A stretch of DNA of 32,000 nucleotides, from positions 30,001 to 62,000 of the forward strand of contig CAYZRF010000005.1 of NCBI GenBank assembly GCA_964480775.1, given 5' to 3'. A program made the position numbers and the translations under genes. This document shows, one piece after another, positions 1-32,000 of the stretch; position 1 is the stretch's first letter, and each line of letters begins with the position of its first letter. The notes below the pieces were generated by a model, which was not told the DNA's origin, did no database searches, and saw only the letters and a program-made list of their open reading frames with translations. The stretch comes from an uncultured Nitrososphaerota archaeon. GTDB lineage: Archaea; Korarchaeota; Korarchaeia; Korarchaeales; Korarchaeaceae.

Positions 1-2
1 AA

Positions 3-1097
3 GGATGTCAAGTTTTGGAGGAAAAAGGAAGCCAAATGACTTTATCTCCTGGACAAAGTTCCATGTATGAAGCTACGATTAAGGCCCCAGAGACAGTTCA
101 AGGACTAACTCCAGCTACAATAGCATTCATAATCTATAAGAAGTCTGGAACACCAATAAGATCTAGGCTCTTGGAATTTAACTTAGCAAAAAACGCTAAG
201 CTGGAAATAATCTCAAAAGAAGTAAGCCCAAACCAACTCCACCTTGGTGAAGAAGCCGTTATAACCGTCGAACTCAAGAACACAGGAGAAACCCCCGCTT
301 CAACAGTTGCTATAGCCGAAGAACTTGGCGAAGGTTTCTTGGCGCTAACAGAAGGAAGTCCTAACGCAAGCGTTGCCTCAATGATAGCTGTTGGTAAGGG
401 CTTTCCTATCGCTAGAATAGAACCAGGAGCTACCGTAATATACGGATTTAGAGTGAAAGCCGATTCTTCACCTGGAGGAAATGTGGTCGCCTCGATCACT
501 AAAATAACATACATAGACCCGTTAGGAAATGTCAGAGATGTAGAAAAGGCCATTAATATCACGATAATGAGACCCGATCTGGCTGTTGATCTTAACGTAT
601 CGGATTTTGACATAAGGTGGCACCAAAGTAAACCAATCTTTATTGCCATAACTAACAAAGGAAACTCTGTAGCAAAAGACGTATCTCTTCAGCTCAGGGC
701 AGATAAAGAATTAACAATAGGTGTGGTATCTAAGCCAGAGGGAGCCGAACTCTCCTATGAAAAGGAGTCAAATAGACAGAGAATTGTGATCGAAGAAATA
801 GCTCCTAATGAAACCGTTAGCGTCGTGGTTAGAGTAGAAACAGGATGGTTTTATCTTTCACTCTCAAGGCTGACCTCTCTGTTAGTTTCAGTCGAATACA
901 AGGACGAAAGAAACAAATTTTTCGATGATTACAGGGATACCCAAGCCCTACAGATAACCCTTCTTATGTCGAACTTTGCAAAGGTGTTGTTTGCCGCAAT
1001 CCTTGGAATCGTAGTAGCCATAATAATCATCAGAATTAGGGCGACAATGGCTGCTAGACCTAAAAGAAAGTTCAAGAGGTCGAGAGGACTTGGTTAG
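3..1097 (+). CDS. Surface-exposed repeat protein, 5'-partial (CARDB/DUF11-like beta-sandwich repeats, C-terminal TM anchor)
   Basis: The frame is open from nt 3, with no stop upstream of the listed TTG at 15, so the gene is cut by the window edge. Repeat signatures include EEAVITVELKNTGETPASTVAI and KPIFIAITNKGNSVAKDVSL. The C-terminus is a hydrophobic helix (FAKVLFAAILGIVVAIIIIRI) followed by a basic tail (RPKRKFKRSRGLG). Confidence 0.7.
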   Translation, partial: GCQVLEEKGSQMTLSPGQSSMYEATIKAPETVQGLTPATIAFIIYKKSGTPIRSRLLEFNLAKNAKLEIISKEVSPNQLHLGEEAVITVELKNTGETPASTVAIAEELGEGFLALTEGSPNASVASMIAVGKGFPIARIEPGATVIYGFRVKADSSPGGNVVASITKITYIDPLGNVRDVEKAINITIMRPDLAVDLNVSDFDIRWHQSKPIFIAITNKGNSVAKDVSLQLRADKELTIGVVSKPEGAELSYEKESNRQRIVIEEIAPNETVSVVVRVETGWFYLSLSRLTSLLVSVEYKDERNKFFDDYRDTQALQITLLMSNFAKVLFAAILGIVVAIIIIRIRATMAARPKRKFKRSRGLG

Positions 1098-1920
1098 GAG
1101 AGATTTGATAGCCTTAGCTGGTATAATTCTATTGGCTATGTCAATAATAGTTAGTGGCATTTATCTAGGCAAAAATAAGTCAGAAGAATTTGTATTATAC
1201 TGGATATATGACGAATCCATCTCAGACCTAAACAGGTCTGGGGAAGTTGCCATGGCGATGCAGTACATCGGCAGGACTATAAGCATACTATCTCAGGGGA
1301 ACATAGATCCTAGTAAAGGAAACTTCGTACCACTCATGTTATCAAACCTTAGCGCAGAGGAAAGGTCCTCGAACTCTTCTTATCTGGTGCTGATGAGAAA
1401 AGAATCGGGTGGGCCAGAAATTCTCTTGTTTCGAGAAAACTCCACTATAATGATTAAAGGAAGCAATTCTAGCGATTTTTATGCCGCAATAGGCAGGCTA
1501 ATCTTGGCAATGTGGGGAGACTACCTACTTGAGGTTCCTCAGCCAGGAAAGGGAATAGATGTAATACTAGTTGTAGATCCAATAACGGGAGATAAGGCTT
1601 ATGCCAGGTGTTGGCCCCCCAACCTTTCCGAACAGAGAGCAATGAGTGTAGAAATAACTTATCCCGATGGTAGTCCTGCTGATTTAGAATTAATTCCTAG
1701 CATATTATTGAATGGATACTACATCGGAGCTAAGAAAGAAGTGGCGGGCCCGGCGGGACTTGAACCCGCGACCTACGGCTTAGAAGGCCGTCGCTCTATC
1801 CAAACTGAGCTACGGGCCCGATTCTTGGATTTGCAGAACTCGGCACCTAATACTGTAGGATTTTGCTTATATAAAGCCTTTAGTGAAGAATGGGTTGTAT
1901 GGACAAGGGTGATGATTTGA
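1090..1920 (+). CDS. Hypothetical signal-anchored, N-x-S/T-rich extracellular protein; 3' end uncertain because the frame runs antisense through tRNA-Arg
   Basis: A TTG start overlaps the upstream stop by 8 nt. The N-terminus has RR followed by a 20-residue hydrophobic helix (LIALAGIILLAMSIIVSGIYL). Several sequons are present (NKS, NRS, NLS, NSS, NST). There is no in-frame stop until 1920, so the last ~60 codons are antisense to the tRNA and the next promoter. Confidence 0.5.
   Translation: MVRRDLIALAGIILLAMSIIVSGIYLGKNKSEEFVLYWIYDESISDLNRSGEVAMAMQYIGRTISILSQGNIDPSKGNFVPLMLSNLSAEERSSNSSYLVLMRKESGGPEILLFRENSTIMIKGSNSSDFYAAIGRLILAMWGDYLLEVPQPGKGIDVILVVDPITGDKAYARCWPPNLSEQRAMSVEITYPDGSPADLELIPSILLNGYYIGAKKEVAGPAGLEPATYGLEGRRSIQTELRARFLDLQNSAPNTVGFCLYKAFSEEWVVWTRVMI
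1731..1741 (-). terminator. Pyrimidine/T-rich tract directly 3' of tRNA-Arg
   Basis: The minus strand reads C-TTCTTTCTTA immediately after the encoded CCA. Archaeal termination typically uses T-rich tracts. Confidence 0.3.
1742..1819 (-). tRNA. tRNA-Arg (anticodon UCU), 78 nt, CCA encoded
   Basis: The reverse complement folds by hand into a perfect cloverleaf. Acceptor GGGCCCG/CGGGCCC; D stem GCUC/GAGC; anticodon stem ACGGC/GCCGU with loop CUUCUAA; variable loop AGGUC; T stem GCGGG/CCCGC with loop UUCAAGU; discriminator G; CCA. Confidence 0.95.
1867..1874. promoter_or_regulatory. Palindromic TATA box TTATATAA between tRNA-Arg and the 713-aa surface-protein gene
   Basis: It lies 16-25 nt upstream of the ATGs at 1890 and 1899, which fits a leaderless or near-leaderless transcript. 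It is also ~50 nt upstream of the tRNA 5' end on the other strand. Confidence 0.4.
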
Positions 1921-4031
1921 ACTCAAAAATTTCCATTCTTTTAGCATTTGTTTTGTTTCTTTCATGGATAAACCCTTCTATGACAATTTCATCCCCAGAT
2001 CAAGTCCTTTATGAATGGAGGGGGATATACATCCCTAACAACTCACGCTTTGATGTTGGACCTTATGAGCTTGAGGCTAAAACAACCGAGGAGGGATCCT
2101 TTACTCTTAAGATATGGCTCGGATACACCATCGTTGGCATGATATCTAAGGCAATTGGAGAGCAGAGGCAAGTTTTGTATAAAACAATTAAGGAAAATGG
2201 CCAACAAGTCTTTAGAGTTGCTCTCTTCCTTAATAGATCAAATCCTGAAAAGCTGTATGTAGAGATATATGATTGCGTTTTCTCTCCACCAGGCGGTTTG
2301 GAAATACAAATTTCCCCCTCTGGAACTTTAGAATTTGAAGAAGGATCGCAGCAAATAGTTGTGAACGTAACTGTTATCAACACTGGCACGACAACATCAC
2401 AACAATCGTACCTGACTTGTAATATGGCAAAGGTGGAGGGCAACGGAACCTACAATCTGCTTTACGTAACGGGGATACCTTCTAATCCAAAGAACATAAC
2501 AGTCTCTCCCATTCCAAAGGGAGAGAATACAACTTTTGAATATCATTTCTTCTTCGATCCTGGTGGAAATAGATACGGAAAGTTTGTCGTTAATTTTGCG
2601 CTTAATTACTATATGAACTTCAAATACAATGAGACAGAAAGCTCTAGCACGCTCAAAGTTTATGATTATTATCCAGAGGGATATAAGGTCACTGAAACAG
2701 CAGAACTCACCGTAAAAATTGGAGAAAAGTTCAAATTAGCTGGTAATCCAGATCTACGAATTACTCTGGCTAAAAACGCGACACTAGTTTATCCGAGAGG
2801 AAGCGTTGAGTTCAGATTCTCAGTGAGGAACGAAGGGAATGGAAGTGCATATGGCGTAAAAATTTGGGTAAAGGTTGATCCACCATCTGAGATCCAATTT
2901 TTAGCTCCAAGCCAGCTTGGAAGAATCTTAAGCGGATCGCTAACTGAACCAATAACGTTAGTTCAGAAGTTTCAGAACGGTACCGTAGTTGAATATCCCT
3001 TGCCTCCGAATGGTTATACACAGGATGTTGTCTTTGTGGTGAAAGTACCAGACTATCCTATAGTAGGTAATGCAGCGTATAAAGTCACCATATCAGTTGA
3101 GTGGGATGACTTGGCTGGAAGACACTTTAACAGGACGGCTGAAGAAGGCTTTACTGTGATAGAACCAGGTAGAACTGAGCTGATTGTGACAAAGGAGGTT
3201 ACTCCCCTTGTTGTACCGGTAAACGGCACTTTGAGTGTGACGATAACTATAAGAAACGATGGAGAGGAGGCAGCGAGAAACATAGAAATCTCAGATATAT
3301 ACCCAGAACAGTTCTTCGAGCTTGTCAGCGGAGAAACTACTTTCTCAAGGTCAATTCTAAGAGCAGGAGAAACGGTAACATTTTCATACATATTAAGGGC
3401 TAAGATGGAGGGAAGAGCCCCTATTGACAGAGCAATAGTCGAGTACATTGATGAGACGGGCTCTCCAAGACATACACAAAGCAACCCAGGAGGAGTGGTT
3501 AACATAGTTATGCCATCCATAAAATATGAGATTAAGGACAGGCCTGAGCCATATGAGATCGTAGGATCCTACGTAGTGTACAGAGTTTCAGTAAGAAATG
3601 AGGGTAGTGGCGTAGCCAGAAACATAGAGATAATAGTGAAGTTACCTGATACGTTAATGATCGTCTCGGTGGGAGAGGGCTGTGACATAGAGGAAACATC
3701 AAACATAGTAAAGTTCAAGGTTTCGGAATTACCTCCTAACGAGGAGAAAGAACTCTACCTAGAGTTAAGACCTTTGACTACTGGTAGATATAACATAACT
3801 GTGACGGGAGCAACGTATTACTCACCAGACGGGGGCACGAAATACACATTTTCCATTCCCGAGGTAGAGTTCAGGGCAATGAAACCTTTGGCTGTGAGAG
3901 TAATGCTTACGGTTGTTCTTGTAGCGACCGTAGTAATAGTGGCTGTTCTCGTTGTTGCCATTACTGTGGGAATAAGAATAGGAAAGCCCAAACCCAGTAT
4001 TAGAAGGCTGGGACGCAAGGGTTTCAGGTGA
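1890..4031 (+). CDS. Large surface protein: signal peptide, multiple CARDB/DUF11-like domains, C-terminal TM anchor
   Basis: Signal-like N-terminus KISILLAFVLFLSWINPSMTISS. Repeats include GSVEFRFSVRNEGNGSAYGVKIWV, GTLSVTITIRNDGEEAARNIEISDIYP and SYVVYRVSVRNEGSGVARNIEIIV. There are 13 N-x-S/T sequons. The C-terminal helix is VMLTVVLVATVVIVAVLVVAITVGI, followed by KPKPSIRRLGRKGFR. ATG 1899 is an alternative start. Confidence 0.8.
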   Translation: MGCMDKGDDLNSKISILLAFVLFLSWINPSMTISSPDQVLYEWRGIYIPNNSRFDVGPYELEAKTTEEGSFTLKIWLGYTIVGMISKAIGEQRQVLYKTIKENGQQVFRVALFLNRSNPEKLYVEIYDCVFSPPGGLEIQISPSGTLEFEEGSQQIVVNVTVINTGTTTSQQSYLTCNMAKVEGNGTYNLLYVTGIPSNPKNITVSPIPKGENTTFEYHFFFDPGGNRYGKFVVNFALNYYMNFKYNETESSSTLKVYDYYPEGYKVTETAELTVKIGEKFKLAGNPDLRITLAKNATLVYPRGSVEFRFSVRNEGNGSAYGVKIWVKVDPPSEIQFLAPSQLGRILSGSLTEPITLVQKFQNGTVVEYPLPPNGYTQDVVFVVKVPDYPIVGNAAYKVTISVEWDDLAGRHFNRTAEEGFTVIEPGRTELIVTKEVTPLVVPVNGTLSVTITIRNDGEEAARNIEISDIYPEQFFELVSGETTFSRSILRAGETVTFSYILRAKMEGRAPIDRAIVEYIDETGSPRHTQSNPGGVVNIVMPSIKYEIKDRPEPYEIVGSYVVYRVSVRNEGSGVARNIEIIVKLPDTLMIVSVGEGCDIEETSNIVKFKVSELPPNEEKELYLELRPLTTGRYNITVTGATYYSPDGGTKYTFSIPEVEFRAMKPLAVRVMLTVVLVATVVIVAVLVVAITVGIRIGKPKPSIRRLGRKGFR

Positions 4032-4036
4032 TCGAT

Positions 4037-4048
4037 AAAGATTTAATA
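4037..4048 (+). promoter_or_regulatory. TATA-like element AAAGATTTAATA upstream of rpl12
   Basis: An AT-rich box lies ~35-45 nt upstream of ATG 4082. A GGTGGT Shine-Dalgarno sequence sits at 4073-4078. Confidence 0.3.
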
Positions 4049-4081
4049 GTCGGAGGAATTTGAAGTAGAGACGGTGGTATT

Positions 4082-4396
4082 ATGGGGCTAGAATACATAT
4101 ACGCTGCCCTCTTGCTTCACGAGCTCAACAAGCCGGTGGAAGAAGAGACAATTAAAAAGGTATTAGAGGCAGCTGGGGCCACGCCAGATCCAGCAAGAGC
4201 TAAGGTTCTGGTTGAAAGCCTTTCGGAAGTGAACATTGAGGAAGTATTAAAGCAAGCAGTTGCAGCTCCTGTAGCGGCCGCACCAGCGCCTGCAGCAAAG
4301 GCAGAGGAAGAGAAACCCAAGGAAGAAAAGAAGAAAGAGGAGAAGAAAGAAGAAGAGGAGGCAGCCCTGGCTGGGCTCAGCGCTCTCTTTGGATAA
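4082..4396 (+). CDS. rpl12: 50S ribosomal stalk protein P1 (L12e/aL12)
   Basis: [14 protein letters not shown]... N-terminal domain, an Ala/Pro hinge, a Lys/Glu-rich tail and the conserved C-terminus [14 protein letters not shown]. Confidence 0.92.
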
Positions 4397-4441
4397 GAGA
4401 GGGGCTCCCCTATGGGGGAAATTAAAAGAAAGCCCCTCTCT
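4396..4441 (+). promoter_or_regulatory. Nested stem-loop enclosing the alaS Shine-Dalgarno sequence and start codon
   Basis: A perfect 11-bp inverted repeat, AGAGAGGGGCT (4396-4406) and AGCCCCTCTCT (4431-4441). An inner hairpin CCCC-TAT-GGGG (4407-4417) contains ATG 4412-4414. Confidence 0.5.
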
Positions 4442-7174
4442 CTAGAGTTTTTCAAGGAGAGAGGGTTTGTCAGAAAGAAATGTCCTGTTTGCGGCGAATA
4501 CTTCTGGACTCTAGATCCTGAGAGAGAACTTTGTGGAGAGGCTCCTTGCGAACCATATTCTTTCATAGGAAAGGGTCTCACTAGAAAATTCTCTATTAAT
4601 GAAGGGAGAGAAGCTTTTCTCTCATTCATGGAAAGAAGAGGACACACGAGAGTGCACAGGTACCCAGTGCTGGCAAAATGGAGAGACGACCTATTTCTAA
4701 CTAGCGCCTCGATAGTAGATTTCCAGCCTTATGTTACAGCAGGACTTGTACCTCCGCCAGCAAATCCTCTAACGATCTCTCAGCCCTGCATAAGGCTGAA
4801 GGATATGGATAAAGTGGGACCGACTATGGGTAGACATCTCACAATATTCGAGATGATGGCCCATCATGCATTCAACACCCCAAAGCAGAAAATATACTGG
4901 ATAAACAGAACAGTGGAACTCTTTCATGAATATGCTACAGAAGTTCTAGGAGTAAAAGACGAGGAAATTACCTATAAAGAAGGTTTCTGGGAAGGAGGAG
5001 GAAACGCTGGGCCCGACTTAGAACCTATGATAGCTGGATTAGAGGTAGCCACCCTCGTCTTCATGAACCTCAAAGAAACGCCTTCTGGCTATGTGGAGAT
5101 GGAGAATAAGATAGTTGATACGGGGTACGGGCTGGAAAGAATAGTCTGGCTCTCTCAAGGTACACCTTCAGCATTTGAGGCCGTATATGAGGGACTCGTT
5201 GACGTTTTCTTGAACCGTCTTGGAGTAAGAAAGCCAGATAGAAGACTCTTGGAGGACTACTCCAAACTCTCATCTCTCATGATTGGAATAGAGAAAGGCC
5301 TTAGGAGAGAGGAAATAAGGAAGAAAATAGCAAGAAAGCTGGATATGGATATCTTTGACCTAGAAAAAGAAATGTCTGGCTTGGAAAAGGTTTTTGCTGT
5401 TTTGGATCACACAAAAGCGATAACGTTTATGCTTGCTGATGGGGCTGTCCCTTCCAATGTCCAAGAAGGTTACTTATGCAGACTTCTCATAAGAAGAAGT
5501 CTGAGGATTTTATCATCCTTAGGAGTTGAGATTCCCCTCTCTGAGCTAGTTGCATATCAGGTTGATCATTGGGGAAGAAGTTTCCCCGAACTCCTAGAGG
5601 CAAGAGAAAGGATTCTTGAAATAGTCGACCTAGAGGAGAATAGATACCATAAGACGATAGAAAAAGGAATCTCTCTCATATCAAGGATGGCTAAGAAATT
5701 GAAGAAAGAGAAAAAAGGCAAGATATCTTCTGAGACTTTGATAGAATTATATGACTCTCATGGCATACCTCCTGAAATAGTTTCTAAGGTTTCTGCTGAT
5801 TTTGGCATCTCTGTAGAGATCCCTGAGAACTTCTACGAGATGGTGGCAGCACGACATGAAAGTGCGCAGCCAAAACCACCTGAAATATCGCCTTATGTAG
5901 ACAAAGTAGATACTTATCCTAAAACGGAATTCCTTTATTATGAGGAGCCATACAGGCTGGAGTTTAAGGCTAAAGTGCTTGGAGTAGTTGACGATGCAGT
6001 TATCCTAGATAAAACAGCGTTCTATCCTGAAGGAGGAGGTCAGCCATCTGATATTGGTCACCTAATTGTAAATGGTGAAAAGTACGAAGTTACCTTCGTA
6101 GAAAAAGTGAAGGATAGGATACTCCACCACATAAGAAACCTTAATCCAACCTCGCTTAAACCAGGAGTTATAGTTGTAGGAACCATACAGAAAGAGAGGA
6201 GGCTATCACTTATGAGACACCACACAGCAACACACGTAATCTTAGCATCAGCTAAGCGAGTTCTGGGAGACCATGTATGGCAATGGGGTGCTCAAAAAGG
6301 AGAAGAGGAGAGCAGGCTTGACATAAGTCACTACAAGTCTATATCGAGAGAGGAGCTTAGGAGAATTGAACAAATTGCAAACGACGCTGTAATGAAGAAT
6401 ATGGAAGTAAAGACTTTCTGGCTCCCTAGGCATGAAGCTGAGCGTAGATATGGCTTTGTTATATATCAAGGAGGCTTAGTTCCTGGTACAACTATAAGAA
6501 TCGTTGAGATAGATGATTTTAATGTTCAAGCGTGTGGAGGAACCCATGTTCAAAGAACGGGTGAGATAGGCCCAATAAAAATCTGGAGATCGAAGAGGAT
6601 ACAAGATGGCGTTGTTAGGTTGGAGTTCAGTGCTGGTGCGTCTGCTGTAAAGAAGCTGCTTCTCTACTATGACGAACTAAGAGAACTCTCAGAAATCTTT
6701 GCAAAACCGCCTGATCAAGTTGTGGAGGCTGTGAAAGAGGTAATAGACGAAGTTAAAGCCCTTAGGAAGGAGCTTGAAGCAGAGAGGATGGCTAGACTAA
6801 GAACAGATCTAGATAGCGCTCTCTCAAGCGCGGAAAAGGTAAAAGGAATCAGGATAGCTTGGGTTCTCACAAAGATTAGCGACCAAGATACGATAGTAAA
6901 GGCACTTGATGAGGTCATCAAAACAAGAGAAGAAAGCGTAATTCTTGTAGTATCATCTGGTGCTAAGAGAGTGGTATCTTTGATGATTGGAGAAAAGGCC
7001 ATTAATGCTGGAGTACACGCTGGCAACATCTTGAGGAAAGTGGTTAAGGAACTTGGAGGCGGAGGCGGTGGATCACCAAAGCTAGGGAGAGGATCAGTCC
7101 CTCCATCAATCGAGCCAGAAGAGGTAATAAAAAGGATAATAAGAGAAGTGAGGGAAGCTTTAGGTGCAGGTTAA
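4412..7174 (+). CDS. alaS: Alanine--tRNA ligase
   Basis: A 920-aa archaeal AlaRS. It has the N-terminal zinc motif KKCPVCGEYFW, a class II core, the editing-domain motif HTATHV...CGGTHV and a C-terminal DHHA1-like GGGGGS region. Confidence 0.97.
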   Translation: MGEIKRKPLSLEFFKERGFVRKKCPVCGEYFWTLDPERELCGEAPCEPYSFIGKGLTRKFSINEGREAFLSFMERRGHTRVHRYPVLAKWRDDLFLTSASIVDFQPYVTAGLVPPPANPLTISQPCIRLKDMDKVGPTMGRHLTIFEMMAHHAFNTPKQKIYWINRTVELFHEYATEVLGVKDEEITYKEGFWEGGGNAGPDLEPMIAGLEVATLVFMNLKETPSGYVEMENKIVDTGYGLERIVWLSQGTPSAFEAVYEGLVDVFLNRLGVRKPDRRLLEDYSKLSSLMIGIEKGLRREEIRKKIARKLDMDIFDLEKEMSGLEKVFAVLDHTKAITFMLADGAVPSNVQEGYLCRLLIRRSLRILSSLGVEIPLSELVAYQVDHWGRSFPELLEARERILEIVDLEENRYHKTIEKGISLISRMAKKLKKEKKGKISSETLIELYDSHGIPPEIVSKVSADFGISVEIPENFYEMVAARHESAQPKPPEISPYVDKVDTYPKTEFLYYEEPYRLEFKAKVLGVVDDAVILDKTAFYPEGGGQPSDIGHLIVNGEKYEVTFVEKVKDRILHHIRNLNPTSLKPGVIVVGTIQKERRLSLMRHHTATHVILASAKRVLGDHVWQWGAQKGEEESRLDISHYKSISREELRRIEQIANDAVMKNMEVKTFWLPRHEAERRYGFVIYQGGLVPGTTIRIVEIDDFNVQACGGTHVQRTGEIGPIKIWRSKRIQDGVVRLEFSAGASAVKKLLLYYDELRELSEIFAKPPDQVVEAVKEVIDEVKALRKELEAERMARLRTDLDSALSSAEKVKGIRIAWVLTKISDQDTIVKALDEVIKTREESVILVVSSGAKRVVSLMIGEKAINAGVHAGNILRKVVKELGGGGGGSPKLGRGSVPPSIEPEEVIKRIIREVREALGAG

Positions 7175-7826
7175 GATTATCCTCTTAGCAGCAAGGGAGT
7201 TAGCGGCTTTAGCCTACTCTGGATATCCCGAAAGACCTTCCTTCTCTCTTGTATCTGCAAAATACTCACTTTCAGATAAAGATCTTTTTGCCCTTAAGAA
7301 GGTGGTGAGGTGGCCAGAAGAAGCCATTTCTAGCTCGATAAAAAGGATTCCTCCAGAGATGGCTAAAGGAAAGGAAATAAGAGTTGATGGCTACAACGTG
7401 TTAGGGACGATTCAAGCATTTATCGAAAAAGAACCAATTTTTCTCTCCAATGATGGATTCGTAAGAGATATTACTTCCGCGTATAAGTCCTTTCATCAAA
7501 GAAAAATCAGTGATAAAGCAATAGAACTTCTCTTAAGAGAAATAGAGAAGATAAAGCCGAGAGAAGTTCTTATACTCTTTGATCAGCCGATAAGTAAGAG
7601 CGGCCAACTGTCATATAGGGTAAGAAAAATGCTCTCCTCGACAAACCTCAACGGAGATGCAAGAACTGAAAGAACTGTTGATACTGAAGTTTCTAATGGA
7701 GAAATAGCAGCAAGTAGTGATGTTGCCGTCATAAAAAGAGCAAAAGCCGTTATTGATCTACCAAGTCTTGTAGGGATGAGTCTGGAAGTAAGACCCTTGA
7801 GGTTTTGGAAAGATTATGAGTTTTAG
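7164..7826 (+). CDS. DUF434 plus YacP-like NYN/PIN-type nuclease-domain protein
   Basis: A GTG start overlaps the alaS stop by 11 nt. The C-terminal half shows the NYN acidic pattern IRVDGYNV ... LILFDQP ... DTEVS ... AASSDVAV. Confidence 0.7.
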   Translation: MQVKIILLAARELAALAYSGYPERPSFSLVSAKYSLSDKDLFALKKVVRWPEEAISSSIKRIPPEMAKGKEIRVDGYNVLGTIQAFIEKEPIFLSNDGFVRDITSAYKSFHQRKISDKAIELLLREIEKIKPREVLILFDQPISKSGQLSYRVRKMLSSTNLNGDARTERTVDTEVSNGEIAASSDVAVIKRAKAVIDLPSLVGMSLEVRPLRFWKDYEF

Positions 7827-7843
7827 GATCACACACTTGACCT

Positions 7844-8881
7844 ATGCGAATTCTTCCGAGAACGGTTAAATGGGAAAAAGGAAGGGTCATCCTTATAGAC
7901 CAGACTAAACTACCCGAAGACCTCACATTTGTGGAGTGCGAGGATATCGAATGCGTTGCCAACGCGATAGAGGAGATGAAGGTTAGAGGAGCTCCTGCAA
8001 TAGGAGCTACGGCCGCCTATGGATTGGCCCTCGTTGCTTACCATTCAGAAGCGAAAGACGAAGGTAAATTTCTTTTAGAATTGGAAAAGGCCGCTGAAAG
8101 GTTGAGACGGACGAGACCTACTGCGGTAAACCTATTTTGGGCCATAGAAAGGGTAATGAAGGCAGCTAAAGCTGAGAAAAGCCTTGAAAAGATGAAGAAA
8201 AAGGTTTTAGAAGAGGCTCACAAGATAGGAGAGGAGGACATAGAGTCAAACAGGAGAATAGGAGAATATGGCCAAGAACTTATTGAAGATGGACAGACTA
8301 TCATGACAATTTGTAATGCAGGAAGTCTTGCAACCGTACACCTCGGAACAGTCTTGGCCCCCATCTACCTTGCTTGGGAAAAGGGTAAGAACATCAGAGT
8401 ATTTGCTCTTGAGACTAGGCCTGTTTTGCAGGGGGCTAGGCTAACTGCATTTGAATTACACTATGCTGGCATACCGGTTACTTTGATAGTAGATGGGGCG
8501 TCTGGATACATAATGAGAGAAGTGGGGGTGGATCTCGTGCTGGTTGGGGCCGACCGGATACTAAGCGACGGAACTGTATACAACAAAATCGGAACATACA
8601 ACTTAGCTATAATAGCAAAGGAACATGGCGTACCTTTCTATTCGGTTGCTCCAACATCGACCTTCGACTTGAAATCCAGTAGAGAGGACGTTGTTATAGA
8701 ACAAAGGGATCCAACAGAAATTAAGGAGATAAAAGGGATTCAAATCGCCCCTCAAAATGTGGATGTATTAAATCCAGCCTTCGACATGACTCCACCAGAG
8801 TACTTAACAGGAATTCTGACCGAAAAGGGGGTTATAAGACCTCCATTTAAGGAGGCGATAGCCAGACTATTTAATCTCTGA
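7844..8881 (+). CDS. mtnA: S-methyl-5-thioribose-1-phosphate isomerase (aIF-2B alpha/beta/delta family, MtnA type)
   Basis: Contains VILIDQTKLP...VRGAPAIGATAAYGLAL and C-terminal GADRI..DGTV.NKIGTY motifs typical of MtnA/aIF-2BI. Confidence 0.85.
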   Translation: MRILPRTVKWEKGRVILIDQTKLPEDLTFVECEDIECVANAIEEMKVRGAPAIGATAAYGLALVAYHSEAKDEGKFLLELEKAAERLRRTRPTAVNLFWAIERVMKAAKAEKSLEKMKKKVLEEAHKIGEEDIESNRRIGEYGQELIEDGQTIMTICNAGSLATVHLGTVLAPIYLAWEKGKNIRVFALETRPVLQGARLTAFELHYAGIPVTLIVDGASGYIMREVGVDLVLVGADRILSDGTVYNKIGTYNLAIIAKEHGVPFYSVAPTSTFDLKSSREDVVIEQRDPTEIKEIKGIQIAPQNVDVLNPAFDMTPPEYLTGILTEKGVIRPPFKEAIARLFNL

Positions 8882-8920
8882 TTTTTAGCAAATATTTGGA
8901 GATCTAAACTAAAAGAGATG

Positions 8921-9367
8921 TCAGCAGTCTTGCTTTAAGTAATCCATTATTATAGCTGGGCAAATCTTCTTTACTCCAGGGAGTTCTGCAATTTCCTTTA
9001 TTATTTTAGACATCTCTTCTCCATTTTTGGCCCAGATTTCAACCATTATTGCGTGGTCTCCTGTGGTAACACAGACCGATTTTGCAAAAGCTTGTTTGGC
9101 AACCTCCTGAGCAACTGATAGAAGGTTCTCTGACTCAACATCTATCCCCGTAAGAGACACTACCTCGTATCCAAGGGCCTTGGGATTTACTTTAGCAACA
9201 TACCCAAGCAGAACCCCCATTTTTTCAAGCTTTGAAACTCTTTTTCTCACTGCAACGTCGCTTATTTCAAGCTTTTTTGCTATATCAGAGAGGGAAGTCC
9301 TTGCATTTTTCATCAATGTTTTTACTATGACTAGATCCTTTTCATCTATCTTAGCTTTCGTAACCAT
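8921..9367 (-). CDS. Lrp/AsnC family transcriptional regulator
   Basis: N-terminal HTH (DLVIVKTLMKNARTSLSDIAKKLEISDVAVRKRVSKLEKMGVL) plus a C-terminal RAM/AsnC_trans_reg-like domain. Confidence 0.9.
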   Translation of the reverse strand: MVTKAKIDEKDLVIVKTLMKNARTSLSDIAKKLEISDVAVRKRVSKLEKMGVLLGYVAKVNPKALGYEVVSLTGIDVESENLLSVAQEVAKQAFAKSVCVTTGDHAIMVEIWAKNGEEMSKIIKEIAELPGVKKICPAIIMDYLKQDC

Positions 9368-9488
9368 CTTTGTTCTCTGTGTTACATTTTTCTAACTAAT
9401 AAATATGACTATTACACCCTAACATATTTGATAAATGGAATTTTATGGTAGGAATTATAACCCATTTTACAGGAAAGAAAAGGGAAGG

Positions 9489-9653
9489 TCATGAGATTTT
9501 TTCAAAGGCATCTTTATTTGCTCCACAAAAGGGACAAACCCAATCTTTAGGTAAATCCTCAAAAGAAGAGGTTCCTGCAGCGATTCCTCCATCCGAATAG
9601 CCCTTTTCTTCGTCGTATATGAATCCACAAACTGTACAACGCCATTTAACCAT
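9489..9653 (-). CDS. Rubredoxin (54 aa; below the ORF-track size cutoff)
   Basis: Hand translation gives [54 protein letters not shown]. It carries the two CxxCG knuckles and the canonical FEDLPDDWVCPxCG-type motif. Confidence 0.85.
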
Positions 9654-9699
9654 ATATCCTCACATCTCAAATATTTTCAAAACAATCATCTTGCTCTTT

Positions 9700-10203
9700 T
9701 TAGAACTCCTTAAATCTCTCTTTAGGAAGCCCACAGACAGGACATCTGTCAGGAGGTTCTCCTTCAACGGTATATCCGCATCTTGGACATATGTACACAT
9801 TTTCGAGTTCTATATCCTTCTCCTCCATTATGATCTGCATAGTTTTGGAATATAGGGCGACATGAATTTTTTCGGCCTCCAAAGCATATCTAGTGCTTCT
9901 TTCAGCCCCTTTCTCCCCTTGCATCTTTGCTGTGTTGTTGTAAACTGGATACATCTCCTGGACCTCGTAGTTCTCTCCATCGATAGCAACCCGTAGGTTG
10001 TCCTTCGTAACGCTCACTAGTCCAAGTTCTTCGAGGTGATTTTTAGCATGAACATATTCAGCGTAAGCAATTGCTCTAAAAAGCCTTGCCACGTTTTTTA
10101 ATCCCTCTTCTTCTGCTTTTTCTGCAAAGATGAGGTACTTCATGTGAGCTTGGCTTTCACCAGAAAAAGCAGCCTTAAGAAACTCTTCGGTCATCTTTTT
10201 CAT
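9700..10203 (-). CDS. rbr: Rubrerythrin (ferritin-like diiron domain plus C-terminal rubredoxin-like CxxC...CxxC)
   Basis: ESQAHMKYL...YAEYVHA...ALEAEKIH diiron ligand motifs. C-terminus CPRCGY...CPVCG. I prefer the start at MKKMTEE (ATG 10203, preceded by GGTG) over the longer ORF start at 10236. Confidence 0.9.
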   Translation of the reverse strand: MKKMTEEFLKAAFSGESQAHMKYLIFAEKAEEEGLKNVARLFRAIAYAEYVHAKNHLEELGLVSVTKDNLRVAIDGENYEVQEMYPVYNNTAKMQGEKGAERSTRYALEAEKIHVALYSKTMQIIMEEKDIELENVYICPRCGYTVEGEPPDRCPVCGLPKERFKEF

Positions 10204-10347
10204 GATTTCACCCACCATATACATATCTGAGAACATTTAAGGTTAACTCTTTAAACCATAAAGGTTATCTTTGCCACATAAAGATGGCATTCGTTCTGCT
10301 AAACGAAAGGCGTCATACGCCAGTGGACATTCTCTTTCTATAATTTT

Positions 10348-11460
10348 CTACATGAACCTCAGTATATCTTTCAATTTGGACAGAGATTCAATGATAGGGA
10401 CCCCTATGGGCTCTGAAAAACTTGATTTTTTATTTTCTGAAAAAAGAACAGATCTCAGCCCTATGCTTAATGGAACTTTAACGTCAGTAGCGCAATTATC
10501 CCCAACAAAGATAGAATAGTCCCTATTTATCCTAAGCAAGGATAACATGATCTTGTATGAGTTCGGATTGATCTTGTTCATGCCTAGATCTTCACTATAT
10601 ACCCTGGCATCTATCATTTCAAGCAGACCAGCTGATGAGAGCTTTGCTTCCTGCCATTTTCTTATTCCGTCAGAGAAAATGTAAACCTTAACTCCAAAAT
10701 CCCTCAACCATCTAAGGACATCCTTTGCACCATTAACAAGTTTCAAGTTATCCAATACGAGTTTCCAGTATTCCTCCTCCAGAGAACTCGATTCCACATT
10801 AATTCTCAATTTTTTGATCAGATCTGCGAATATGGGGGTCTTTCGGTATCTCTCTGGGGACTCTGGATATTTATCATATCTCTTCTGTTTTAATGTGTTA
10901 TAAGCACTTAGAAAATCCTCTGGTCTTTTCATGTACTTTCTACCCAACATAGAAAGTGCTAAATCCCTCGCATCATTGTACTTTACCAATGTGTTATCCA
11001 AATCAAATATTACGGACTTTACTCTCTCCAAAAATCCATAGGTACCGCCTAGCTCTATAAAGGCAGATTCAAGTTCAATTCTAGCGGTTTCTAGTGATTT
11101 ACCCATAAAGAAAAGATGAGAAGGACAGTTACAGTCACTACAGCCAAAAGAAGGAATTGGACGTCCCTTTATCATGCTGGCGAGCCTGTGCTCCTCACTG
11201 TTATCATGAGTCTCCATGTAGATTGCTGTCATAGGGATGAAGCTAGGATGAACTATTAAGTAGTCGATGTGCCACCTCAGCTTCTTATACTTAGTAAAGT
11301 GCCTCTCTACCCTTTTCTCAAGGTTAGTCATAGCAGAACCTACATATGCATAGTATCCTTCTTTGAAGCGGATGGATCCCAAGGATCCTATCGTTATGTC
11401 TGAGTCTGACGTAAGCCTACCAATCAGACAGTAGATCCCTTTCAACCCGGTGTCCTTCAA
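10348..11460 (-). CDS. Fusion protein: N-terminal DUF123 (GIY-YIG/Uri-superfamily nuclease-like), C-terminal HAD-superfamily phosphatase
   Basis: N-terminal part: GIYCLIG...GYYAYVGSA...RHF...WHIDYL...FGCSDCNCPSHLF, the DUF123 signature. C-terminal part: FDLDNTLV (motif I), IFSDG (motif II) and VGDNCATDV (motif IV) with a helical cap between them. The TTG start overlaps the gyaR stop. Confidence 0.8.
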   Translation of the reverse strand: MKDTGLKGIYCLIGRLTSDSDITIGSLGSIRFKEGYYAYVGSAMTNLEKRVERHFTKYKKLRWHIDYLIVHPSFIPMTAIYMETHDNSEEHRLASMIKGRPIPSFGCSDCNCPSHLFFMGKSLETARIELESAFIELGGTYGFLERVKSVIFDLDNTLVKYNDARDLALSMLGRKYMKRPEDFLSAYNTLKQKRYDKYPESPERYRKTPIFADLIKKLRINVESSSLEEEYWKLVLDNLKLVNGAKDVLRWLRDFGVKVYIFSDGIRKWQEAKLSSAGLLEMIDARVYSEDLGMNKINPNSYKIMLSLLRINRDYSIFVGDNCATDVKVPLSIGLRSVLFSENKKSSFSEPIGVPIIESLSKLKDILRFM

Positions 11461-12452
11461 AAGCCAGGGGGTCTAACCTTCATCACGTCAGGATTGACGA
11501 GAGTTGGTGGTTTCTTACCTTCCTTGAAAACTATGAGGTTTTCTGCCACTATCTCGGCCATCCTAGATCTGGTCTCTAGGCTGGCGCTAGCTATGTGTGG
11601 GGCAACTACAACGTTATCCAATTCAAGGAGGGGGTTGTCTGGAGGTGTTGGTTCTTCGTAGAAGACATCAAGAGCAGCTCCAGCTATCCAGCCCTCTTTT
11701 AAGGCCTTTACTAATGCCTTTTCATCAATAACTTTCCCTCTAGACGTATTTACCAAGTAAGCAGTAGGATTCATCAGTTTTAGCTCCTTTTCCCCTATAA
11801 GATCCTTTGTATTTGGAGTTAGAGGAACATGAAGTGTTACGAAATCAGATTCTTTAAGGAGAGTTTCCAGATCAACATATTTTATCCCTAGCTCTTTTTC
11901 TAAATCCTCTCTTCTAAATACATCATAATACAATATCTTCATGTTGAAACCCTTCGCTCTGCGAGCAACTGCTGATCCTATTCTACCAAGACCAACTATT
12001 CCTAAGGTTGCTCCGTACAGATCTGTTCCGAGAAAATAGAGAGGATGCCAACCAACTTTCCACTTACCCTGTCTAATGTACTTGTCAGCCTCAACGATCC
12101 TCCTAGCAATAGCCATCATTAAGGCCATCGTGAAGTCAGCTACAGTTTCTGTTAACACTCCTGGAGTGTTTGTGACATATATTCCTCTCTCTGTCGCTGC
12201 TTTAACGTCTATGTTGTCATAGCCCACAGCATATTGTGATATAATCCTTAGTTTGGGGGCTGCATCCATAACTTCAGCATCTATAGGATCTGTTAGTAAA
12301 GGAACTAAGGCATCGACGTCCTTAACCCTCTCTATTATAACATCCTTGGGCGGAGGAGCCTCCTCAGGCCAAAGATCAACTTCAAAATGCTCCTTTATTC
12401 TATTCAAACCCCTTTCAGGGATCTCTCTAGTCATAAAGAGCTTAGGCTTCAT
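11457..12452 (-). CDS. gyaR: Glyoxylate/hydroxypyruvate reductase (D-2-hydroxyacid dehydrogenase family)
   Basis: Collinear with Pyrococcus GyaR as I recall it: MKPK.F.TREIPE..., NAD motif GIVGLGRIGSAVARRA, catalytic ...NTSRG...PHIASAS, and C-terminus PPTLVN. Confidence 0.9.
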   Translation of the reverse strand: MKPKLFMTREIPERGLNRIKEHFEVDLWPEEAPPPKDVIIERVKDVDALVPLLTDPIDAEVMDAAPKLRIISQYAVGYDNIDVKAATERGIYVTNTPGVLTETVADFTMALMMAIARRIVEADKYIRQGKWKVGWHPLYFLGTDLYGATLGIVGLGRIGSAVARRAKGFNMKILYYDVFRREDLEKELGIKYVDLETLLKESDFVTLHVPLTPNTKDLIGEKELKLMNPTAYLVNTSRGKVIDEKALVKALKEGWIAGAALDVFYEEPTPPDNPLLELDNVVVAPHIASASLETRSRMAEIVAENLIVFKEGKKPPTLVNPDVMKVRPPGF

Positions 12453-12511
12453 ACTTATCCCATTACATTGTTTGAAGATTTCCTAAAAAGTGATGACCTA
12501 TTTAGGTGAAA

Positions 12512-13153
12512 CTACCTGAACACAAAGCCTTTCTCAGAATACCAAAGGTACAAATCCAACTCAGCTAAGCTCGCATTACATAATCTGGCAATTTCTCTCA
12601 GCTTATCCTCAAGATAAACATATCTTTTCCTCGTCAATGTCCTTGGAATCTCCTGAACGATATCATACTTTACCATCGTCCTGAGAATGTGCCTGTCTAA
12701 TATAGCCAGGTCCTTCCTACCAATATTCCTCAGAAAGTGACTGGCTTCCTTCATCCCAAATCCCTTTATTCTATTCTTCAGCCACTCTCTGGCCTCAAAA
12801 TCAACAAGTTTAGGTACGGTTCCGTATACCTCATCTAACTTGCTTCTAGCCCCAACAATAAAGGAGGCTTTTGTGTTATAGAACCTGTAACCCTTTGTTT
12901 TTAGAAAATAGAGAATTTCTTCTTTGCTTCCTGAGATCAGTAGCCCGGATCTCTCCAGTTCGAGTGCCATCCCATAGGCTTTTACGGCTGAAAAGTTGGC
13001 TGCCAAGATGCAAAAAACCATCTCCTTCAACCAAACATGCTTGCCAGAATTTCCAATTAGTTCAAATTCCTTAAGCCGGCCCTCTACCTCTTTTCTAACC
13101 GTGATATCTTTCCTAAGGTCTCTTACCTTATTTGCGAGTTCGGCAGATCCCAT
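12512..13153 (-). CDS. ogg: N-glycosylase/DNA lyase (archaeal Ogg2-type 8-oxoguanine DNA glycosylase)
   Basis: Strong resemblance to the MJ0724-type Ogg: FCILAANFSA..., HhH-GPD region IKGFGMKEASHFLRNIG..LAILDRHIL, and C-terminus ELDLYLWY. Confidence 0.88.
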   Translation of the reverse strand: MGSAELANKVRDLRKDITVRKEVEGRLKEFELIGNSGKHVWLKEMVFCILAANFSAVKAYGMALELERSGLLISGSKEEILYFLKTKGYRFYNTKASFIVGARSKLDEVYGTVPKLVDFEAREWLKNRIKGFGMKEASHFLRNIGRKDLAILDRHILRTMVKYDIVQEIPRTLTRKRYVYLEDKLREIARLCNASLAELDLYLWYSEKGFVFR

Positions 13154-13231
13154 TGTTTATCACTCGCCTTGCGTTACGGTTAAGTATTGCTTTGCACATC
13201 CGATAATTACGAAGGGAGTATAGTGATTAAA

Positions 13232-14185
13232 ATGTCTGAAGAAGATTTCGTGGAAGTCCTGAAAGGGCTGCCTGGCGTAGGAAATGTGACGGCAAAAAAG
13301 CTCATTGAAGCAGGTTATGTTACGCTTGAGTCTATAGCTTTGAGCACTCCTGCGGAGCTAGTAGTTAACGCTGGATTGACTGAATCTACAGCTAAGAAGG
13401 TGATAAACTCTGCAAGACAGAAGTTGAGCATTGAGGTAACTACTGCCTACGACTATTATCTCAAGAAAAAGGAAACTTTGAGAATAACTACAGGATCAAA
13501 GAATCTTGATGATCTATTGGGAGGAGGAGTTGAAACGCAATCAATCACCGAGATATATGGGCCCTATGGTTCTGGGAAAACTCAACTGGCCCACCAACTG
13601 GCTGTCACAGTTCAACTTCCAATTGAAAAGGGAGGAATAGATAGAGGATGTCTTTTCATAGACACAGAAGGGACTTTCAGGCCGGAAAGAGTGATGCAGA
13701 TAGCTGAAGCTTTTGATATAGACCCCGGTGAGGCGTTAAAGCGCATACTTTATGCAAGAGCATATACGAGTGATCATCAAATATTAGTTACAGCGAAAGC
13801 AGAAAAGATGCTAAAGAAAGAAAATATAGGTCTGATAGTCGTTGATTCTCTTATAAGCCACTTTAGAGGGGAGTACACTGGAAGAGAAACTCTTGCAGAA
13901 AGACAACAAAAGCTAAACAAGTACATTCACATGCTCTTGAAATATGCTACTGGCTATAATTTAGCTGTTCTTGTTACTAATCAAGTAATGGCGGATCCAA
14001 GCACCTTCTTTGGTGATCCTACAAGACCAACAGGCGGTCATGTGATAGGTCATGGAGTCACAACCAGGCTATACATTAGACGTGGTAAGGAGGGTAGAAG
14101 GGTCATAAAACTTACGAAGAGTCCTTATCTACCAGAAGGATCTGTTGAGATAATGATAACCGACAAAGGCATCGTTGATGTTTAA
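13232..14185 (+). CDS. radA: DNA repair and recombination protein RadA
   Basis: N-terminal HhH (LPGVGNVTAKKLIEAGY), Walker A GPYGSGKTQ, Walker B LIVVDSL and the Rad51/RadA core. I prefer the start at MSEEDF (ATG 13232) over the TTG at 13187. Confidence 0.96.
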   Translation: MSEEDFVEVLKGLPGVGNVTAKKLIEAGYVTLESIALSTPAELVVNAGLTESTAKKVINSARQKLSIEVTTAYDYYLKKKETLRITTGSKNLDDLLGGGVETQSITEIYGPYGSGKTQLAHQLAVTVQLPIEKGGIDRGCLFIDTEGTFRPERVMQIAEAFDIDPGEALKRILYARAYTSDHQILVTAKAEKMLKKENIGLIVVDSLISHFRGEYTGRETLAERQQKLNKYIHMLLKYATGYNLAVLVTNQVMADPSTFFGDPTRPTGGHVIGHGVTTRLYIRRGKEGRRVIKLTKSPYLPEGSVEIMITDKGIVDV

Positions 14186-14437
14186 ATGGGTGGTGAACAG
14201 CTTCTGCTGCATGACGACTGGATAGAATTTGAAGGAAAAAAGATAAGGCTGAAAAAGGGCATGAGAGTCTCTCATTTAATGAGAGGTCTGAGAGTATCCC
14301 CTCTAACCCACATAGCTATAGTAAATGGAAGACCAGTACCTGAAGACTACCCCTTGGAGCCCAAAGACTCCGTAGAATTTCTCATGTTCACAGTTCACAA
14401 AGAAATGGGTGGCGTTCAGCGTGAGAAGACCTTGTGA
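14186..14437 (+). CDS. ThiS/MoaD/TtuB-like beta-grasp (ubiquitin-fold) small protein with an internal Gly-Gly
   Basis: The ATG directly follows the radA TAA. The pattern ...LRVSPLTHIAIVNGRPVPEDYPLEPKDSVEFLMF..MGG resembles sulfur-carrier ThiS/TtuB proteins. Seven residues (VQREKTL) follow the GG. The 3' end overlaps the next gene by 29 nt. Confidence 0.6.
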   Translation: MGGEQLLLHDDWIEFEGKKIRLKKGMRVSHLMRGLRVSPLTHIAIVNGRPVPEDYPLEPKDSVEFLMFTVHKEMGGVQREKTL

Positions 14438-15368
14438 TCGCTGTGGTGAGAGAGAAGCGGTCATAAGAATCGAAAGCCTGAATGAGAGCATATGCGATAA
14501 GTGCTTATCGGTTAGGATTTGGAGAAGGGTTAAATCAGTTTTGGATCACGAGATTGAAGACGGAGATGTCATAGTAAGTGCTCTATCTGGAGGAAAAGAC
14601 AGCTCGCTCATGTTATATTACTTGTGGAAATACAAGAAGGAGTTGGACAGGGACTTTGATATAGTTGCTGTGACAATAGATGAGGGGACATGTTATAGAG
14701 CAGAATCGATATCTAAGGCAAAAGAGTTTACATCTAGGCTTGGGGTTAAGCACAGAATAGTGAAAATGAGCGAAATATTTGCCTTTTCAATACCACAAGT
14801 ACAAATTCTACTTTCAAAAACCAAAATAAAAAGAGATCTGTGCACTTATTGTGGAGTATTTAGGAGACAAGCGCTGAACATTGTAGCTAGGGAAGAGGGA
14901 GCAACAAAAGTAGCAACCGGGCACAATTTGGACGATATGACTCAGACACTATTCATGAACTTAATAAGAGGAGATATAAGCGCAATGGCACGCCTTTTTT
15001 CCAAAGCTCCGCTTACAACGAAACTAATTCCAAGAATAAGACCATTAACCAAAGTTCCAGAGAAAGAAGTAGCGGTTCAGGCCTTATTGCTTGGAATTCC
15101 TGCTCATTTCGGCAAATGTCCAATGGTATCAGGAATGAGAGTTAGAGTAAGAAGGCTTATAGACAGCTTTGAAGAGCAAAGCCCCGGATTTAAGGAAAGA
15201 GCATTCGACTTTATTGAGAGACTCGTTAAAAAGGCCATTCCAGAACTTACACGTAACTTCGAACTGAAATATTGTAAGCTTTGTGGAGAACCAACGACTC
15301 AGGAACTGTGCAAAGTCTGTCAGTTTAAACAAGAGCTAGAAACAGAGTTAGCAACTACAGTTGGCTAA
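14409..15368 (+). CDS. tRNA 2-thiolation PP-loop ATPase (TtuA / NcsA-Ncs6 family)
   Basis: PP-loop SGGKDSS. N- and C-terminal zinc fingers (CDRCG...CDKC and CKLCG...CKVC). Fe-S ligand candidates CTYCG and GKCP. Start is GTG 14409, with GTG 14421 as an alternative. Confidence 0.85.
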   Translation: MAFSVRRPCDRCGEREAVIRIESLNESICDKCLSVRIWRRVKSVLDHEIEDGDVIVSALSGGKDSSLMLYYLWKYKKELDRDFDIVAVTIDEGTCYRAESISKAKEFTSRLGVKHRIVKMSEIFAFSIPQVQILLSKTKIKRDLCTYCGVFRRQALNIVAREEGATKVATGHNLDDMTQTLFMNLIRGDISAMARLFSKAPLTTKLIPRIRPLTKVPEKEVAVQALLLGIPAHFGKCPMVSGMRVRVRRLIDSFEEQSPGFKERAFDFIERLVKKAIPELTRNFELKYCKLCGEPTTQELCKVCQFKQELETELATTVG

Positions 15369-16677
15369 GTGAGAGCGGCACGAGTTCTTCTGGTTTTGGT
15401 ATAAAGGGAACTTCAGCTGCTTTAGGCCTTAGACCGTATTCTAGAGCTCTATTTGAGTAGTTAAGAATCAGCCTCATGAGATTCCTTCCCATTACAGTAC
15501 CTATTCCTCCTCTAATACACCTAAGCTCGTCAAATCTACCAACATCATCTTCTAGAATTCCTTTCCCAGAGATTAATAATGGAACAGGATCTCCTGAATG
15601 TTTTCCTAAAGAACAAGGTGTTGAGTGATCGCCTGTCAAGAGTACTAAATAATCTTCTGATAGATCCAACAAAGGTTCTAAAGCATCATTTATCCTCTCA
15701 AGTATCTTAACTTTAAGATAGGGGTCTTTCATATGAGATGCAACGTCTGTGGCCTTTATGTGAACAAATACAAAGTCAAACTTTGATTCCAACGCACCTA
15801 TTCCTTTTCTAATCTTACCTTTGAAGTTAGAGTTAGGCAAACCAGTTGCTCCCTCGACTTCCAATAATTCCATCCCCACGCTTCTAGCAATGCCCCTGTA
15901 CAAAGGTCCGACAGCTATGGCAGCGGATTTGAGTCCCCATTTCTCCTTAAAGCTAGAGATCTGTAATTTAGTAGCCGCTCCCCTAGGTAGAACTATGTTT
16001 GCTGGCAATAACCCGGACCGCTTCCTTTCCACATTTATATCTAGGTCTTTGAGTATTTCGTATGATTTTAGAACGAACTCCTTTAGAGCAAGCGCGGTTT
16101 TCTTCGCCCCAAGATGTGAGACAATAGGCTGTGGCTCCAAGACAGGATATCCTTTCTCATGAGGGTCCACATCAGTCACTTGAGGTTTGAGATCAGGTCC
16201 TTTTAGGATCAGGATTCCTCTATGTTCTAATGTATGCATGAGAATCGCTTTTACCTCTCCATTCATCAAGTCCATTTCTTTAACAGCCGAAGCAACCAAC
16301 TCAGCGTCTTTTCCTGAAATTCGACCAGCCCGTCTGTCTTTCACGATTAAATTCTTACCTTCTCTCTCAACAGTTCCAAAATTTACTCTAAAAACGATAT
16401 CACCATATTCGATCTTTACATCCCAACCCAAGGCTTCAAAATAGCCTCTTCCGGGATATTCTCTTTTAATATCGTACCCTAGCATTGAAAGTTGGGCAGT
16501 ATCACTTCCTGGAGGTATTCCAGGGCCCAACGGATAATGCCTTCCAACCATCCCAGTAGCTGCTAGCAAATCGAAACTAGGGATATCTGCCTTTTGGAGT
16601 GGAGTAAGTCCGTTTAACTCCCTACAGGGCCTATCTCCTAGTCCATCTAATATTATGAAGCAAACCTTTCTTTGCAT
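15355..16677 (-). CDS. apgM: 2,3-bisphosphoglycerate-independent phosphoglycerate mutase, archaeal type
   Basis: VCFIILDGLGDRP..., TGDHSTP and HIKATD motifs. I prefer the start at MQRKVCF (ATG 16677) because the AT-rich box at 16702-16711 is then ~25-34 nt upstream. The longer ORF reaches 16701. Confidence 0.9.
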   Translation of the reverse strand: MQRKVCFIILDGLGDRPCRELNGLTPLQKADIPSFDLLAATGMVGRHYPLGPGIPPGSDTAQLSMLGYDIKREYPGRGYFEALGWDVKIEYGDIVFRVNFGTVEREGKNLIVKDRRAGRISGKDAELVASAVKEMDLMNGEVKAILMHTLEHRGILILKGPDLKPQVTDVDPHEKGYPVLEPQPIVSHLGAKKTALALKEFVLKSYEILKDLDINVERKRSGLLPANIVLPRGAATKLQISSFKEKWGLKSAAIAVGPLYRGIARSVGMELLEVEGATGLPNSNFKGKIRKGIGALESKFDFVFVHIKATDVASHMKDPYLKVKILERINDALEPLLDLSEDYLVLLTGDHSTPCSLGKHSGDPVPLLISGKGILEDDVGRFDELRCIRGGIGTVMGRNLMRLILNYSNRALEYGLRPKAAEVPFIPKPEELVPLSLSQL

Positions 16678-16701
16678 AAGGGTCGTTTTAATTGATAGCA
16701 T

Positions 16702-16711
16702 CTTAATAATT
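16702..16711. promoter_or_regulatory. AT-rich TATA-like element TTAATAATTA in the divergent apgM / PAC2 promoter region
   Basis: It is the only AT-rich box in the 41-65 bp divergent spacer. It lies ~32-41 nt from ATG 16743 and ~25-34 nt from ATG 16677. Confidence 0.35.
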
Positions 16712-16717
16712 AGGATG

Positions 16718-16731
16718 ACTCAATCTTGAGT
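16718..16731. promoter_or_regulatory. Perfect palindrome ACTCAA-TC-TTGAGT between the TATA-like box and the PAC2-PadR-DUF354 operon start
   Basis: A 6+2+6 inverted repeat read directly from the sequence. Its position over the expected transcription start is typical of archaeal repressor operators. Confidence 0.35.
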
Positions 16732-16742
16732 GTTGAAGTAGC

Positions 16743-17495
16743 ATGGGATGGAACAAAATAGTCGAACTTATCGATGTGAAAGATCCCGTACCGATAGCTA
16801 TAGCTGGCTATCCAGGGATGGGAAACATTGGAATTCAGGTTGTGTCATATCTAGCCGATAAACTCGATGCAGAGCTTACAGCCAAAATATACTCAGAATA
16901 TCTTATGTTGTCGAGCAATGTAGCTGGGATAATAATAAACAAGGACGGAACATTCAAGTTGCCTGCAATTGAAATTAGGTTAGCAAAGAAAGGGAAAAAC
17001 AAGTTGTTTTTAGTAAGCTCTCCAATTCAACCAGTTCCCTGGGGGCAGCTTGAGGTTTCATCTCTTCTTTTTGACTATTTAAAGAAAAAAGGTGTTGAGA
17101 TCATCTTTATAATAGCTGGATTTGTTGATAGAACCCTTTACAACACGGTAATAACCTTTGGAGACGAGGAATGGACCAAGAAATTAGAAGAACTGGGATC
17201 AATTAGAAACGAAACAATAAGATCAGTAATCGGTCTTGCAGGAGCGAATTTAACGTTAGCGAGGTTGAGAGGGCTTAGATATGTCTTTATCTCTGGAGTA
17301 GCAGCAGATTACCTACCAGATCCGAAGCCAGCTCAGAATATCTTGAATAAACTTAACTCCATCATGAGCTTAGGTATTGACATGGAAGAGATGGGAAAGA
17401 GAGTTAAAGAGTTTGAAAGCAAGCTACAACCAAAAGAAGAGTCAGAGACGAGCAAGGATGAAAAAGAGAACGCGTCTATGAACTATTTGGGGTGA
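16743..17495 (+). CDS. PAC2-family proteasome assembly chaperone (PbaA/PbaB-like), paralogue 1
   Basis: IAIAGYPGMGNIG..., QPVPWGQ and an acidic C-terminal tail. It is paralogous to 20266-21036. Confidence 0.85.
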   Translation: MGWNKIVELIDVKDPVPIAIAGYPGMGNIGIQVVSYLADKLDAELTAKIYSEYLMLSSNVAGIIINKDGTFKLPAIEIRLAKKGKNKLFLVSSPIQPVPWGQLEVSSLLFDYLKKKGVEIIFIIAGFVDRTLYNTVITFGDEEWTKKLEELGSIRNETIRSVIGLAGANLTLARLRGLRYVFISGVAADYLPDPKPAQNILNKLNSIMSLGIDMEEMGKRVKEFESKLQPKEESETSKDEKENASMNYLG

Positions 17496-17499
17496 TCAC

Positions 17500-17826
17500 A
17501 TGTCTTTAGACAGACTCCAGCGAAAGTTAACTAAAGAGAACTTATGGATTTACATCCTGTCTTTACTTTTGGAAGAACCACAATATGCTTACACAATACC
17601 AGCAGAAGTGGAGAAGAGATTCGGCTGGAGACCTGCCAGGATAACTGGATACATCGTATTGAAGAGCTTGAAATCTAAGGGATTAGTGAAAATGACGGAG
17701 CAAATGGGAGAAACAGGAAAATTAAGAAAGTATTACGAGATAACAGAGAAAGGCAGAGAACTCATGGAACAAGCAAAGGAGTTCTTAAGGGATACTTATA
17801 TCAAGTTGTTTGGGGAGAGCATTTGA
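17500..17826 (+). CDS. PadR family transcriptional regulator
   Basis: The winged-HTH region WIYILSLLLEEPQYAYTIPAEVEKRF....ITGYIVLKSLKSKGLVK....RKYYEITEKG is the PadR signature. The gene starts 4 nt after the PAC2 stop. Confidence 0.88.
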   Translation: MSLDRLQRKLTKENLWIYILSLLLEEPQYAYTIPAEVEKRFGWRPARITGYIVLKSLKSKGLVKMTEQMGETGKLRKYYEITEKGRELMEQAKEFLRDTYIKLFGESI

Positions 17827-18881
17827 GAGGTCTAATTTGGCTAGACGCCCTTACTCCAAAACAAGCGAGGCTGTTCTCTTCTATATATAGAGAGCTTGGA
17901 AAAATAGAAGGATTGGAACTTATTCTAACTGCTAGAGACTATGCAGAAACTCTTCAAATACTTGAACTGAATAAAATACCACACACCTCTGTAGGTAGAT
18001 ATGGAGGAGTGGCTAGGGTTGAGAAACTTGTTGCATACGCAGTGAGAGCCCAGAAGTTGGTTTATGAGCTTCATGACAAAAAAATTTGTGCTCTTATCTC
18101 CTTATCCTCTCCCTCAGCAGTTAGGGTGGCATTTGGTTTAGGCGTTCCTTCTATAACGCTAAACGACACTCCACACGCGTTTCACGTAGGAAGGATAACA
18201 CTCCCTCTTTCAACGAAAGTAATAGCGCCTGTCGCCATTCCTAAAAGAGAACTAGTTAAACTAGGAGCTGAAGAAAACAATATACTACAGTACGATGGTG
18301 TAGATGAGGTGGCATGGATAAAATCCAACAAACCTGACCCACATGTCTTAGAAGAAATAGGATTAGAAGAAGAGCCTTTTGTTGTATTTAGGCCTCCAGA
18401 GGAGAAGGCAGCCTATTTATCTGGCTTAGTGGGCACAAACTTTATTGATCTAATACGATTCGTTGCGAGGAAAGGGATAAAAGCTGTCTTCTTTCCCAGA
18501 TATCCTGAACAACGCAAATCCGTAGAGAAAATAAGTGGAATAATTGTCCCTAAAAGAGCTGTAGACACACCTAGCCTTTACTTCTATTCCTCGCTGGTCA
18601 TCACGGGCGGAGGAACGATGGCAAGAGAGGGAGCATTGTTGGGCGTCCCATCAATCTCCCTATTTCCTTTAGACTATCCTCTATATGTAAATGAGTATCT
18701 TAAAGATAGAGGATTTCCGATTTACAGGTTTAGAAACTGCGAAGAAGCATTTCCGCTTATCTCTAAAATCCTAGAAAATCCTGAAGACTACCGAATCAAT
18801 ACCGAGTCACTTCTGGAGGAATTAGAAAGCCCAATGACACCAATAAAACGTAGTTTAGAGGAAATAAGATGTATCGGCTAA
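17823..18881 (+). CDS. DUF354 protein (GT-B / UDP-GlcNAc 2-epimerase-like fold, function unknown)
   Basis: The TTG start overlaps the PadR stop. IWLDALTPKQARLF...LILTARDY...VAFGLGVPSITLNDTPHA matches the archaeal DUF354 pattern as I recall it. Confidence 0.75.
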   Translation: MRGLIWLDALTPKQARLFSSIYRELGKIEGLELILTARDYAETLQILELNKIPHTSVGRYGGVARVEKLVAYAVRAQKLVYELHDKKICALISLSSPSAVRVAFGLGVPSITLNDTPHAFHVGRITLPLSTKVIAPVAIPKRELVKLGAEENNILQYDGVDEVAWIKSNKPDPHVLEEIGLEEEPFVVFRPPEEKAAYLSGLVGTNFIDLIRFVARKGIKAVFFPRYPEQRKSVEKISGIIVPKRAVDTPSLYFYSSLVITGGGTMAREGALLGVPSISLFPLDYPLYVNEYLKDRGFPIYRFRNCEEAFPLISKILENPEDYRINTESLLEELESPMTPIKRSLEEIRCIG

Positions 18882-20198
18882 TCAAAACCCATACTTTCTC
18901 CTTAATGCTTCCGCAAGGACGGTTAGAGGCTCTATGACGGGACTAATTAGTGGATGATAACCGAATTCCATTTTTTCAAGTTCACTGAGATTAACTTCCT
19001 TCATTATAGCAAGTGTAGAGAATATTACTCTTCCCCAAATCCCTTGCTTTCCAAAAAACTGGGCCCCTAACAACCTCCCTCTTCTATCTATTACCAGCCA
19101 CGTAACTATAGAGCTGCTCCAAGGTACTTCCTTTGCCATATCAGGACCTCTAAAGCGTCCAAACACGTGTTCTATTCCCTCTTTCTCTGCTCTGCTTGAG
19201 GTTAAACCAGTGCACCCAACTGCAAATTCTCCAAAATGGACTACAAAGGGACATAGGGTGCCTTTGTACTTAACATCTCCCCCTGAAATGTTCATACCAG
19301 CTATCCTGCCCTGAACAAGTGCAGTTGATGCTAGACCTGTGACAATCGGATTTCCAGTAACGTAATCCCTAACCTCAGCTACGTCTCCCGCGGCGTAAAT
19401 GTTTGGATACTCAGTTCTCATCCACTGATCTACGGGAATTCCGCCTTTTTCTCCTATCTTAATTCCAGAAATTTTTGCAAGTTCTACATTGGGCTTTGCT
19501 CCAGTGCATAGTATCACAGTATCAGCCTCTATCTCTTTATCTCCTGCTATAACTCCTACTACCTCTCCTCTTTTTCCTATAATTTTCTTCAAAGGGTGCT
19601 TTAGAAGAACATTTACCCCCATCTTCGTCAAGGACTGAGCAACCAAAGATGCGATGGGAGGATCAAGCTTTCCTGGCATAAGTTGTTCCATCATCTCTAT
19701 TATGTAGACTTCTTTTCCTAGGGTAGCCAACTCGGCCGCTACTTCTATACCAGTAGCGCTACCTCCAACAATGACGATTTTCTCCAAACTCCTTTTTCTG
19801 AGTCGCTCAACGTCTTCAACCGTCCAAAAGAGCGAGACGCCTTCTAACTCAAGTCCTTCGACGGGAGGAAGGGTAGGTCGTAAACCAGTTGAGATAACTA
19901 AGAAATCATAGTCAATAGCCTCCTCGCTCCCTTCTCTGTCAAAATTCACTACCTTCTTGTATGGATCTATCCTTTTTGCATTTGCCTTGGTTATCAACTC
20001 TATGTTTGGGGGTTTTCTCCTCTCTACGACATCCTCAAAGGGGATTTTACCACTAAGGACATAGGGGAGAGAACAGGGATGATACGCTGGGTAAGGTCTT
20101 CTCTCAAGAACGACTACCTCAAGTTTTGGATTTCTCTTTTTAGCTATGGCCGAAGCCGTTTGCCCAGCAGTACCGTAACCAATTACAACTATCCTCAT
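18882..20198 (-). CDS. FAD/NAD(P)-dependent pyridine nucleotide-disulfide oxidoreductase (CoA-disulfide reductase / NADH oxidase / NSR family)
   Basis: GxGxxG motif VVIGYGTAGQ, single redox Cys in YHPCSLPY, a second dinucleotide fold IVGGSATGIE, and AAGDVAE. Confidence 0.88.
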   Translation of the reverse strand: MRIVVIGYGTAGQTASAIAKKRNPKLEVVVLERRPYPAYHPCSLPYVLSGKIPFEDVVERRKPPNIELITKANAKRIDPYKKVVNFDREGSEEAIDYDFLVISTGLRPTLPPVEGLELEGVSLFWTVEDVERLRKRSLEKIVIVGGSATGIEVAAELATLGKEVYIIEMMEQLMPGKLDPPIASLVAQSLTKMGVNVLLKHPLKKIIGKRGEVVGVIAGDKEIEADTVILCTGAKPNVELAKISGIKIGEKGGIPVDQWMRTEYPNIYAAGDVAEVRDYVTGNPIVTGLASTALVQGRIAGMNISGGDVKYKGTLCPFVVHFGEFAVGCTGLTSSRAEKEGIEHVFGRFRGPDMAKEVPWSSSIVTWLVIDRRGRLLGAQFFGKQGIWGRVIFSTLAIMKEVNLSELEKMEFGYHPLISPVIEPLTVLAEALRRKYGF

Positions 20199-20228
20199 GA
20201 TAACCCCAACCTATCTTTAGGAATACAC

Positions 20229-20234
20229 TTTAAA
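20229..20234. promoter_or_regulatory. Palindromic TTTAAA box in the divergent spacer between the oxidoreductase and PAC2 paralogue 2
   Basis: It lies ~31-36 nt from ATG 20198 on the minus strand and ~32-37 nt from TTG 20266 on the plus strand. Confidence 0.3.
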
Positions 20235-20265
20235 TCCTACTTCAGATCAGAAGCTTGAGAAACAA

Positions 20266-21036
20266 TTGTCCTTGATCGAACTAATAGAACACAAAAAAGT
20301 CCAACCAGATAGCCCCGTGCTCATTCAAGGACTGCCGGGGCTAGGGTTAGTTGGGAAAATCGCTGTTCAATATCTGATTGATCAGTATGACCCGCCTCTA
20401 ATAGCAAAGATAGTTAGTGACCTGATACCCCTCCCCGATGGCTCGGCTGGTGTTAGAGTAGAAGAAGAGGATCTGAAACTAGCTTCCATAGACCTATACT
20501 ATCTTAAAAGAGAAGGTTCAAAAAGAGACCTGCTTCTAATGACTTCAGAAGCACAACCAGTTCCCTGGGGTCAATATAGAATCGCTGAAAGGGTCATTAA
20601 ATATGTTAGGGCCCTTGATGTCGGCCTAGTTCTTGCTTTGGGCGGGTATGTTCCAGGATCTCTTAACGTAAAAGGAGTCTTTGCATGTACAAATGATTCA
20701 GATCTAATGAAAGAGCTGGAATCGTATGGGGTTAAGAGGTTAAGAGGAGGATACGTAACAGGAGCCTGTGGCATAATAGTAGGTGTGGCCCATGTTTATG
20801 GAATAAAAAGCGCCTGTTTGCTAGGAACAACAGGCGGATCATTTCCAGATCCCGGAGCTTCTAAGAATGTCCTGCTTGTTGTTGACAAAATAGTGGGAGG
20901 ACAGACTGATTTCTCTGAAATGGATAAAATGATCGAGAAAGAGCGTGAACTTATGGAAGAACTCAGACGCGCAGCAAGAGAAGTAGCTGAAGCAGAAACT
21001 CCTAAAGAGGAAACTTCTCTCCCTTACCACATGTAA
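20266..21036 (+). CDS. PAC2-family proteasome assembly chaperone (PbaA/PbaB-like), paralogue 2
   Basis: VLIQGLPGLGLVG..., QPVPWGQ and an acidic/helical tail ending LPYHM. TTG start. Confidence 0.85.
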   Translation: MSLIELIEHKKVQPDSPVLIQGLPGLGLVGKIAVQYLIDQYDPPLIAKIVSDLIPLPDGSAGVRVEEEDLKLASIDLYYLKREGSKRDLLLMTSEAQPVPWGQYRIAERVIKYVRALDVGLVLALGGYVPGSLNVKGVFACTNDSDLMKELESYGVKRLRGGYVTGACGIIVGVAHVYGIKSACLLGTTGGSFPDPGASKNVLLVVDKIVGGQTDFSEMDKMIEKERELMEELRRAAREVAEAETPKEETSLPYHM

Positions 21037-21043
21037 GAACTCA

Positions 21044-21598
21044 TCACCTTTTCTTTAATCTTATCTCTAAGATCCCATTTTTGTAAGACTTCTTGAGAGA
21101 GGTACCTACTTTTGTTGGCAATTCGATCATCTTAGAATAGTGTCCTCCCTCAATATACAGCTTATTTCCTTTTATTCTGATATCTATGTCCTTTTCTTCA
21201 ACACCTGGCATTTCTGCTATTATCACGACCTCCTTTCCAAAATCCAACACGTCTACGACCGGCTCTCTTACTACTTCAGTACCTCCTTCTTCTATCTGAA
21301 TTGGAACTCTCTCTTCTTCAGGTTCCTCTTCAACTTCTCTTATCTCTCCGCTTTTTGGGACATTTCCAAAGTACTTAATGACTGGCTTCCCATCTGGCCC
21401 TATAGTAAAGTAGTATCCCTGTATGAAAGGACCCCTAACTCTCATTCCGCTGGGCGTCTCCAATTCTGGAAATTTATCCTCAAGCTCTTTCCAGTCAAAT
21501 GCACCCATATCTTCCAAGCTCTTCAATAGATCTTCCTCTACCTTCTTGAACAATCTCATCATTTCTCTCATCCATCTATCGAACGGGTCTTCATCCAT
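21044..21598 (-). CDS. Small heat-shock protein (Hsp20/alpha-crystallin family) with a long N-terminal extension
   Basis: Alpha-crystallin domain VDVLDFGKEVVIIAEMPGVEEKDIDIRIKGNKLYIEG...YKNGILEIRLKK. A GAGGG SD lies 8 nt upstream of the ATG. Confidence 0.9.
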   Translation of the reverse strand: MDEDPFDRWMREMMRLFKKVEEDLLKSLEDMGAFDWKELEDKFPELETPSGMRVRGPFIQGYYFTIGPDGKPVIKYFGNVPKSGEIREVEEEPEEERVPIQIEEGGTEVVREPVVDVLDFGKEVVIIAEMPGVEEKDIDIRIKGNKLYIEGGHYSKMIELPTKVGTSLKKSYKNGILEIRLKKR

Positions 21599-21977
21599 CT
21601 CTTTTCCCTCATGATTAATGCATGCGACTAGGTTAATTACGTTTACTCAACATTTATCTTCAGACCTTTCTACTCTTCTTTGATAGAGTTATTCTTAGGA
21701 AACCACATTCTAGCTTTGTTTTTCTTGTCTCGACTGAAGAAGACAAATTTAACTCCAAATATATCTCTTCTTTACCCATATTTTATGATTATACCCTCTC
21801 TCAATTACTTCCCTATAATTTTTCTGGAATCTTTCATTGATAATAGTCCTGGGAAGACGTTGTCTCCTCAAAAAGAGTTGCTGGCCGTGATAAAGATATT
21901 AAATTGAGAGCATGGCAGCAATGAATCAAGGCTCACTATTTTAACTACACACATCCCAAATCAATGGGATCAAAATT

Positions 21978-23360
21978 ATGGACCCTAGACTAAGAGTTTT
22001 CTTCGAGCCCAAAAGCGTAGCGGTGATAGGTGCTTCAAGAAACCCAAGAAAAATAGGTCACATCATAGTTTCTCAGATGCTAAAGGCTGGTTTCAACGGG
22101 AAGCTTTTCCCTGTGAACCCAAAAGCCGCAGAAATCTTAGGACTTAAAGCCTATCCTAGCGTAATAGACGTGCCAGAAGAGGTTGATCTAGCAATAATAT
22201 CAATTCCTGCACGATATACAATCCAGGCGATAGAAGAATGCGGAAAAAAAGGAGTAAAGGCAGTAGTAGTAATCTCTGGGGGGTTTAGTGAGGTTGGAAA
22301 CAGAGAACTTGAAACTGAGCTTGTGAGAACAGCAGAAAAATGGGAACTTAGACTAATGGGACCAAACTGCATGGGGGTGTATAGTCCGCCTTCCAATGTA
22401 GATATGCTGTTCACCCCCGATAATGTACTCCCTAGAGCACCTAGAGGAAATGTCGCTGTTATTTCGCAAAGTGGAAGCCTAGCGGCTGGCCTAATGACCA
22501 TGTTAGCCAAACAAGAAGTTGGAGTAAGTAGGTTCATAAGCTATGGTAATGCTGCGGATGTAGATGAAGCAGACCTTTTGGAATATTTGGCCGAAGACCA
22601 TGAAACGAGGGTAATTGCTCTATATATAGAGGGTCTAGAAGATGGAAGGCGTTTCATGAAAGTCGCTAAGGAGGTCTCTCGCCACAAACCCGTGGTAGTT
22701 ATGAAGGGTGGGAGAGGAAAGGCTGGAAGCAGGGCGGTTTTAAGCCACACCGGTTCTTTAGCTGGGAATGAGGAGATATACAATGCCGCCTTAAAACAAT
22801 GTGGAACCATCATTACCACGAAGTTAGAGGAGTTCGTCGATGTTTGTATGTGCTTGGCAACTCAACCACCTGCTAAAGGTAGAAAGGTCGGAATAATCAC
22901 TAATGGTGGTGGTTATGGTGTAATTGCAGTGGATTCCTTGGAAGAACAGGGTCTGGAAATTCCTCCTCTATCTGAGGGGCTAGAGGAAGAATTAAAGAGA
23001 AAATTACCTCCATTTTATGCCATTAGCAACCCCTTAGATCTTACAGGCTCTTGCACTGCTGAACAGTACAAGATTTCAATTCAGACTATGTTGAATTCTC
23101 AGGATATAGATTGCGTGATGGTCATTGCTTTAATGTCTCCACCACTATTAGATAGACGTCAACTAATAGATTACATGATCGAACTCGGTATCTCCAAAAA
23201 AAAGCCTTTAGTAGTTATTTCCATGGAAGCAACTGATGAAATAACAGAGCAGTTGAGAAGATTGAAAGCGGCTGGTATTCCCTACTATACCGATCCATCC
23301 AGGGGAGCGAGAGCAATAGCTGCTCTTGTTAGATTCGGAGAAGTAAGCAAGAGGGAATAA
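21978..23360 (+). CDS. acdA: Acetyl-CoA synthetase (ADP-forming), alpha subunit
   Basis: CoA-binding N-terminus FFEPKSVAVIGASRNP.KIG. Phosphohistidine loop VLSHTGSLAG. At ~460 aa it matches archaeal ACD alpha subunits. Confidence 0.85.
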   Translation: MDPRLRVFFEPKSVAVIGASRNPRKIGHIIVSQMLKAGFNGKLFPVNPKAAEILGLKAYPSVIDVPEEVDLAIISIPARYTIQAIEECGKKGVKAVVVISGGFSEVGNRELETELVRTAEKWELRLMGPNCMGVYSPPSNVDMLFTPDNVLPRAPRGNVAVISQSGSLAAGLMTMLAKQEVGVSRFISYGNAADVDEADLLEYLAEDHETRVIALYIEGLEDGRRFMKVAKEVSRHKPVVVMKGGRGKAGSRAVLSHTGSLAGNEEIYNAALKQCGTIITTKLEEFVDVCMCLATQPPAKGRKVGIITNGGGYGVIAVDSLEEQGLEIPPLSEGLEEELKRKLPPFYAISNPLDLTGSCTAEQYKISIQTMLNSQDIDCVMVIALMSPPLLDRRQLIDYMIELGISKKKPLVVISMEATDEITEQLRRLKAAGIPYYTDPSRGARAIAALVRFGEVSKRE

Positions 23361-23364
23361 AGCA

Positions 23365-24723
23365 TCATAAAATTGCTGAAGTGAATCCTACATTGTGAAC
23401 CGCCATTAATGGAGTCACAACAGGAACTTCCCACTCCATCCACCAATGAAATACGGGTATAGCCTCTCTAGAGACTTGATAGACGTTCGAAAGGAGATTT
23501 AACAGGTTATCACTAAGCCTGAGCCCTCTGACTTCTTCTATTATTTCACCATTCTTCACTCTAAAGACACCATCTCTTATTACTGCAGAAAAATCTCCTG
23601 TTCTGTAATTTTGGAACCTCAAATATGTGGCGTTCTTAACAATAAGACCTTCCTTCATTTCTTCGATAAGCTCCTCGTCTTTTGTCTCTCCTGGCTTAAG
23701 TATGAGATACCAAGGTTTCGGAATGATCCAACCCGCATTTGCAGTGGAATTGGTATTAAATGCTTTGGCAGTTAGTCTGTTGTGAAGATAGGTTTTTAGA
23801 ACCCCTTCTTCTATGATAACGTTCCTTTTTGTTGGCAATCCTTCATCATCATGAACCCTAGACCCATACCCTGCTGACATCAATGGATCATCTATAAGAG
23901 TAACCTTTTCAGAAGCTATTTTTTGGTCTATTTTGTCCACATAGGGTGACATTTGCATGAGAATGTATAGAGCAGATGCCATATGACCAAATATACCAAC
24001 TAGGTTTCCTAACGCACTTCTACCAAATATCACATTGTATTTACCTGGCTCTCCCTTTGTATGGTTCTTTGCTAGCATAGCGTCTCTCCCTGCTTCCATC
24101 CCGGCCCTTTTTGGATCCAAACCTGATAATGACCTGGAACAGGTTGTTCCGTGTCCAGTAGCCTCTTCATTAGCAAAGGCCCTGATTTCTAGATATACTT
24201 GGCTATCTCTAGAACAAATGTTAACTCCCCCTGTTGTAACTAAACATGAGTATCCAGCACGAGATTTTACTACGCCTGCAACTCTCTCGGCCCCTTCTGA
24301 TAAAGCCGAATCTATGGCGGTCTTGGCCATATCAACGAGTTCATCTTCAGCTTCTAGAATTCTATCGTCATACAGATCTTGAACTAGAGGGTACTCAAAA
24401 GGACCTTCTGGCATGGATGCATACACTGGTCTAGGAGGCAGGTACTTCATAGAATCTACAGATCCCTCAATAAACCTTTTAAGGCTCTCTAGTTGAAGAT
24501 CTTCTGTTTCTACCACCAAAATCCTCTTTTCCTTTCCTATACATACGGAAATCCTTTTGTAAAGCCATGTATTTGCAATATCAGCTTTGTTTTGAGAGAA
24601 CCTCAGATGTCTACCAACATCTTCCTTGTATATTACAGCAACATCCTCTGCTCCTTTTCCGAGAGCTATGTCTACTACATCTTGAGCAATACTAAAACCT
24701 TCCTCAAAGGATTCAGATTCCAC
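23365..24723 (-). CDS. pmbA: PmbA/TldE-family protein (non-catalytic partner of TldD)
   Basis: TldD/PmbA-fold sequence lacking HExxxH. I prefer the start at GTG 24723, which overlaps the tldD stop by 11 nt. The 26 extra N-terminal codons in the track lie inside tldD. Confidence 0.8.
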   Translation of the reverse strand: MESESFEEGFSIAQDVVDIALGKGAEDVAVIYKEDVGRHLRFSQNKADIANTWLYKRISVCIGKEKRILVVETEDLQLESLKRFIEGSVDSMKYLPPRPVYASMPEGPFEYPLVQDLYDDRILEAEDELVDMAKTAIDSALSEGAERVAGVVKSRAGYSCLVTTGGVNICSRDSQVYLEIRAFANEEATGHGTTCSRSLSGLDPKRAGMEAGRDAMLAKNHTKGEPGKYNVIFGRSALGNLVGIFGHMASALYILMQMSPYVDKIDQKIASEKVTLIDDPLMSAGYGSRVHDDEGLPTKRNVIIEEGVLKTYLHNRLTAKAFNTNSTANAGWIIPKPWYLILKPGETKDEELIEEMKEGLIVKNATYLRFQNYRTGDFSAVIRDGVFRVKNGEIIEEVRGLRLSDNLLNLLSNVYQVSREAIPVFHWWMEWEVPVVTPLMAVHNVGFTSAIL

Positions 24724-26131
24724 CAAGCCTAACACCTCGCAACCTAACGCTAGGCCCCCCAAACCACACCGGTACGGCCTGTCCAGGATCACTTTTTCCA
24801 CACAATCCAGGAGTGAATTCTATATCTTTTCCAACAGCATCTATGCTTGAGTAAAATGCTGGCGTTGTAATTTCTAGAATGGGCCTCTTTACCATCTTAT
24901 CCAGCTTACCATTCTTTATTAAGTAAGCTTCTGAACCCACATATCTTTGATTATACCTTCTATCATCTATGTTCCACTCGGTAAAGCGAGCAATGAATAC
25001 ACCTTGTCTTACACCTTCTATTAGCTCGTCCTGAGAGAAGTCACCAGGGAGCATAAACGTATTAGCCATGCGTATTATTGGCTCTCTATCATAGGAAGAG
25101 GCCCTAGCAGAAGCGTTGCTCTTGATCCCAAAAATAGCAGCAGTCTCTCTGTTATGTAAAAATTCGTTAATGATACCGTTTTTCATCAGGACTCTCCTCC
25201 TAGCTTTGACTCCCTCCATATCATAGAGATAGAATCCGCTGCTGCCCTCGATAGTTGGATCGTCAACTACAGTTACGACTTCTGATCCTATCCTTGTGCT
25301 AAGCATGTCAGGTTTTACAAACGATTCACCCGCTTGGGCAGCCTCTCTTCCTAATATCCTATCGGCCTCATAGGGATGTCCAGTAGATTCATGCATCATT
25401 AGACCGACCACATAAGGACCCAAAACCAAATCCATTTTTCCTTTAGGAGGAGAAATTCCTTTTTCCAAACACTCTTTCATTACATCGGCTATCCTCGAGA
25501 CCTCTTCCAAGAAATTCCAGCCCTCTACAAGCTCCCAACCACCACTCCCCTCTTTCTCAACGAATTCTTGAGCTGACTCAGCTCCACTCACCAGCGTTAG
25601 TGTTGCATTTCCACCCACTCGCGTTACATCTCCTTCAACGCGCGAACCCTCTGAGTTTACGTAGTAAACCTGCTCTCTTGAATTTCTCAAAGACAAATTT
25701 CTGGATGAAATACCCTTCTCTTTTGCCAGTTCGTCTATAGATCTGAGAAACTCTATCTTTTCCTCCAAAGGTATGTCTTCTGGCCTTTTAAGAACCTTAG
25801 AAGCGTATGAAGCCTCTTCAAAGCTCTCTTCAGATAATTTAAGCCTCTTAGAGATTTTTGAACATGCCTTTGCTCCTTTGACTGCGTTCTCAATAGCTTT
25901 TTCGACTTTATTTGGATCGTTTGTTGATGCAAACCCCATAGATCCATCAATAATAACCCTTATACCAATTCCCGCAACAGAAACGTTGGCAAGGGCTTCA
26001 ATATTTCCATTAATCATGAAAAGGTTATTAGAGCGGTTAATCTGATACCTTGCTTCTGCATAATCCACATTCATTCCTAGAGCACGTCTAACCGCATATT
26101 CAACCACATCTTTTGGTTCCCCAGGCATCAT
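24713..26131 (-). CDS. tldD: TldD-family zinc metalloprotease
   Basis: HExxxH motif HESTGHPYEADR. The C-terminal GLCGK/GxC region is typical of TldD. An AGGGTG SD overlaps the upstream stop. Confidence 0.9.
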   Translation of the reverse strand: MMPGEPKDVVEYAVRRALGMNVDYAEARYQINRSNNLFMINGNIEALANVSVAGIGIRVIIDGSMGFASTNDPNKVEKAIENAVKGAKACSKISKRLKLSEESFEEASYASKVLKRPEDIPLEEKIEFLRSIDELAKEKGISSRNLSLRNSREQVYYVNSEGSRVEGDVTRVGGNATLTLVSGAESAQEFVEKEGSGGWELVEGWNFLEEVSRIADVMKECLEKGISPPKGKMDLVLGPYVVGLMMHESTGHPYEADRILGREAAQAGESFVKPDMLSTRIGSEVVTVVDDPTIEGSSGFYLYDMEGVKARRRVLMKNGIINEFLHNRETAAIFGIKSNASARASSYDREPIIRMANTFMLPGDFSQDELIEGVRQGVFIARFTEWNIDDRRYNQRYVGSEAYLIKNGKLDKMVKRPILEITTPAFYSSIDAVGKDIEFTPGLCGKSDPGQAVPVWFGGPSVRLRGVRLGGI

Positions 26132-26142
26132 AAGCTGACACC

Positions 26143-26475
26143 CTAGCTAACAGGAGATCCAGGAGGAACCTCCTTATCTGGGACTATAAGAACGGGCTTA
26201 TTTCCTTCCAAGACCGCTGCTAAAAGCATTCCCTCGGAGAGCAGGCCCCTTATCTTCTTTGGTTTCAGATTAACTAATACAACAATCTCTAGGCCTAAGA
26301 GGTCTTCTGGCTTGTATTCTTCCCCAATTCCAGCGATCAATTGTCTTTTTCCGCTTCCCAAATCTACTTCAAGTCTGATTAGGCGATCTGTTCCTGGAAC
26401 TTTTTCGGCATGAACAATCTTTCCAATTCTAAGGTCCATCCTCTTAAAATCCTCAAAACTGATGAATTCACTCAT
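26143..26475 (-). CDS. tRNA-binding (EMAP/Trbp111/CsaA-type OB-fold) domain protein
   Basis: FEDFKRMDLRIGKIVHAEKVPGTDRLIRLEVDLGSGKRQLIAGI...LKPKKIRGLLSEGMLLAA is the classic CsaA / MetRS C-terminal domain signature. Confidence 0.85.
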   Translation of the reverse strand: MSEFISFEDFKRMDLRIGKIVHAEKVPGTDRLIRLEVDLGSGKRQLIAGIGEEYKPEDLLGLEIVVLVNLKPKKIRGLLSEGMLLAAVLEGNKPVLIVPDKEVPPGSPVS

Positions 26476-26600
26476 TGCGCTTTACCTCTTTATTCTAAGA
26501 ATCAATAAATTCAAAATAAAGGTTAGGAGACCCTGAAGGTTATGATCTGCTTGCACCCTAATTTTATTAATGTTCCTTGAGAAATAAAGCACAGATTAAT

Positions 26601-27311
26601 ATGACTGGTTTCTGGGAGAGGTTAAAGGTCTCAATCGAGGCTAAATTAAACAAACTAATGGAGAGGTTTGAAGATCCCATAGAGCAACTAGATTACGCAT
26701 ATGGGAAAATGGTTCAACAATTGCATAACGTTAATATGGCGCTTGCAAGGGCTGTTACTGCCAGAAAGAGACTTGAGTTTGAGGTTGAAGAGATTGAGGA
26801 GAAAATAGCTAGACTGGATGAGAACGCCAAGAAAGCTATGAAAATGGGAAGAGAAGATCTAGCTAGGAAGGCTCTAGAGAGGAAACACATCCTCTTACTT
26901 CAGAAGAGGAGACTTGAGGAAAAGATATCAGAAATGAAAGAGGAAGAGGAAGATCTAAAGAATGTGAGGGATGACCTTGAGAATAAGGTTGAAATGTTTA
27001 GAACTAGAAAAGAGCAATTAAAGGCAGAATATGAGAGTGCAAAAGCACAAACAGAAGTTAAAGAGATGTTAACTGGTTTTGGAGATGAAGTCGTAAATGT
27101 TGCAAGGATAGTGGATAGAGCGGATTCTAGGATCAGAGATCTTGAAGCAAGATCTGCAGCCATCGATGAACTAATAGCTGTTGGGGGTACATTGGACGTA
27201 CTTGAACCTGAGGAGAGGGATGAGATAGAGAGAGAGCTGGAAAAAACCATGATTGAAAGTCAAGTAGAAGAAGAACTGAAGAAGTTAAAGGAAGAAACCT
27301 CAGGGGGCTGA
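26601..27311 (+). CDS. pspA: PspA/IM30 (Vipp1) family protein, ESCRT-III superfamily
   Basis: FWERLKVSIEAKLNKLMERFEDPIEQLDYAYGKMVQQL... followed by a long heptad coiled coil. I prefer the ATG at 26601 (MTGFWERL) over the TTG at 26577. Confidence 0.88.
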   Translation: MTGFWERLKVSIEAKLNKLMERFEDPIEQLDYAYGKMVQQLHNVNMALARAVTARKRLEFEVEEIEEKIARLDENAKKAMKMGREDLARKALERKHILLLQKRRLEEKISEMKEEEEDLKNVRDDLENKVEMFRTRKEQLKAEYESAKAQTEVKEMLTGFGDEVVNVARIVDRADSRIRDLEARSAAIDELIAVGGTLDVLEPEERDEIERELEKTMIESQVEEELKKLKEETSGG

Positions 27312-27318
27312 ATAGAAT

Positions 27319-27711
27319 TTGCCCCGCCTCTCTATTTTTCCCGTAATAGCTTTTGTAGCTGGAGGACTACTGGTTTTTTTAGGCTTAATGTTCTTAATAG
27401 CTGCAAGCTATGCCCCAACACGCATATTTCCTGGGATAATCCTGATGGGGATGGGTGCTCTAGCTATCTATGTAGGGACTTCTGGAAAGAGGAAAGAAAT
27501 GAGAATAGAGGAGATCCAAGATGATATAATAAGACTGGCTAGGAAAAGGGGGGGGAAGCTTACACTCGCAGAGGTAGTCTCCGATTTGGGATTGCCAGTT
27601 GATTTGGCTAGAAAAGCTCTTTTATCGTTAGAAAAGAGAGGTATAGCTTATCTAGACTTTGAGAAGATAGAAGACGAGGGCGTAGAGGTGTACAAATTTC
27701 CAGGAGTGTGA
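27319..27711 (+). CDS. Small membrane protein: two TM helices plus a cytoplasmic winged-helix-like domain
   Basis: The TTG start lies 7 nt after the pspA stop. TM helices are FPVIAFVAGGLLVFLGLMFLIAA and IFPGIILMGMGALAIYVG. The C-terminal region IIRLARKRGGKLTLAEVVSDLGLPVDLARKALLSLEKRGIAYLDFE..GVEVYKF has a helix-turn-helix plus wing pattern. Confidence 0.7.
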   Translation: MPRLSIFPVIAFVAGGLLVFLGLMFLIAASYAPTRIFPGIILMGMGALAIYVGTSGKRKEMRIEEIQDDIIRLARKRGGKLTLAEVVSDLGLPVDLARKALLSLEKRGIAYLDFEKIEDEGVEVYKFPGV

Positions 27712-27865
27712 AAGAACGTAAGTTCTTGTCTAAGCAACTTTCGATCTAAAAATATAAGTGAACTTTTTATATCTCTCCGCTTCATGATTTTCTGATTCGT
27801 TGGGAGGATGACTAAAGGAAACGAAAATCGTTTTCTCCTGACGTTAACGGGAGGATTTGTTAGAT

Positions 27866-29137
27866 ATGAGTTCGCTAAAAGTGAAACCACTTGGTGCTAT
27901 TGGAGAAGTTGGAAGAAGCGCCATTCTCCTAGAAACCAAGGGTAAAAGAATATTACTTGACTATGGAATAAAGCTAAGGCCGAAACAGAGCCCGCTTTTC
28001 CCTCCAGAAGTCGATAATGTAGATGCTGTGCTGTTAACACATGCACATTTGGATCATTCAGGAGCACTGCCCCTGCTTTTTAGGGGCAAGAATTCACCTA
28101 AAATCTATGGTCTTGACATAACCAGGGACTTTGTAGAACTTCTGCTCTATGATTCCATAAAGGTAGCAAAGAAGAGAGGATATACGATAGATTATGGTCC
28201 TCAAGAAATTAAAAAGCTAATGAGGAACTATAGACCAATAGAATATGGAGTTCCTTTCAAGATAGGATCTGTCGAGGTTATACCATTTGATTCTGGACAT
28301 ATCCCTGGTAGTGCCATGTTTTATGTTAGAACAAATGGGACATCTCTCCTATATACGGGGGACTTCAAGCTTAGAAATACCAGGCTCTCTCGTGGAGCTG
28401 AAAGAGAGTTACCAGAGGTAGACCTGTTGATCACGGAGTGTACTTATTCTCAAAGGGAACATCCAAGTAGAAAAGGACAGGAGAAACTCCTAAGGGAGGT
28501 AGTTAGAGATACTATCAATAGGGGGGGCCTAGCAATAATCGCTGGCTTTGCTATAGCAAGACTTAACGAGATTGCAATGATCTTGTCATCTAGTGGGATA
28601 AAAAACCTATTCCTTGATGGTATGGCGCGAACTGGAACGGAAATTCTGCTTTCATATCCCCATAGACTTAGAGATGATAAAGAGTTTGAGTACTCTTTGA
28701 GAAACCTTAGAATGGTCGGAAACTGGAAATTTAGAGAAAACATCACTAGAAGACCGTCAATTGTTCTAACAACGTCTGGAATGCTTGAAGGTGGGCCCGT
28801 TTACTTTTATCTCGATAGGAGAAGGGAAGACCCTGTGAGTTCGTTAACCCTCACAGGATATCAGATTGAAGGAACGGAAGGCAGAAGATTATTGCAAGAA
28901 GGCGAGATATACATAGATGGAGAAAGAAGAACAATAGAGATGAGAGTAAATCAACTTGACTTCTCCTCACACGTAGGTAGATCTGGTCTATTCGAATTTG
29001 TAAGGACTGTGGATCCAAAACAGGTACTTCCAATTCATGGAGAAGAAACTGAGAAGTTTGGAGAAGAAGTTCAAGAAATAGTGGGTGTAAGCGTTATATC
29101 TCCTTCGCTCGAGGAGGAGATAACAGTCTCAGGGTAA
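27866..29137 (+). CDS. Metallo-beta-lactamase / beta-CASP ribonuclease (aCPSF2-like, no KH domains)
   Basis: HAHLDHSG motif, with DSGH, ECTY and PIHGE motifs downstream. I prefer ATG 27866 because the GGGAGGA SD at 27849-27855 is 10 nt upstream. The track start at 27857 is a TTG. Confidence 0.88.
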   Translation: MSSLKVKPLGAIGEVGRSAILLETKGKRILLDYGIKLRPKQSPLFPPEVDNVDAVLLTHAHLDHSGALPLLFRGKNSPKIYGLDITRDFVELLLYDSIKVAKKRGYTIDYGPQEIKKLMRNYRPIEYGVPFKIGSVEVIPFDSGHIPGSAMFYVRTNGTSLLYTGDFKLRNTRLSRGAERELPEVDLLITECTYSQREHPSRKGQEKLLREVVRDTINRGGLAIIAGFAIARLNEIAMILSSSGIKNLFLDGMARTGTEILLSYPHRLRDDKEFEYSLRNLRMVGNWKFRENITRRPSIVLTTSGMLEGGPVYFYLDRRREDPVSSLTLTGYQIEGTEGRRLLQEGEIYIDGERRTIEMRVNQLDFSSHVGRSGLFEFVRTVDPKQVLPIHGEETEKFGEEVQEIVGVSVISPSLEEEITVSG

Positions 29138-30232
29138 TTAAGATTTGTTTTTCACAATAGGACGCCTAGAGATCTCAAAGGGAGCATCCAAAGGAGCCAT
29201 CTCAATTATCTCACCCTCTAACTCCTTTGACAGTAGTAGAGATTTGTTTTCAAAAACAATGTAGGGCGGAACTAAGAGCTCTTTACCTCTTAATTCAAAA
29301 GAATACAAGCCCATTTTCTCTAAGAAGCTTTTGAATTCTAGTAATTTGCTGAGGTTCCCTCGTATCACACCGAACATTATAGTGCCTTGGTCAGTTATGC
29401 GTTGATAGGGCTTTGCAACGTTTTTAGCCCTTCTTCTCCATCTATTAAGAACCTGTACTTCTTTTACCTCCGCAGAGCAGAAATAACCAAGAAGCCCAGT
29501 CTCCCTTTCTATATAATCTAAAACCCTCTTTGCAGTTTCTTTGCTTCCAGAAACAGCGACTCCGCTATTAATTCTAACACCATAGCCCCGAGATAAAAGA
29601 ATGGTTCTATTTCCCTCGCTAAATTCCAATTCATTGATATTTAAGAAATGAGCCCCAATAGAATCAAGGAACTTCGTAAGCTTCATTAATCTCTTTTCGT
29701 ACACTCTTTCTGGTATCGATGGCATCTCAGCTCCAACCCTAAAGTTGAAGTTTAGAGCATGTCTAATTTTTTCCCAGTCCTTCCTTTGCCAAGTATGAAA
29801 TCTAATCTCATTTAAACCAGCAGATTCTAATTTCCCCAAACTTTTAGGGTTAATACCCGCTGAATTTGTGTAAAGGTGCACATCGAATTTCTTCCCGAAG
29901 TTTTCTTTCAAAACCCGTATGTACCTACAAACCCTGTCTATAACTAAACTTGGTTCTCCCCCAGTTATTCCGGCTCCTTCGGCATCTATGAGCCTTGCTT
30001 CTCTTAGAAAATCTGATTCATCATGAACTCTTATCTCATCTGCAAAAACCCAGTCCTTTCCTCTTCTCTCAGAGGAAATCGTGCAATAAAAACAGGTCGA
30101 ATACCGCGGGCATAGTCCTGTGGCAAATAAGACGAGTTTACCCCCTCTCCAACAAATTTCGCAGGAGGGGCTTTTACCTCTTACCATTAATGAACCATAA
30201 GGGAGTTCAATCATCAGTTTATTTTCCTCCAA
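29138..30232 (-). CDS. Radical SAM-like protein with a non-canonical CX5CX2C cluster motif
   Basis: GLCPRYSTCFYCT (CX5CX2C), preceded by CEICW. GGEPS (the SAM-binding GGE motif) is present and the layout looks TIM-barrel-like. The TTG at 30232 abuts the upstream stop. ATG 30214, 11 nt after a GGAGG, is an alternative start. Confidence 0.8.
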   Translation of the reverse strand: MEENKLMIELPYGSLMVRGKSPSCEICWRGGKLVLFATGLCPRYSTCFYCTISSERRGKDWVFADEIRVHDESDFLREARLIDAEGAGITGGEPSLVIDRVCRYIRVLKENFGKKFDVHLYTNSAGINPKSLGKLESAGLNEIRFHTWQRKDWEKIRHALNFNFRVGAEMPSIPERVYEKRLMKLTKFLDSIGAHFLNINELEFSEGNRTILLSRGYGVRINSGVAVSGSKETAKRVLDYIERETGLLGYFCSAEVKEVQVLNRWRRRAKNVAKPYQRITDQGTIMFGVIRGNLSKLLEFKSFLEKMGLYSFELRGKELLVPPYIVFENKSLLLSKELEGEIIEMAPLDAPFEISRRPIVKNKS

Positions 30233-30472
30233 TTACAGCCTTTTAACGCGAAGAATCCAATAATTATCTTTTCTGTCCGAGGTTACAGACGCCCAGCTTA
30301 CTCTCTCACCCCATTCCCTTGCCTGTTCAACCGTCTCCCTATCATCAGTTAAAACCAGAAGAAATTCCTTTGATTTCAAGGATTTTGCTACCTTAGCTAG
30401 AGTAATTATTGTGCCTGGAAAGCTCTTGCCCCTTAAGTCTATCTTTTTAACAAAGCTTTTCTTTCCGTTCAC
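30233..30472 (-). CDS. TusA/SirA-fold protein lacking the catalytic cysteine
   Basis: IDLRGKSFPGTIITLAKVAKSL...LLVLTDD aligns by eye with E. coli TusA LDALGLRCPEPVMMVRKTV...LLIIADD. The Cys is replaced by Phe and there is no Cys anywhere in the 79 aa. The GTG start overlaps the upstream TGA (GTGA). Confidence 0.75.
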   Translation of the reverse strand: MNGKKSFVKKIDLRGKSFPGTIITLAKVAKSLKSKEFLLVLTDDRETVEQAREWGERVSWASVTSDRKDNYWILRVKRL

Positions 30473-30999
30473 TTGCTCTTCACCCTATACCCCAATACAG
30501 CACTGATAAGCCGTTCGTCTGCTCTTTCAGAAACTGGTTTTACCATAAGATAGCCGTCCTCACCATCGCTGTAATACTTAGGCATGATGCCCAAAACCCT
30601 ATAATCTAGCTTTTTGTATAGGGAAATGGCTGGTTCATTTGAAATCCTAACTTCTAGATAAACTAGATCTACGCCATAGGTATTAACTAATCCCGCTTCA
30701 GCGCCTTTCATGAGAGCTGTTGCTATCCCCTGCCTTCTGTGCTTCTTCTCTACAGCTATAGAGAGGACATGCCCGAGCTTGATAGGACTAAATCTATAGT
30801 ACTTCTCCTCAACCCTACACATAACATAGCCCACTATTTTGCCTTCAGATTCGGCCACAAGAAAAGCCTCTGGCCAATGTGTGTAGTTTTCCAAGAAGAA
30901 AAACGAAGGGTAGTTCTCAGGAAGAAAGACCCAGTTAAGCTTAACAACGTTGTCTAGATCTTTAGGATTGAACCTTCTAATGATGTACTGTTTCTGCAT
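30469..30999 (-). CDS. ard1: N-alpha-acetyltransferase, Ard1/RimI type (GNAT)
   Basis: Collinear with Sulfolobus Ard1 as I recall it: LPENYP.FFF, VGYVM, GHV.SIAV....RRQGIATALM, YLEVR.SN.PAI.LY.KL.Y and YY.DGEDGYLM. I prefer ATG 30999, preceded by GAGGTGGGG. The longer track ORF adds a hydrophobic, non-homologous 45 aa. Confidence 0.88.
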   Translation of the reverse strand: MQKQYIIRRFNPKDLDNVVKLNWVFLPENYPSFFFLENYTHWPEAFLVAESEGKIVGYVMCRVEEKYYRFSPIKLGHVLSIAVEKKHRRQGIATALMKGAEAGLVNTYGVDLVYLEVRISNEPAISLYKKLDYRVLGIMPKYYSDGEDGYLMVKPVSERADERLISAVLGYRVKSK

Positions 31000-31170
31000 C
31001 GCCCCACCTCGATCAGAAAACCTTACATCAAACAAAGTTTTAAACGCCACCCAAACGATCACAACGGGGTAAAACGAAAAGTGTTTCCGACACCCTATAG
31101 CTTCATCATAGATGTTGTAAGCAGAAACTTTCATGTGGTTGACGTTACTGAAACGCCAACTGGGCTTGAG

Positions 31171-32000
31171 ATGCTGGTAGATAAAGTAGATCCAGATAAG
31201 TCAAGAGAGCGCTTTAGAGCAGTAGCTGAGGAACTCATTCCTCATGGGTTAATGCCTAAACTCCTCCCAGGAGAGCCTTACCTTCGGCTTATAGTGTTTC
31301 CCGCCAAAATTCCATCTAAAAGATCAAAAACAATTTATCTTGTTATGTTGCTGGCTACCATCTGCACCGTCACTTTCTCTGGCTATCTTTATAGTAAAAC
31401 AGCAGTAGAGCTGTTGAATAAAGTTGGCATAACTCCTAGCATAAATATCATATACAGTGCTCTTATGTTCACAATTTCAGTTTTTTTCACACTTGGGACA
31501 CATGAGTTCGGTCACATGGTAGCCACTAGGTTGAGAGGTGGTGATTGGGACCCGCCACTGTTTATTCCAGGGGGACCACCTCTTGGTACTTTCGGAGCTA
31601 TAATCTTTGGTCGTAGGATTCCATTAAACAGAGATGAACTTTTCGACATGGGATTATCAGGTCCTCTAACTGGCCTTATAGCATCAATCCCAGTTTGTTA
31701 TTTTGGTCTTAAATCATCCATACCTCTTGATCCGTCTCTGATAAGTGCCTTAGAAAAAGAAGGAGCTAGTCCTTTGTGGTGGGAACAACCCATCTTTTCT
31801 TATATGTTCAAGTTAGCTAAAGTGTCCTCACCCATTTATTTAAGCCCTGTTGCACTTGCAGGCTGGGTTATTCTTACAATAACATTCCTAAATCTTATGC
31901 CAATCTCTCAACTCGATGGAGGGCATGTATGCTATGCCTTCTTTCCCGATGAAAAGAAAAGACAGCTAATAGCGTTTGCACTAATATCCCTCTCTTTCAT
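31171..32000 (+). CDS. Site-2 protease family (M50) membrane metalloprotease, 3'-partial
   Basis: Absent from the ORF track because it has no stop in the window. Hand translation gives ...FFTLGTHEFGHMVATRL... (HExxH) and ...FLNLMPISQLDGGH... (the LDG motif) with several hydrophobic segments. GTG 31135 is an alternative start. Confidence 0.85.
   Translation, partial: MLVDKVDPDKSRERFRAVAEELIPHGLMPKLLPGEPYLRLIVFPAKIPSKRSKTIYLVMLLATICTVTFSGYLYSKTAVELLNKVGITPSINIIYSALMFTISVFFTLGTHEFGHMVATRLRGGDWDPPLFIPGGPPLGTFGAIIFGRRIPLNRDELFDMGLSGPLTGLIASIPVCYFGLKSSIPLDPSLISALEKEGASPLWWEQPIFSYMFKLAKVSSPIYLSPVALAGWVILTITFLNLMPISQLDGGHVCYAFFPDEKKRQLIAFALISLSF

Follow-up and report, generated by a model that had tools for sequence, protein, structure and literature searches.

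The 83-aa protein encoded between radA and a tRNA thiolase gene of a Korarchaeial genome is real, has a beta-grasp fold and evolves under purifying selection. The DNA analysed, called the window here, comprises 32,000 nt. On balance, the gene pair is best explained as the form that a known archaeal partnership, between a ThiS/SAMP2-type ubiquitin-like protein (Ubl) and the tRNA thiolase NcsA, takes in Korarchaeia. The pair is Korarchaeia-wide and has previously been catalogued for K. cryptofilum. The Ubl very likely takes some part in tRNA thiolation together with NcsA. Its trimming and thiocarboxylation at G76 is a strong possibility that falls a little short of probable.

The small protein is a SAMP2/ThiS-type beta-grasp protein

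The Ubl gene occupies 14186..14437 on the plus strand. Translation of this segment returned exactly the sequence quoted in the original prediction, including the internal G75-G76 and the following VQREKTL. The beta-grasp pattern of ThiS, MoaD and TtuB that had been proposed for it is borne out by profile and structure comparisons. The Pfam SAMP2 profile (PF21965) scores 30.7 bits with a cutoff of 27, and it matches 9 of 11 clade members. The ThiS profile (PF02597) stays below its threshold (19.6 vs 22.5 bits), and the SAMP2 and ThiS equivalog cutoffs of NCBIfam are not reached by the Ubl. Among solved structures, SAMP2/PF1061 of P. furiosus is nearest in sequence (3e-8, PDB profile search). 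AF2 predicts a beta-grasp with pLDDT values of ~84-93 over residues 11-70. DSSP assigns strands to residues 12-15, 18-21, 42-46, 49-51 and 62-67 and a helix to residues 28-34 of this model, which corresponds to the topology beta-beta-alpha-beta-beta-beta. The core, beta1 to beta5 with alpha1, thus comprises residues 12-67 (14219..14386, plus strand). From about residue 68, the tail is disordered, and pLDDT drops below 50 at residues 78-83. Foldseek places TtuB bound to TtuA on top and also finds ThiS, SUMO and ubiquitin with a probability of 1.0. Both Pfam and Foldseek yield weak matches to TGS domains; ThiS and TGS folds are indistinguishable at this level of comparison.

The small ORF is also conserved, with about a dozen orthologues at the same position. 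Its dN/dS (NG86) is 0.13 overall, 0.37 in the hairpin (residues 12-25), 0.086 in the core (26-67) and 0.079 in the tail segment 68-76 (FTVHKEMGG). The beta1-beta2 hairpin is lost in the L012/P0037 lineage, and in the loci L004/L005 and L007, start codons are out of frame with the Ubl body.

Two other identities were rejected. Neither the Urm1 family (PF09138) in Pfam nor an Urm1 chain in the PDB profile search appeared at E<=1. The Urm1 C-terminus reads T-L-H-G-G; its likeness to the T-x-H motif described below is only a lead, with the register off by one residue. A Caldiarchaeum-type ubiquitin operon does not apply either: the window is devoid of E1, E2, RING E3 and Rpn11-like domains, and the ubiquitin of C. 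subterraneum is a distant fold match at rank 17 in Foldseek.

The partner is an NcsA-like thiolase

The downstream gene, ncsA (14421..15368, plus strand), probably encodes an NcsA/Ncs6-type PP-loop [4Fe-4S] tRNA 2-thiouridine synthetase of 315 aa, as judged by PDB entry 6SCY and the NCBIfam NcsA model. The TtuA/Ncs6 architecture predicted for it is complete, with the PP-loop, three Fe-S cysteines and two N-terminal as well as two C-terminal CxxC pairs. The ATP-binding PP-loop SGGKDS was located at 14586..14603 (plus strand) by alignment to 6SCY and the orthologues. The cysteines that ligate the [4Fe-4S] cluster span 14841..15119 on the same strand: C141 (14841-14843), C144 (14850-14852) and C233 (15117-15119), each of which has a cluster cysteine of 6SCY as its counterpart in the alignment. 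The PP-loop, the three cluster cysteines and the eight zinc-finger cysteines are invariant in nine orthologues. In the PDB, the protein matches 6SCY, the NcsA of M. maripaludis, with 2e-46 (161 bits), ahead of TtuA PH0300 with 3e-33; TtuA scores 118 bits. NcsA is also the best NCBIfam model (4.5e-51), although its 173.9 bits are well short of the 500 required for an equivalog. These scores suggest an NcsA-like enzyme that is closer to NcsA (U34) than to TtuA (U54).

A start at GTG 14409 and a 29-nt overlap with the Ubl gene had been assumed originally. This GTG is only the mechanical first start. Since the orthologues cannot begin 5' of MRRPCDRC, the equivalent GTG at 14421 is most likely the start codon and yields 315 aa as in the orthologues; therefore, the overlap would measure 17 nt instead of 29. 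The 17-nt overlap is common to the window, L007, L013 and L021. In every related locus, the Ubl gene precedes ncsA. Overlaps amount to 4, 17 or 23 nt, and the Korarchaeum-like locus L020 has a gap instead. Gene pairs that overlap in the same direction show translational coupling, and in many cases their products are subunits of one complex (PMC6728339, PMC10666635).

An internal Gly-Gly and an invariant T-x-H motif

The internal di-glycine G75-G76 (GGT GGC) is located at 14408..14413 on the plus strand and is kept only in clade A. This clade comprises the window group and L013; its separation from clade B follows an NJ tree without support values. The original prediction had treated the internal Gly-Gly as a carrier feature. 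It is internal as supposed and invariant in the window subclade, but it is displaced and not family-wide, with GD, GV or no Gly in the sisters. Counted from the conserved beta5 Asp, its position is +14/+15 compared to +10/+11 in canonical SAMP2, four residues farther from beta5 than in every canonical carrier examined. Positions +10/+11 are occupied by H71-K72. In the orthologue alignment, the Gly-Gly is extended in clade A, terminal in no orthologue and missing in the sister lineages. The clade A tails after it comprise either 3 or 7 residues, read from the ncsA overlap.

In the window, this tail, VQREKTL plus the TGA stop (14414..14437, plus strand), derives from the stretch shared with the 5' end of ncsA. 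It corresponds to the N-terminal ncsA codons (MRRPCD) in another frame, and its stop is inside the Cys-Asp codons. One extra T in close relatives, a 1-nt indel, results in the 3-aa tail (DNA alignment A2). The Gly-Gly itself is invariant throughout the window group and also in L013, at no more than ~40% identity, while the two residues in front of it and everything behind it vary in clade A. The first Gly codon varies synonymously (GGT/GGC), and an SD-like core is not consistently positioned on the two codons. Judged from this pattern, invariance within variable flanks fits a cleavage or activation site, and precursor trimming is plausible in the window subclade.

In clade B, the proteins end in ...TVHRESGD..., ...T(I/V)H(F/Y)(P/Q)GV, ...TYHFSPVEGN... 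or, with no Gly, ...TLHESPTDRSR. The Ubl of L020 ends in ...ITLHESPTDRSR and has zero Gly there; in L021, the sole tail Gly is within the GGAGGG SD of ncsA. What all Korarchaeial orthologues share is the T-x-H motif (T69-V70-H71; 14390..14398, plus strand). T69 and H71 are invariant (alignment A5), and the motif is also carried by L020, L021 and L022. In the register of the PF1061 alignment, H71 is at +10 from D61, the canonical SAMP2 position of the penultimate Gly. Because clade B loses the Gly-Gly yet keeps the protein and T-x-H, the shared function of the family cannot rest on a terminal Gly-Gly. An additional, Gly-Gly-independent role is indicated by the invariant T-x-H in combination with a Gly-Gly that has decayed in sister lineages. 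Most simply, this role would be a non-covalent docking on NcsA.

Comparison with known systems

In K. cryptofilum OPF8, arCOG00535 (73 aa, gi 170290827) adjoins arCOG00042 (328 aa), and linkage of Ubl and thiolase genes has been reported in many diverse archaea (Makarova and Koonin, 2010; PMC2948915). The gene order of K. cryptofilum, arCOG00415 at the radA position, Ubl, PP-loop thiolase, opposite-strand iPGM and PAC2, matches that of L020. By position, arCOG00535 and arCOG00042 are orthologous to the Ubl-ncsA pair of the window. K. cryptofilum differs from the window by an opposite-strand arCOG01848 gene between radA and Ubl. The catalogue makes no comment on the non-canonical Ubl C-terminus or on radA (PMC2948915).

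Haloferax volcanii resembles the window in that it combines a SAMP2-family Ubl with an Ncs6-type thiolase for s2U34. Its SAMP2-UbaA-NcsA chemistry is established: SAMP2 binds NcsA both non-covalently and covalently, and the JAMM protease HvJAMM1 acts after Gly-Gly (PMC4048286). The Haloferax SAMP2 has a terminal Gly-Gly at the canonical distance and a gene unlinked to ncsA, whereas in the window the Gly-Gly is internal and shifted by four residues, and the genes overlap.

TtuB of Thermus thermophilus and PF1061 of Pyrococcus furiosus both end in the canonical Gly-Gly. P0026, a close relative of PF1061, ends in ...VIPVVSGG. PF1061 (PDB 1RWS; 5LDA with PfJAMM1) aligns with the window Ubl over beta2 to beta5. 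Behind the aligned block, it has 6 residues in an ungapped extension, in contrast to 10 residues before the Gly-Gly and 7 after it in the window Ubl. TtuB is the best structural match to the Ubl, and its partner TtuA is homologous to the window thiolase (TtuB-TtuA, PDB 5GHA and 5ZTB). TtuA targets U54, whereas the window enzyme is nearer to NcsA (U34), with 161 vs ~106 bits. In Thermus, sulfur reaches the [4Fe-4S] enzyme via the carrier C-terminus, as summarised by PMC10067955.

Residues after Gly-Gly are also found in QbsE (GG plus CF) and CxnE (GG plus 10 aa), two other carriers of the ThiS/MoaD fold. For them, trimming by the JAMM proteins QbsD and CxnF prior to adenylation was proposed or shown, and they provide precedents for carrier trimming (PMC5925218). 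They differ in having the JAMM gene in the same cluster and in serving secondary metabolism, whereas the window combines an overlap-derived tail with tRNA thiolation and has no linked JAMM gene. A Pfam search returned no JAB/MPN match among window ORFs of at least 90 aa or among the genes called within ~5-10 kb on either side of related loci. Likewise, no E1 gene was detected with Pfam in the window or in these flanks. According to the phyletic table, K. cryptofilum has two E1-like genes and one JAB gene, the latter unlinked.

The closest solved homologue of the thiolase, M. maripaludis NcsA (6SCY), shares the three-cysteine [4Fe-4S] site, the PP-loop and the zinc fingers. It differs in that it works in vitro with inorganic sulfide and without an Ubl (PMC10067955). 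Several Methanococcales have no Ubl proteins (PMC2948915).

Sulfur carrier, accessory subunit or relic

The observations on T-x-H and on sulfide also fit a second reading, which we consider possible but rather unlikely. The Ubl would be a putative non-activated accessory subunit that is never thiocarboxylated and binds NcsA non-covalently by its beta-grasp. Its T-x-H tail would reside in the active-site channel, where it might cap or gate the free Fe or aid tRNA binding. Sulfur would come from environmental sulfide, and the Gly-Gly would be merely a flexible hinge. In favour of such a subunit, T69 and H71 are invariant in the Korarchaeial orthologues whereas the Gly-Gly is not, H71 takes the canonical place of the penultimate Gly, and the tail is as strongly constrained as the core according to dN/dS. 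Heteromeric subunits are often encoded by overlapping gene pairs. In addition, NcsA-type enzymes are active in vitro with Na2S alone, and the free Fe of the cluster binds hydrosulfide (PMC10067955). In T. kodakarensis, elemental sulfur bypasses the Ubl carriers (PMC11323500). The loci studied here originate from hydrothermal vent and Guaymas sediment samples, which accords with an external source of sulfide. TGS domains have the beta-grasp fold and are known RNA binders, so the weak TGS matches could be counted on the same side, but ThiS and TGS folds are not separable at this level. Clade A speaks against this reading: a Gly-Gly that is invariant amid varying neighbours is less well accounted for by a hinge than by a cleavage or activation site.

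Decay of the carrier is a further, very improbable scenario. In this case, the small ORF would be a relic of a canonical carrier, dispensable in a sulfide-rich habitat and kept open only by its overlap with ncsA and by carrying the ncsA ribosome-binding region. The degraded Gly-Gly of clade B, the truncated N-terminus in L012/P0037, the disrupted start codons in L004/L005 and L007 and the confinement of the only L021 tail Gly to the GGAGGG SD would all agree with decay. However, dN/dS is ~0.09 over residues 26-76, which are mostly outside the ncsA overlap, and a family with an invariant motif persists across a whole archaeal class. Furthermore, in the window copy, the ATG is intact, the beta-grasp is complete and the Gly-Gly is present. 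Synthesis of Ubl and NcsA as a single fusion via programmed frameshifting, for which the 17-nt overlap of two frames would offer room, is practically negligible, because no frameshift geometry is conserved (ncsA is +1 to Ubl in the window, L007 and L013 but +2 in L001, L003, L004 and L014, a difference among close relatives due to the 1-nt indel) and NcsA has its own conserved start, MRRPCDRC.

The contact with radA

The gene upstream of Ubl, radA (13232..14185, plus strand), encodes a recombinase of 317 aa without an intein; its orthologues have 318 aa. The Rad51/RadA core (Pfam Rad51, 299 bits) and the N-terminal HhH domain (HHH_5) are both matched in Pfam, and the NCBIfam equivalog cutoffs for RadA are passed (NF003301/PRK04301, 442.8 vs 259; TIGR02236, 423.2 vs 361). 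An SD-like GTGAT is found ~5 nt 5' of the radA ATG at 13232. The divergent intergenic region 13154..13231 (no strand assigned) separates radA from ogg (12512-13153, minus strand; Pfam Ogg-HhH) and, from its position, presumably contains the radA-ubl-ncsA promoter. At the other end, the convergent gene for an archaeal iPGM (15355..16701, minus strand; Pfam PhosphMutase and Metalloenzyme) terminates the unit, and the 3' ends of ncsA and iPGM overlap tail-to-tail by 14 nt. The window clade, L013, L020 and K. cryptofilum possess the iPGM gene; it is absent from L010, L012, L021 and L022, where PAC2 is directly 3' of ncsA.

As originally described, the radA TAA (14183-14185) directly abuts the Ubl ATG at 14186, so that the TAA-ATG junction (14183..14188, plus strand) has zero spacing. 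The abutment is identical in L001 and L014. The two genes overlap by 11 nt in L003/L006 and are separated by 7 nt in L010 and 31 nt in L012. A gene for a hexapeptide transferase on the opposite strand lies between them in K. cryptofilum, L020, L021 and L013.

The tight contact had been taken as a sign of co-regulation of DNA repair with tRNA thiolation or Ubl conjugation, and this part of the prediction was not supported. Selected co-regulation of recombinational repair, for instance with RadA as an Ubl-modified protein or with a thiolation boost upon DNA damage, now appears quite improbable. Ubl systems of Haloferax are said to be linked to survival of DNA damage, which counts for it. Within the window clade, the radA/Ubl junctions are at zero spacing or overlapping, radA is never more than ~1 kb away from Ubl throughout Korarchaeia, and the abutment seemingly arose twice in the NJ tree. 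Against it, the opposite-strand gene splits radA and Ubl in the deeper lineages and in K. cryptofilum, and they must therefore belong to separate transcription units there. The surrounding block ogg-radA-...-ubl-ncsA-PAC2-PadR-DUF354 is a conserved synteny of functionally unrelated genes. A DNA-invariant ATAATGATAAC ~27 nt 5' of the Ubl ATG could be an internal promoter. In addition, radA is absent from the Ubl associations named by Makarova and Koonin (PMC2948915). Because the opposite-strand gene intervenes in deeper Korarchaeia, the abutment is regarded as derived and gives little sign of co-regulation. From the gene orders, the contact looks like the result of a loss of the intervening gene and not like an ancient functional link. 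The linkage to radA is likely without specific functional meaning. A tempting connection between recombination and tRNA thiolation is unsupported and is now removed.

Proposed mechanism and implications

For the window, we propose that radA, ubl and ncsA would be co-transcribed from the radA promoter. Ribosomes might reinitiate at UAA-AUG for the Ubl and within the 17-nt overlap for NcsA, which would provide matched amounts of the complex partners. In the window subclade, the Ubl would most likely still be the sulfur donor. Its disordered tail would be cut after G76 by an unlinked JAMM/MPN+ protein or another peptidase. Subsequently, an unlinked E1-like enzyme would adenylate and then thiocarboxylate the exposed Gly-Gly, and the free iron in the cluster of NcsA could receive the thiocarboxylate, yielding s2U34.

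A more far-reaching idea, which we regard as improbable, is that the Korarchaeial SAMP2 lineage gave up C-terminal Gly-Gly chemistry altogether, with the invariant Thr-x-His now placed at the very site of the former Gly-Gly. The protein would then be a putative non-covalent NcsA subunit whose His tail caps, protects or gates the free [4Fe-4S] iron, with sulfur derived from sulfide. If this were true, a ubiquitin-fold sulfur carrier would have turned into a cluster-gating subunit, and in the window subclade, Gly-Gly plus tail would represent either a remnant or a second function that has been kept.

The pairing of Ubl and thiolase is considered the original activity out of which ubiquitin-like conjugation may have developed, and it is defined chemically by a free Gly-Gly at the C-terminus. 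Here, a whole archaeal class retains the partner gene in tight coupling and under strong constraint, but none of the proteins has this terminus, and another invariant motif occupies the site. Korarchaeia thus offer a natural series from Gly-Gly plus tail via GD and GV to no Gly. This series could serve to probe which roles an Ubl may play for an Fe-S thiolase beyond sulfur carriage, and how the need for Ubl carriers weakens where sulfide is abundant.

The ubl-ncsA locus and its borders

Ubl, an 83 aa protein, is encoded at 14186-14437 between radA and ncsA. As had been proposed, radA (ATG at 13232, TAA at 14183-14185) is followed by the Ubl ATG at the next base, and a PP-loop ORF in a different frame shares the 3' end of Ubl and extends to 15368. 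The identity of RadA is unambiguous (NCBIfam PRK04301, 442.8 bits; cutoff 259). On one side of the radA-Ubl-ncsA unit, an 8-oxoguanine glycosylase gene (12512-13153) is transcribed divergently; on the other, an iPGM gene (15355-16701) converges on it. Linkage between ThiS-family genes and PP-loop genes (Ncs6 orthologues) was reported for many diverse archaea, the Korarchaeum pair included (Makarova and Koonin, 2010; PMC2948915). This means that the core of the finding is already known.

Two sister Korarchaeial lineages carry RadA inteins at the P-loop (L022:2195-4774 and L010:59-1108). At 859 aa, the L022 RadA contains both Intein_splicing and LAGLIDADG domains, and the L010 RadA reads ...TLLHN/TQLCHQ at the GSGK/T site. 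The intein is absent from the window RadA. Within the radA 3' end, some 27 nt before the Ubl ATG, ATAATGATAAC (14150-14160, plus strand) is identical in nucleotide sequence in 6 of 6 aligned orthologues, even at two Ile third positions. It could be a candidate internal TATA-like promoter of a leaderless ubl-ncsA transcript or mere codon bias. Elsewhere in the window, a tRNA-Arg(TCT) (1742-1819, minus strand) is located within a mechanical ORF (1090-1920) that had no match in a Pfam search and is probably not a gene.

Ubl is a ubiquitin-fold protein

Ubl of the window (MGGEQ...FTVHKEMGGVQREKTL) scores above the Pfam gathering threshold for SAMP2 (30.7 vs 27) and matches ThiS, ThiS-like and TGS more weakly. 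An AlphaFold2 model with five orthologues as input is a beta-grasp composed of strands 12-15, 18-21, 42-46, 49-51 and 62-67 and helix 28-34, with a pLDDT of 84-93 in the core and disorder from about residue 68 onward. When the model was compared with the PDB using Foldseek, TtuB bound to TtuA ranked first, followed by ThiS, SUMO and ubiquitin. The closest solved structure by sequence is P. furiosus SAMP2/PF1061 (3e-8). The predicted ThiS-type beta-grasp is thus borne out. With five distinct close orthologues, NG86 dN/dS is lowest in the tail (0.079, residues 68-76), similar in residues 26-67 (0.086) and higher in the N-terminal hairpin (0.37). Together, profile match, model, structural and sequence matches and low dN/dS argue that Ubl is a real ubiquitin-fold gene, translated and constrained, with a tail no less constrained than the fold. 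Membership in Urm1 was rejected, as Pfam and PDB profile searches (E<=1) did not return this family.

In a search of 1.84 billion representatives, the Ubl subfamily fell into a single cluster at 50% identity; it comprises about 12 distinct sequences from hydrothermal and Guaymas-type metagenomes. A metagenome scan yielded 6 loci only, mostly duplicates, and statistics are limited by the small size of the clade. The subfamily is assigned to Korarchaeia by its source labels and by the relatives of its thiolases (Ca. Methanodesulfokora, Ca. Korarchaeum). A hit in a GTDB scan labelled 'uncultured bacterium' (L009, 51% over 35 residues) is spurious: the high-GC bacterial contig has no corresponding ORF. 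In all related loci, Ubl is located directly upstream of ncsA.

The N-terminal part of Ubl varies. A truncated form of 55-56 aa, found in two samples (L012:1661-1828 and protein P0037), begins at helix alpha1 and ends in ...FTVHRESGD...; beta1-beta2 is not encoded in any frame. In three further loci, 1-nt indels (L004:9927-10000, L005:4400-4473, L007:58-110) shift the start codon abutting the radA stop into a frame other than that of the Ubl body, and the beta1-beta2 codons are open in frame yet without a canonical start. L004 is identical to L005, and the two are perhaps not independent assemblies.

NcsA and the origin of the Ubl tail

The thiolase read from GTG 14421 comprises 315 aa, and its orthologues are equal in length. 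Its best PDB match is M. maripaludis NcsA (6SCY, 2e-46), with Pyrococcus and Thermus TtuA ranking behind. The expected PP-loop, zinc-finger and Fe-S architecture was found: the SGGKDS motif, cluster cysteines C141/C144/C233 and four CxxC pairs, all invariant in 9 orthologues. Since the score falls far under the NCBIfam NcsA equivalog cutoff, U34 specificity is likely, short of proven.

The original prediction had assumed a 29-nt overlap between Ubl and ncsA from the mechanical start GTG 14409. This is unlikely, because in relatives the ncsA ORF cannot open before MRRPCDRC, so that the overlap in the window comprises 17 nt. In L013, a locus related to that of the window, TTG 821 yields the conserved start MKRTCDRC, and the Ubl tail overlaps ncsA. 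An alignment of the junction DNA reveals that the 7 aa tail of Ubl corresponds to the N-terminal ncsA codons translated in a different frame: ...GGT GGC GTT CAG C/GTG AGA AGA CCT TGT GAT, with the slash preceding the ncsA GTG, yields GGVQREKTL and a stop located within the Cys-Asp codons of the first NcsA zinc finger. In several close relatives, an extra T makes stop and start overlap as TTGA and leaves a tail of 3 aa (DQR, VKR, VQH or AKG). As the 17-nt overlap is common to the window, L007, L013 and the distant L021 (Methanodesulfokora), this arrangement is probably ancestral, and the forms with 3 aa tails are more likely a derived insertion. A programmed-frameshift fusion of Ubl and NcsA is excluded, since the frame relation of both genes varies among close relatives.

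C-termini of the Ubl subfamily

A neighbour-joining thiolase tree (without support values) splits into a GG-bearing clade A, made up of the window group and L013, and a clade B in which the GG is degraded. The C-terminus reads ...FTVHK(E/G)(M/L/T)GG plus 3 or 7 aa in the window group and ...FTTHEELGG plus 7 aa in L013. The truncated L012 and P0037, devoid of beta1-beta2, have ...FTVHRESGD plus 5-6 aa, and L010, L017, L018 and L022 have ...VT(I/V)H(F/Y)(P/Q)GV. L021 ends in ...ITYHFSPVEGNYEKMR, its Gly lying within the GGAGGG Shine-Dalgarno of ncsA, and the Korarchaeum-like L020 ends in ...ITLHESPTDRSR without Gly. No member among the approximately 12 distinct sequences has a terminal Gly-Gly. 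The anticipated internal Gly-Gly therefore holds for clade A, where 3 or 7 aa follow it, but not for the family. Thr69 and His71 are invariant in all members. When the PF1061 alignment was extended ungapped and counted from the conserved beta5 Asp, His71 was located at +10, the penultimate-Gly site of canonical SAMP2, and the window GG at +14/+15. As HRESGD of L012 resembles HKEMGG and HEELGG, the ancestral form was probably H-x-E-x-G-G plus tail, with subsequent decay in clade B.

Is the displaced Gly-Gly functional?

In clade A, both glycines are invariant, whereas the two preceding residues and all following ones vary. The first Gly codon switches between GGT and GGC, and a Shine-Dalgarno-like core covers the GG codons in only some members. 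A Shine-Dalgarno sequence as main cause of GG conservation was rejected due to GGCGGC variants that lack this core. Hence, selection on the GG more probably acts at the protein level, and the GG would then most naturally be a site of cleavage or activation.

That the window Ubl is trimmed and thiocarboxylated has slightly less than an even chance. Precedents are QbsE (GG+CF) and CxnE (GG+10 aa), whose trimming by cluster-encoded JAMM proteases is shown or proposed (PMC5925218). In Haloferax, HvJAMM1, UbaA and SAMP2 act on and with NcsA (PMC4048286), and, in our reading of a phyletic table, K. cryptofilum has two E1-like genes, one JAB gene and no rhodanese (PMC2948915). Several points count against this: neither a JAMM nor an E1 gene was found in the 32-kb window or the flanks of related loci, the tail of the window Ubl is 4 residues longer than in known carriers, and the family as a whole evidently works without a terminal GG. 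Also weighing against it are MmNcsA, which thiolates tRNA with sulfide alone (PMC10067955), and T. kodakarensis, where elemental sulfur bypasses Ubl carriers (PMC11323500). The latter could explain why carrier chemistry would be under weaker selection where habitats are sulfidic. An exclusively accessory role of the window Ubl through non-covalent contacts is less likely than trimming with thiocarboxylation.

Bacterial TldD/E trims unstructured peptides. A TldD/PmbA metallopeptidase pair (23365-26131, minus strand) is located about 9 kb from Ubl, with synteny kept in all close relatives; its participation in trimming of the Ubl tail is pure speculation. In a 79 aa TusA-family protein (30233-30472, minus strand; PF01206, 41 bits vs cutoff 28.6), the catalytic cysteine of the CPxP motif is substituted (DLRGKSFPGT). 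Next to its gene are those for a radical-SAM protein (29138-30232) on one side and a GNAT acetyltransferase (30469-31134) on the other.

The radA junction is derived

Throughout Korarchaeia, the block ogg-radA-...-Ubl-ncsA-(iPGM)-PAC2-PadR-DUF354 is kept. In L020, L021, L013 and K. cryptofilum OPF8, a hexapeptide-repeat transferase gene (L020:3957-4646, L021:4069-4773, L013:3-554, all minus strand; arCOG01848 in K. cryptofilum) is located on the opposite strand between radA and Ubl. The K. cryptofilum order is arCOG00415, arCOG01848 (minus strand), arCOG00535, arCOG00042, arCOG01696, arCOG00348. With this gene arrangement, radA and ubl-ncsA cannot share one transcription unit in those genomes. 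No copy of the transferase gene lies anywhere in the 32-kb window, and the gene is missing in the window clade and the L010/L012/L022 clade; according to the thiolase tree it was seemingly lost twice. Its absence brought Ubl against the radA stop codon, which argues that the zero-spacing junction is derived, having arisen when a compact genome lost the intervening gene.

The junction may well cause co-transcription and reinitiation, and archaeal termination-reinitiation coupling is documented (PMC6728339, PMC10666635). As an indication of co-regulated DNA repair and thiolation, as the original prediction had it, the junction is weak evidence, being derived by gene loss and interrupted by the transferase gene in deeper lineages. 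The out-of-frame start codons beside the radA stop in L004/L005 and L007 also speak against a selected link.

Downstream of ncsA, two genes for PAC2-family (proteasome assembly chaperone-like) proteins (16743-17495 and 20266-21036, plus strand) are kept with PadR and DUF354 across Korarchaeia. In L010, L012, L021 and L022, PAC2 directly follows ncsA on the same strand. Three PAC2 proteins, those of window 16743-17495, L010 and L012, have a Y-(L/V)-G C-terminus. A ThiS-PAC2 link in Thermoplasma was noted by Makarova and Koonin (PMC2948915).

Implications

This analysis is chiefly useful as a correction of two inferences behind the striking look of the finding. Three features of the family appear to be undescribed: the class-wide T-x-H in place of the canonical Gly-Gly, the displaced GG with an overlap-encoded tail in one subclade, and, in other lineages, graded losses affecting Gly and the N-terminal hairpin.

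Follow-up and report, generated by a model that had tools for sequence, protein, structure and literature searches.

Within the ESCRT-III superfamily, the branch found in bacteria and archaea is that of PspA and Vipp1. In two bacterial systems, LiaI-LiaH of Bacillus subtilis and PspB/PspC-PspA of Escherichia coli, small co-transcribed membrane proteins recruit or regulate the PspA homologue. In the ESCRT machinery, the contact of ESCRT-II to ESCRT-III is made by the second winged helix (WH2) of Vps25 and not by that of SNF8; in the 2004 structures of Hierro and of Teo, the SNF8 WH2 reportedly binds Vps25 and not ESCRT-III. Apart from a few model bacteria, little is known about how PspA/Vipp1 proteins reach membranes, and the Psp systems of archaea are essentially uncharacterised (PMC9239133, PMC7619361).

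VIA1, a WH protein embedded in the membrane, uses its WH interface to bind helix alpha1 of VIPP1, and this binding is needed for function (10.1101/2023.10.10.561251; PMC13505992). Its top structural match is Snf8 (10.1101/2023.10.10.561251), and the VIA1 (CPLD50)-VIPP1 module occurs in cyanobacteria and in chloroplasts (Yilmazer et al.; PNAS 2026, PMC13505992). PspA genes often adjoin winged-helix (wH) genes, wH genes lie beside ESCRT-III genes in euryarchaeal ESCRT loci, and the wH is treated as the building block of ESCRT systems through which ESCRT-III is contacted (Makarova et al. 2024, PMC11188069). Another small partner, PspAA (PF22743), is paired with pspA in a cluster of two genes in archaea and bacteria, e.g. 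MA_1460 of M. acetivorans (Ravi et al. 2024, PMC11237479). Here we describe a korarchaeal locus in which pspA is followed by a gene for a 130-aa protein with two predicted transmembrane helices and a winged helix (2TM-wH). The locus lies in a 32,000-nucleotide stretch of DNA, called the window.

Results

All features given below lie on the plus strand of the window. The pspA gene (26601..27311) encodes a 236-aa protein of the PspA/IM30 family (ESCRT-III superfamily, PF04012), and its stop is the TGA at 27309-27311. The start is the ATG at 26601 and not the upstream TTG at 26577, because orthologues start at the equivalent MxGFW residues. A 7-nt spacer, ATAGAAT (27312-27318), separates pspA from the 2TM-wH gene (27319..27711), whose 130-aa ORF begins with a TTG that is backed by an ATG or GTG at the same codon in orthologues. 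A preliminary description of the locus had placed a 130-aa ORF 7 nt past the pspA stop, and we reproduced both its coordinates and this spacing. The ORF is a real gene and not a chance ORF: a conserved motif pattern is shared by its 37 distinct orthologues, the most divergent of which are about 40% identical.

A TATA-like box, AATTTTATTAAT (26560..26571), which was read from the sequence 30-41 nt 5' of the pspA ATG, is a putative archaeal promoter of the two genes. Similar T/A-rich boxes occur at equal distance in four orthologous loci (L005, L003, L004 and L066). No operator-like inverted repeat was found upstream of pspA, the trivial ATTAAT palindrome at the start codon being the sole such feature; sigma-70 and intrinsic-terminator models are inapplicable to archaea. 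Within the 3' end of pspA, a GGGGG Shine-Dalgarno-like run (27303..27307) lies 12-16 nt before the TTG of the 2TM-wH gene. A G-rich run of this kind precedes the 2TM-wH start in most of the orthologous loci displayed, as GGGGG or, in more distant loci, GGAGG/GAGGG (GGGG only in L073), and the gap between the two genes ranges from -11 to +55 nt in 30 loci across the class. The short gaps and the Shine-Dalgarno-like run suggest that pspA and the 2TM-wH gene are co-transcribed and probably translationally coupled.

The earlier assignment of the upstream gene to PspA was borne out by its match to PF04012 (E 3.2e-27, 96 bits, cut-off 33.9). The match is full-length, with residues 4-232 on profile positions 2-217 of 220, and pspA is the sole PF04012 match in its own 1.82-Mb genome. 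The TIGR02977 model gave a sub-threshold match (E 1e-14).

Both genes are present in 36 of 43 Korarchaeota genomes and neither is present in the other seven, PF04012 and strong 2TM-wH matches picking out the same 36. Genomes lacking both include G040 (98% complete) and G009 (95% complete). Wherever an archaeal locus with the 2TM-wH gene was retrieved, pspA lies directly upstream of it on the same strand; the set comprises 6 loci from genome contigs, 30 from across the class, those of 2 genomes that belong to a second class of the same phylum, and 9 metagenome contigs. An apparent PspA-2TM-wH fusion in G015 (long open-frame values) was rejected; pspA there has its own stop, followed by a 51-nt spacer. 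One pair sits in a single-contig Korarchaeota genome of 1,590,757 bp (G016). Conservation of the pair is strict and its loss joint across Korarchaeota; no archaeal lineage outside Korarchaeota was found to carry it.

The surroundings of the pair were also compared. In G040 and G037, csaA abuts tldD and exactly pspA and the 2TM-wH gene are missing from a locus that is otherwise syntenic; the congeneric G038 retains the pair. The csaA gene lies 5' of pspA in the genus of the window and 3' of the 2TM-wH gene in other genera, being relocated around the pair and never between its two genes, and in G046 the pair is retained among other flanking genes. Part of the adjacency reflects general synteny, because the wider locus (tldD, pmbA, csaA, a beta-CASP gene and a radical-SAM gene) is syntenic across most of the class. 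The two genes nevertheless show strict co-occurrence, adjacency and joint loss, and they appear to form a dedicated two-gene operon conserved across Korarchaeota.

The 2TM-wH protein begins with two hydrophobic segments, TM helix 1 (residues 5-28, 27331..27402; mean Kyte-Doolittle value 2.5) and TM helix 2 (residues 37-54, 27427..27480; mean 1.68), and the short outer loop before the second carries a conserved P-x-R-x-x-P-G. In the AF2 model (pLDDT 82), TM helix 1 corresponds to a helix of residues 6-28, and a continuous helix of residues 33-76 runs from TM helix 2 through the basic juxtamembrane linker SGKRK... (27481..27495) into the first helix of the wH. The two helices and the KRKEMR linker of the preliminary description are thus both found in the protein. 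Among 37 orthologues, mean K+R is 3.7 in the 16 residues past TM helix 2 vs 1.0 in the loop between the helices. Because the basic side follows TM helix 2, the positive-inside rule places the linker and the wH in the cytoplasm; the protein would be a helical hairpin with both ends cytoplasmic and the wH on the side of PspA.

The C-terminal 70 or so residues, earlier proposed to be a winged helix, do adopt this fold in the model (residues 60-130, 27496..27708; pLDDT about 90). Helix H1 extends to residue 76 and is followed by a strand (80-82), helices 83-90 and 94-106, and strands 111-113 and 124-126, i.e. the H1-S1-H2-H3-S2-wing-S3 topology. The top Foldseek matches are solved winged-helix domains (probability 1.00), and VIA-align gave 341 chains at Z >= 8, those shown being wH domains, with Z up to 11.2. 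The domain is acidic, with a pI of 5.5 and a median net charge of -3. Exposed H3 positions show no basic conservation across the family, and the mean net charge of H3 plus wing is -1.7 vs +7 to +8 in korarchaeal TM-tethered wHTH proteins. The latter proteins have basic recognition helices and look DNA-binding. The wing residues specific to Korarchaeota are YLDFE...EGVEVY.

The wH belongs to a family of 3,265 cluster representatives, mostly bacterial, for which there is no Pfam or NCBIfam model. When the family profile was compared with PDB sequences, the WH2 of SNF8 (VPS22) came out on top (E 3.8e-5 in A2 and 6.2e-7 in A3), the next-best sequences having E 9e-3 (A2) and 3.8e-3 (A3). The alignment to the human SNF8 WH2 covers the whole wH, with the common pattern LA..GG.T..E...L....A...L..L...G......G..Y..P. 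The ESCRT-II analogy drawn in the preliminary description thus proved stronger than expected, with E 6e-7 for the family profile against the SNF8/VPS22 WH2, and this result shows a specific affinity, at the level of sequence, of the wH to the SNF8 WH2. The first rank in VIA-align is also an SNF8 chain (3cuq_A; Z 11.2, rmsd 1.6 A over 65 residues, 29% identity), although this method ties the SNF8 WH2 with other wH domains, Zalpha among them, and puts MarR-type structures close behind. Structures of the ESCRT-II subunit SNF8/VPS22 (Pfam EAP30, PF04157) include PDB 3CUQ, 2ZME and 1U5T. The EAP30 model itself scores the 2TM-wH protein at 13.9 bits, below its threshold of 26.8, and its best match among 90 family members has E 2e-4. 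A single-sequence match to EAP30 was discarded as evidence of its own because it is unspecific in whole-genome scans: the match of the 2TM-wH protein is the fourth-best weak EAP30 match in its own genome, and 13 of 14 control genomes have matches at E <= 1. Rather than the tandem WH of EAP30, the AF2 model has a single WH behind a 2-TM hairpin. In the ESM Atlas, the matches were either clusters without a name or scored less than 0.9, and a search for longer, fused forms of the family gave a single match.

Bacterial relatives of the 2TM-wH protein carry extra Zn-ribbon and TM modules. Linkage of these relatives to pspA was considered and rejected, since the fetched loci do not overlap. In seven complete-contig genomes of Gemmatimonadota with both genes on one contig, the family gene and pspA are about 0.8 to 2.7 Mb apart. 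The neighbours of bacterial family genes are heterogeneous (SH3_3, M24 peptidase, FUR, cupin, LanC, Zn ribbon). All 20 family-positive Gemmatimonadota have PspA, as against 103/121 overall, a coincidence with a chance of about 0.04 that is confounded by phylogeny and to which we give no weight; these counts take in the unpublished genomes G142 and G102. The wH domain has no intrinsic tie to PspA, because the bacterial family genes are unlinked to pspA and their neighbours are heterogeneous.

Discussion

The korarchaeal protein resembles VIA1 in being membrane-embedded, in having a Snf8-type WH and a PspA-family partner, and in containing no recognisable Pfam domain. VIA1 (UniProt orthologues P72990, Q8GW20 and A0A2K3DKE5), here compared by its published description, is much longer and consists of WH1, about three TM helices and WH2, whereas the korarchaeal protein has two TM helices and one WH in 130 aa. 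The VIA1-VIPP1 link came from pull-down and the korarchaeal one from a strict operon; VIA1 has been shown to bind its partner, whereas for the korarchaeal protein binding is presumed. The preliminary description recognised no such partner type in the characterised Psp systems, yet VIA1 is a published and tested precedent (10.1101/2023.10.10.561251; PMC13505992). The concept has therefore already been set by VIA1, and the korarchaeal pair would be a hitherto undescribed archaeal counterpart of VIA1-VIPP1.

The other known systems are more distant in one respect or another. PspAA and the korarchaeal wH are both small alpha/beta domains of three helices and a beta-sheet, encoded directly 3' of pspA, but PspAA is soluble with an invariant R and D whereas the korarchaeal protein is membrane-anchored. 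Identity with PspAA was rejected; PF22743 is not among the Pfam matches of the 2TM-wH protein at E <= 0.1 and has no match in the whole genome, whereas the control, M. acetivorans, is matched. LiaI and PspB/PspC share the role proposed here, but none of them has a winged helix or any relation in sequence or fold to the korarchaeal protein, and liaI precedes liaH whereas the 2TM-wH gene lies 3' of pspA. Pfam models of PspB, PspC and LiaI-LiaF-TM have no match in the 2TM-wH protein at E <= 0.1, and weak DUF2157 matches occur in 4/90 members of the wider, mostly bacterial family (E >= 1.4e-3). In the CdvA-CdvB system of Thermoproteota, a wH module is likewise coupled to an ESCRT-III-superfamily polymer at the membrane; there, however, the wH is on CdvB itself and binds a CdvA peptide, whereas in Korarchaeota the polymer is PspA and the wH is on a TM protein. 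The Cdv and euryarchaeal ESCRT systems include Vps4, whereas the genome of the window has no clear Vps4 match, its Vps4_C matches lying in one 883-aa frame, a putative Cdc48-type ATPase. In this genome, which is 90% complete, Snf7 gave no match and CdvA a sub-threshold one with models that are weak for archaea. SNF8, finally, is the best profile and structure match of the korarchaeal wH and is a protein-binding wH that acts with ESCRT-III-family polymers; it is soluble, though, with two tandem WH domains and an N-terminal helix in a heterotetramer, whereas in the korarchaeal protein a TM hairpin carries one WH.

By analogy with VIA1-VIPP1 and ESCRT-II/ESCRT-III, we consider it reasonably probable that the 2TM-wH protein is dedicated to PspA, which it would dock at the membrane or regulate. 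It would be the resident membrane partner of PspA, with TM helix 2 continuing as one helix into a cytoplasmic wH of the ESCRT-II (SNF8/VPS22 WH2) type. This wH would bind soluble PspA, most likely at its N-terminal helical hairpin, as in Vps25-Vps20 (PDB 3HTU) and VIA1-VIPP1, and in this way polymers of PspA would be docked, nucleated or restrained at the membrane of the archaeon. Both the contact and the direction of its effect, recruitment or inhibition, are what we infer from these analogies.

The protein may instead be coupled to PspA while its wH binds something else, so that it senses membrane stress, is itself a client that PspA protects, or brings a third protein to PspA as an adaptor. 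The genomic evidence shows shared function and not contact, the ligand of the wH may be generic in view of the unlinked bacterial relatives with their additional modules, and in ESCRT-II the SNF8 WH2 binds Vps25 rather than ESCRT-III. Nevertheless, we regard this reading as rather unlikely: the korarchaeal operon consists of two genes only, with no third conserved partner, the pair persists among other flanks in G046, and VIA1 is a membrane WH protein that binds a PspA-family protein directly (PMC13505992). An absence of any functional link, with synteny throughout the lineage holding an unrelated small membrane protein next to pspA, would agree with the conserved order of tldD, pmbA, csaA and the beta-CASP and radical-SAM genes. 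Such an explanation is very improbable, as the two genes are overlapping or probably translationally coupled in all loci, have identical presence and absence in 43 genomes and were precisely excised together in G040 and G037; moreover, the move of csaA never split the pair, and G046 kept it in a different setting.

The protein could also be a membrane-tethered transcription factor, its wH controlling the pspA operon or a stress regulon and its TM hairpin sensing the membrane (ToxR/CadC-type or PspF-like), a regulatory role that the preliminary description had offered as its alternative. Most wH domains bind nucleic acid, Korarchaeota encode TM-tethered wHTH proteins, the structural scores of Zalpha and MarR-type domains come close to that of SNF8, and members of the family have weak matches to HTH_IclR (22/90), MarR_2 (16/90) and TrmB (16/90) as well as GntR. 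However, all of these DNA-binding Pfam matches (MarR, IclR, GntR, TrmB) are sub-threshold, the domain as a whole and its H3 and wing in particular are acidic where the tethered wHTH proteins are strongly basic, basic residues are not conserved at the exposed positions of H3, and there is no operator-like repeat 5' of pspA. The acidic recognition helix and wing disfavour this alternative, which we consider improbable.

Taken as a membrane dock or regulator of PspA, the 2TM-wH protein would complete a minimal, phylum-wide module that ties an ESCRT-III-superfamily polymer firmly to a Vps22-like winged helix anchored in the membrane. The pair would be an independent archaeal example of the VIA1-VIPP1 principle, and the proposed contact is testable in vitro, as the proteins are small and the G016 pair comes from a single-contig genome. 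The analysis also brings to light a large, mostly bacterial protein family that lacks a Pfam or NCBIfam model. On a broader and unlikely view, the korarchaeal module would belong, as a single branch, to a very large prokaryotic family without a name, which spans Korarchaeota and many bacteria and whose members are membrane-anchored, Vps22-WH2-like proteins. These would be homologous to the WH of VIA1 and would as a rule dock polymers of the PspA/Vipp1 type, acting in cis in Korarchaeota but in trans in bacteria. If this were true, wH domains of ESCRT-II type would have been in contact with ESCRT-III-type polymers before archaea and bacteria diverged, and this contact would not be an archaeal invention. 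The korarchaeal pair suggests that the link of winged-helix proteins with proteins of ESCRT-III type is an old one, and would support the proposal that wH-ESCRT-III pairing seeded the ESCRT systems (PMC11188069).

Results

The pspA gene (26601-27311, + strand; ATG start, TGA at 27309-27311) encodes a full-length PspA/IM30 whose product matches PF04012 in a Pfam scan (E 3.2e-27, 96 bits, profile positions 2-217 of 220), and a genome-wide search found it to be the sole PF04012 gene of the source genome, a Korarchaeota MAG (1.82 Mb, 90% complete) in which the window lies on contig C5. As the preliminary description had it, a 130-aa ORF starts 7 nt past the pspA stop, running on the same strand from a TTG at 27319 to 27711; its product is called here the 2TM-wH protein. 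Orthologues have ATG or GTG at the equivalent codon, and most orthologous loci carry a G-rich, Shine-Dalgarno-like run ahead of the start, which in the window is GGGGG within the 3' end of pspA. A TATA-like box (AATTTTATTAAT) can be read on the + strand 30-41 nt 5' of the pspA ATG, and the spacer between the two genes of the window is too short for any promoter. From the gene spacing, we infer that they form an operon. Downstream of the pair are a hairpin with a T-run (27833-27855) and, just past it, a beta-CASP/metallo-beta-lactamase RNase gene (27857-29137, +) with a listed TTG start at 27857 and an alternative ATG at 27866.

In every archaeal 2TM-wH locus fetched, pspA was directly upstream on the same strand: 6/6 loci from genome contigs, 30/30 loci across the class (spacers -11 to +55 nt), 2/2 genomes of a second class of the phylum and 9/9 metagenome contigs. 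The 130-aa form with its YLDFE..EGVEVY(R/K)FP wing occurred, among sequences of placeable source, only in Korarchaeota-type contigs. Of 43 Korarchaeota species genomes, 36 contain pspA and the same 36 gave strong 2TM-wH matches; both genes are absent from G040 (98% complete) and G009 (95% complete). Across most of the class, synteny extends to tldD-pmbA, csaA, the beta-CASP gene and a radical-SAM gene as well, so adjacency taken alone is weaker evidence. Three observations nevertheless single out the pair from this surrounding synteny. The csaA-like tRNA-binding-domain gene (26143-26475, - strand) lies upstream of pspA, in divergent orientation, within the window's genus; in other Korarchaeia genera (loci L066, L083, L004, L070 and L072 compared) it follows the 2TM-wH gene in convergent orientation, a local transposition around an intact pair that is never split. 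In genome G046 the flanking genes differ and the pair is kept. In G040 and G037, csaA abuts tldD with a gap of about 110-120 nt (L087:5454-7217 and L089:5231-7007, respectively) and exactly pspA and the 2TM-wH gene are gone from the syntenic locus, while G038, of the same genus (g5), retains both. In our view, this joint removal is the best evidence for pspA and its partner being one working unit.

The two hydrophobic helices and the C-terminal winged helix (wH) that had been read from the ORF are borne out by topology and structure prediction. TM1 (residues 5-28) and TM2 (residues 37-54) have Kyte-Doolittle means of 2.5 and 1.68 and are connected by a short loop bearing a conserved P-x-R-x-x-P-G. 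Since K+R averages 3.7 in the 16 residues past TM2 versus 1.0 in the TM1-TM2 loop (37 orthologues), the positive-inside rule predicts a cytoplasmic C-terminal domain. In an AlphaFold2 model built from a 17-sequence alignment (mean pLDDT 82, about 90 across the C-domain), helices span residues 6-28 and 33-76, with TM2 unbroken through the linker into the first wH helix; a strand (80-82), two helices (83-90, 94-106) and two strands (111-113, 124-126) follow. The modelled C-domain is a canonical winged helix, and the matches at the top of the Foldseek list are winged-helix domains (probability 1.00).

Structural comparison by VIA-align ranked first the C-terminal winged helix of the human ESCRT-II subunit SNF8/VPS22 (3cuq_A; Z 11.2, rmsd 1.6 A, 65 residues, 29% identity), a rank it shares with Zalpha and TFIIIC wH domains, which score within 1 Z unit of it. 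The protein stays below the threshold of every Pfam and NCBIfam model; weak single-sequence matches were to EAP30, GntR, IclR, MarR, TrmB, Rrf2 and EutK_C, and that to EAP30 was unspecific, being only the fourth-best weak match within the source genome, with the model matching 13/14 control genomes at E <= 1. We do not count the protein as an EAP30 member, because its match is below threshold and it lacks the two-WH architecture. Against all PDB sequences, the 17-sequence family profile matched SNF8 at E 3.8e-5 (next, 9e-3), and a mostly bacterial 90-sequence profile did so at E 6.2e-7 (next, EutK_C at 3.8e-3); both alignments span the whole wH, including the LA..GG.T..E and G..Y..P motifs. 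We read this as a specific affinity to the ESCRT-II Vps22 WH2 type.

When 1.84 billion cluster representatives were searched exhaustively with an HMM, 3,265 proteins matched at E <= 1e-3, 1,226 of them at E <= 1e-10. The family appears mostly bacterial, judged from the taxonomically placeable relatives, all of them members of Gemmatimonadota, Acidobacteriota or Myxococcota. Many of the matches listed are 240-330 aa long and have zinc ribbons at the N-terminus and a further TM helix before the 2TM and wH module (Zn ribbon, TM, Zn ribbon, linker, 2TM, wH in L008-L016 and P0012-P0161); no Pfam model covers their wH part. Short and tandem-wH forms also exist, among them the soluble tandem-wH protein P0027, and Gemmatimonadota genomes have up to 6 family matches apiece, including 530-630 aa frames with two tandem wH copies. 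Linkage of the bacterial relatives to pspA was rejected: in seven complete-contig Gemmatimonadota genomes, about 0.8 to 2.7 Mb separate the two genes (the unpublished G142 and G102 are among the Gemmatimonadota samples), pspA was on other contigs or beyond the fetched flanks in five bacterial genomes, and the neighbours are heterogeneous. A gene of about 130-155 aa lies directly 5' of pspA on the same strand in a Sandaracinaceae myxobacterium (L017:2175-2576, -) and a Gemmatimonadota genome (L019:1026-1493, +); it may encode a CesT/YbjN-like chaperone partner, a kind of PspA partner reportedly described by Ravi and colleagues.

Discussion

The partner type had been called unfamiliar among Psp systems, which is right for the family but not for the concept. 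The VIPP1-associated protein VIA1 of cyanobacteria and chloroplasts is membrane-embedded with WH domains, its top structural match is also Snf8, and its WH loop binds VIPP1 helix alpha1, binding that is required for VIA1 function (10.1101/2023.10.10.561251; PMC13505992). The wH has been argued to be the ESCRT block in contact with ESCRT-III, and PspA genes have been noted to adjoin wH genes often (Makarova et al., PMC11188069). Because a membrane-anchored wH partner of a PspA-family protein has been published, our finding is not categorically new. What is undescribed is the 2TM-wH family itself, for which neither Pfam nor NCBIfam has a model, the minimal combination of a 2-TM hairpin with a single WH, its strict putative operon with pspA, and the occurrence of such a pairing in an archaeal phylum; full-text literature searches turned up no account of a PspA partner in Korarchaeota, a phylum that neither of the two large Psp surveys mentions.

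Other identities were rejected. PF22743 (PspAA) is absent from the ORF and the source genome while the control M. acetivorans matches, PspB, PspC and LiaI gave no Pfam match, and a reading of the gene as a PspA fusion also failed. In the source genome, Snf7 gave no match and CdvA a sub-threshold one, negatives that are tempered by model sensitivity and 90% completeness. The only two Vps4_C (PF09336) matches there (C17:5864-6793; L090, L091) fall in one 883-aa open frame, taken from its length and two matches as a probable Cdc48-type double-AAA ATPase, not Vps4.

The preliminary description also offered a membrane-tethered regulator. A DNA-binding regulator is disfavoured: the wH domain is acidic (pI 5.5, median net charge -3), its H3 and wing have a mean net charge of -1.7 compared with +7 to +8 in korarchaeal TM-tethered wHTH proteins, and no operator-like repeat was found upstream of pspA. 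These korarchaeal proteins (L084:1249-2181, -; L085:466-1374, +; L086:1542-3641, -; genomes G016, G017 and G011), which the 2TM-wH profile matches weakly (E 1e-11 to 4e-6), resemble one-component DNA-binding regulators tethered to the membrane; those of about 300 aa have a signal peptide, an ectodomain, a single TM helix and, at the C-terminus, a strongly basic wHTH (RATVWRRLRRLEREG...), and a 699-aa protein has a large ectodomain, then a TM helix and a like wH at its end.

VIA1 is the closest tested precedent for the proposed partnership of the 2TM-wH protein with PspA: both share membrane embedding and a Snf8-type WH, although binding is shown for VIA1 and presumed here. In our preferred model, a cytoplasmic, protein-binding, Vps22-like wH, rigidly joined to a TM hairpin and co-translated with PspA, suggests that the 2TM-wH protein would bind PspA and, residing in the membrane, may dock PspA polymers, nucleate them or act as their brake.

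Follow-up and report, generated by a model that had tools for sequence, protein, structure and literature searches.

A korarchaeal operon in the 32,000-nucleotide stretch of DNA analysed here (the window) brings together the gene of an archaeal N-terminal acetyltransferase (NAT) and those of a basic TusA-fold protein without any Cys and of a radical-SAM protein from an orphan family. The TusA-fold protein belongs to a discrete family in which the catalytic Cys is missing from every member, and its sequence excludes a role as a persulfide carrier. Our favoured explanation, to which we give about an even chance, is that this is an operon of the Korarchaeia in which the TusA-fold protein would serve as a non-catalytic binding module that aids an operon enzyme, alongside the orphan-family radical-SAM enzyme.

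Organization of the operon

The first gene (positions 30469..30999, minus strand) encodes an archaeal NAT/Ard1 of 176 aa with a GNAT fold. It is followed by the gene of the Cys-less TusA-fold protein (79 aa; 30233..30472, minus strand; GTG start) and by that of the radical-SAM protein (358 aa; 29138..30214, minus strand; ATG start). The three minus-strand genes are tightly packed, as the original prediction had described. The NAT stop TGA (30471-30469) shares bases with the TusA-like start GTG (30472-30470) to give GTGA, and the TusA-like stop TAA (30235-30233) abuts a TTG (30232-30230); a GGAGG (30230-30226) lies ahead of the ATG at 30214. Of the two possible starts of the radical-SAM gene, the TTG at 30232 and the ATG located 11 nt downstream of the GGAGG, we take the ATG to be the real one because the homologues begin MIELPYGS. 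This leaves 18 nt, and not 0, from the TusA-like gene to the radical-SAM gene. The 358-aa product from this ATG is 100% identical to database entry P0001.

On the downstream side, the radical-SAM stop abuts (0 nt between) the stop of a convergent gene for a beta-CASP/metallo-beta-lactamase RNase-like protein (27857..29137, plus strand), which was assigned with the Pfam families Lactamase_B_2, Beta-Casp, and RMMBL. On the upstream side lies a divergent gene for an M50 (site-2 protease-type) peptidase, which runs off the window (31081..32000, plus strand). It was recognized by tblastn, with 80% identity (E = 9e-168) to the M50 protein of L002, a counterpart for which Pfam Peptidase_M50 is recorded. 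The 81-bp divergent spacer between the NAT ATG and the M50 start holds a putative archaeal promoter and ribosome-binding region (31002..31044, minus strand) that includes a TTTAAAA box at 31044-31038 and GAGGTGGGG at 31010-31002. A longer NAT reading frame, extending to 31134, was rejected, as it would overlap the M50 gene; the start is the ATG at 30999, and NAT relatives (175-199 aa) start at the equivalent ATG.

The NAT itself is, by homology, an ordinary member of the archaeal Ard1/NAT group. It matched Pfam Acetyltransf_1 with 72.9 bits and, over its full length, PDB structures of SSO0209/ssArd1 (E = 3e-39) and human Naa10 (E about 1e-30). The GNAT acetyl-CoA motif (Q/R-x-x-G-x-G/A) is present as RRQGIA. 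When compared with SSO0209 and Naa10, its odd feature is limited to the coupled downstream TusA-fold gene, which is found in Korarchaeia only.

A TusA-fold family without cysteine

The homology of the middle protein to TusA was supported by its match to Pfam TusA (PF01206), which covered profile positions 1-70 of 70 at 41.2 bits (cut-off 28.6; E = 1.5e-10). It has the same domain as TusA/SirA/YhhP (PF01206; E. coli TusA, PDB 1DCJ, 3LVJ) and the same size of about 75-80 aa, and an hhalign alignment of 41 columns (E = 7e-5) brings its DxxG..P and DD-x-x-T motifs into line with those of E. coli TusA. The same alignment sets F18 (codon 30421-30419, minus strand) opposite Cys19 at the catalytic position, in agreement with the Phe that had been predicted to stand in place of the persulfide Cys; the protein has 0 Cys in total and a pI of 10.1. 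It is unlike TusA/SirA in having no Cys at the CPxP position, in its pI (about 10 vs. about 5), and in its gene context, which consists of NAT, AhcY, and radical-SAM genes.

An exhaustive search placed about 18 clusters in this Cys-less family, and the organism-named members are korarchaeal. The family is discrete, with members at ≥95 bits and the next matches, which carry CPxP, at 44 bits. At the catalytic position, Cys is missing in every member and the residue is hypervariable (F, L, A, S, G, P, D). Of the Cys-to-Phe change noted originally, the loss of Cys is thus family-wide, but the Phe itself varies. The TusA scaffold residues are kept (DLRG..P, the DD/T-V-E helix, and two invariant Trp); D12, L13, R14, G15, P19, A26, D44, W54, R57, and W72 show little or no variation. 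The pI was 9.4-11.4 in 16/16 members computed, compared with 5.2-5.3 in E. coli TusA and in P0148, which has the Cys. Sulfur-relay partners (IscS, DsrE, TusBCD, YedE, rhodanese) were found neither in the window operon nor in 15 korarchaeal neighbourhoods.

Persulfide or thiosulfonate formation is chemically impossible without Cys. Because the whole family is devoid of Cys and the position varies freely, we conclude from the sequences, in line with the original prediction, that the TusA-like protein cannot carry a persulfide. It would appear that the protein has abandoned sulfur chemistry, with the Cys gone, the scaffold kept, and a strongly basic character. A binding role is plausible, and we infer that the protein most likely binds RNA, the ribosome, or protein as a small module without catalytic activity and works with an operon enzyme. 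With regard to nucleic-acid binding, the basic pI is only suggestive.

The radical-SAM protein

Against Pfam Radical_SAM (PF04055), the third protein scored 28.5 bits, just below the 29.5-bit cut-off. Its membership in the superfamily is secured by structure prediction, because the AF2 model of the whole protein (pLDDT 95.2) matched only radical-SAM cores in Foldseek (PflAE, viperin, BioB, and LipA; prob 1.00). The best match had an E value of 1.6e-6, with a TM-score of about 0.43 (query-normalised) and 0.61 (target-normalised).

The predicted CPRYSTCFYC motif (CX5CX2C) and the upstream CxxC are both present. The cluster motif C41-X5-C47-X2-C50 is encoded at 30083..30112, C24-x-x-C27 at 30152..30163, and C252, which completes the family's six conserved Cys, at 29477..29479 (all minus strand). 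An aromatic residue precedes the third cluster Cys (C41-X5-C47-F-Y-C50). Among 199 family members, C41, C47, and C50 are conserved in 199, 197, and 199, C24 and C27 in 195 each, and C252 in all 199, as are T90, G91, G92, and P94 of the TGGEP motif. C41, C47, and C50 should bind the SAM-cleaving [4Fe-4S] cluster, with a 2-residue loop insertion being tolerated. The near-invariance of C24, C27, and C252 suggests that a second site, for a metal or an Fe-S cluster, would probably be formed by these three residues.

Across 83 family loci, the cluster spacing was CX3CX2C in 69, CX5CX2C in 12, and CX5CX3C in 2. CX5CX2C represents a 2-residue insertion that is limited to Korarchaeia and two Woesearchaeota loci, and the Asgard members have CX5CX3C. 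The spacing had been likened to that of HmdB; with 69/83 family loci showing the canonical CX3CX2C, it is a lineage-specific loop insertion and no HmdB-like signature.

The family comprises at least 572 archaeal matches and is spread over anaerobic archaea, including small-genome DPANN lineages. The window protein shares 37-52% identity with the family over its full length, and BAD85955.1 of T. kodakarensis is its orthologue. The protein is a member of the archaeal DUF8061 family (PF26257; BAD85955.1 and P. abyssi CAB49982.1), with which it shares six conserved Cys, GGEP, and NxNELEFSE. It differs from other members of that family in the korarchaeal 2-residue insertion and in operon partners that are specific to Korarchaeia. 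Precomputed PF26257 assignments are recorded in relatives but not for the window's own protein or most korarchaeal members. We note that CAB49982.1 is named 'pyruvate formate-lyase activating enzyme related protein'.

Beyond the core, the protein has an extra ferredoxin-like alpha/beta domain of 95 aa at its C-terminus (29138..29437, minus strand), which would cap the radical-SAM barrel. Modelled alone (AF2 pLDDT 91.2), this domain had no significant Foldseek match in the PDB (best E = 0.05), and its sub-significant matches were generic EF-G domain, UreE, PII, and Cas2 folds. An RNA-binding or TusA-like fold was considered for the domain and rejected, since Foldseek gave only generic ferredoxin-like folds.

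As predicted, the radical-SAM protein is in no characterised family, judging from the NCBIfam, PDB, and Foldseek comparisons. There was no NCBIfam equivalog, and a PDB sequence search found nothing. A literature search on COG2108, DUF8061/PF26257, TK1766, and TusA-like proteins together with Korarchaeota returned nothing relevant, and the published work on NFACT and TusA makes no mention of the korarchaeal operon system (PMC4075521).

Several known identities were considered and rejected. HmdB is part of a BioB/HydE-like group and occurs in methanogens. The window protein is like HmdB in the spacing of the three cluster Cys only and had no HmdB model match at E ≤ 1; unlike HmdB, it comes from a family that is mostly CX3CX2C. 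HmdB, the [Fe]-hydrogenase cofactor maturase, is the published case of CX5CX2C (PMC4389238). RaSEA (the archaeosine synthase beta-subunit) likewise gave no model match at E ≤ 1, and no ArcS-like neighbour was found. NCBI uses RaSEA as a product name, and the names of the family members go no further than 'radical SAM protein'. Neither HmdB nor RaSEA models were among the 25 of 45 NCBIfam families listed for 33 radical-SAM members. A PFL-AE-type activase was rejected with TIGR02493 matches that were sub-threshold only (best E = 6e-9 among the 33 members) and no glycyl-radical enzyme gene nearby; sub-threshold NCBIfam PFLA matches occurred in 20/33 members. The window protein shares the minimal radical-SAM core of PFL-activating enzyme (3C8F), viperin (6Q2P), BioB, and LipA, but differs from PFL-AE-type cores in adding an N-terminal CxxC, C252, and the C-terminal domain.

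Gene neighbourhoods and candidate partners

Synteny was compared in a sample of 15 korarchaeal arrangements. The NAT gene adjoins the TusA-like gene in 14/15, and the TusA-like and radical-SAM genes lie in a common operon in 13/15, where they are directly adjacent in 6. AhcY (SAH hydrolase, assigned by Pfam) is present in 9/15 arrangements and was looked for but absent in the window. We picture, in our favoured explanation, a Korarchaeia-specific housekeeping operon that would run NAT - TusA-like - (SAH hydrolase) - radical SAM, with the window's lineage being one without the SAH hydrolase gene at the operon locus. The partner of the TusA-like protein would slightly more likely be the NAT, because the NAT/TusA-like adjacency is the most constant, with the radical-SAM enzyme as the other candidate. 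The target of the operon enzymes might, by pure inference, be translation-related.

The association is confined to Korarchaeia. At about 70 non-korarchaeal loci, no TusA-like or NAT gene was found within 5 kb of the radical-SAM gene, and the radical-SAM enzyme is therefore not generally dependent on a TusA-like partner. The gene adjacency on which the original prediction was built recurs in related korarchaeal genomes but does not extend to these other loci. Clustering of the neighbourhoods across phyla gave lineage-specific contexts and no consistent signal for the function of the radical-SAM protein. The context was TtuA-like, RadB, radical SAM, L7Ae, S28e, and L24e in Thermoplasmata, an NTP_transf_2 nucleotidyltransferase in Asgard, Bathyarchaeia, and Culexmicrobium, and NFACT with a 147-aa protein in Thermococci.

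It is possible, although somewhat unlikely, that the korarchaeal genes form a synteny block without a common function, in which the TusA-like protein is independent (e.g., a free RNA-binding or regulatory protein) and the close spacing reflects a compact genome. This would be consistent with korarchaeal flanks (M50 peptidase divergent, beta-CASP convergent) that stay the same whatever genes lie between them, with radical-SAM neighbours that are wholly different between phyla, and with Jordarchaeia and Culexmicrobium, where an M50 gene also precedes the radical-SAM gene and a nucleotidyltransferase replaces NAT-TusA. However, the 4-nt stop/start overlaps of the NAT and TusA-like genes persist across genomes in which identity among the TusA-like proteins is only about 30%, and the TusA-like gene is always accompanied by at least one operon enzyme in the 15 arrangements.

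The original prediction had cast the Cys-less TusA-fold protein as a subunit dedicated to the radical-SAM enzyme, serving in substrate binding or as an adaptor, with the NAT co-expressed and a translation-related target. Such a role is possible, although its support is no better than that for an NAT accessory factor, and we regard it as unlikely. The common operon in 13/15 arrangements speaks for it, as does a 1-kb metagenomic contig (L089) on which the TusA-like and radical-SAM genes overlap and no NAT lies in the 470 bp upstream; this pair counts for the radical-SAM enzyme as the partner. In addition, the CX5 insertion beside the cluster is an innovation of the Korarchaeia, as is the TusA-like gene, and the two could be linked. 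Against these points, AhcY separates the TusA-like gene from the radical-SAM gene in 7 arrangements, and in two korarchaeal lineages (L084/85, L086/87) NAT-TusA-AhcY is retained with the radical-SAM gene away from the locus. At the two Woesearchaeota loci, CX5CX2C occurs with no TusA-like gene alongside, and the radical-SAM family, for all its size, had no TusA-like gene within 5 kb at the roughly 70 non-korarchaeal loci.

That the TusA-like gene is a decaying, functionless relic of a sulfur-relay gene is very improbable, since, despite the lost catalytic Cys and the unconstrained residue in its place, the reading frame is intact at every locus, eleven positions are unchanged or almost unchanged among members of about 30% identity, the shift to a basic pI is common to all members computed, and the gene is kept in all korarchaeal loci examined.

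Implications for archaeal acetyltransferases and orphan radical-SAM enzymes

Within the favoured explanation of a non-catalytic binding module, a more specific role can be imagined. The TusA-fold protein could be an accessory subunit invented by the Korarchaeia that tethers the NAT, and perhaps the radical-SAM enzyme too, to the ribosome or to RNA, although we think this quite improbable. If it were true, archaea would have a counterpart of the auxiliary subunits of eukaryotic NATs that is not homologous to them, and a widespread orphan archaeal radical-SAM family would gain a target in the translation machinery. A TusA-like NAT accessory factor would, to the best of our knowledge, be the first auxiliary subunit described for an archaeal NAT. 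None of the operon findings overturns current understanding.

The radical-SAM orphan family with its six conserved Cys is directly testable through BAD85955.1, as T. kodakarensis is genetically tractable. If the binding role is confirmed, the operon would provide a case of a sulfur-carrier fold that has been turned into a probable binding module. The findings also bear on annotation, in that a discrete TusA-fold family is called a sulfurtransferase although no member is able to carry sulfur; GenBank/nr still lists one member as 'sulfurtransferase TusA family protein'.

Organization of the three-gene operon

Three co-directional genes occupy the minus strand, in the order N-terminal acetyltransferase (NAT, GNAT/Ard1 type), TusA-like protein and radical-SAM (rSAM) protein, as seen in both the ORF table and the sequence. 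The NAT gene runs from ATG 30999 to TGA 30471–30469 and, as originally predicted, its stop overlaps the start of the 79-codon TusA-like gene (GTG 30472–30470 to TAA 30235–30233) as GTGA at 30472–30469. A longer NAT ORF extending to 31134 was rejected, since it would overlap with the divergent M50 peptidase gene (start 31081) and relatives are 175–199 aa long, which makes ATG 30999 the correct start. GAGGTGGGG precedes this ATG, and a TTTAAAA 39–45 nt upstream plausibly marks an archaeal promoter. The original prediction also placed a TTG against the TusA-like stop. This codon is present (30232–30230), but the rSAM gene begins at ATG 30214 (end 29138), leaving an intergenic gap of 18 nt: its closest homologues have MIELPYGS at the N terminus, and P0001, a database protein 100% identical to it, is 358 aa long. 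This ATG is 11 nt downstream of a GGAGG (30230–30226). At the other end (29135–29140), the rSAM stop (29138) abuts the stop of a convergent, plus-strand beta-CASP RNase-like gene (29137) with 0 nt between them, so that transcription of either gene has to end within the other.

The window GNAT is an ordinary archaeal N-terminal acetyltransferase that matched Sulfolobus solfataricus SSO0209 structures (E 3e-39), Naa10 (~1e-30) and Pfam Acetyltransf_1 (72.9 bits).

A TusA family without the catalytic cysteine

The middle protein is a true member of the TusA family (PF01206, 41.2 bits vs. a 28.6-bit cut-off). Its F18 stands opposite catalytic Cys19 of E. coli TusA in the hhalign alignment and it contains no Cys at all, in agreement with what had been read from the sequence. 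Only 21 of 1.84 billion representative proteins matched at E ≤ 1e-3 when searched exhaustively with a profile, and in a 5.8-billion-protein set ~18 clusters scored 95–120 bits, followed by a gap down to 44 bits. The catalytic Cys was absent from every member above this gap, with F, L, A, S, G, P or D in its place; two matches below the gap were Cys-bearing (CPWP and CPFT). With the Cys absent family-wide, the protein cannot relay sulfur, as had been proposed.

Members are ~30% identical, with D12, L13, R14, G15, P19, A26, D44, W54, R57 and W72 (near-)invariant, and the protein is under constraint. Calculated pI values were 9.4–11.4 (16/16 members computed), and 5.2–5.3 for both E. coli TusA and one Cys-bearing match. 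This charge shift suggests, without proving it, binding to nucleic acid or to an acidic partner. Named members come from Korarchaeota or a 'Thermoproteota archaeon', and one is annotated as 'sulfurtransferase TusA family protein'; the family is mis-annotated and represents a new variant within a known fold family.

A widespread archaeal radical-SAM family

The rSAM protein carries the Cys motifs originally described (C24xxC27 and C41-X5-C47-X2-C50) and scores 28.5 bits against Pfam Radical_SAM, just under the 29.5-bit threshold. Foldseek on its AF2 model (pLDDT 95.2, built on 33 sequences) placed PFL-AE first (E 1.6e-6), then viperin, BioB, LipA and HydE, all at TM ~0.43. The C-terminal 95 residues form a ferredoxin-like alpha/beta domain (pLDDT 91) with no significant structural match. 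No sequence relatives were found in the PDB, and searching NCBIfam with the protein and 32 relatives gave no equivalog among the matches listed, only sub-threshold HxsC, PqqE, MoaA and PFLA. RaSEA was considered as its identity and excluded: no RaSEA model was among the NCBIfam matches listed, and family members bear generic names.

Hundreds of full-length homologues (37–52% identity) occur in Korarchaeota, Thermococcales, Methanosarcina, Thermoplasmata, Hadarchaeales, Altiarchaeota, DPANN groups, Asgard lineages, Bathyarchaeia and Thermofilum, with at least 572 confirmed matches in the species-representative genomes scanned. They are named only 'radical SAM protein' or 'PFL-activating-enzyme-like', and relatives have a precomputed match to PF26257 (DUF8061). 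For the T. kodakarensis orthologue BAD85955.1, which by accession arithmetic should be TK1766, no paper was found. The family is uncharacterised, as the original prediction supposed, and an orphan of a known superfamily. Three loci labelled Bacteroides salyersiae, Eggerthellaceae and Anaerovoracaceae (L054, L064, L081) share their neighbourhood with a Methanomethylophilaceae locus (L078) and appear to be archaeal gut-metagenome contigs that were mis-binned.

Among 199 family members, C41, C50 and C252 are conserved in all, C47 in 197, and C24 and C27 in 195 each; several charged residues of the barrel strands are conserved as well. The window protein is an orthologue within this widespread orphan family, and its C24/C27/C252 triad probably forms a second metal or Fe-S site.

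The CX5CX2C spacing had been described as a rare variant, reported for HmdB. HmdB has this spacing, and QueE tolerates CX14CX2C (PMC4389238), but the spacing is all that HmdB and the window protein have in common, with no sequence relationship among the NCBIfam matches listed. Within the single rSAM family, CX3CX2C predominates (69/83 loci; 76/120 database proteins), CX5CX2C is found in all korarchaeal-type members and in a pair of loci from Woesearchaeota, and CX5CX3C marks the Jord-, Frey- and Sif-archaeal proteins. Because the spacing varies by lineage, CX5CX2C is a lineage-specific 2-residue loop insertion.

Gene neighbourhoods within and beyond Korarchaeia

Most related genomes contain the cluster too, as expected from the original prediction. 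Among 15 korarchaeal arrangements recovered, NAT-TusA-rSAM was found in the window, L002/3, L004, L005 and L088, and a version with an S-adenosylhomocysteine hydrolase (AhcY) gene between TusA-like and rSAM in L006–L011 and L090. NAT-TusA-AhcY is followed directly by the beta-CASP gene, with no rSAM, in L084/85, and by P1-AlaRS in L086/87, with no rSAM within 5 kb (the rSAM match P0028, whose longest listed contig equals the L087 contig in length, may lie elsewhere on that contig). In L089, a 1-kb metagenomic contig, TusA-like and rSAM genes overlap; it is the sole arrangement found without NAT, within the 470 bp upstream (L089:1-470). NAT and TusA-like thus adjoin in 14/15 arrangements, and TusA-like and rSAM share an operon in 13/15, directly adjoining in 6/15. 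Both flanks stay the same, with a divergent M50 peptidase and a convergent beta-CASP gene. AhcY directly follows TusA-like in most korarchaeal relatives (L006–L011, L084–L087, L090), often with a 4-nt overlap (e.g., L006:3724-4995); in the window lineage it is absent from the locus and from the whole 32 kb. Genes for ribosomal P1, AlaRS, DUF5616 and an IF-2B-family protein are clustered in the window at 4082–8881. Since P1-AlaRS-DUF5616 directly follows NAT-TusA-AhcY in L086/87, blocks have been shuffled within Korarchaeia.

Neither TusA-like nor NAT occurred within 5 kb of rSAM in ~70 non-korarchaeal loci; the NAT-TusA-(AhcY)-rSAM operon is lineage-specific. Jordarchaeia and Culexmicrobium have a similar M50 peptidase/other gene/rSAM layout, with an NTP_transf_2 nucleotidyltransferase replacing NAT-TusA. 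This 237-aa protein adjoins rSAM in Jordarchaeia, Bathyarchaeia, Sifarchaeia and Culexmicrobium (L014, L017, L026, L052; e.g., L014:4253-4966), and the divergent upstream M50 peptidase of L014 and L052 mirrors the korarchaeal layout. Thermoplasmata share a string of TtuA/NcsA-like 2-thiouridine synthetase, RadB, rSAM, L7Ae, S28e and L24e (L021, L049, L056, L068, L076, L082 and others). In Thermococci, NFACT (RqcH-like) and a conserved 147-aa protein precede rSAM (L001:5548-5991, L013, L018); the 147-aa protein has no Pfam match, and its gene shares a 4-nt overlap with NFACT and stops 9 nt short of rSAM. As contexts differ by lineage, no consistent functional signal for the rSAM family was drawn from them.

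Possible partners of the TusA-like protein

Our confidence is high for the descriptive findings. We read the TusA-like protein as a non-sulfur, probably RNA- or protein-binding accessory of the korarchaeal NAT-(AhcY)-rSAM operon. NAT is favoured by a small margin as its partner, a preference we hold with low confidence. The original prediction made it an adaptor of the rSAM enzyme. Most of what would have refuted it did not appear: the TusA homology is real and the Cys absent, the rSAM family is uncharacterised, and the cluster recurs. The adaptor role itself is nevertheless weakened. Hundreds of species use the rSAM enzyme with no such partner, and its motif is unremarkable; AhcY frequently lies between the two genes, and two lineages unlink them, whereas the NAT-TusA pair is the most constant element. 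That the protein tethers to ribosomes or RNA, linking N-terminal acetylation to rSAM modification, seems improbable.

Other genes in the window

At 13187–15368, the gene after RadA (Rad51 family) encodes a PP-loop ATPase (ATP_bind_3) that may be a tRNA thiolase of the TtuA/NcsA type, a combination that recalls the TtuA-RadB pairing beside rSAM in Thermoplasmata. Two PAC2-family (proteasome assembly chaperone-like) paralogues (16743–17495 and 20266–21036) lie 3 kb apart, separated by genes for a PadR regulator, a DUF354 protein and a pyridine-nucleotide disulfide oxidoreductase. Three consecutive genes at 15–4031 encode probable surface proteins, two with DUF11, CARDB and TRAP-beta-like domains flanking a 276-aa protein without a Pfam match.
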